A DNA stretch of 32,000 bases from Planctomycetota bacterium (GCA_020425515.1 JAGQRI010000109.1:4397-36396), one strand, 5' to 3'. Shown: positions 1 to 32,000, numbered from the stretch's first letter. Notes: generated by a model not told the origin, from the letters alone. Made by a program: numbers and translations.

Positions 1-1536
1 CATCACCAGGTCATGGGCCTGGTCGGCGTGGCGGGGGAACGTGGAGACGCCGAAGCTGGCGGTTACGCCGATCTTCTGCCCGCCGGGTCCGGCCACGACC
101 ACCTTGCGCTCGACGCCCATCCGAAGCCTCTCCGCCAGTTCCAGGGCGTGGTCGTAGTCGGTCTGTGGCAGCAGCAGCGCGAACTCCTCGCCGCCGTAGC
201 GGGCCGGCAGGTCGGTCACGCGCACCAGCGCCGACAGCAGCAGCGCCGTCTGTTTCAGCACCTTGTCGCCGGTCTGGTGGCCGTAGGTGTCGTTGAAACC
301 CTTGAAGTGGTCGATGTCGAGCATGATCAGCGACAGCGGGTTGCCGTAGCGGGCGGCGCGGTCGATTTCGCCGCGCATGACTTCCTGGAAGTGGCCGTGG
401 TTGTAGAGGCGCGTGAGGCTGTCCCGCTGGGCGCGGTCGAGCACGTTCTGGAAAATCAGCCCGTTGTTGATGGCGAGCGCCGCCTGGTTGGCGAACATCT
501 CGAGCATCGTCAGGCGCTCGGGACCGATGTCGTGCTTCATGCTTGACGCGTCAACGACGATCACCCCGATCGCCTCACGGTCGGCCAGCAGGGGCGCCGC
601 CGCAAACTTCTTCAATGGGAAACGCTCGGCTATCTGCGGGTGTACGCGCAGTTGCGGCTCTTCCTTCAGCGTTTCGTGGGTGACGGTTTCGCCGGTGCGC
701 ACGGCATGGATCAGGATGCTGAGCTCGTCGCCGAGCGGCACCTTCACGTTGCGGACCAGCTCGGACAACTCGCCCCAGCGGCGCGCGAGAACCGGCTGCG
801 TGCTTTCGAGCGACTTCTTCAGCGGCGCGTCGTGACTGGTAAGCCCGCGCCAGATGCCCCACGCGTCGCGCAGCCCGATGCTGTCCACGCAGATCTGGCC
901 GACGAGCTTTTCGCGGTCCTGGTCCACGGTGAAGATGATCGCGTGGTCGTAGCCGCCGCCCTCGGCGCTGGTGAGCGCGCTGGCGATGATGAACAGGGCC
1001 TTCTCGAGGTCCATCGTCTTGCGCAACGCGTTGCTGACCTGCTGCAGCGCCAGCAGGTCCTCGTTCTGGTGCGCGAGGCGCTGTTTCAGGATCGCGCGTT
1101 CGGTGGTATCGAGACCGATGATGCTGACACCGGCCATGCGTGCCTCGTCGTCCAGCACGGGGTCGACGACGAAGTCGAAGAAGAAGACCTCGCCGCTGTC
1201 CGGGTCCTCGATACGTACTTCCTTCTCTTCGCTGGGAACGCCGAGCGCGATGGTGCGCTGGAAGATGTGCTCGCGGTTGACCTCGCTGATGACCGGCAAC
1301 ACTTCGTCATACGGGCGCCCCAGAACCTCCGTGAAAGGCCTGCGAAACAGGCGCTCGGCGGCGCGGTTGTAGCGCACGACGCGCATGTTGGTATCGAGCA
1401 CGATCGAAACGATGGAAACCTGGTCAAAGATGCGCTTGGGCGGCGGGCCGCCAAGGTCAACGGTACGCGTACGGCGCTCCAACCGTTCCTGGAGCGCCGT
1501 CTCTTTGGGTTTGCCCGTTATCTTTTCCTGTCCCAT
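1..1536 (-). CDS. PAS-GAF-GGDEF diguanylate cyclase (C-terminus cut by window edge)
   Basis: Not in the ORF track because it has no stop inside the window. My reverse-complement translation from ATG 1536-1534 gives an open 512-codon frame down to base 1. It contains a PAS-like segment (VSIVLDTNMRVVRYNRAAERLF) and a GAF-like segment (LQQVSNALRKTMDLEKAL ... AAPLLADREAIGVIVVD). The GGDEF domain reads RDSLTRLYNHGHF, DIDHFKGFNDTYGH and RVTDLPARYGGEEF, with an RxxD I-site 5 residues before GGEEF. Confidence 0.9.
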   Translation of the reverse strand, partial: MGQEKITGKPKETALQERLERRTRTVDLGGPPPKRIFDQVSIVSIVLDTNMRVVRYNRAAERLFRRPFTEVLGRPYDEVLPVISEVNREHIFQRTIALGVPSEEKEVRIEDPDSGEVFFFDFVVDPVLDDEARMAGVSIIGLDTTERAILKQRLAHQNEDLLALQQVSNALRKTMDLEKALFIIASALTSAEGGGYDHAIIFTVDQDREKLVGQICVDSIGLRDAWGIWRGLTSHDAPLKKSLESTQPVLARRWGELSELVRNVKVPLGDELSILIHAVRTGETVTHETLKEEPQLRVHPQIAERFPLKKFAAAPLLADREAIGVIVVDASSMKHDIGPERLTMLEMFANQAALAINNGLIFQNVLDRAQRDSLTRLYNHGHFQEVMRGEIDRAARYGNPLSLIMLDIDHFKGFNDTYGHQTGDKVLKQTALLLSALVRVTDLPARYGGEEFALLLPQTDYDHALELAERLRMGVERKVVVAGPGGQKIGVTASFGVSTFPRHADQAHDLVM

Positions 1537-4500
1537 CAGGATCCGCCGGCGGCGAACTTCTCTTTCCCCCGTTTCATGAACTCTCCGAATTCGTCGGGCG
1601 TCAGCGAGTTTATGAACTGGGGCGGTACGAACTTCTCAAGCTGCTTTCCATCCGCGTCCACAATAACATACATGGGGACGCCCTTCTCGCCCTGCCCGTA
1701 CTTCTCGTAGTTCGCAACCGCCTTTTTGTCGCCGATGTCGGTGTACTGCTGGCAGAGAACAAAGTCACCAGCCAGCATTTCACTCACCGGTTTGCGCGGG
1801 AAGATGTTGGTCTCAACCCAGCGGCAGTTGCTGCAGATGCGCCCGGTGAAGTCGATGAAAACAGGCTTGCCGGTCTTCTTTGACTCGGCCATGGCTTCAT
1901 CCAGGTCCTGGTGCCACTTCAGGCTGTGAACGTCCGGGGCGCCTGAACCACCGCCGCCGCCGGGATTGGCCGACGCGTAGAGTTCCGGGTTGCGCGGCGG
2001 CAGGAAGCCGTCCAGCAGCCCCATCGGCGCGCCGCGGACAAGCCCAGGCACCATGTAGACCGCGAAACCGAGAAAGGCCAGGGCAAACAGCAACCTGACC
2101 ACGCCGATCTTTTCAGCGGGTTCGTGGTCGTGCGGCATGCGGAACAAGCCAAGCAGGTACAGGCCCGAACCCGCCATGCACGCGATCCAGAAGGCATCCA
2201 CCACTTCGCGGGTGATGAAATTCGGATACTGGGTGCTGGACCAGGCCAGGTCCGCCCAGGCGAAGTAGCGGATCGCCACGGCGATTTCGATGAACGCGAA
2301 AGTCACCTTCAACGCGTTCATCCAGCCGCCCGATTTCGGCAGCTTCTTCAGCAGGCTGGGGAACATGCCCATCACGAAAATCGGAAGCGCCATGCCGCTG
2401 CTGAACGAAAGCATCGCGAGGGTGGGCATCCAGAAACTGCCGTGCGCGGCCTCGGCCAGGAACGTTGCCGCAATCGGGCCCGTGCAGGAGAAGCTGATCA
2501 CGGCAAAACTCCCGCCGCTCAGCAGGGCGGTGGCGTATCCCTTGCCGGCCTGCTGGTTCTTCATCTGTTTTTTGCTGATCCAGCCGGTAAGGAACGCCGG
2601 GGCACGCAGCTCAAACAGCCCGAAAAAGCTGAGGGCAAACACGACGAACAACACACCTATGGCGATGTTCACGAACGGATTGGTCGAGATGATCTGCGCA
2701 CCCTGGTCCTTCAGCAGCAGCGAGGTAAGCAGCCCGAAGACCGTAAACGTCGCGACGATGCAGGTGCAGTAAATGAACGCCGTAAGCAGCGGCGAGCGTT
2801 TGTGCTCGGCCTGCTTGACGAAGAAGCTGACGGTTAGCGGCAGCACCGGCAATACGCAGGGTGTAAGCAGCGTCACCATGCCGCCAAGGAACGTGAGCAG
2901 GATAAACAGGAAGATGTTGTCGTTCGGGCTGGGCGAGTTGCTTTCCCCCGCATCGTCGCCTTTTTCGCCCTGGCCGGCCTTGGGCGGCGTCTTCTGCGTG
3001 CCGGTTTCGGCGTGGTCGCCCTCGTTCATGCTGGGATCGACAATCGACTTCTCAACGCCGTCCGGCGCAACCTCAAGTGCCGCGATGAAACCCATCGGCG
3101 TCTTTTCGAGGTCCGTGAACCAGATGCAGCCCTTCTGGTCGCAGTATTGGCCGGCCAGCGTACCTGTCACGAGGCGGCGTCCCGCCTCCGCGTCGTCCGG
3201 CACCTTGAAGGTGCGCGTAACCGTGAACTCGCCGCCGAAGGCCCACTCGTCGGCCTCGAAGTTGTTGCCCGGGTCGCTGACCGGGATCACCCGGTACTGC
3301 GGAAAGCGCCAGTCCCCCACCGGCTCGAGCCCGCCGGCATCCACCTGCTTGAGCTGGAACAGCGACATGCCGTCCGCGTGCGGGCTGTCCGGGTGGTACA
3401 TGTGGAACGGCCCGCTGCCGCGCGACTTCAGCTTGAACTTGAGCACCAGCGTGACTTCACCGCCCGGGCGGACCTTTTCGGCGCTGAAGTAGCTTTCGAA
3501 ATCCCAGTCGTTCTTGAACTCGTCCGGCTGCGGCCCGGGCAGCCCCTTGGGCCAGTCCTTGTCCAGCTTCGACGGATCGACCGCTTCCTTCACCTCGGGG
3601 ATCGGGTCGCCCTTCAGGAAGGCGATGAACTGGACGGCGTGAGTCTCGGCGGGGAGGGTGCTGGCGATGCCGCGCACGACCGGGAACGGGTCCTCGGGGT
3701 CGATCACGGCGTAGTACGGCACGCCGGACTTCTTCGACGGCCGGTACTTCTCCCAGAGTTCGTTGTAGCGGGCGTTGTCGATATCGTTCTGCACGCTGAC
3801 GATCACGAACTTCTTCATCAGCTCCTGCACTTCCGGCAGGACGAAGACCGTCTTCTCCATCCGGCGGCAGGGGCCGCAGAACTTGCCGTTGAAGTCGACC
3901 AGCAACGGGCGTTCTTCCTCAAGCGCTTTGTTGATCGCGTAGTCGAAGTCCAGATAGAAGCCGAGTTCGTTTTTCTCGTCGCTGAATGCAGGCTTCTCCG
4001 GCTCGGTCACGGTCAGTGTTGCCGTCGCGTGGCCGTCGCGCATGAAGCAGGCCTCGGGGTCGCAAACCAGCGCCGACCACTTGGCCTTGATCGGCAGGTC
4101 GCCCTTCGCGTCCTCGGGCACGTCGAAGATGAACTTGATGGTTACGCCGTCCGGGTATTCCCACTCTTCACCCAAATCGGCGTCTTCGACCTTCTCGGGC
4201 GTCGGCCACTGCTCGTCAACCAGCTTCAAACCCGACAGCTCGCTCCAGGTGAATTCGGGCGCGATGCCGGTGCCGGGGTTGCCCTTGGCGTAGCAATGGA
4301 ATCCCTTGGTGAAGGTGAACTTCCACTCCAGGGTCGCCTGGCCGCCGGGCTGGGCCGGGCCGGTAAATGACAGCTCGGCCGTGGCGATCGGCAGCTCGGG
4401 TTCTTCGGTCGCGGCCGCGCCCTCAACCGGAATCTCGGCCGTGAAATCATCCTCGCTCTGCATGCAGCCGTCGGCGTCGCAGAACTGGGTTTCATGGTGA

Positions 4501-4871
4501 CCGCTGACGGTCAGTGTGCCCGATGCGTCAGCCGGGACCTTGAAGGTGTAGGCGATGTCGAACGTACCCGAGAGTTCCCACTCCTCGCCGTAGTCGTCGG
4601 CGTGCTTGTGGGGTTCGGGCCAGGTGTCCTTGACCAGTTCCAGGCCGGAAAGCTCTTTCCAGGTGACGTTGACCGGCTGGCTGTAGCCGGGGTTGTCCTT
4701 GTGGTAGGCGTGGTACCCATCGGGCACGGTAAAACGCAGCTTGAGGGTGTACTCACCGCCGGGGGTGGCTTTACCCTCAACGACCGGCTCGCACTCGACC
4801 GTGAGACCCATCTGAGCCTGGATCGCTGGCGCAAGCACCGCGAGCAGAAGCAGACAAACGGCATACCGCAT
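1536..4871 (-). CDS. Expanded DsbD-family thiol:disulfide reductase: 3x DsbD-N(alpha)-like modules, internal thioredoxin (CGPC), DsbD/CcdA membrane core, C-terminal thioredoxin-like domain (CSNC)
   Basis: Track ORF is 1536..4910. I prefer ATG 4871 over GTG 4910 because it gives the signal peptide MRYAVCLLLLAVLAPAIQAQ and has an SD-like AAGGAAGGAAG ending 4 nt upstream. Three paralogous modules each carry G(Y/F)HxY or FHMYH and a terminal CxxxxC (FCDADGC, VCDPEAC, YCDQKGC). Other motifs are FCGPCRRM, the TM core cysteines LTPCVLPVLP and SFSCTGP, and the C-terminal GRICSNCRW. Confidence 0.85.
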   Translation of the reverse strand: MRYAVCLLLLAVLAPAIQAQMGLTVECEPVVEGKATPGGEYTLKLRFTVPDGYHAYHKDNPGYSQPVNVTWKELSGLELVKDTWPEPHKHADDYGEEWELSGTFDIAYTFKVPADASGTLTVSGHHETQFCDADGCMQSEDDFTAEIPVEGAAATEEPELPIATAELSFTGPAQPGGQATLEWKFTFTKGFHCYAKGNPGTGIAPEFTWSELSGLKLVDEQWPTPEKVEDADLGEEWEYPDGVTIKFIFDVPEDAKGDLPIKAKWSALVCDPEACFMRDGHATATLTVTEPEKPAFSDEKNELGFYLDFDYAINKALEEERPLLVDFNGKFCGPCRRMEKTVFVLPEVQELMKKFVIVSVQNDIDNARYNELWEKYRPSKKSGVPYYAVIDPEDPFPVVRGIASTLPAETHAVQFIAFLKGDPIPEVKEAVDPSKLDKDWPKGLPGPQPDEFKNDWDFESYFSAEKVRPGGEVTLVLKFKLKSRGSGPFHMYHPDSPHADGMSLFQLKQVDAGGLEPVGDWRFPQYRVIPVSDPGNNFEADEWAFGGEFTVTRTFKVPDDAEAGRRLVTGTLAGQYCDQKGCIWFTDLEKTPMGFIAALEVAPDGVEKSIVDPSMNEGDHAETGTQKTPPKAGQGEKGDDAGESNSPSPNDNIFLFILLTFLGGMVTLLTPCVLPVLPLTVSFFVKQAEHKRSPLLTAFIYCTCIVATFTVFGLLTSLLLKDQGAQIISTNPFVNIAIGVLFVVFALSFFGLFELRAPAFLTGWISKKQMKNQQAGKGYATALLSGGSFAVISFSCTGPIAATFLAEAAHGSFWMPTLAMLSFSSGMALPIFVMGMFPSLLKKLPKSGGWMNALKVTFAFIEIAVAIRYFAWADLAWSSTQYPNFITREVVDAFWIACMAGSGLYLLGLFRMPHDHEPAEKIGVVRLLFALAFLGFAVYMVPGLVRGAPMGLLDGFLPPRNPELYASANPGGGGGSGAPDVHSLKWHQDLDEAMAESKKTGKPVFIDFTGRICSNCRWVETNIFPRKPVSEMLAGDFVLCQQYTDIGDKKAVANYEKYGQGEKGVPMYVIVDADGKQLEKFVPPQFINSLTPDEFGEFMKRGKEKFAAGGS

Positions 4872-5056
4872 GAATCTTCCTTCCTTAGCATTCCCCGCAG
4901 GCGGGGCCACACACCTGAGCCCTATATGCTACGTGAGACGGGGCGAATTGGGCATGATTTTCCGGGGCGCGCCGTTTGCATCACAACCGGGCGATTCTAT
5001 CGTTCGTTCCCGTAACAGCCGCCCCGGCGGCTTTATTCGCTTCAATGCGGAGCATC

Positions 5057-6307
5057 ATGCGCTACCTGCTGGTCCTGATTGACGGGCTTGCCGACACGCC
5101 CCTTCCGGAACTCGGGGGCAAGACGCCCCTTGAAGCCGCCAACGCACCCGCGCTGGACAAGCTGGCTACACACGGGCGGCTGGGCACGATCCGCACCATC
5201 CCGCGAGAAGAACCACCCGAAACCCTGGCCGCGCTGTTCACGCTGCTCGGCTACCCGCCGGGGCCGTACCTGACCGGACGCGGCTACTACGAGGCGCTTT
5301 CCGCCGGGCTGATGCTCGGCGAAGAGGAATGGTGCTTCCGCCTGCAGTTCGTCACCGAGGTGGACGGCAAACTGGTGGACCCCCGCGCCGGCGGGCTCAG
5401 CGAAGAAGAAGGGCGCGAGCTGCTGAAGGCGCTCGAGATGCACTTCAAGCAGACCAAGATCCGTTTCGTACAGGGGCGCGGGCACAACCACCTGCTGATC
5501 ATCGACGGCACGGATTTCAACGGGCTCACCACGGTCAGCCCGTTCAACATCCTCGACCTGCCGACCGGCGAGCACCTGCCCGAAGGACCCGGGCATGAAG
5601 TGCTGCTGAAAATCATGAACGAGTCGCCGGCCGTGCTGAAGAAGCACGAAGTCAACCGCGTGCGGCTCGACCTCGGGCAGAACCCGGCCAACGCCGTCTG
5701 GATCTGGGGCGGCGGCGCGACCGTCGACGTACCCGGCTTCCAGAAGACCTTCGGCATCGACGCGGCGATGGTCAGCTACAGCGACCTGTATCGCGGCGTT
5801 GCGGTCGCCACCGGCATCAAGGTCGTGAACCCCGGCGAGAACCCGTTCGTGCGCGACCCCAGCGGGCGCATGACCAAGGTGAACGTGGACGACGCCGTCA
5901 CCAAGGCGAACGAGACCGACGAGATTACCCGGACGCGCGAATCGACCGAGCTCGCGCTGGCGGACAACCAACTGGTAATCGCGCATTTCAGCGCGCCCGA
6001 TGAGCACAGCCACCAGGGCGACCCGAAAGGCAAGGTGCGCGCGATCGAGTTGCTGGACAAGCACTTCTTCAAGCCGCTCTCGAAGAAACTCGAAGAGTTG
6101 CAGGACGTGCGTCTGACCGTCGTGCCGACCCTGATGTCCCGCTGCGAAACCCGCCAGCACGACGAGCGCCCGGTGCCGTTCATGATGTGGGGCGCCGAAG
6201 TCGAGAGCCGCTGGCAACTCACGCTGACCGAAAGCAACGCCGAGGAAACCGGCATCAAGATTGACGACGGCACGCGCCTGATTGACTACATTATGCACGG
6301 GCTCTAG
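5057..6307 (+). CDS. Cofactor-independent phosphoglycerate mutase family protein, archaeal ApgM type (true substrate uncertain)
   Basis: Track ORF is 4976..6307. I moved the start to ATG 5057 (MRYLLVLIDGLADTP...), which is the conserved N-terminal metal-binding DG motif of this metalloenzyme family. A later HFSAPDEHSHQGD motif is also present. The family was recognised from memory of ApgM-like sequences, not by search. Confidence 0.75.
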   Translation: MRYLLVLIDGLADTPLPELGGKTPLEAANAPALDKLATHGRLGTIRTIPREEPPETLAALFTLLGYPPGPYLTGRGYYEALSAGLMLGEEEWCFRLQFVTEVDGKLVDPRAGGLSEEEGRELLKALEMHFKQTKIRFVQGRGHNHLLIIDGTDFNGLTTVSPFNILDLPTGEHLPEGPGHEVLLKIMNESPAVLKKHEVNRVRLDLGQNPANAVWIWGGGATVDVPGFQKTFGIDAAMVSYSDLYRGVAVATGIKVVNPGENPFVRDPSGRMTKVNVDDAVTKANETDEITRTRESTELALADNQLVIAHFSAPDEHSHQGDPKGKVRAIELLDKHFFKPLSKKLEELQDVRLTVVPTLMSRCETRQHDERPVPFMMWGAEVESRWQLTLTESNAEETGIKIDDGTRLIDYIMHGL

Positions 6308-6310
6308 CTG

Positions 6311-6838
6311 ATGACCGACGAATACAAAACATTGTTCGACGCCGAGGCCGTACAGAAGCGCGTGGCCGAGCTGGCGAAGCAGATCTCGAGCGACTACGCC
6401 GGCGGGCGCCTGCTGTGCCTGGTGGTGCTGCGCGGCGGATTCTTCTTCGCCGCGGACCTGATCCGCATGCTGGAAAACGTCGAGATCGAGCTCGAGTTCG
6501 TGAAGTTGCAGACCTACGCCGGGCGCACTTCAACCGGCCACACGCGCATGCTGACACAGATGCCCAAGGTCGCCGGCTACGATGTGCTGGTGATCGAAGA
6601 CCTGGTCGACACCGGGCTGACGCTTTCCAATCTGCACGATGGACTGAAGGCCCAGGGGCCGAACTCGCTGCGCTACGCGATCGTCGTCGACAAGAAGGCC
6701 CACCGGAAAGTCGAGTTCGAGTGCGAGTACGTCGCGTTCGATTACCAGGGCGACGAGTTCCTGGTCGGCTACGGCATGGACGACCACAACAAGGGCCGGA
6801 CGCTGCCGTACATTGCCGCCGTGACCAAGCGGGACTAG
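6311..6838 (+). CDS. hpt: Hypoxanthine(-guanine) phosphoribosyltransferase
   Basis: 175 aa. It has the PRPP-binding loop VLVIEDLVDTGLTL, plus LRGGFFFAADL and FLVGYGMD, which are typical HPRT motifs. It starts 3 nt after the upstream stop. Confidence 0.9.
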   Translation: MTDEYKTLFDAEAVQKRVAELAKQISSDYAGGRLLCLVVLRGGFFFAADLIRMLENVEIELEFVKLQTYAGRTSTGHTRMLTQMPKVAGYDVLVIEDLVDTGLTLSNLHDGLKAQGPNSLRYAIVVDKKAHRKVEFECEYVAFDYQGDEFLVGYGMDDHNKGRTLPYIAAVTKRD

Positions 6839-6886
6839 TTTCTCGCCACTCGGCCAAGTACCTGATTCACCAATGAAACCTGCCCC

Positions 6887-6919
6887 TATCACAGACGGCG
6901 CAATGCGCCGTTTGTGATA
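6887..6919 (+). terminator. Long hairpin downstream of hpt (no U-tract)
   Basis: TATCACAGACGGCGCA-A-TGCGCCGTTTGTGATA forms 16-nt arms with one G.U position. It is not followed by a T-run, so it is either a stabiliser/processing hairpin or an intrinsic terminator without a U-tract. Confidence 0.35.
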
Positions 6920-6943
6920 AGTGCGCTCCGCGCATCGCCAGAT

Positions 6944-6970
6944 TTCCGGCACCTGCCTGCCGGAAGTTTT
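6944..6970 (+). terminator. Rho-independent terminator candidate after hpt
   Basis: TTCCGGCA-cctgcc-TGCCGGAA forms an 8-bp stem and is followed by GTTTT. Confidence 0.6.
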
Positions 6971-7072
6971 GCATGTAAGTACTTATAAAATAATGGTTTA
7001 TGTGGAACCCGGCGGAACGATTGGCGTTCTATTAGTAGCAGGGCCGAACAATCAACCTACGGGAGAAGAACC

Positions 7073-7660
7073 ATGAAACCACTGTTTGCAGCAATCGCCG
7101 GATTCGCCCTGGTCGGCGCGGTCGGCGCAACCCAACTCAGCGCGCAGCGCGTGCGCATCGACATCAACAAGGGCGACAAGCACGTCAGCGTCAACACCGG
7201 CAGCCGCGGTGCAGCGTCGCGCGACAGCGACTTCCGCAAACCCTCGCGCGTCGAGAACAAGCAGTCCGGGCACTTTGCCATCGTCAAGAAGAAGGTTTTC
7301 GTGCCGGGCCACTTCGAGGACAGGGAAGTCCGCGTGTTCGTGCCGGGCAAATACGTAACGGTCCGCGAGCGCCGGATCGACAGTTGCGGGCACGTCTTCT
7401 ACGTCAACGTTTGCAGGTTCGTGGCCGCGCACTACGAGACCGTCTGCAAGAAGGTGTTCGTGCCCGGTTGTTACGAGATCCGCGAAGAGCGCGTGTGGGT
7501 GGCGGATGACTGCGGCTGCGACACCGGCCACGGCGGCGGACACGACAAGGGCAATGACCACGGCAACGGGCACCAGACCAGCCCCGGCCACAGTGGCAAC
7601 GGCAACGGCAAGAAAGGCGGGCGCAGCAGCCGCAGCCGCCAGGGCCACGGCCGCAGGTAA
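7073..7660 (+). CDS. Secreted repeat protein with VFVPG motifs and a Gly/His/Asn-rich basic tail (hypothetical)
   Basis: The signal peptide is MKPLFAAIAGFALVGAVGATQLSAQ. GGGAGA lies 6 nt upstream of the ATG. An AT-rich patch lies upstream at about 6966-7005, and a hairpin terminator lies downstream. The motif (K/R)VFVPG(H/K/C)(F/Y) occurs three times. The tail reads GHGGGHDKGNDHGNGHQTSPGHSGNGNGKKGGRSSRSRQGHGRR. The antisense ORF 7052..7663 is Ala/Val-rich and was rejected. Confidence 0.7.
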   Translation: MKPLFAAIAGFALVGAVGATQLSAQRVRIDINKGDKHVSVNTGSRGAASRDSDFRKPSRVENKQSGHFAIVKKKVFVPGHFEDREVRVFVPGKYVTVRERRIDSCGHVFYVNVCRFVAAHYETVCKKVFVPGCYEIREERVWVADDCGCDTGHGGGHDKGNDHGNGHQTSPGHSGNGNGKKGGRSSRSRQGHGRR

Positions 7661-7718
7661 CACCGAACCCGGCGGCTGTAGACGCCCTAATCCCCCCGGG
7701 GCGCCCCGCCGGCTGACC

Positions 7719-7753
7719 AGCCCCGCCCGAGCAAGGGCGGGGCTGTCCTATTT
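7719..7753 (+). terminator. Rho-independent terminator candidate
   Basis: AGCCCCGCCC-gagcaa-GGGCGGGGCT is a perfect 10-bp stem, followed by GTCCTATTT. Confidence 0.6.
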
Positions 7754-7869
7754 GAGGCGGCACGTGTCAGGCGGGAGGCGGGAGCAACTGCATACTGCCG
7801 CCTCATGCCCCACTACCCCCATGCTTTCCCCACGGTCGACGCTTTCCGCATGCTTGGCAGAATGCCGCC

Positions 7870-8124
7870 ATGGGTTGGGACTTCCGCAAACTCGGCGAGC
7901 GCATCTGCGTCTGCTATGACGTCAGCAACCAGCAGGCGCTGGAAGCCTGGCAGGCCGGCCCCGCAAGTGTAGGCAGCCTGACGCAAAAGTTCCGCTGCGG
8001 AAGCAACTGCGGCATGTGCATCCCCTACTTCCATACACTGCTGCGCGAGTACCAGCGTGGCGAATGGCCGGCGGAGGATGCCGGACAAACCGCCGATGAC
8101 TGGTTCGGCGCGAATAAGGCATAG
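7870..8124 (+). CDS. BFD-like [2Fe-2S]-binding domain protein (bacterioferritin-associated-ferredoxin-like)
   Basis: 84 aa. Its cysteine pattern is ICVCYDVS ... GSNCGMC (CxC...CxxC), as in Bfd, with extra N- and C-terminal sequence compared with the roughly 64-aa classical Bfd. Confidence 0.7.
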   Translation: MGWDFRKLGERICVCYDVSNQQALEAWQAGPASVGSLTQKFRCGSNCGMCIPYFHTLLREYQRGEWPAEDAGQTADDWFGANKA

Positions 8125-8126
8125 GC

Positions 8127-8693
<567 letters not shown>

Positions 8694-9146
8694 ATGCGAT
8701 TTCTCAACCGCCAGTGGATCGAAGGTGGCTACGACGACGACACTACCGGTCTGTACTGGGCGGTGTACGTGCGCCACCTGGAAGACATCGCGCCGGACAC
8801 GCCGCAATGGGTGCGCGCGCTCGGGGCGATGTCGATGGGCAAGCACTTCGCCGGCTGCCCGGTTTCGTCGTGCAGCCTCAATGCCGAAGCAGGCGTGTTC
8901 CACCTGGTGATCGAATTGCAGACCATCGAGGGCGGAGCGTTTCTCGACATCGAGTACCAGGGCGTCGACCCGGACAGCGTGGACGTGCACGCCTTTGACG
9001 ACGTCGAGTTCCTGCTGACGGACGAAATCGACCTCGCACCCGGCGAGAAGTTCGAGCACCGTCTGCTGCTCAGCCCCGAAGGCGAGTTCGCCATCCAGTT
9101 CAAGGATCTAAGGCTGAACCTGACGCAGCCCGGCGAAGAAGAGTGA
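8694..9146 (+). CDS. Hypothetical acidic protein (possibly DUF4085-like, from memory only)
   Basis: The ATG directly abuts the EVE stop (TAGATG). The frame has high GC3, whereas the antisense ORF 8729..9244 is Ser-rich shadow. The layout MRFLNRQWIEGGY ... LTDEIDLAPGEKFEHRLLL loosely resembles YxiG/DUF4085-type proteins. Confidence 0.65.
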   Translation: MRFLNRQWIEGGYDDDTTGLYWAVYVRHLEDIAPDTPQWVRALGAMSMGKHFAGCPVSSCSLNAEAGVFHLVIELQTIEGGAFLDIEYQGVDPDSVDVHAFDDVEFLLTDEIDLAPGEKFEHRLLLSPEGEFAIQFKDLRLNLTQPGEEE

Positions 9147-9171
9147 GGGGCAATTGCGAATGCCGAATTGA

Positions 9172-9215
9172 GAATTTCGAATTCACCAGCAGCTTCCAAC
9201 CCCAATTCGAAATTC
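9172..9215. repeat. AT-rich inverted repeat between convergent genes
   Basis: GAATTTCGAATT (9172-9183) and AATTCGAAATTC (9204-9215) are perfect reverse complements separated by a 20-nt loop. A third TTCGAAAT copy lies at 9227-9234. It may act as a bidirectional terminator or a protein-binding site. Confidence 0.5.
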
Positions 9216-9240
9216 GTGACTCGCACTTCGAAATCGCCGT

Positions 9241-10209
9241 TCAAACCACGCGGTTTTCGGGCTCTTTACCTGTCAAGACGGCGATCACGGCGCGGGCGCA
9301 CATGCGCCCCATTTCGTCGCGCGTCTCGAACGTCGCGCTGCCGATGTGCGGCAGCAGCACCGTGTTGTCGAGCTCGCCCAGTCCCGGCGTCAGCGCGGGC
9401 TCGTTCTCGTAAACGTCAAAGCCGGCGCCCGCGATGCGCTTGTTGGTCAGGGCTGCCACCAACGCGGCTTCGTCCACCACGGGGCCGCGCGCGGTGTTGA
9501 CCAGGATCGCCGTCGGCTTCATGCGCTTCAGCATGTCGGCGTCAATCAGGTGCCGGGTATCCGGCGTGAGCGGACAGTGCAGGCTCACGAAATCCGAGCG
9601 CTCCAGCAGCTCACCAAGCTCAACCAGTTTTGCGCCGAGGTCGTTTTCCCAGTCCACGTGATCCGCCCGTGAGTGGTACAGGATCTCGCAGTCGAAGCCG
9701 TGCTTCAACGTCGCCGCCACATGCTTGCCGATGCGCCCGGCGCCGACGATCCCGACCGTCTTGCCGTACACTCCGTGCCCGCGATGTAGCAGTGGCGCCC
9801 AGCCGGTGAACCCGCCTTGCCGAGTCAGGCGGTCGCCCTCGATGAAGCGCCGCGCACACGCCAGGATAAGCCCAACCGCGATCTCGGCCGTCGCGTCTGT
9901 CAGCACGTCCGGCGTGTTACAGACCGGGATGTTGCGGTTCCTGGCGGCCTCCAGGTCGATGTTGTTGTAACCGACCGCGTAGGTCGCGATGACCTTCAAC
10001 CGCGGCCCGAGGTCTTCAATGAAACTTGCGTCAACGGGGTCGGCCAGCGTGCAGATCAGCGCGTCGCAGCCGGCCGCCGCCTGGATCAGTTCTTCGCGGT
10101 TCAGGTTGCGGTCTTCCGGGTTGACCTCAATACGTGCGTCAGGCAGCGCGCCGGCCAGCAGGTTGGTGGCGGCATCGGGCACAGCGCGGGTGATGTAGAT
10201 GAAGGGCAT
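9241..10209 (-). CDS. D-isomer-specific 2-hydroxyacid dehydrogenase (glyoxylate/hydroxypyruvate reductase or D-glycerate dehydrogenase type)
   Basis: Track ORF is 9241..10242 (GTG). I prefer ATG 10209 (MPFIYITRAVPD...). It has the NAD fold VGIVGAGRIGKHVA and the catalytic-region motifs LVNTARGPVVDE, FDVYENEP and LPHIGSAT. Confidence 0.85.
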   Translation of the reverse strand: MPFIYITRAVPDAATNLLAGALPDARIEVNPEDRNLNREELIQAAAGCDALICTLADPVDASFIEDLGPRLKVIATYAVGYNNIDLEAARNRNIPVCNTPDVLTDATAEIAVGLILACARRFIEGDRLTRQGGFTGWAPLLHRGHGVYGKTVGIVGAGRIGKHVAATLKHGFDCEILYHSRADHVDWENDLGAKLVELGELLERSDFVSLHCPLTPDTRHLIDADMLKRMKPTAILVNTARGPVVDEAALVAALTNKRIAGAGFDVYENEPALTPGLGELDNTVLLPHIGSATFETRDEMGRMCARAVIAVLTGKEPENRVV

Positions 10210-10286
10210 GGTAGTAGCAGGTGGTTGATAATTGGTAGTCACTGCAACTGGCAGGTCACTATCAACTATCGACTGCCAACCATCAA

Positions 10287-11063
10287 CTAGGGTAATCCCC
10301 CGAAATCGACGATCGCCTTGCGGACCTTTTCCGCGACGTCCACGGGTGTCGCCGGCACGCGGATCGTCGTGAACTGCGGGTCGTTGGCCGGCACGCGGGG
10401 CACGTTGTCCTTGCCGTGCAGAAACACGACAGGGATCGCCAGCGCGAAGTGCGACACGAACTCGCGCACCTGCTGCACCGACTTAGGGTCCTTGGTCGTG
10501 TCGCAGATCAGCAGGTGAAAGCGCTCGCGGTCGATGCGTGAAAACGCGCGCGCCAGGTCGGTCTCGAAATCAAGCTCGAAGCCGGCCTGCTTCATCGCCT
10601 GGCGGACCATGCGGTGCCGCTCGTCGGCAACACAGGCCAGCACGCGCGCGACTTCCTGCACCACGGCCAGCCGCCCGCTGCTGGTGTTCAACGGCTTGCG
10701 GTTGAGTACCTGGTCGATGGTGGCCAGCAGGTCGCGCGCGCGAAACGGCTTGGTGATGAAGGCATCGGCGCCGGACAGGTAAGCCTCGAACTCGTCCTCC
10801 AGCGAAGCCGCGGAGGTCAGGTAGACCAGCGGAATGTCGGCGGTCGCGGGATCGGAGCGGATCGACTTGACCAGCTCGAAATCGGTCATGCCTTTCAACT
10901 GCGTGTCGGCGACGATTACATCGACGGGCTTTTCCGCCAGGTAGTCCAGCAGCCCGTCGCCGGCGTTGAGCACTTCCACCGCGTAGCCGTTACGCGCGAG
11001 CAGCGCCGTGACGATGTCCGTCACCGCCTGGTTCTCGTCGATCAACAGGACTGTCGGCCGCAT
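10287..11063 (-). CDS. Response regulator with tandem receiver-like domains and no recognisable output domain
   Basis: REC1 reads VLLIDEN ... VIVADTQLKGMTDFE ... LTS ... ITKPF, so the acidic pocket, phospho-Asp, T/S and K are all present. The second half (RVLACVADE ... HLLICDTTK ... VVFLHGKD) is receiver-like. GAGGGA lies upstream of the ATG. Confidence 0.8.
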   Translation of the reverse strand: MRPTVLLIDENQAVTDIVTALLARNGYAVEVLNAGDGLLDYLAEKPVDVIVADTQLKGMTDFELVKSIRSDPATADIPLVYLTSAASLEDEFEAYLSGADAFITKPFRARDLLATIDQVLNRKPLNTSSGRLAVVQEVARVLACVADERHRMVRQAMKQAGFELDFETDLARAFSRIDRERFHLLICDTTKDPKSVQQVREFVSHFALAIPVVFLHGKDNVPRVPANDPQFTTIRVPATPVDVAEKVRKAIVDFGGLP

Positions 11064-11070
11064 ATTCCCT

Positions 11071-11100
11071 CAAAGAAAGCACCCCGCCGTGGCGGGGTGC
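11071..11100 (-). terminator. Rho-independent terminator (minus strand)
   Basis: The minus-strand sequence GCACCCCGCC-ac-GGCGGGGTGC is followed by TTTCTTTG. It sits 23 nt after the stop of the 11124..12194 gene and only about 8 nt before the response-regulator ATG. Confidence 0.7.
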
Positions 11101-11123
11101 CTGGTACTTGCGAATGCCGCCCG

Positions 11124-12194
11124 CTATTCGTCGGCGGGAGCTTCCTCTTCGGTGCCTTCTTCGCTGCCGTCGCCGCCCGTGGCCGAGCCGCTGCCGACCG
11201 CGTAACCGTCGATGGTACGAATCACCTTCATGCCCGGCCACACGATGTCGTCCGCGTTCGTGCCGACCGAGAAGGGCTCCGGCTTGTCCCTGTCCGCCGG
11301 GGCTTCGGCCTCGTAGGCGCTCTGCGCGATGACCGGCTGCTGGTTCGGCCCCTTCAGGTACAGCGAGTACGAGGCGCCGGCCATGCCGGAAGCCATCGGG
11401 GCGTCGTCGTGTCCGGACGGGATGCCGAGCGCGACGGGCGTAATCATCAGGAACATCACCAGGATGAAGGTCAACCCGGTGAGCACCTTCCAAGCGATGC
11501 CTTCGTTCGGGACGATCTCGACGTACTTGACCTGCTCCTGGATCGTGACGGCGCCCGGCATGCCCATGGGCGGGCCTGCCATGCGCGGTTCATCGGCGTA
11601 ACCGCCGTATCCGCCATCATCACCACCGAGGTCGTCCAGTTCGCCTACGTCGTCGAGTTCATCAAGCTCGTCGAGCCCGCCGGTGTCGACCGGTTCGGTC
11701 TGCAAGCCGATGTCGTCGTCGTCGGAAAGGTCGAGCCCGCCTTCGATTTTCTGCGTGGCGTCGGCGTCGTCTTCACCGAAGTCCAGTCCGCCGAGCTCAT
11801 CGGTTTCGTCGAAGACGAGTTCTTCCGTGAGCGTGGCATCCTGGTCTTCGCCGATGTCGGACAGCTCGACGGTCGGGACGCTGGTGGCGCCCGTGTCTTC
11901 GAAGTCCTGGTCGCTGCTCAGGCTGCCGAGGTCGAGCAGAGTCTCGTCGGTTTCTTCCTCGATGATCTCGAGGCTTTCGCCGCCAAGCTGCGTCTCGCCA
12001 AGGTCGATCTCACCCATATCGGACGGTGAACTCGTCCGCGCGCGAGCAAGCGTCTGGATGTCCTCAGACCGGAACTTCATGCGGTCGTCGTCGCGGAACG
12101 CGCGAATCTGACCTTCCGAAACGAGCCTCTTCAGCTCGTCTTCGTCCATGTTCAGGTCGTTAAGGACGTCGTCGAATGATTTGTAATTAGGCAT
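11124..12194 (-). CDS. Membrane protein with N-terminal excisionase-type HTH-like segment, very acidic linker and one TM helix (hypothetical)
   Basis: GGAG lies 8 nt upstream of the ATG. The N-terminus reads DDVLNDLNMDEDELKRLVSEGQIRAFRDDDRMKFRSEDIQ. About 150 aa of D/E/G/L-rich low-complexity sequence follows, then the TM helix WKVLTGLTFILVMFLMITPVALGI and a C-terminal extracytoplasmic region. Confidence 0.75.
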   Translation of the reverse strand: MPNYKSFDDVLNDLNMDEDELKRLVSEGQIRAFRDDDRMKFRSEDIQTLARARTSSPSDMGEIDLGETQLGGESLEIIEEETDETLLDLGSLSSDQDFEDTGATSVPTVELSDIGEDQDATLTEELVFDETDELGGLDFGEDDADATQKIEGGLDLSDDDDIGLQTEPVDTGGLDELDELDDVGELDDLGGDDGGYGGYADEPRMAGPPMGMPGAVTIQEQVKYVEIVPNEGIAWKVLTGLTFILVMFLMITPVALGIPSGHDDAPMASGMAGASYSLYLKGPNQQPVIAQSAYEAEAPADRDKPEPFSVGTNADDIVWPGMKVIRTIDGYAVGSGSATGGDGSEEGTEEEAPADE

Positions 12195-12307
12195 CTAAAC
12201 TACTCCGGAAATGATCCGGCTCTTGGGGGTCCTGCACAAACCTGAACCCGGCGCGAACGCGACCGGCAATTTCAGGCACGCTTATACAAAACAGAATTGT
12301 AAGGAAT

Positions 12308-12341
12308 GGGGCGTTTCCGGCGCAAGTACCGAAAACGCCCC
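12308..12341 (-). terminator. Hairpin terminator candidate (minus strand)
   Basis: GGGGCGTTT pairs with AAACGCCCC over 9 bp, with 3 further pairs across one mismatch and an 8-nt loop. It lies 45 nt downstream of the 12386 stop. The downstream U-content is moderate. Confidence 0.45.
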
Positions 12342-12385
12342 GTGATAGGAATATGACAGCCGATTGATCGGCCACTGATTCCGGG

Positions 12386-12826
12386 CTATTTGCCCTTCTT
12401 CTTCGCGTCCTCGGCCGCCTTCTTCAGCGCTGCCGGCTCATAGGACTTCTTGTTGGTGGCTTCGCCGCTGATGTTCGGCCACGAGAAGTCATAGGCGAGG
12501 GTCCGCGCCGCGATGAAGTAGAGGTCGCACTTGGCCGTGCCGGACTGGCGCAGCTCGTAGACCGCCATCTGCAGGTCTTCCTGGCCCGCTTCGTACGGGT
12601 TTTCCGCCTTCTGGACGATGACTACGTACTGCGTGTCGCCGCCGACGGTGACCGGCGTGACCGTCCATTCCGGGCCCTTGTCGGTACCCGAGCTCTGGGC
12701 GGAAACCGGCGTGGCGTCGTCGGCAAATGTGTTGAACGCGTACAGCCCGCCGATGACCGTCAGCATCAGTGCAATGCACGACAGCATCGCGATCGTGACT
12801 GCGGGTAGAATCGACTTCTTATCCAT
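12386..12826 (-). CDS. Membrane-anchored hypothetical protein
   Basis: Track ORF is 12386..12916. I prefer ATG 12826 (MDKKSILPAVTIAMLSCIALMLTVIGGLYAF), which has GGGAGA upstream. It has a single N-terminal TM helix and a Lys-rich C-terminus. No family was recognised. Confidence 0.65.
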   Translation of the reverse strand: MDKKSILPAVTIAMLSCIALMLTVIGGLYAFNTFADDATPVSAQSSGTDKGPEWTVTPVTVGGDTQYVVIVQKAENPYEAGQEDLQMAVYELRQSGTAKCDLYFIAARTLAYDFSWPNISGEATNKKSYEPAALKKAAEDAKKKGK

Positions 12827-12966
12827 TTGTGTTTCTCCCTGTGGGATGGGCTCCCAAGCCTGCGAGGGGATCAAGCGGGGTCCCGCCAGTCTAGAATACC
12901 CTACACCCCTCACCAATAGGACGCATCGAAAGCTGTCTGCTTACATGCCAAAAAACTGTCAGGGGG

Positions 12967-13935
12967 TTACACGAGCTCGGCGGCTCCGTTTTCGAGGCAC
13001 CGTTCGGCGATTTCGGTCCCTAGCGCGTGCGGGTCATCGATCTCGCCGTCCGCGCGATGCTCGACGACGACGCTGCCGTCCCTGGCAAGCACCCGCCCGG
13101 TCATTTTCAGCGCACTGCCTTCGGGCACGCAGGCGAACGCGGCCACCGGCGCCTGGCAGCCGGCGCCAAGCCGGTTCAGGAAAGCCCTCTCGGCTGCAGT
13201 GGAAGCGAACGTCGCCGCATCGTGCAGCGGCGCGAGCAGGTGGATCAGGCGCTCGTCGTCGGAGCGGATCTCGATACCGAGCGCCCCCTGCCCCACGGCC
13301 GGCAGCCAGCCCGGCGCCCTCAGGGCCAGCGCGTCGAAGCGGGAATCCACACGGTCGGGACGCGTTGAAAAATCGATCAGCCCGAGCCGCGAAAGCCCGG
13401 CCGCGGCCAGCACGATGGCGTCCGGGCCGTCGTTCTCGAGCTTGTTCAGGCGTGTATCCACGTTGCCGCGCCACTCGATCACGTGCAGGTCAGGGCGGCT
13501 TGCCAGCAGCATGGCCTTGCGGCGCAGGCTGGAGGTGCCCACCGTCGCACCCTCCGGCAGGTAGGCCAGCGGGTCGGAATCGTCGTCGATGGTGCCGATC
13601 CGGTCGCGGTAAACCAGCGAGTCGTCGACGACTTCGCGCGTCGGCGTGCAGGCGATCTGCAGCCCGTCCGGCAACTCCGTCGGCAGGTCCTTCAGCGAGT
13701 GAACGGCGAGGTCGCACTTGCCCAGCAGCAGGGCGTCCTCGATCTCCTTGGTGAACGCGCCCTTGCCGCCAAGCTCGGAAAGCGACGCGCCAAGGTTGGT
13801 GTCGCCGGTGGTCTTGATCTCGACGATCTCGACTTCGACATCCTCATGAAAACGGCGCAACTCACCCGCAACCCAGTGCGACTGGGCCTGCGCAAGCTTG
13901 CTGCCACGACTGCCGATGATGACCTTCTCGGTCAT
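12967..13935 (-). CDS. hemC: Hydroxymethylbilane synthase (porphobilinogen deaminase)
   Basis: The N-terminus IIGSRGSKLAQAQS ... IKTTGD ... GGKGAFTKEIEDALL ... DLAVHSLKDLP is the classical HemC signature. Confidence 0.92.
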   Translation of the reverse strand: MTEKVIIGSRGSKLAQAQSHWVAGELRRFHEDVEVEIVEIKTTGDTNLGASLSELGGKGAFTKEIEDALLLGKCDLAVHSLKDLPTELPDGLQIACTPTREVVDDSLVYRDRIGTIDDDSDPLAYLPEGATVGTSSLRRKAMLLASRPDLHVIEWRGNVDTRLNKLENDGPDAIVLAAAGLSRLGLIDFSTRPDRVDSRFDALALRAPGWLPAVGQGALGIEIRSDDERLIHLLAPLHDAATFASTAAERAFLNRLGAGCQAPVAAFACVPEGSALKMTGRVLARDGSVVVEHRADGEIDDPHALGTEIAERCLENGAAELV

Positions 13936-13955
13936 AGGTGAATTCCGAAATTGCC

Positions 13956-15098
13956 TTAGTAGCTTTCCAGTCCGTTGCGCAGGTCTTCGATCAGGTCGCG
14001 CGGATCTTCAATCCCCACGCTCAGGCGGATCAGCCCGTCGTTCAGCCCGGCCTTGGCACGCAGTTCCTTGGGGATGCTGGCGTGGGTCATGCTGGCCGGG
14101 TGCTCGAGCAGGCTTTCGACGCCGCCGAGCGATTCGCCGAGCGTCCAGACCCGGCGGTCGCTGACGACTTTCTCGCCGTCGGCCACGCTGCCGTCGATCT
14201 CGAAGCTGATCATGGCGCCGAATCGCTTCATCTGTTTCGCCGCAACGTCGTGATTCGGGTGGGCATCGAGCGCCGGGTAGAAGACCTTCGTGACCCGCTT
14301 GTGCTCGAGCAGGAAACTGACGATCTGCTCGGCGTTGTCGCAGGCCTTTTCCATGCGCACGCCGAGCGTTTTGATGCCGCGGTGGACCAGATAGCAATCC
14401 AGCCCGCCCGGCACGGCGCCGCTGGCGTTCTGGTTAAAGGAAATCCCCTCGTGCAGCTTCTGGTCGCGCGTGACGGCGGCGCCCATTACCACGTCGCTGT
14501 GGCCGCCGAGGTACTTGGTGCAACTGTGCATCACGATGTCCGCGCCGAGTTCCAGCGGGCGCTGCAGGTAGGGCGACGCGAAGGTGTTGTCCACTACGCT
14601 GGTGATGCCTTTGTCGCGGGCGAGCTTGGTCAGCGCCGCGATGTCGCTGATTTTCAGCAGCGGATTCGAGGGCGTCTCCAGGAACAGCATCTTCGTGTTG
14701 TCTTTCAACGCCGCGGCAACGTTGGCCGGGTCGGTGGTGTCGACCCAGGTGAACTCGATGCCGAAGCGGCTGAAGGTCTTGTCGAAGATGCGGAACGTGC
14801 CGCCGTAGACGTCGTCGGCCACCACGCAATGGTCACCGGCGCTGAGCAGTTTGATGATCGAGTCGGTCGCGCCGAGCCCGCTGCTGAAGGCGCAGGCGTA
14901 CTCGCCGTCCTCAATGTTCGCGAGAACCTGTTCCAGCGCCTTGCGTGTCGGGTTACCGCTGCGGGCGTACTCGTAGCCCTGGTGCTTGCCGGGGCCTGAC
15001 TGCGCGAACGTGCTGCTGAGGAAAACCGGCGGATTGACGGCGCCGAAGTGGTCGAAGGGGTCGTAGCCGGCGTGGATGGCGCGAGTTTCGAAATGCAT
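13956..15098 (-). CDS. Cys/Met-metabolism PLP enzyme (cystathionine gamma-synthase / beta-lyase / gamma-lyase family)
   Basis: Track ORF is 13956..15275. I prefer ATG 15098 ([11 protein letters not shown]...), which has AAAGGA upstream. Motifs are [17 protein letters not shown], and [12 protein letters not shown], which holds the PLP lysine. Its stop lies 20 nt upstream of the hemC start. Confidence 0.88.
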
Positions 15099-15575
15099 GG
15101 GTGTCCTTTGTTGATCTGCGCCGAGTATGTGCAGAGTGATGTGGAGCCGCAAGCGAGAGTCTTCGGTGAGTCGAGAGGCTTGAGGCGGCAGGCGGGAGAT
15201 AGAGGCAACTGCCCCCTGAACGGATTCTCTAAAGCGGACGAGTCCGAACACCCGACGCATAGAACAGGCAACCATGGTTGCCGCGAATTTCGGGCCGCGA
15301 TCCCCCGGAGAACGATTTCAGCTTTCGCGCGGGGCTGCTCGGTCGCGGTCCACCTAAATCGAAACAGGGAGGTCAGTCCCCACTCGACACCAAGCCAGAC
15401 ACCTCATCGGCCAGCGCGTGAGCGTTTACCGAGGCGCCAGAGCCGCGCCAATCACCCAATCTCATCCCACAATCCAATCACATACAGCCCGGCGCCGACT
15501 GACCCTCAGCGCCGGGTCCTTCGTTATGATATCTCTGTCGGCGGAACTGTTTCCGAAACACGGTGAGGTGTGAAC

Positions 15576-15983
15576 ATGGAATCTGATGTCCAGGTGCGAG
15601 AGTTGGTAAGGCGAGTCGACGAACTCGAGAAGGAAGTTGAACAACTCAGTCGCGCGCCCCTCAGCCGGATGTCGTTCCTTCGGCGCACAGTGTTTGGTGT
15701 TTTCGTCTTTGCCGTAGCATTTGGTGGACTCAGCGCGTTCCTTGACCACTTCGAACTGAGATTCGGCGGTCGTCCATACAAAGTTGAGGCCGACGTCGTG
15801 CGGTCCGGCAGTCTCGAACTGGAAAGCGACGGCGATAGCCCGAAACGTTGGGGCAGCGTCGACGGGAAGTCCTCCAGGATCGAACTCACGTCGGATTCGG
15901 GCAGCGTGCATATCAGCCCGCGTGGAATAGAGATTGAGGGCGAAGACGGCACCCTCTCGCTCAAACCGGAAAAGAAGAAATAG
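15576..15983 (+). CDS. Hypothetical membrane-anchored protein (coiled-coil N-terminus, one TM helix)
   Basis: ATG 15576 is preceded by GGTGAGGTG (the track start is GTG 15570). The N-terminus VRELVRRVDELEKEVEQL is followed by the TM helix VFGVFVFAVAFGGLSAFL. The composition is plausible but no family was recognised. Confidence 0.5.
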   Translation: MESDVQVRELVRRVDELEKEVEQLSRAPLSRMSFLRRTVFGVFVFAVAFGGLSAFLDHFELRFGGRPYKVEADVVRSGSLELESDGDSPKRWGSVDGKSSRIELTSDSGSVHISPRGIEIEGEDGTLSLKPEKKK

Positions 15984-15999
15984 CGCCGCGGCAGGGTGC

Positions 16000-16027
16000 T
16001 TGACCCCCCAACCTTCGCCGCTACACT
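16000..16027 (+). promoter_or_regulatory. Sigma-70-type promoter candidate for rpsD
   Basis: TTGACC (16000-16005), a 16-nt spacer, then TACACT (16022-16027). This would give a leader of about 110 nt before the rpsD ATG. Confidence 0.5.
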
Positions 16028-16141
16028 TTTCGCCCTTGTAGCGCCGGCCATTGATTGGCCGCTTGTGCGACGCCGGAGCTCGCACAACACCCCGGGCCTT
16101 GTTCGCCCGCCGGTGGCCGATCCGGAAGAGGTATTGAGTCC

Positions 16142-16750
16142 ATGGGACGTTACACAGGACCGAAGCACCGCGTATCGCGCCGATTCGCGGAAAACATCTG
16201 GGGCACGCGCAAGTCGCCCCTGGCCAGCAAGCCCTACAAGCCGGGCGCCCACGGGCGCGACGCACGCCGCGGCAAGATCTCGACCTTCAACAAGGGCATG
16301 ATCGAGAAGCAGAAGCTGAAGTACTACTACCAGCTTCGCGAGCGCAGCTTCCGCCGCCTCTACCGCCAGGCCAACAGCATGGGCGGCAACACCGGTGAGA
16401 ACCTGATGCAGTTGCTCGAGCGTCGCCTCGACAACATGGTCTACCGCATGGGGCTCGCGCCGACCAACCGTTCCGCGCGCCAGTTGGTCAGCCACGGGCA
16501 CATTGAAGTGAACGGCAAGAAGGTTGACCGCGCCAGCTTCATCGTCGACGTCGGCGACAAGGTCGGCATCCGCACCAAGAGCAAGAACCACATCCAGGTG
16601 CAGGAAGCCGCCGCGCAGAAGAACGCCAGCGTGAACTACGTGAAGGTGGACTTCGACAAACTGGAAGGCGAGCTGATCCAGGTGCCGAAGCGCAAGGACA
16701 TCCCGATGATTGCCAACGAACGCCTCGTGATCGAGTTCCTGAGCCGCTAA
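16142..16750 (+). CDS. rpsD: 30S ribosomal protein S4
   Basis: Track ORF is 16055..16750. The true start is ATG 16142 ([15 protein letters not shown]...), with GGAAGAGG upstream. The S4 domain reads [37 protein letters not shown]. Confidence 0.95.
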
Positions 16751-16769
16751 CCGATCAAACACCGACAAA

Positions 16770-16797
16770 GCCCCGGGCAACTGCCCGGGGCTTTTTT
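16770..16797 (+). terminator. Rho-independent terminator of rpsD
   Basis: GCCCCGGG-caactg-CCCGGGGC is followed by TTTTTT and preceded by AAA. Confidence 0.85.
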
Positions 16798-16859
16798 GTC
16801 GTGTGCGGAAACGAGCAGCGTCACGGCGCCTTCTCGTTTTCGTAAACCTTGTTGCTGAC

Positions 16860-16886
16860 TGAACTTCGTTTTCCGCCCGCCCGTTA
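16860..16886 (+). promoter_or_regulatory. ECF-type promoter candidate upstream of the sigma factor gene
   Basis: TGAAC (16860-16864), a 17-nt spacer, then CGTTA (16882-16886). It lies 67 nt upstream of the ATG. The same architecture recurs at 17573. Confidence 0.4.
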
Positions 16887-16952
16887 GTAGCGCGTGATAC
16901 CTTCTATCGATCTCTGTTTTCCCGAAACGCCTGGGGGCCGGGGAAAGAGACT

Positions 16953-17513
16953 ATGAAGCAGCAGCCGGGTCTGTCTGACGAGGAACTCGTTAAACGCGTC
17001 CTGAAGGGCGAAAGCGAGTTCTATGAGCACGTGATCAAGCGCTTCGAGCGCCTGGTCTACGGCTTCATGCTGCGCAAGATCAGCGACGTCGGCATCGCCC
17101 AGGACCTGGCCCAGGAAACCTTCCTGATCGGCTTCGAGAACCTCAATCGCCTGAAGGACCACGCCCGCCTGAAGTCATGGCTGATGGGCATCGCGGGCAA
17201 CCTCGTGCGCGACCATTACAAGCGCCGCAAGATGGCCGGCATGCCGGAGGGTATGGACGTCGAGCTGACCGGCATGGACCCCCTGCAGTCGGCCGAGCAA
17301 ACCGAGCGGCACGAGGTGCTGTACAAGGCGCTGGCCAAGTTGTCCGAGCGCTACCGGGCGGTCCTGATCAAGCGCTACCTGGAAGGGCAGGAGTACGCGG
17401 AAATCGCCGATGACCTCGGCCTATCTATTGGCGCTGTCGAAGTTTGCATGCACCGCGCCAGGAAGTCGCTGCAGTCGGCCATGAAAGAATTGATGCCGGA
17501 TATTGATATTTAG
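16953..17513 (+). CDS. ECF-family RNA polymerase sigma factor
   Basis: Region 2 reads YGFMLRKISDVGIAQDLAQETFLIGFENL ... SWLMGIAGNLVRDHYKRR. Region 4 reads RYLEGQEYAEIADDLGLSIGAVEVCMHRARKSL. Confidence 0.9.
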   Translation: MKQQPGLSDEELVKRVLKGESEFYEHVIKRFERLVYGFMLRKISDVGIAQDLAQETFLIGFENLNRLKDHARLKSWLMGIAGNLVRDHYKRRKMAGMPEGMDVELTGMDPLQSAEQTERHEVLYKALAKLSERYRAVLIKRYLEGQEYAEIADDLGLSIGAVEVCMHRARKSLQSAMKELMPDIDI

Positions 17514-17572
17514 CACATGCACGCCGACGGTATTGAAAATTAACGGGTGATCAGGTGTAAGCGGAAGCCCGC

Positions 17573-17599
17573 TGAACCCACCCAACACTGGAAACGTAA
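17573..17599 (+). promoter_or_regulatory. Second ECF-type promoter candidate, in the sigma/anti-sigma gap
   Basis: TGAAC (17573-17577), a 17-nt spacer, then CGTAA (17595-17599). It lies 25 nt upstream of the anti-sigma ATG. Confidence 0.35.
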
Positions 17600-17623
17600 A
17601 GGCTGAAAGATCGGCCCTTTAGC

Positions 17624-19528
17624 ATGAATCAGGAACGCGCAGAATTGCTCATCAATCGCGCCGTCGACGGGATTGCCACCCGCGACGAGCGCGAACAGTT
17701 GGCCCGCGCCATGCGCGCCGACCCGTTGCTGCGTTCCGAATTCGAAGAACTGCAGACCGTTCATGCCTCCACGGAAAGCCTGTTCCGTCAGCTCTCACTG
17801 CCTGAGGATTTCTCGAAGCGCGTGATGCGCCGCGTGCAGGGCGCGGACGTCCCGGCCGACGAAAGCCTGGAAAACGTCCGCCTGCCGTCGCAGCGCCGCA
17901 CCAGCAAGATCCCGACGCCCGTGACACCGGCCCAGCGCCGCCGCGTCAGGGTGTACGCGATCATTGCGACTGTCAGCGCCGCCGCGGCGGTGATGCTGGC
18001 GATCGGCGTGCTCAGCGGCTTCTTTGCCCGCGCCGGCATCGGCACATCGGGCGCGGAAACGGTCATTCCGAACAACGAAAAAGAAGTGGCTGATGGACGT
18101 CGGGGAGGGCCCGACACGGGAGAGATAAACCGCACCGTCTCTCCCACCCATCAGCCACTTGCAAACTCAGGCGACGGCAGCGCGAACAAAACCGACGGCG
18201 CCGACCCCAAGGTCGAGCAGCCGAAGGTGACGCCGCCCGCGCCGCAACAGCCCAAGGGCTCTGAAGACGTCCAGCCCAACGATGAACCGCAGCCGGAAGA
18301 CGTCGTCAAAAAGCCCGAAGGCGAACAGCCCGGACCGGTCGTGCCAAAGCCCGAACCCGAGAAACCGGAAGGCGGGGGGCTGATCGACAACGGCAAGCCG
18401 GACACCGGCGAAGTAAAGCCCGAGCCGGAACAGAAGCCCGAAGGCATCGTCGAAACCGAGCCGAAAAAGGAAAACGCCACGCAAGTCACGCCGGCGCCCG
18501 AGCGCACGAAGCTCGGCAAGGTGGCCGGCATCCTTTCGGGCCGCGTCGAGGTCTCAACCGACAACGAAAACTGGACCCGCCTCAGCGAGAGCCAGGAGAT
18601 TCGCCAGGGCGACCACATCCGCACCAGCCAGGGCGGCAACGCGCTGCTGCTGCTTGATTCAGGCAGCGTGACGCTCGGCCACGACACGCAGGTGGCGATC
18701 AGCAACGCGAGTTCGGTTGCGCTGGAAGACGGCATCGTCTCGCTTGACCGCGACTCGAACCACACCGGCGACCTGGACGTGGTGGTCGATGACTACACCG
18801 TGCACGTCAGCTTCGGTTGCGCGCTCATTGAGCGCAAGCGCCGCGGGCTCAGCGTGGCCAAGTCGGTCGGCTTTGCCAGCCTCAGCCACGACGAGTTCGG
18901 CAGCGTATTGCTGGACACCGACTCGGGCTACGAGATCGAGGCCGAGTTCGGCAAGGTTGCCGACGAAGCCCGCAAGAAGATCTTCAAGCTGCCCGACTGG
19001 TCGAGCGAAGCCCGCAGCCAGATCGTGATGATGAACCTGGATTCCACTCTCACGACCCGCGAATTCGGCGTACGCGAGCGCAGCTACGTCACCTCACGTA
19101 TGCCGGGCGGAGTCGAGAAGCTGGTCGCACTGCCGACCACGACCGAGTCCGTAAGCGCGTTCCTGAAAGACGTCATCAACAACGACAAGCTGAACGGCGC
19201 GGCGATCATCAAGGTGCTCGGCGAAGTCCAGCTTGCCTACAACGAAGTCACCGAGCTCGAACCGGACGTGATCAACGGGCACGCGGGGCGCGCGGCGCTG
19301 GTCGCCAAGGACTACGACCAGTGGCGCGAGTACTTCTGGCGCCTGATGCGCCCGCCCGTCGAGCCCAAGAAACAGCCGACGAGCACCACCACCGAAACGG
19401 AATGCCCGAACGCCAACAAGGACAAGCTCAAGCGGGTGGATAACCCGCCGCGCAAGCCGATCGTGAAGAAGGTACCGGTTCCGACTCCTGACAAGTCTGA
19501 AGAAGAAGAACCATCGAACAAGAACTGA
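17624..19528 (+). CDS. Transmembrane anti-sigma factor with Pro/Glu/Lys-rich spacer, FecR-like domain and large uncharacterised C-terminal region
   Basis: It sits next to the ECF sigma gene. The helical N-terminus has no HxxxCxxC zinc motif. The TM helix is VYAIIATVSAAAAVMLAIGVLSGFFA. About 100 aa of PEPEKPEG/KPEPEQKPEG-type repeats follow. The FecR-like segment reads GRVEVSTDNENWTRLSESQEIRQGDHIRTSQGGNALLLLDSGSVTLGHDTQV. Confidence 0.8.
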   Translation: MNQERAELLINRAVDGIATRDEREQLARAMRADPLLRSEFEELQTVHASTESLFRQLSLPEDFSKRVMRRVQGADVPADESLENVRLPSQRRTSKIPTPVTPAQRRRVRVYAIIATVSAAAAVMLAIGVLSGFFARAGIGTSGAETVIPNNEKEVADGRRGGPDTGEINRTVSPTHQPLANSGDGSANKTDGADPKVEQPKVTPPAPQQPKGSEDVQPNDEPQPEDVVKKPEGEQPGPVVPKPEPEKPEGGGLIDNGKPDTGEVKPEPEQKPEGIVETEPKKENATQVTPAPERTKLGKVAGILSGRVEVSTDNENWTRLSESQEIRQGDHIRTSQGGNALLLLDSGSVTLGHDTQVAISNASSVALEDGIVSLDRDSNHTGDLDVVVDDYTVHVSFGCALIERKRRGLSVAKSVGFASLSHDEFGSVLLDTDSGYEIEAEFGKVADEARKKIFKLPDWSSEARSQIVMMNLDSTLTTREFGVRERSYVTSRMPGGVEKLVALPTTTESVSAFLKDVINNDKLNGAAIIKVLGEVQLAYNEVTELEPDVINGHAGRAALVAKDYDQWREYFWRLMRPPVEPKKQPTSTTTETECPNANKDKLKRVDNPPRKPIVKKVPVPTPDKSEEEEPSNKN

Positions 19529-19576
19529 TGCGCGGCCTCTGGCTGTAGCCCCTCCGCAGCCGCCGTACCCCTTGAG

Positions 19577-19609
19577 GAAGAGCCGGTCCAAGGACCGGCT
19601 CTTTGATTT
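19577..19609 (+). terminator. Rho-independent terminator between convergent genes
   Basis: AAGAGCCGGTCC-aa-GGACCGGCTCTT is a perfect 12-nt palindrome, followed by TGATTTT on the plus strand. Confidence 0.8.
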
Positions 19610-19624
19610 TGCCGCGAATACCCG

Positions 19625-22168
19625 CTAGTCCTGCTCGTCCTTCGCCTTCTGCAGCCATTGGCGAATGTGCTCACGGATCGCTTCGTAGGGCGGGTCACGG
19701 TCCAGCGCCGTTTCGAACTTCTTCTCGGCCAGGTCGTACTTTTCCCGCAGGAACGCCAGCCGCCCCTCATAGTAGGCCGTCTCAAACGACTTCGGGTTCA
19801 GGTTCACCAGCGTGCGCACGGCAACGCTTGCCTGTTCCAGGTCTTCATCGTCCACGTAGCCGCGTGCGAAGTCGCACTGGTCGCGGAAGGCCTTCAGGTC
19901 CTCGTACTCTTCGCCGTGCGGGTCGCGCGGCAGGAACATCTTCTTGATCGGACGCATGCTGACGGCAGCACCCGGCCCGGCCGCCAGCGCACGGGCCACG
20001 GGCACGTAAACGTATTCGCCGTAGGTGTGAGGTGCAGCGGACACCCACATCTCGCCGGTCGTCACGTTGATGATCACGGAATGGCAGCAGATGCCCGCGT
20101 CGATGGCGTTGCGGTTGCCGAGCCCGAGTTCCTTGTCGCCGCGCCCCTTGCGGTCGCGCAGGATGCTCAGCGCCACGTCACGGTCGATCTTGCCGTAGTT
20201 GCGATCCGTCAGCTCTTCCAGCCTTTGCCAGCGGTACGTCGTGGTCGCGCGTTCGACCTGCTCGATGTTGACGGGGTCGTCCTTCAGCGGCTCGGTCAAC
20301 ATGTGGTTGGTCTGCAGGATCAGCCCCGGTTTACCGGCCTCGCGCATGGCGCAGTGGTCGGGTGATTTCTCGATCACGACCGCCTTGCCGTCTTTGCGGC
20401 TGGCGACGAGGTAGGTGTCGCTGACGAACACCGGCGTGTCCTGGATGATCTTGTAGGCCTCGTCAATGTCGTGGGCCCGTTCCAGCACGCGCCGCACCAG
20501 CATCGAAACCGGTGTGCCGATGCGCCCGAACTCGGTCTCCGAAGTGCGGGCCGCGTTCACGTGGATGCTGACGCCCTCCGCGTTCATGCCGGTCACCGCG
20601 CCGGCCATGCCCGCCCAGGCCACGTGCACGTAGGCGATGCCGTCGTCAGGCCAGACGTAGATGACGGCCTTGTCCTGGTCGAATACGTCGCCGGCCTCGA
20701 AATCGAAGTTGCGCCCGACGATGATCTGGCCGTCCTTGCTGGCGTCGCCCCAGGCCGCGAAGCCGGTACAGCCGACGAAGTCGCTGGTGGTGACCAGTGG
20801 GTTGTCGATGAACATGTGGCTGATGTCGTGCGCCGCGTGGTAGTTGAGAATGCGGTGGTAAAGCGGCGCTTCGTCGGGGTAGTGATTTTCGCTGCCCTCG
20901 GTGAGCCCCAGGATTTCCAGCTTTTCGGCGTCGCTGACGTACTCCGGCAGGTTGCGGTTGTTGATCGCGACCATCTGCTTGGCCGCCCAGTAGCTGAAGT
21001 CGTTCGGCAGGAACTCACGTACCTTGGCCACCAGCAGCTTCTCTTGCTCGGCGGTCAGTTCGCGCGTGAGGCGGGCGTTGGCGTAGCCGCGCTCCCAGCG
21101 GTTGCCGGTCAGCCCCAGTTCGTGAATCCCGTCGTGGTCGCGCCGCCAGCTTTCGCCCAGCAGCTGGATTTCCATGTCGCCCATCGAGCGCGAGGTGATC
21201 TCCTCCTTGGCCAGCGCGCGGCTGCCGTCGTAGGTCGGCGGCTCGGCGATGCACCAGTTTTTGACGTACACCGAAACACTGACCAGCAACGCAATGAACA
21301 TCGCGACCGCAAACATCGCCAGGCGCGTCACCCAGCCCTGGATGCGCGGGTAGCTCGGCTTGCGTTTGGCGGCCCGCAGGTCGGCCAGTTCCTCCTTCAT
21401 GCGCGCCTGCACGCGCTGCTTCAGGTCGGCGGCGTCCTTGGGGTCTTTCAGCCCTTCCGTGCTGAACGGCTCGAGCACCTTGATCAGCGTGTCCGGGTGG
21501 TGCACCAGCGGGCTGCCCTTGCGCACGCAGGCGCCCGTGCCCTCCATGATCACCGGCACCACCGGCACCTGGGCGTCCACGGCCAGCACGAAGGCGCCGT
21601 TCTTGAAGCGGCGGATGCGCCCGTCCGGGCTGCGCGAACCCTCCGGGAACACCAGGATGCTGACGCCGTCCTTCAGCCAGTTGAGCGCCGTGTCGTAGCC
21701 GCGCGGCCGGTCGGCATCGGCTTCCTCGTTCGCTTCCTCGACCTTGATGTGCCGGGCCAGCTTGTTCAGCTCGCCCATCAGGGGATACTTGAACGGCCAG
21801 CCCTTGATCATCCAGCGCGCGTTCACGGGCAGCATCAGCGCCATCAGGATGTCTAGCGTCGACTGGTGGTTGCACACGATCACGCACGGTTTCGGGAACG
21901 CGCCGCGGCGCACGTTGACGTGGCGTTGCTGGCCAAATGGGAACAGGCGGAAGAACCAGCGGGCGATGCGCTTCTGCCCGACATAGAAAGCGTCGCCGCG
22001 ATGCCTGCAGAAGAACCGATCCGCGATCCAGTACGGCAACTCGAGCACGAACAGGAAGAAGGCGAGTTGCGTGCCCAGCAGGGCATACGCGCAGATGCTG
22101 CGCAGGACGTTCATCACCGGGTTCGACGGCGGCGGGTATTTGAATTCCGGTTCGGCGCTGTCCGCCAT
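19625..22168 (-). CDS. Fusion protein: lysophospholipid (PlsC/ApeD-like) acyltransferase, TM helix, peptidase-C45 / acyl-CoA:6-APA-acyltransferase-like Ntn-hydrolase domain, TPR-like C-terminus
   Basis: 847 aa from an ATG start. The acyltransferase motifs are NHQSTLD (HX4D, H101-D106) and FPEGSRS. TM helices lie at about aa 24-46 and 283-302. The Ntn-type context is VGC(467)TGFAAWG...IVGRNFDF...AWAGMAGAVTGMNAEGV. The C-terminal helical repeats read FETAYYEGRLAFLREKYDLAEKKFETALDRDP. Confidence 0.8.
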   Translation of the reverse strand: MADSAEPEFKYPPPSNPVMNVLRSICAYALLGTQLAFFLFVLELPYWIADRFFCRHRGDAFYVGQKRIARWFFRLFPFGQQRHVNVRRGAFPKPCVIVCNHQSTLDILMALMLPVNARWMIKGWPFKYPLMGELNKLARHIKVEEANEEADADRPRGYDTALNWLKDGVSILVFPEGSRSPDGRIRRFKNGAFVLAVDAQVPVVPVIMEGTGACVRKGSPLVHHPDTLIKVLEPFSTEGLKDPKDAADLKQRVQARMKEELADLRAAKRKPSYPRIQGWVTRLAMFAVAMFIALLVSVSVYVKNWCIAEPPTYDGSRALAKEEITSRSMGDMEIQLLGESWRRDHDGIHELGLTGNRWERGYANARLTRELTAEQEKLLVAKVREFLPNDFSYWAAKQMVAINNRNLPEYVSDAEKLEILGLTEGSENHYPDEAPLYHRILNYHAAHDISHMFIDNPLVTTSDFVGCTGFAAWGDASKDGQIIVGRNFDFEAGDVFDQDKAVIYVWPDDGIAYVHVAWAGMAGAVTGMNAEGVSIHVNAARTSETEFGRIGTPVSMLVRRVLERAHDIDEAYKIIQDTPVFVSDTYLVASRKDGKAVVIEKSPDHCAMREAGKPGLILQTNHMLTEPLKDDPVNIEQVERATTTYRWQRLEELTDRNYGKIDRDVALSILRDRKGRGDKELGLGNRNAIDAGICCHSVIINVTTGEMWVSAAPHTYGEYVYVPVARALAAGPGAAVSMRPIKKMFLPRDPHGEEYEDLKAFRDQCDFARGYVDDEDLEQASVAVRTLVNLNPKSFETAYYEGRLAFLREKYDLAEKKFETALDRDPPYEAIREHIRQWLQKAKDEQD

Positions 22169-22276
22169 TTCAGCCCTTTGTACCCACTTGCGTAATCACC
22201 CGTTGCGCGCGCAGAATAGGTTTATTCAGGGGTCGCTCGAGTACCAGTATCCGCGTCAAGGCGCGGCAGTATAAAT

Positions 22277-22519
22277 ATGACGACGGACAGCATCCGCAAG
22301 CAAGTCGATCAAATCGTCGCCGATGAGTTTGAACTCGACGCGGCCGCCATCACCCCGGGCAGCGACCTCTACGACGACCTCGGGCTCGACAGCCTTGACG
22401 CCATCGACCTTGTCGTGGCGCTTGAAAAGAACTTCGGCTTCAAGGTCGAGGAAGGCGCCGCCCGCAAGATCCGCAAACTGGAGCAGCTCTACGAGTTTGT
22501 CCAGGAGCGTGTTTCGTAG
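22277..22519 (+). CDS. Acyl carrier protein
   Basis: 80 aa. The phosphopantetheine-attachment motif is DDLGLDSLDAIDLV. It is monocistronic, sits divergent from the acyltransferase fusion, and is followed by hairpins. Confidence 0.9.
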   Translation: MTTDSIRKQVDQIVADEFELDAAAITPGSDLYDDLGLDSLDAIDLVVALEKNFGFKVEEGAARKIRKLEQLYEFVQERVS

Positions 22520-22541
22520 GGGCGGCCCCGTGTGGCCGCCC
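22520..22541 (+). terminator. Hairpin after ACP gene
   Basis: GGGCGGCC-ccgtgt-GGCCGCCC starts directly after the stop codon. The downstream U-tract is weak. Confidence 0.35.
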
Positions 22542-22559
22542 GTCCTTGCGTGATTCATC

Positions 22560-22581
22560 GGGTCGCCACGTGGCGCGACCC
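22560..22581 (-). terminator. Hairpin directly after the dehydratase stop (minus strand)
   Basis: GGGTCGC...GCGACCC arms flank an inner GCCACGTGGC palindrome. There is no U-tract. Confidence 0.3.
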
Positions 22582-22938
22582 CTACGCTACCCTCAGCGTG
22601 AATTCCGCCACGTCCTTGTCGCCTTCGCGGATCTGGGCCTTGACCTTGGTGCGCCCTTCCTCTGCCTCTTCCAGCGTCAGCGCCAGCGTGAGTTCGCGCC
22701 CCGGGCCGGTCGGGTTCATGAACTTGGCGCGGCTGACTTCAGCCAACTTCACTTCGCGTCCGAGCACGCGCCCGGCGAAGTGCACCGCCGCCGCCACCTG
22801 CACCACGGCCGGCAGCACCGGGCCGTCCGGGAAGTGCCCCTTGAAAAACAGTTCCTCGCCGCTGAAGCGCATGCGCGCACGCCCGGCCTCGCCGTCGAAT
22901 TCGAGTGTCGCGGCCTGCAGGTCGTCGGCGAGGCTCAT
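22582..22938 (-). CDS. Hot-dog fold 3-hydroxyacyl-ACP dehydratase (FabZ/ApeI/ApeP-like)
   Basis: Track ORF is 22582..23184. I prefer ATG 22938 (MSLADDLQAATLEF...), which overlaps the upstream stop as ATGA. It carries the FFKGHFPDGPVLPAV motif containing the catalytic His. Confidence 0.8.
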   Translation of the reverse strand: MSLADDLQAATLEFDGEAGRARMRFSGEELFFKGHFPDGPVLPAVVQVAAAVHFAGRVLGREVKLAEVSRAKFMNPTGPGRELTLALTLEEAEEGRTKVKAQIREGDKDVAEFTLRVA

Positions 22939-23738
22939 CCGTCTTCCTCGGTTTCGAAGACTTTGTCGGGCCACGGCTTGTCGCGGGGCGTGAGTTCCGA
23001 GATGTCGATCGTCAGCTTGTACGGCGGGCCGTCTGATTGGACGCCCGCCTCGCGCAACACGATCACGGAAGGCAGCTCCAACCCGCCAAAATCCTTCCAC
23101 TCGTACTGGTTCACCCGGTACAGGTCGCGGCCGGACTGACGCAGGGCAAACCAGTCCACCCGTGGCGGATCGCCCACCAGCCATGCGACGAGATCGCCGC
23201 TGTGCCCGTGCAGAGTGGCGCGGGTGCCGTCATCCCGCGCACTGACGCTGACGGACTGGCTCCAGTTGACGGGAGGCTGAGAATCATCGGCCGACTGGTA
23301 GTAGTCCAGGAAGGTACGCGCGATATCGCGGGCGATGTTGTCCAGGATCTTCGCGTCGAACTCGTCGGCCGCGAAGACCCGGTTCAACTTGCCCCGGTCG
23401 TAGGCGATGTCGAACAGCTTCAAGCCTTGCTCGGTCATTCCCTGCAGGCGGAATCTGCCCGGCCGCTGCACCACGAGGTAGCCGACAAGCGTACGCGTCT
23501 GCACCCGGAAATCGATCGTTACGGTTTGCACGCACTTGAACTGTTGCGGCCAGCGGTTTTCGAAAACCGTGTCCGCGGCCTGGCTGCTCAAGGCGGGCGT
23601 CCGCGCAGGCTTCAGACGCTTGTAAGGGTCCGTCTCGGCGCAGGCCGACAATACCGCCAGGGTCACAACGAAGCCAATCAACACGGCAGTGCGGCGCGGA
23701 AGCACCGACCCAACGGCGGTTGATCTGTGTCGGCGCAT
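22935..23738 (-). CDS. Lipoprotein, ApeN(DUF3261)- or LolA-like by position (fold unverified)
   Basis: Track ORF is 22935..23855. I prefer ATG 23738, giving MRRHRSTAVGSVLPRRTAVLIGFVVTLAVLSAC with the lipobox LSAC. It lies immediately downstream of the MMPL exporter, as in ape clusters. Confidence 0.7.
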   Translation of the reverse strand: MRRHRSTAVGSVLPRRTAVLIGFVVTLAVLSACAETDPYKRLKPARTPALSSQAADTVFENRWPQQFKCVQTVTIDFRVQTRTLVGYLVVQRPGRFRLQGMTEQGLKLFDIAYDRGKLNRVFAADEFDAKILDNIARDIARTFLDYYQSADDSQPPVNWSQSVSVSARDDGTRATLHGHSGDLVAWLVGDPPRVDWFALRQSGRDLYRVNQYEWKDFGGLELPSVIVLREAGVQSDGPPYKLTIDISELTPRDKPWPDKVFETEEDG

Positions 23739-23768
23739 CCGCGCCTCGGCAATACCGATACCGGCATT

Positions 23769-23793
23769 CCCCCGGCAGCCAAGCTGCCGGGGG
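23769..23793 (-). promoter_or_regulatory. Strong intercistronic hairpin between the MMPL and lipoprotein genes
   Basis: CCCCCGGCAG-ccaag-CTGCCGGGGG is a perfect 10-bp GC-rich stem. A second small hairpin, TGCGCG-ctc-CGCGCA, lies at 23805-23821. Confidence 0.5.
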
Positions 23794-23844
23794 CTAATGC
23801 TGTTTGCGCGCTCCGCGCGCACGACGCCGTATTTTGAGTTGCGT

Positions 23845-26292
23845 TCAGTCGGCATGCCGTTTCATCTCCAGCAGGGTCGGTACTACGGCCAGTGTCAGCA
23901 CCAACGCGCTGGTCACGCCGATGGCCGTCGTGACGCCGACGCTGAACAAGGCCGGGTGCTGCGCCAGCGCCATTGAGCCGAAGCCGAACAGCGTGGTCAG
24001 CGCCGCCACCAGCACGCCCGCGCCCGCGTGTTTCAAACGCTCGATTGCCTGCTCCGGCGACTCTGAACCACGATAGGTCTGCACGAAGAAAATGCCGTAA
24101 TCAATACCGAGCCCGGCGATGAACACCGTCACCAGCGTGTTGATGATGTTGAACGGAATCCCCAGCGCCCCCATCAGCCCCAGCGTCCAGACCATGCCGC
24201 CCGCCACGGGCACCAGCGCAATCGCCACTTCGCGCGGGTTGCCGAACGTCAGCCACAGCACGACCAGCACCAGCAGCAGGCTCAATCCGCCCATCAGCAG
24301 CAGGTCGTGGCGAATGAACTCGATCATGCGCCCCACGAAGGCGGCCTTGTTCAACACGATCGCCGCGGGCTCGCGCGCTTTCAGCTCGCCCAGCTTTGAC
24401 GCGTCAAGAGTCGCCGTGGTGCCGATATACCAGCGCCCGTCCTGCTGGCTGACGAAGTTCCCCAGCAAGAGCCACACAGGACGCTTCTGGATCTCGTTGG
24501 CATCCAACAACGGCGGGTCTTCGGGCAGCTCCAGCTTGTCGAAAAACGCCTTGAGCGCCTTCGGGCTGACTTTCAGTTCGCGATCCGGGTTGTTCGGATT
24601 CTTCACGCCGACGCTGCCGATCAGCTTCTTCACGCCCTCGATCCGCTGCGGGCTCCAGAAACGGCGCCAGCGGGCTACGTTATCGCGCTGCGTCTGAGCC
24701 GCGGGCAGCACCCAGGCAGCGCTTTCATACTTCGCGCCGAGTTCATGCAGGTCGTGTGCCGCGAGGTCGTTCTGGCGCAGGGCCTGGTCCAGCGTGTCGC
24801 CGCCGACCACCACCAGGGTGCGGCTGAGCGTCTCCTGGCCGAAGGTCGTCTCGACCAGCCGCTCCGATTCGCGCGTGGCCTGGCTTTTGCCGTCAAGATG
24901 CGTGACGTCGCCATCGAAACCCACGCTCGGCAGGAAGCAGGCCAGCGCAACCGTCACGACCGCCAGCACGCCCAGCACAGGCCAGCGCCCCTTGCGCCGC
25001 GCGCGCTGCATGCCGCCGATGGCATTGCTCACCAGCGACGACGCACCCGGCTTCGGGCCCATTTTTCGCAGCAGTTGCGGGCCGGCCGTGAAGGCGAATA
25101 CCAGCGAGCCCGCAATGCCCGCGATGGCCATTTCGGAAAGCTGGTGCAGTCCGTCGAACTCCGAAAAGCGCAGCATGAAGATGGCCGAGATCGTGGTCAC
25201 CATCGCCACGAACCCCGGCCTGCCGACGTGCCGTAACGCTTGTCGCGCGCGGTCTTCGCGCTCGCCTTCCAGGCTGCCGTAAGTGGTCAGCAGGTGCACC
25301 GCGTAGTCCACCGAAATGCCCAGCAGCACCGCCGCAAACCCGGCCGTGATCGCGGACAGGTCGCCGTGCACCAGGCCTTGCGAGCCCAGCGCCATGCTGA
25401 AGCCGAAGCCGACACTGAGCAGTGTGATCAGGATCGGTGAAAGCGCGCGAAACGCCACGATGAACAAAAGCAGGATCGCAATCACAGAGGTCAGGATCGT
25501 CAGGTGCATGTCAGACTTCAGTACTTCGGCGTTGTCCACGCTGCTGCGGTGCGCGCCGATCACGTGCGGCGTGACGCCCTCGGGCAACTCGCCCAGTGCG
25601 GCGTCCATGGCCGCCATCAAATCGCGCCCCTTGCCGGTGTTGCTGCTGGGGAAATCCGCCTCAATCAGCAGGATGGCGAGCCGCCCATCCGCACTGAGAA
25701 TCCTTCCTTGCGCGTCGGTCTTGCCGGAGAAACCGCTGTTCAGGTGCTGGAAGCGCTTCAGCGTCAGCTCGTCAAAGCCGAACGGGTCGCCGCGAAATGT
25801 GTCGACAATCTTGATGCCCTCGGCGCCGGACTGCGCGTCCACGTACTTCTGCAGAGCGGGCCGGTAGTAGTGCTCGTTAAGTCGGCCTTCCACCTGCTGT
25901 TGCATCGACTCATCGAACAGCAGCGGCGCCTTGCCGAGGTAGAGCTTGCCGATGTCGTCCTGGGCGGACTGGTCGATGCGCGAGACGACCTCTTTGATGC
26001 CGTCCAGTTTGCGCAACGACTCGTCGGCCTGGTCCACGCCCCTGGCCAGTTTGACCGGGTCGTCACTTTCGAACGCCACCACGATGCGCTCCAGGCCTGA
26101 GTAGCGGTGCATCGCGAGCTGCGCCTCGGACACCACCGGCTCATCGTGCGGCAGCAGGGCGAATACATCTTCCTGGAAGTCGATGCGCAGTGCCCCCACC
26201 ACCGCAGCCGCCGCCAGGACCACGAACGCTGCCGGCAACACCACAGGCTTGCGCTTGAAGAAATCGAACAGTTGCTCAAAAGGGCCGCGCAT
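23845..26292 (-). CDS. MMPL/RND-superfamily exporter (ApeM-like)
   Basis: 815 aa. It has two 5-6-TM bundles, each preceded by a large soluble loop. The N-terminus is FFKRKPVVLPAAFVVLAAAAVVGAL. This is the typical two-half MMPL architecture. Confidence 0.85.
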   Translation of the reverse strand: MRGPFEQLFDFFKRKPVVLPAAFVVLAAAAVVGALRIDFQEDVFALLPHDEPVVSEAQLAMHRYSGLERIVVAFESDDPVKLARGVDQADESLRKLDGIKEVVSRIDQSAQDDIGKLYLGKAPLLFDESMQQQVEGRLNEHYYRPALQKYVDAQSGAEGIKIVDTFRGDPFGFDELTLKRFQHLNSGFSGKTDAQGRILSADGRLAILLIEADFPSSNTGKGRDLMAAMDAALGELPEGVTPHVIGAHRSSVDNAEVLKSDMHLTILTSVIAILLLFIVAFRALSPILITLLSVGFGFSMALGSQGLVHGDLSAITAGFAAVLLGISVDYAVHLLTTYGSLEGEREDRARQALRHVGRPGFVAMVTTISAIFMLRFSEFDGLHQLSEMAIAGIAGSLVFAFTAGPQLLRKMGPKPGASSLVSNAIGGMQRARRKGRWPVLGVLAVVTVALACFLPSVGFDGDVTHLDGKSQATRESERLVETTFGQETLSRTLVVVGGDTLDQALRQNDLAAHDLHELGAKYESAAWVLPAAQTQRDNVARWRRFWSPQRIEGVKKLIGSVGVKNPNNPDRELKVSPKALKAFFDKLELPEDPPLLDANEIQKRPVWLLLGNFVSQQDGRWYIGTTATLDASKLGELKAREPAAIVLNKAAFVGRMIEFIRHDLLLMGGLSLLLVLVVLWLTFGNPREVAIALVPVAGGMVWTLGLMGALGIPFNIINTLVTVFIAGLGIDYGIFFVQTYRGSESPEQAIERLKHAGAGVLVAALTTLFGFGSMALAQHPALFSVGVTTAIGVTSALVLTLAVVPTLLEMKRHAD

Positions 26293-26301
26293 ACCGTCTG
26301 T

Positions 26302-27816
26302 TTAGCTGCCTTTGCGCGCGGCGTCATCGGTTTGGCTGCGGACTTCGTCGATCAGGGCGTCCGTGCCGAGGATGCTGCCCGCTACGCCGAAGCCGGTTAC
26401 ACATGCACCGAGGATACCCGGCGTGCCGGTGCCCGCGCCGCTGACGTACAGCCCGCGGTAGCGCGTGCGGCGACGCACGCCGTTGCGACCCTGCGCGTTC
26501 ATGCCGGGCGCGACGCCGTAGATACCGCCGCGCGGATAGCCGGTGTAGTCGCGCAGTGTCAGGGGTGTCGAGGCGTCAACCACGTGCAGCCTGCCCCGCA
26601 GTTGCGGTATGCGCTGCTCGATCATGGCAACGATGTTGGCCGTCAGCTTTTCTTTCAGCGCCGTGTACTTCGCATCGCGCTTGAGTGTGCGCGTGTCCTG
26701 CCACTGCTCGAACCACTCCCAGCGAGCGCTGCCCATGGCACTGAATAGCTGGCGCCCGTTGGCAGGCGGGGGCAGGTTGACAATGGCGTCGGCCGGGCCG
26801 TCCATGGATGGCCGATAGAAACAGTCCGGGTCGTCGTCGCGCAGCAGGTAGTGGTTGCGTCCTGTCACGCCGGTCAGGTCAGCGCCGGGGTCAATCGTGC
26901 CATAGACAACAAACGCGCCAATACATTCCTCGGCATCGGCCATGCGTTGCCGCAGCACCCTGCGGTAGGCGTCATCGGGCAGCAGCTTCACGGCCACGCG
27001 CGGGTGCACGGCGAGGATGACTTCTTCAGCGCGCAGCACTTCGCCACCAGCCAACTCGACACCGCTGACCTTGTCGCCATCGACCAGTGTACGCTCCACC
27101 GGCGTGCGCAAGCGCAGCTCGCCACCGAGTTCGCGCAAACGGGCGACCAGCGGCTTTGTAATCGCGTCTCCCCCACCGTTGACGTAGTGCGGGCCCTCGA
27201 CGGCGCTGCCGATCACGGCGGCGTGAATCGCCAGCGGGACCTGCGCAGCGGGCACGGCATACAGCGACGACTGGGCGCAGATCAGTGAGCGCAGGCGCGG
27301 TGAAGCACCCAGCGAATCCAGGAATCCCTGCAGGCTGGTCTCGAACAATTCACGGTCGTACGCGCCTTCGGCCTCGGGGTTCAGCGTGTGCCAGTTGAGT
27401 GACGCTTCGACGCGCCGCATCTTTGCCACGTAGGCGTCCACAACGGCGGCTTCGTCCGGGCACTCGCGTTTCAGCGCAACTGCCAGGTTGTCCCATCCGA
27501 CGGGCACGCAGAAATCACCGCCGGGCAGGCTGATGCGGTCGAAACACTCGCGGTCGAGCGGCGTGGTCGGGACATCGACGCCCAGGTAGCAGAACAGCCG
27601 CCACATGATCTGGCCGGGATACAACGAACCGACATAGTGCACGCCGGTATCAAAACGGCACGGCCCGTCCGGCCCGCGGCGCTGGAACATCTGCATGCAG
27701 CCGCCGGGAATGTTGTGCGCTTCCAGCACCAACGGCTTGCGCCCGTGCTTCGCCAGCACGATGGCGGCGGAGAGTCCGCTGATGCCGGAACCGACAACTA
27801 TGCTGGAGTACGTCAC
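26302..27816 (-). CDS. FAD-dependent oxidoreductase, phytoene-desaturase (CrtI)/RetSat-like family
   Basis: It uses a GTG start. The N-terminal Rossmann motif is SIVVGSGISGLSAAIVLAKHGRKPLVLEAHNIPGGC. The C-terminal motif is GLYVSGAGTGTPGILGA. Its stop lies 9 nt before the MMPL start. Confidence 0.8.
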   Translation of the reverse strand: MTYSSIVVGSGISGLSAAIVLAKHGRKPLVLEAHNIPGGCMQMFQRRGPDGPCRFDTGVHYVGSLYPGQIMWRLFCYLGVDVPTTPLDRECFDRISLPGGDFCVPVGWDNLAVALKRECPDEAAVVDAYVAKMRRVEASLNWHTLNPEAEGAYDRELFETSLQGFLDSLGASPRLRSLICAQSSLYAVPAAQVPLAIHAAVIGSAVEGPHYVNGGGDAITKPLVARLRELGGELRLRTPVERTLVDGDKVSGVELAGGEVLRAEEVILAVHPRVAVKLLPDDAYRRVLRQRMADAEECIGAFVVYGTIDPGADLTGVTGRNHYLLRDDDPDCFYRPSMDGPADAIVNLPPPANGRQLFSAMGSARWEWFEQWQDTRTLKRDAKYTALKEKLTANIVAMIEQRIPQLRGRLHVVDASTPLTLRDYTGYPRGGIYGVAPGMNAQGRNGVRRRTRYRGLYVSGAGTGTPGILGACVTGFGVAGSILGTDALIDEVRSQTDDAARKGS

Positions 27817-27886
27817 GCGTTCATCAGAATGAACAAGAGCCCGAAGCGCAAGCGACGGGGTTTTGTCGCGGCGAAAGCGCCACGAC

Positions 27887-27906
27887 CACAGGCAGGACTG
27901 CCTGTG
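27887..27906 (-). promoter_or_regulatory. Hairpin directly after the ketosynthase stop
   Basis: CACAGGCAG-ga-CTGCCTGTG is a 9-nt perfect inverted repeat lying 4 nt downstream of the stop at 27910. Confidence 0.45.
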
Positions 27907-27909
27907 CCA

Positions 27910-29127
27910 CTACAGCTTTGACAGGATTATTGACGCGTTGGTCCCGCCGAAGCCAAAGCTGTTGATCAGTACGTTGGTCAACTGCTTGTCGACGGTCGCC
28001 GGCACGATGTTGATCTTCGCCGCGTCCTCTTCCTGCGCTTCAAAATTCAGGTTGGGCGCGATGAAACCGGCCTGCAGCATCAGCGCGCTGTAGAGGATTT
28101 CGCTGGCGCCGCTCATCCAGCACTCGTGGCCTGTCATGCCCTTGGTGCTGCTGACCGGGGTGTCCTCGCCGAAGATTTCGTTGATCGCCTCGGCCTCCTT
28201 GGCGTCGCCGATCGGCGTGCTGGTGGCATGCGCGTTGATATAGTCGATCGCGCCGGCATCCAGTTCCGCGTTGCCGAGCGCCATCTGCATCGCGCGTCGC
28301 GCGCCGCCACCGCTGGGCAGGGTCAGGTGCTCGCCGTCGCTGCTGAAACCGTAGCCGCGAACTTCGGCCAGCGGCTGGCCGCCGCGTGCTTTCAGATGAC
28401 TTTCGCTTTCCAGGATCAGGGCCGCCGCGCCGCCGCTGGGCACCAGGCCATCGCGCCCGCGGTCAAACGGGCGGCTGGCCTTAGACGGTTCGTCCTCGCG
28501 TTTGCTGAAGGTGCCGAGCGCGTCGAAGCTGGCCATCGACTCCCAGTTGATCTCCTGCATGCCGCCGGTGATGACGACATCCTGCAGGCCGGCGCGGATC
28601 AGCGTGAAGCCTTGCCCCACCGCATGCGCGCCGGACGCACAAGCAGCTGCCAGAGTCCACGCGGCGCCCTGCGTGCCGAGCAGAGCGTTCAGGTTCATGC
28701 TCGCCGTGCTGTTCATGCACTGGAAGATATAGCCGCTGCCGAGCTGCTGCGTGGTGCCGTCGCGCCGCACGGCATCGGCAACCTCGACGTTGGGGCCGCT
28801 GGTGCTGTCGTTGCCGATGATCAGCCCGACGCGCGGGTTACGCAGCGCGGCGGGGTCGATCCCGGCCTGCTCGATCGCCGTCAGTGCTGAAACCGCGCAC
28901 CACTGGGCGCTTTCGTGCATCGATTTGCGGGCTTTGCGGTCGAGCCGTGCCTTGGGGTCGAAGCCGTTGATCGCGCCGGTGAGCGCCGACCGGAAGCCAA
29001 GCTCGCGACGCGCTTCATCCAGCACCACGCCGCTGCGCCCTTCGCGCAACGCCGCCTCGATCTCGGCCAGCGTCGTGCCGAGACAGGAAACAGCCGCGAG
29101 ACCTGTGATGAATACGCGTTCCGTCAT
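27910..29127 (-). CDS. Beta-ketoacyl-ACP synthase (KAS I/II-type, ApeO/ApeR-like)
   Basis: Track ORF is 27910..29193. I prefer ATG 29127 (MTERVFITGLAAVSCLG). The active-site Cys is in LAAACASGAHAVG, and the two His are in YINAHATSTPIGD and KGMTGHECWMSGA. Confidence 0.9.
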   Translation of the reverse strand: MTERVFITGLAAVSCLGTTLAEIEAALREGRSGVVLDEARRELGFRSALTGAINGFDPKARLDRKARKSMHESAQWCAVSALTAIEQAGIDPAALRNPRVGLIIGNDSTSGPNVEVADAVRRDGTTQQLGSGYIFQCMNSTASMNLNALLGTQGAAWTLAAACASGAHAVGQGFTLIRAGLQDVVITGGMQEINWESMASFDALGTFSKREDEPSKASRPFDRGRDGLVPSGGAAALILESESHLKARGGQPLAEVRGYGFSSDGEHLTLPSGGGARRAMQMALGNAELDAGAIDYINAHATSTPIGDAKEAEAINEIFGEDTPVSSTKGMTGHECWMSGASEILYSALMLQAGFIAPNLNFEAQEEDAAKINIVPATVDKQLTNVLINSFGFGGTNASIILSKL

Positions 29128-29165
29128 TGGTGAGTTGTACCTGCCACTGAACCAAACAGCGAATG

Positions 29166-29220
29166 ACCAATAACCAATTGCGGGGTAGATCACCCGTCGA
29201 ATTGGAAATTGGCTATTGGT
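29166..29220 (-). repeat. AT-rich CCAAT/ATTGG inverted-repeat element in the KR-KS intercistronic spacer
   Basis: ACCAATAACCAATT (29166-29179) pairs with AATTGGCTATTGGT (29207-29220). On the transcribed minus strand this is a 14-bp stem containing one G.U pair. Inside it is a small CGGG/CCCG stem. There are five CCAAT/ATTGG pentamers at 7-nt spacing. Confidence 0.55.
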
Positions 29221-29244
29221 AACTGGCTGTTCAACAACCTGCCC

Positions 29245-29970
29245 CTACATGTACATGCCGCCATTTACCCCGAGCACTTGCCCGGTGATGTAGCCGGCCT
29301 CGTCGCCAGCCAGGAAGCTTACCGCGGCGGCGATCTCGTCCGGCGTGCCGAAGCGCCCGAGCGGCACCGCCTTGGCCAATTCCTCTTTGGGCAGCTCCTT
29401 GACCATGTCGGTCTCGACAAATCCGGGAGCAACCACGTTCACGGTGATCTTGCGGCTGGCGATTTCCTTCGCGAGTGACTTGCAGGCGCCGATCAGCCCC
29501 GCCTTGCTGGCCGAGTAGTTTACCTGTCCCGGATTGCCGGCCTGTCCACTGACGCTGCTGATCGCAACAATGCGCCCGCTGCGGCGCCTAAGCATGCCGC
29601 GCAGGCAGACCTTGGTCACGTGATAGAAGCCGCCGAGATTGGTGTTGATGACACCGTGCCATTCGTCGTGGCCGGTCATGGCAAACAGCCCGTCACGCGT
29701 GATGCCGGCGTTGCTGACGACGACGTCGGGCGCGCCCTCGGAGTCGATCAGCGGCTCAAGCGCCGCCTTCACCGCCTCGGCGTCGCCGACGTCAAAGCCG
29801 ACCGGCACGGCGCTGCCGCCGGCGGATTCGATCTCGCTGCACAGGCTCTCGGCCTCGTCCTTGCTGCGCCCGTAGTTGACCCAGACCCGATAGCCGTCCT
29901 TCGCCAGACGCGCGGCGATAGCGCGCCCGATGCCCCTGGATGCCCCCGTGACCAATGCAATCTTCGACAA
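29245..29970 (-). CDS. 3-oxoacyl-ACP reductase (FabG/ApeQ-like SDR)
   Basis: It has a TTG start at 29970 with GGAGA 7 nt upstream. The N-terminus (M)SKIALVTGASRGIGRAIA carries TGxxxGxG. The catalytic motifs are YSASKAG and NVVAPGF. Confidence 0.9.
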   Translation of the reverse strand: MSKIALVTGASRGIGRAIAARLAKDGYRVWVNYGRSKDEAESLCSEIESAGGSAVPVGFDVGDAEAVKAALEPLIDSEGAPDVVVSNAGITRDGLFAMTGHDEWHGVINTNLGGFYHVTKVCLRGMLRRRSGRIVAISSVSGQAGNPGQVNYSASKAGLIGACKSLAKEIASRKITVNVVAPGFVETDMVKELPKEELAKAVPLGRFGTPDEIAAAVSFLAGDEAGYITGQVLGVNGGMYM

Positions 29971-29994
29971 GCTGAACTCTCCGTGCTCAAGCGC

Positions 29995-30024
29995 TTTACA
30001 CTATGCGCAAAGGCTGCGTATATT
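29995..30024 (+). promoter_or_regulatory. Sigma-70-type promoter candidate for the ACP-KS operon
   Basis: TTTACA (29995-30000), an 18-nt spacer, then TATATT (30019-30024). It lies in the 104-nt divergent region between the KR and ACP genes. Confidence 0.4.
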
Positions 30025-30074
30025 AGCTGGCTTGGCGGGCGTCGAGTAGGGCGCACCAGCCGTGGGGCGGCAGC

Positions 30075-30350
30075 ATGCAAGGATCCGAAATCGTGGAAGC
30101 CCTGGTTACTGAGCTGAAAACACTGATCATCGAGCACCTGAACCTCGAAGACGTAGATCCCGAAAAGGTCGACCCGCAGGCCCCGCTGTTCGGCGAAGGG
30201 CTCGGGCTCGACAGCGTCGACGCCCTCGAGCTGGTGATGCTGATGGAAACTACGTACGGCGCGAAGATCGAGTCGTCCGAAGTCGGCAAGAAGGCTTTTG
30301 CCACGCTGAACAGCCTGGCGCAATTCGTCCAGGAAAACCGCAAGTCGTAG
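30075..30350 (+). CDS. Acyl carrier protein
   Basis: 91 aa. The attachment motif is GEGLGLDSVDALELV. Confidence 0.9.
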   Translation: MQGSEIVEALVTELKTLIIEHLNLEDVDPEKVDPQAPLFGEGLGLDSVDALELVMLMETTYGAKIESSEVGKKAFATLNSLAQFVQENRKS

Positions 30351-30361
30351 CGGTCCGTCCC

Positions 30362-31606
30362 ATGTCTCAACAAGCGCCCGTGCAGCCCGTAGCAATCACC
30401 GGCGTCGGCGTCATCGGCGCTTTCGGTCGCGGCATGGATGCATTGCACACCGCCCTGACTGAAGGACGCGAAGGCGTGGGCCGACTCACGCTCTGGGAGT
30501 CGGCACTCGGCGAGTTCCCCGTCGGGCAGTACCGCGGCAACCTGGACAAAGACCTGAGCGACGTTCCCGGCATGACGCCGCGGCTGCTTAAGCGGTTGTC
30601 GCGCTCGGATGCCCTGGCGCTGGTCGCGGCCCATGAGGCGGTTGGGCAGTCCGGCGCCGATGTTTCCACGGCCGGCGCGTACGTAGGCCAAAGCGTTTGC
30701 GGAACGCTCACCAGCGAAGCGCTGTACGTGGAGGCGCGCAGGCGCGCAAAGGCCGGCGACACCACGAAGCTGGATCTCACCCCGGCTTTCGTGCACGAGG
30801 GCGCGAACACTCTGGACCGGCTCGCCGACGTGTTCACCTTGCAGGGGCCGACCGTCAGCTACATGACCGCCTGCAGCAGCGCGGCCAATGCCATCGGGCT
30901 GGCGGCAGACGCCATCCGTGCCGGGCGCTGCGACGTGATGCTGGCCGGCGGCTCGGACAGCCTTTCGCGCATCGCCTTTAACGGGTTTTGCAGCCTCAAA
31001 GTCGTCAGCCCGGACGGGCCGCGCCCCTTCGACAGCGAGCGCCAGGGCATGATGGTAGGCGAAGGCGCGGGGGTGCTGGTGCTGGAATCGCTTGAGCATG
31101 CGAAGAAGCGAGGCGCCAAAATTCTCGGCTACGTCAGCGGCTACGGCCATTCCTGCGACGCCCACCACCTGACCGCGCCGCACCCGGAAGGCAAAGGCGC
31201 AATAGCGGCGATGCGTGAGGCGCTGGCGATGGCGGGGATTGGCGCTTCCGACGTCGGCTACATCAACGCCCATGGCACGGCAACGCTCGACAACGACAGA
31301 ACCGAGGCGCGAGCAATCAGTGAAGTGTTCGGCGAGGTGGCCGTCCCGGTCAGCAGCACCAAGCGCTACATGGGACATACGCTGGCCGCGGCGGGCGGTG
31401 TGGAGGCGGCGGTATCGCTGTGGGCATTGACCAGGGGATTGCTGCCGGCAAACCTCGGGCTGCGCAACCCGCTGGCTGACGCGAAGCTCGACCTGGTTGC
31501 GGAAACGCGCGAGGCCCGGAGTTTGCGTCACGTGCTTTCGAACAGTTTCGGTTTCGGCGGCAACAACGCCGCACTGGTTTTCACGGGGAGCGACCATGGA
31601 CCCTGA
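30362..31606 (+). CDS. Beta-ketoacyl synthase (type II, Cys-His-His intact)
   Basis: The catalytic residues are in MTACSSAANAIG (Cys), YINAHGTATLDND (His) and YMGHTLAAAG (His). The C-terminus ends NSFGFGGNNAALVF. Confidence 0.9.
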   Translation: MSQQAPVQPVAITGVGVIGAFGRGMDALHTALTEGREGVGRLTLWESALGEFPVGQYRGNLDKDLSDVPGMTPRLLKRLSRSDALALVAAHEAVGQSGADVSTAGAYVGQSVCGTLTSEALYVEARRRAKAGDTTKLDLTPAFVHEGANTLDRLADVFTLQGPTVSYMTACSSAANAIGLAADAIRAGRCDVMLAGGSDSLSRIAFNGFCSLKVVSPDGPRPFDSERQGMMVGEGAGVLVLESLEHAKKRGAKILGYVSGYGHSCDAHHLTAPHPEGKGAIAAMREALAMAGIGASDVGYINAHGTATLDNDRTEARAISEVFGEVAVPVSSTKRYMGHTLAAAGGVEAAVSLWALTRGLLPANLGLRNPLADAKLDLVAETREARSLRHVLSNSFGFGGNNAALVFTGSDHGP

Positions 31607-32000
31607 ACGACAGCAGAAACTCAACTGGCTGTACGAGCAGCTTTTCCTGGCGGCTGACCAGGTGCACGGCGCGCTCGGGCGCAATCTGCCGGCCGAGACG
31701 TATCACGAGTGCTTCGCGCACGAACTTGAGCTGATGGGGCGCAAGGTGCAGCGCGACGTGGCGGTGCCGATCCTGTACCGCGACCACAAGGTGGACAGGG
31801 GCGTCGTGATCCCGCTGATCGTGGACGGGCTCGTGGCCGTCAGCGTCTGGAGCATCGAGAAGCTGACCCAGTTCCATGACCAGAACATGCAGTCGATCCT
31901 GCGGGTGTCCGGGCTGCCGCTGGGAATCGTGGTGAACTTCAGCGTGCCCAGCGTGCGCGGCGCGATGCACCGCATCATGAACCCGCAACCGAGAGTGTAG
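31596..32000 (+). CDS. GxxExxY family protein (PD-(D/E)XK-related)
   Basis: Track ORF is 31497..32000. I prefer ATG 31596 (MDPERQQKLNWLYE...), which overlaps the KS 3' end by 11 nt. The signature NLPAETYHECFAHELELMGRKVQRDVAVPILYRDHKV matches the GxxExxY pattern apart from Gly being replaced by Leu. The stop TAG falls exactly at 31998-32000. Confidence 0.75.
   Translation: MDPERQQKLNWLYEQLFLAADQVHGALGRNLPAETYHECFAHELELMGRKVQRDVAVPILYRDHKVDRGVVIPLIVDGLVAVSVWSIEKLTQFHDQNMQSILRVSGLPLGIVVNFSVPSVRGAMHRIMNPQPRV

Follow-up and report, generated by a model that had tools for sequence, protein, structure and literature searches.

A gene cluster of a Planctomycetota bacterium assigned to the aryl-polyene/flexirubin family and predicted to make an exported unsaturated membrane lipid

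The core set of aryl-polyene (ape) gene clusters consists of the ketosynthases (KS) apeO and apeR, the acyl carrier proteins (ACP) apeE and apeF, the chain length factor apeC, the dehydratases apeI and apeP, the ketoreductase apeQ and the transporter apeM (Grammbitter et al. 2020). The ape cluster (apeA-R) has been described in E. coli CFT073 and Xenorhabdus doucetiae (PMC8253772; bioRxiv 10.1101/2020.12.19.423268). In Xenorhabdus, a conjugated C26:5 fatty acyl is part of the aryl-polyene lipids; it has been proposed that its synthesis takes place on ApeF and that ApeD then transfers it to lyso-PG (bioRxiv 10.1101/2020.12.19.423268). Related clusters of the flexirubin type occur in Bacteroidota, such as Dyadobacter sp. 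NIV53 (locus L110) and Bacteroidia MAGs (L014, L015).

We analysed a stretch of 32,000 nucleotides from a Planctomycetota bacterium (hereafter the window), in which an earlier note, made from the sequence alone, had described eleven adjacent genes at 19625-32000 as an aryl-polyene-like cluster cut by the end of the window. Domains were assigned by Pfam and NCBIfam profile searches, proteins were compared to the Ape proteins of E. coli CFT073, and a KS phylogeny with bootstrap was calculated. The features are the following:

19625..22168, minus strand: LPLAT-C45-TPR fusion protein, 847 aa (PF01553, 2e-22; PF03417, 6e-19; NF040521, 191 bits, cut-off 85)
22277..22519, plus strand: ACP1, ApeF-like, DSL serine present (PF00550, 1e-12)
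22582..22938, minus strand: ApeI-like hot-dog 3-hydroxyacyl-ACP dehydratase, 118 aa, GHFP motif (PF22818, 33 bits, cut-off 28.5; PF07977)
22935..23855, minus strand: DUF3261/LolB-like lipoprotein, ApeN-like (PF11659, 23.2 bits, cut-off 22.3, marginal)
23845..26292, minus strand: MMPL/RND-type lipid exporter, ApeM-like (PF03176, 1e-33)
26302..27816, minus strand: CrtI/CrtD/RetSat-like FAD flavoenzyme, specificity unassigned (Amino_oxidase, NAD_binding_8)
27910..29127, minus strand: KS1, FabB-like ketosynthase (PF00109, PF02801), in an ORF that reaches 29193
29245..29970, minus strand: FabG/FlxB/ApeQ-like 3-ketoacyl-ACP reductase of the SDR type (NF004200, 318 bits, cut-off 273)
29971..30074, no strand: divergent intergenic region between the FabG and ACP2 operons, with a sigma-70-like site at 29995-30024 (plus strand)
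30075..30350, plus strand: ACP2, ApeE-like (NF006617/PRK09184, 90 bits, cut-off 70)
30362..31606, plus strand: KS2, ApeO-type elongating ketosynthase with intact triad, in the aryl-polyene-type KS clade (100/100)
31596..32000, plus strand: PD-(D/E)XK_3/GxxExxY protein, 134 aa, between KS2 and KS3 (PF13366, 2e-19; TIGR04256, 74 bits, cut-off 35)

All eleven genes gave profile matches in Pfam or NCBIfam and had a third-position GC of 0.78-0.89, which confirms them as real genes with the domains named before; the searches for KS, ACP, MMPL, PF01553 and DUF3261 were all positive, the last one marginally. By strand the genes fall into four blocks and not into the three transcription units first proposed: the LPLAT-C45 gene (minus), ACP1 (plus), the run from the FabG-type gene to the hot-dog gene (minus) and the genes from ACP2 onwards (plus). 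The left border of the cluster is real, since upstream of 19625 only unrelated housekeeping genes and an ECF sigma/anti-sigma pair are present. The sigma-70-like site between the divergent operons (TTTACA-18-TATATT, 10 of 12 matches) is the sole one in 12.6 kb, a count at chance level.

The best matches in E. coli CFT073 were ApeE for ACP2 (45% identity, E 5e-23), ApeF for ACP1 (35%, E 1e-13, with AcpP scoring worse), ApeI for the hot-dog protein (32%, E 9e-12), ApeD for the LPLAT domain (30%), ApeN for the lipoprotein (23%, E 6e-5) and ApeM for the MMPL protein (22%, E 3e-16). Taken with the profile matches, the KS phylogeny and the synteny with aryl-polyene-like clusters of five other phyla, these results uphold the proposed family and, judged by sequence comparison, firmly place the cluster among the type II PKS-like lipid clusters of the aryl-polyene/flexirubin family, as a reduced form specific to planctomycetes. 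It is a previously unstudied variant of a known family of pigment-lipid clusters from Gram-negative bacteria, not a system of a new kind.

With the E. coli and Xenorhabdus doucetiae ape clusters it shares counterparts of ApeC (KS3, see below), ApeD, ApeE, ApeF, ApeI, ApeM, ApeN, ApeO and ApeQ. In both, the MMPL gene is directly followed by the DUF3261 gene, as the earlier note had recognised from the apeM-apeN order, and neither contains an enoyl reductase. The window cluster has no counterparts of ApeA, ApeB, ApeG, ApeH, ApeJ, ApeK, ApeL and ApeP; for ApeJ (GT/AT), ApeK (thioesterase), ApeB (methyltransferase), ApeL (LolA) and ApeG, neither BLAST nor Pfam revealed one in the window or in close relatives. 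Conversely, the C45 domain, the CrtI-like enzyme and the GxxExxY gene are additional with respect to the E. coli and Xenorhabdus clusters. All three had been regarded as non-canonical extras. The first two are indeed absent from the E. coli-type cluster, but aryl-polyene-like clusters in other phyla repeatedly contain them.

The flexirubin-type clusters of Bacteroidota share with the window an SDR gene (FlxB-like) followed by a FabB-like KS, ApeE- and ApeF-like ACPs, an ApeO-type KS with a chain-length-factor-type KS after it, a dehydratase of the ApeI type, an LPLAT domain, an MMPL-type part and a CrtI-like flavoenzyme (homologues in L107, L110, L014 and L015); L015 also carries a C45 gene. 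In these clusters LPLAT is fused to the MMPL-type part, whereas in the window it is fused to C45. The window cluster lacks their aromatic ammonia-lyase/AMP-ligase, ApeP-like dehydratase, 4HBT thioesterase and first KS pair, as well as their polysaccharide deacetylase, LolA, GT2-DUF2062, LpxL-like acyltransferase, methyltransferase and halogenase. All cluster ORFs were assigned, and among them there is no tyrosine ammonia-lyase and no darA or darB (neither a lyase nor a FabH-like DarB); the Dyadobacter locus L110 carries PF00221. The flexirubin equivalog models scored below cut-off in the window cluster, both for FlxB (NF053542, 309 bits, cut-off 340) and for LolB2_flexi (NF053540, 17 bits, cut-off 60).

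The aryl-polyene-like clusters L006-L011 and L098/L099, from Verrucomicrobiota and marine sediment MAGs, combine ACP, KS/chain-length-factor, ApeI-like, LPLAT and MMPL genes with a standalone C45+TPR protein, which matches the C-terminal two thirds of the fusion protein at 36-40% identity. These clusters differ from the window in that C45 is unfused and no CrtI-like or KS1 gene lies inside 10 kb; they also have ApeP-like, 4HBT, polysaccharide deacetylase, GT2-DUF2062 and methyltransferase genes and a second KS pair.

Alignment of the active sites showed that Cys, His, Lys and His are retained in both KS1 and KS2, in agreement with the two intact Cys-His-His triads noted earlier. The description of both as ApeO/R-like is borne out by KS2, which grouped at 100/100 with ApeO and the KS of aryl-polyene/flexirubin-like clusters and left FabF and FabB outside, including those of the planctomycete fabF loci L072 and L076. 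The next-best relatives of KS2 were KS of Verrucomicrobiota aryl-polyene-like clusters (44-48% identity as compared to 37-39% for planctomycete fabF). KS1, differently from the E. coli ape cluster, is nearer to FabB (43% identity to the E. coli protein) than to ApeR (33%); it was sister to FabB in the tree and formed a clade (99/100) with KS genes from one Dyadobacter flexirubin-type, one Bacteroidia and one Halodesulfovibrio cluster, the ApeR group being the next clade outside (95/100). In the Dyadobacter cluster, where it adjoins FlxB, and in the Halodesulfovibrio cluster the KS also lies directly 3' of the SDR gene. The likely start of KS1 is at 29127 (MTERVF), which is shorter than the ORF and matches the orthologue in L089.

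The identity of KS1 to E. coli FabB, together with the FabG-type protein passing the housekeeping FabG model, is what speaks for the cluster being the organism's primary fatty acid synthase. We regard this as very improbable: FabD, FabH, enoyl reductase, a FabZ-size dehydratase and acc genes are absent from the cluster, KS2 falls outside the FabF clade, other Planctomycetota have ordinary fabG-acpP-fabF loci (L072, L076), KS1 is missing in some lineages (L106), and the genes are linked to MMPL, DUF3261 and LPLAT as in aryl-polyene clusters.

The chain-length-factor-type KS that had seemed to be missing was found on L086, a contig 100% identical over the last 665 bases of the window, where this gene (KS3) begins 175 bases beyond the window end. 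KS3 is also visible in L089, which stops within it, and in L092/L093, L091 and L004, where a UbiA-like gene comes next. The full-length L092 orthologue, 85% identical, resembles ApeC in that Arg-Asp replaces Ala-Cys and both His are missing, and it gave a weak PF13723 match; KS3 is 370 aa as compared to 240 aa of ApeC, with no direct BLAST match between them. It is presumed to be the partner of KS2.

The other absent parts, which might likewise have lain past base 32000, are not there: in L092/L093 and L004 the UbiA-family prenyltransferase gene, which may be a housekeeping quinone prenyltransferase, is followed 3' by atpD, and starter, thioesterase, glycosyltransferase and methyltransferase genes are not found. 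Across the five other lineages compared (L089, L092/L093, L004+L105, L106 and L095), the clusters contained no AMP-ligase, ammonia-lyase, 4HBT thioesterase, GT2-DUF2062, methyltransferase or enoyl reductase. L106 keeps the core cluster and jointly misses KS1, the CrtI-like gene, ACP1 and UbiA, a putative accessory module.

These absences bear on whether the product is a true aryl-polyene pigment, with a 4-hydroxybenzoate or 4-coumarate starter activated by an enzyme encoded elsewhere and extended by KS2/KS3 on ACP2 as by ApeO/ApeC on ApeE. The similarity of ACP2 to ApeE and the position of KS2 in the ApeO-type clade are in its favour; ACP2, KS2 and KS3 correspond to the aryl-chromophore line of E. 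coli (ApeE, ApeO, ApeC), which argues for an aryl starter. Starter-activating genes could be elsewhere in the genome; in H3_PLA7 the cluster is divided between two loci, which suggests that pathway genes need not adjoin, and in the closest lineages the gene next to KS3 is of the 4-hydroxybenzoate prenyltransferase type. However, neither the window cluster nor those of the five lineages contain or adjoin a gene for an ammonia-lyase or for a ligase of the ApeH or PaaK type. Such a starter-activating gene does occur in the full L015 (Bacteroidales) and L110 (Dyadobacter) clusters; the usual first KS/partner pair of aryl clusters (KSa and partner), the thioesterase and the methyltransferase are all absent as well. 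We consider a pigment of this kind unlikely, although it is the strongest of the alternatives.

Concerning the reactions on the carrier, both ACPs are of the ApeE/F type as had been stated, and the SDR is an ApeQ-like ketoreductase (48% identity to ApeQ, 50% to E. coli FabG). The dehydratase, thought to be ApeI/P-like, is ApeI-like; no ApeP-like gene (PF22817) was found in the window, L089, L105 or L106. Its likely start is at 22938, the L089 orthologue being 116 aa long. This single dehydratase type, ApeI without ApeP, counts against the reading preferred below; Grammbitter et al. are said to have found in 2019 that Xenorhabdus ApeI and ApeP act as a complex. Profile searches of the cluster genes (Pfam, NCBIfam) gave no match to an enoyl-reductase family.

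From this gene content, on which all our chemical statements about product and mechanism are based, we infer that the product is probably an exported unsaturated membrane lipid. In its full form, the reading that we prefer, and hold to be reasonably likely, is a non-aryl polyunsaturated acyl lipid that is built, esterified, exported and remodelled. KS2 and its catalytically dead partner KS3 would elongate the acyl chain on the ApeE-like ACP2, and the FabB-like KS1 would be paired with the ApeF-like ACP1. In each round, FabG-type ketoreduction and ApeI-like dehydration would leave the chains unsaturated and probably conjugated, given that a ketoreductase and a dehydratase are present and an enoyl reductase is absent from the cluster. 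The starter would most likely be an ordinary acyl group, because no aryl-activating enzyme is found in the cluster across five other lineages. Such a product would be nearer to the conjugated fatty acyl part of aryl-polyene lipids than to the aryl chromophore.

The CrtI/RetSat-like flavoenzyme might desaturate, saturate or isomerise double bonds of the chain. Its structure model (pLDDT 94.8) has as best PDB fold 4REP, a gamma-carotene desaturase (TM 0.75, 18% identity). Phytoene desaturase (CrtI) proper was rejected as an assignment, the protein being below the cut-offs of both the CrtD model (119 bits, cut-off 550) and crtI_fam (87, cut-off 238) and the match being one of fold only. Homologues lie within the aryl-polyene-like clusters L107, L108, L110, L014, L015 and L025, and JGI puts close homologues in a retinol saturase orthologue group.

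This last assignment is compatible with a special fatty acid that is long and for the most part saturated or hydroxylated, the cluster then being a dedicated line of elongation, attachment and export for an outer-membrane lipid and not for a pigment, as are the sister position of KS1 to FabB and the presence of LPLAT, MMPL and LolB-like parts without tailoring enzymes. The RetSat-like flavoenzyme or a housekeeping enoyl reductase could saturate the chain, and the product would then not be a polyene. However, the flavoenzyme is absent from L106 and L095, which keep the core cluster, and hence cannot be the reductase of the cycle; moreover, all characterised relatives of the KS/chain-length-factor/ApeI/KR set make polyenes. 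A saturated product therefore appears improbable, more so than an aryl pigment.

In the preferred reading of a polyunsaturated lipid, the cytoplasmic LPLAT domain would esterify the chain onto a lysophospholipid, as proposed for ApeD, and the lipid would reach the outer membrane by way of the MMPL transporter together with the LolB-like lipoprotein. For this lipoprotein the probable start is 23738, which gives a signal peptide with the lipobox LSAC. The remaining step would fall to the C45 Ntn domain, predicted to face the periplasm, which would transfer or remove an acyl group after export. In mycobacteria, MmpL3 exports an acyl-carrier lipid and the extracytoplasmic antigen 85 moves the acyl group to the final acceptor. 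The proposed order LPLAT, MMPL, C45 resembles this logic by analogy only, the transferase belonging to an unrelated protein family.

The ApeD-like acyltransferase fused to a C45/Ntn domain, recognised in the earlier note, was corroborated by PF01553, PF03417 and NF040521. The fusion consists of an anchor helix (24-42), the LPLAT domain with the motifs HQSTLD and FPEGSRS, a transmembrane helix (284-302), the C45 Ntn domain and a C-terminal TPR. The C45 domain contains the Gly-Cys467 nucleophile and RNFD, and GC[TSN] and RNFD are invariant across 17 homologues; by score and Gly-Cys site it belongs to the C45 autoproteolytic acyltransferase/hydrolase family. Standalone C45 homologues have 4-7 Lys/Arg before their single N-terminal helix and 0-1 after it, and in the fusion 4 precede helix 2 and 2 follow it; the periplasmic location is predicted by the positive-inside rule alone. 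In the Verrucomicrobiota loci L006 and L009 the standalone C45 gene is directly 5' of an LPLAT gene. The LPLAT-C45 fusion is specific to Planctomycetota and is the only lineage-specific element among the extras.

The GxxExxY gene is complete, its final base being exactly 32000. It has the same position in L089, L092, L004 and L106, and also in L086, which is the window's own sequence, and it is absent in L095; despite its conserved position it is probably a passenger gene.

The window has a GC content of about 64%, and genuine genes were distinguished by their third-position GC (0.78-0.90). Eleven genes, each backed by Pfam and NCBIfam, make up the cluster at 19625-32000, listed here in plain words:

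19625..22168 (-), LPLAT acyltransferase fused to a C45 Ntn domain and TPR repeats, 847 aa (NF040521, 191 bits versus a cut-off of 85)
22277..22519 (+), ACP1, on the strand opposite to the LPLAT-C45 gene
ApeI-like hot-dog dehydratase
DUF3261 lipoprotein
MMPL transporter
CrtI/CrtD-family flavoprotein
27910..29127 (-), KS1 ketosynthase
FabG-type reductase
30075..30350 (+), ACP2, PRK09184 type, divergent from the FabG-type reductase
30362..31606 (+), KS2 ketosynthase, in the divergent group with ACP2
31596-32000, GxxExxY/PDDEXK_3 gene of the same divergent group, complete, with its stop exactly at base 32000

Catalytic motifs were read from the sequence itself and from alignments of homologues (C45, KS). 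The motifs HX4D and FPEG of the acyltransferase domain, GHFP of the dehydratase, YxxxK of the reductase, GxGxxG of the flavoprotein, and Gly-Cys467 and RNFD of the C45 domain are intact, and the DSL/DSV serines of ACP1 and ACP2 are present. Both ketosynthases keep Cys-His-Lys-His, in agreement with the intact Cys-His-His triads reported in the earlier note; the three transcription units described there become four blocks when genes are grouped by strand. Since the genes 5' of 19625 are housekeeping genes of no relation, together with an ECF sigma/anti-sigma pair, the cluster has a real left-hand border here. This pair (16953-19528) is convergent to the LPLAT-C45 gene, and its 634-aa anti-sigma protein has a long Pro/Glu/Lys-rich linker. 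It also adjoins the LPLAT-C45 gene in three other loci (L089, L090 and L105) and does not in the more distant planctomycete locus L106; regulation of the cluster by this pair is possible. An Rfam scan of the window gave no match, and promoter and terminator scans gave site counts no higher than chance.

The proteins were compared with the ape proteins of E. coli CFT073 and the fab proteins of K-12. The best matches were ApeE for ACP2 (45% identity), ApeF for ACP1 (35%), ApeI for the dehydratase (32%), ApeD for the LPLAT domain (30%), ApeN for the lipoprotein (23%) and ApeM for the MMPL protein (22%). The reductase matched FabG and ApeQ at 50% and 48% identity, KS2 matched FabF and ApeO at 36% each, and KS1 was closest to FabB (43%, as compared to 33% for ApeR). 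The ambiguous KS cases were settled by a neighbour-joining tree of 64 KS proteins, bootstrapped with a capped distance. In this comparison with FabF and FabB, which the earlier note had suggested as a check, KS2 and its planctomycete orthologues formed one clade (100/100) with ApeO and the KS proteins of aryl-polyene- and flexirubin-like clusters, separate from FabF, ordinary planctomycete fabF loci included. Every part of the core list in the aryl-polyene literature was found but the ApeP-type dehydratase, with KS1, nearer to FabB than to ApeR, as the second KS; with KS2 in the ApeO clade, the aryl-polyene-type parts list first recognised from the sequence holds. That the cluster might instead be the primary fatty acid synthase is contradicted by its gene content and by the KS phylogeny, and this very unlikely candidate was rejected on both grounds.

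KS1 falls in a clade (99/100) joined by three kinds of cluster KS: a Dyadobacter KS whose gene comes after that of the FlxB-type reductase (L110, a flexirubin-type cluster), the KS of a Bacteroidia aryl-polyene cluster (L014) and the KS after FabG in Halodesulfovibrio (L108). E. coli FabB is sister to this clade (98/100), and the ApeR group is next out (95/100). On a Candidatus Brocadiaceae contig (L109, 10001-21263), an anammox cluster begins with a KS that shares 58% identity with KS1; next come an ACP, an LpxL-like acyltransferase, a radical SAM/SPASM protein that includes a carrier domain, a pair of B12-radical SAM enzymes, and then an AMP-ligase, a 4HBT thioesterase and a further KS. Its first three genes match the flexirubin-type clusters L110 and L014, and it looks like a ladderane candidate.

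The suspicion that the cluster was cut by the window, and that the missing chain-length factor might lie past 32000, was borne out. The fusion protein matches exactly P0001, a protein of a Planctomycetes MAG encoded on a 36,416-bp contig, while exact matches to KS2 and to the GxxExxY protein lay on short contigs. Of these L086, 100% identical to the final 665 bases of the window, reaches furthest: it extends 795 bases more and contains a gene start 175 bases past the window end. In the full-length orthologue of this gene product, KS3, from the planctomycete locus L092 (85% identity), Arg-Asp replaces the active-site Ala-Cys and both histidines are gone, as in ApeC; on these residues KS3 is therefore assigned as a chain-length-factor-type KS. 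What follows the 795 bases of L086 was inferred from relatives at 63-85% identity. After KS2, the order GxxExxY, KS3, UbiA-family prenyltransferase is found in L092/L093 (KS3 85% identical), L091 and L004 (KS2 63%), and ATP synthase genes come next in L092/L093 and L004. In L089 (KS1 89% identical, fusion protein 74%) GxxExxY is followed by KS3, where the sequence ends. The UbiA-like protein, a possible pathway member, passes the general ubiA_other model alone and misses the equivalog cut-offs of MqnP and UbiA; its gene borders atpD, and none is found after KS3 in L095 and L106.

The gene set varies among Planctomycetota. In H3_PLA7 it is divided between two loci of one 883-kb contig, more than 10 kb apart: an export and attachment half (L105: MMPL, lipoprotein, ApeI-like, ACP1, LPLAT-C45), flanked by the ECF/rpsD neighbours of the window, and a synthesis half (L004: CrtI-like, KS1, FabG, then ACP2, KS2, GxxExxY, KS3, UbiA), flanked by atpD. 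The flanking genes of each half are those on the matching side of the window-type arrangement, which points to the halves having been joined or separated by one rearrangement. L106, whose fusion protein is 51% identical, retains KS3, GxxExxY, KS2, an ACP, FabG, MMPL, the lipoprotein, ApeI-like and LPLAT-C45, and lacks KS1, the CrtI-like gene, ACP1 and UbiA, all four jointly. L095 holds only the lipoprotein, MMPL and FabG, then ACP2, KS2 and KS3. Nine genes thus form the core of the cluster, to which KS1, ACP1 and the flavoenzyme, with or without UbiA, are added as an accessory module.

Full clusters of Bacteroidales and Dyadobacter carry a ligase or an ammonia-lyase, whereas the H3_PLA7, L106 and L095 loci contain no aryl-activating enzyme, and no thioesterase, glycosyltransferase, methyltransferase or enoyl reductase either. 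With no aryl activation, the starter would probably be an ordinary acyl group; that an aryl starter is provided from another place in the genome is a less likely alternative. Likewise, the lack of an enoyl reductase suggests that the chains would remain conjugated. A saturated special fatty acid is a possible but unlikely product.

The GxxExxY/PDDEXK_3 slot between KS2 and its chain-length-factor partner is kept in five planctomycete lineages (window 31596-32000; L089 400-804; L092 9428-9835; L004 11263-11673; L106 2162-2563), with protein identity down to 41%, and none is present in L095. The 5' end of the gene shares 11 bases with the 3' end of KS2. The family is usually considered a passenger, for which a fixed slot is odd; a role as pathway enzyme, for which conserved position is the sole support, was not adopted.

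The earlier note had listed the C45 and CrtI/RetSat-like genes as extras. Both in fact recur in aryl-polyene-like clusters of other phyla; what remains distinctive is the LPLAT-C45 fusion, found in about 40 protein clusters, every one with an organism name being labelled Planctomycetes or Planctomycetota. The C45 and TPR part, which makes up two thirds of the fusion on its C-terminal side, also occurs as a standalone protein of about 570 aa in hundreds of homologues; where inspected, their genes are located in aryl-polyene-like clusters: in marine sediment contigs L098 and L099, in Bacteroidales L015, and in Verrucomicrobiota L006-L011, immediately 5' of the LPLAT gene in L006 and L009. Two proteins are C45-polysaccharide deacetylase fusions adjoining a chain-length-factor gene; one of them, P0045 (L097 10001-13105, 1034 aa), lies immediately 3' of that gene, a hint that in full aryl-polyene-like clusters the substrate of C45 could be a de-N-acetylated sugar head group. 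In a sequence search of the PDB the C45 region gave a weak match to the NAAA beta-subunit (E 5e-4). A literature search for C45 together with aryl polyenes found no study of the C45 accessory gene.

Lys/Arg-rich segments on either side of the LPLAT domain indicate that it should be cytoplasmic, with helix 284-302 leading the chain outward. In the standalone C45 homologues, without exception, a Lys/Arg-rich N-terminus precedes one helix, so that C45 and TPR should be periplasmic, acting after MMPL export. A cytoplasmic starter-loading acyltransferase, comparable to phenylacetyl-CoA:6-APA acyltransferase, was set aside, considering that all homologues have an N-terminal signal-anchor whose charges would orient the domain outward. 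A Cys-x-x-x-Pro-Pro motif (NWCIAEPP, TCFASPP, WYCTARPP) follows the anchor helix at fusion residues 303-312 and is conserved in all C45 homologues examined (P0045-P0116). The gene fusion itself hints that C45 and the acyltransferase work on one and the same lipid.

Homologues of the flavoenzyme (24-35% identity) occur in aryl-polyene-like clusters of Apibacter, Halodesulfovibrio aestuarii, Dyadobacter, Bacteroidia and Citreicoccus. The structure predicted for the window flavoenzyme (pLDDT 94.8) most resembles gamma-carotene desaturase 4REP (TM 0.75). The enzyme scores far under the CrtI and CrtD family cut-offs, a sequence search of the PDB gave weak CrtI/PDS/MAO matches alone, and close homologues are placed in the retinol saturase group by JGI. 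A literature search for phytoene/CrtI-type genes in flexirubin clusters found no study of the CrtI-like accessory gene.

It is established which enzymes are present, which active sites are intact or dead, how the proteins relate to known families and which gene neighbourhoods are conserved. The cluster may work as follows. KS2/KS3, the reductase and the dehydratase would build an unsaturated chain on ACP2, and KS1 with ACP1 could form a second line whose product is altered by the flavoenzyme. The product might be akin to the conjugated C26:5 chain found as a fatty acyl in the aryl-polyene lipids of Xenorhabdus; for that chain, synthesis on ApeF and transfer to lyso-phosphatidylglycerol by ApeD have been proposed (bioRxiv 10.1101/2020.12.19.423268). 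After MMPL export, C45 and TPR would transfer or hydrolyse an acyl group of the exported lipid, and the LolB-like lipoprotein would take it up at the outer membrane. We tentatively propose, as a whole with low confidence, that an aryl-less aryl-polyene branch, making a conjugated polyene fatty acyl lipid only, has its first example in this cluster, and that LPLAT-C45 is a two-sided membrane enzyme: its cytoplasmic half would load the polyene acyl onto a carrier phospholipid, and its periplasmic Ntn half would pass the exported chain to an outer-membrane acceptor (e.g. an amine of a lipid, glycan or protein). By analogy, the logic of this LPLAT-MMPL-C45 route would resemble that of MmpL3/antigen 85; we know of no described step of this kind for aryl-polyene lipids.

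The cluster family is well known, and the finding will not surprise a specialist; the reduction of the gene set to an apparently aryl-less form and the joining of LPLAT to C45 are undescribed. For arylpolyene in Planctomycetota, cultured Phycisphaerae included, the literature searched gives antiSMASH-type hit counts only. To our knowledge, a complete aryl-polyene lipid product is known from Xenorhabdus only. The planctomycete cluster is a natural minimal version (KS/chain-length-factor pair, ketoreductase, one dehydratase, two ACPs, LPLAT, MMPL and LolB-like protein) devoid of all genes tied to the aryl head group and the sugar, and helps to tell conjugated-fatty-acyl-lipid genes from chromophore genes. 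It is useful for dissecting aryl-polyene lipid biosynthesis and adds two unstudied accessory enzymes recurrent across phyla, the membrane-anchored C45 Ntn enzyme and the CrtI/RetSat-like flavoenzyme. It is also a concrete candidate outer-membrane lipid pathway in planctomycetes, whose envelope lipids are poorly known.

At the opposite end of the window, 1536-4910 (-) encodes a very large DsbD-like thiol:disulfide interchange protein (1124 aa) with a DsbD N-terminal domain (two matched stretches), a DsbD membrane domain, and thioredoxin-like domains at residues 322-414 and 997-1089. Beside it, 1-1530 (-) encodes a GGDEF (GGEEF) diguanylate cyclase with an N-terminal sensor region, whose C-terminal end is beyond the window start.
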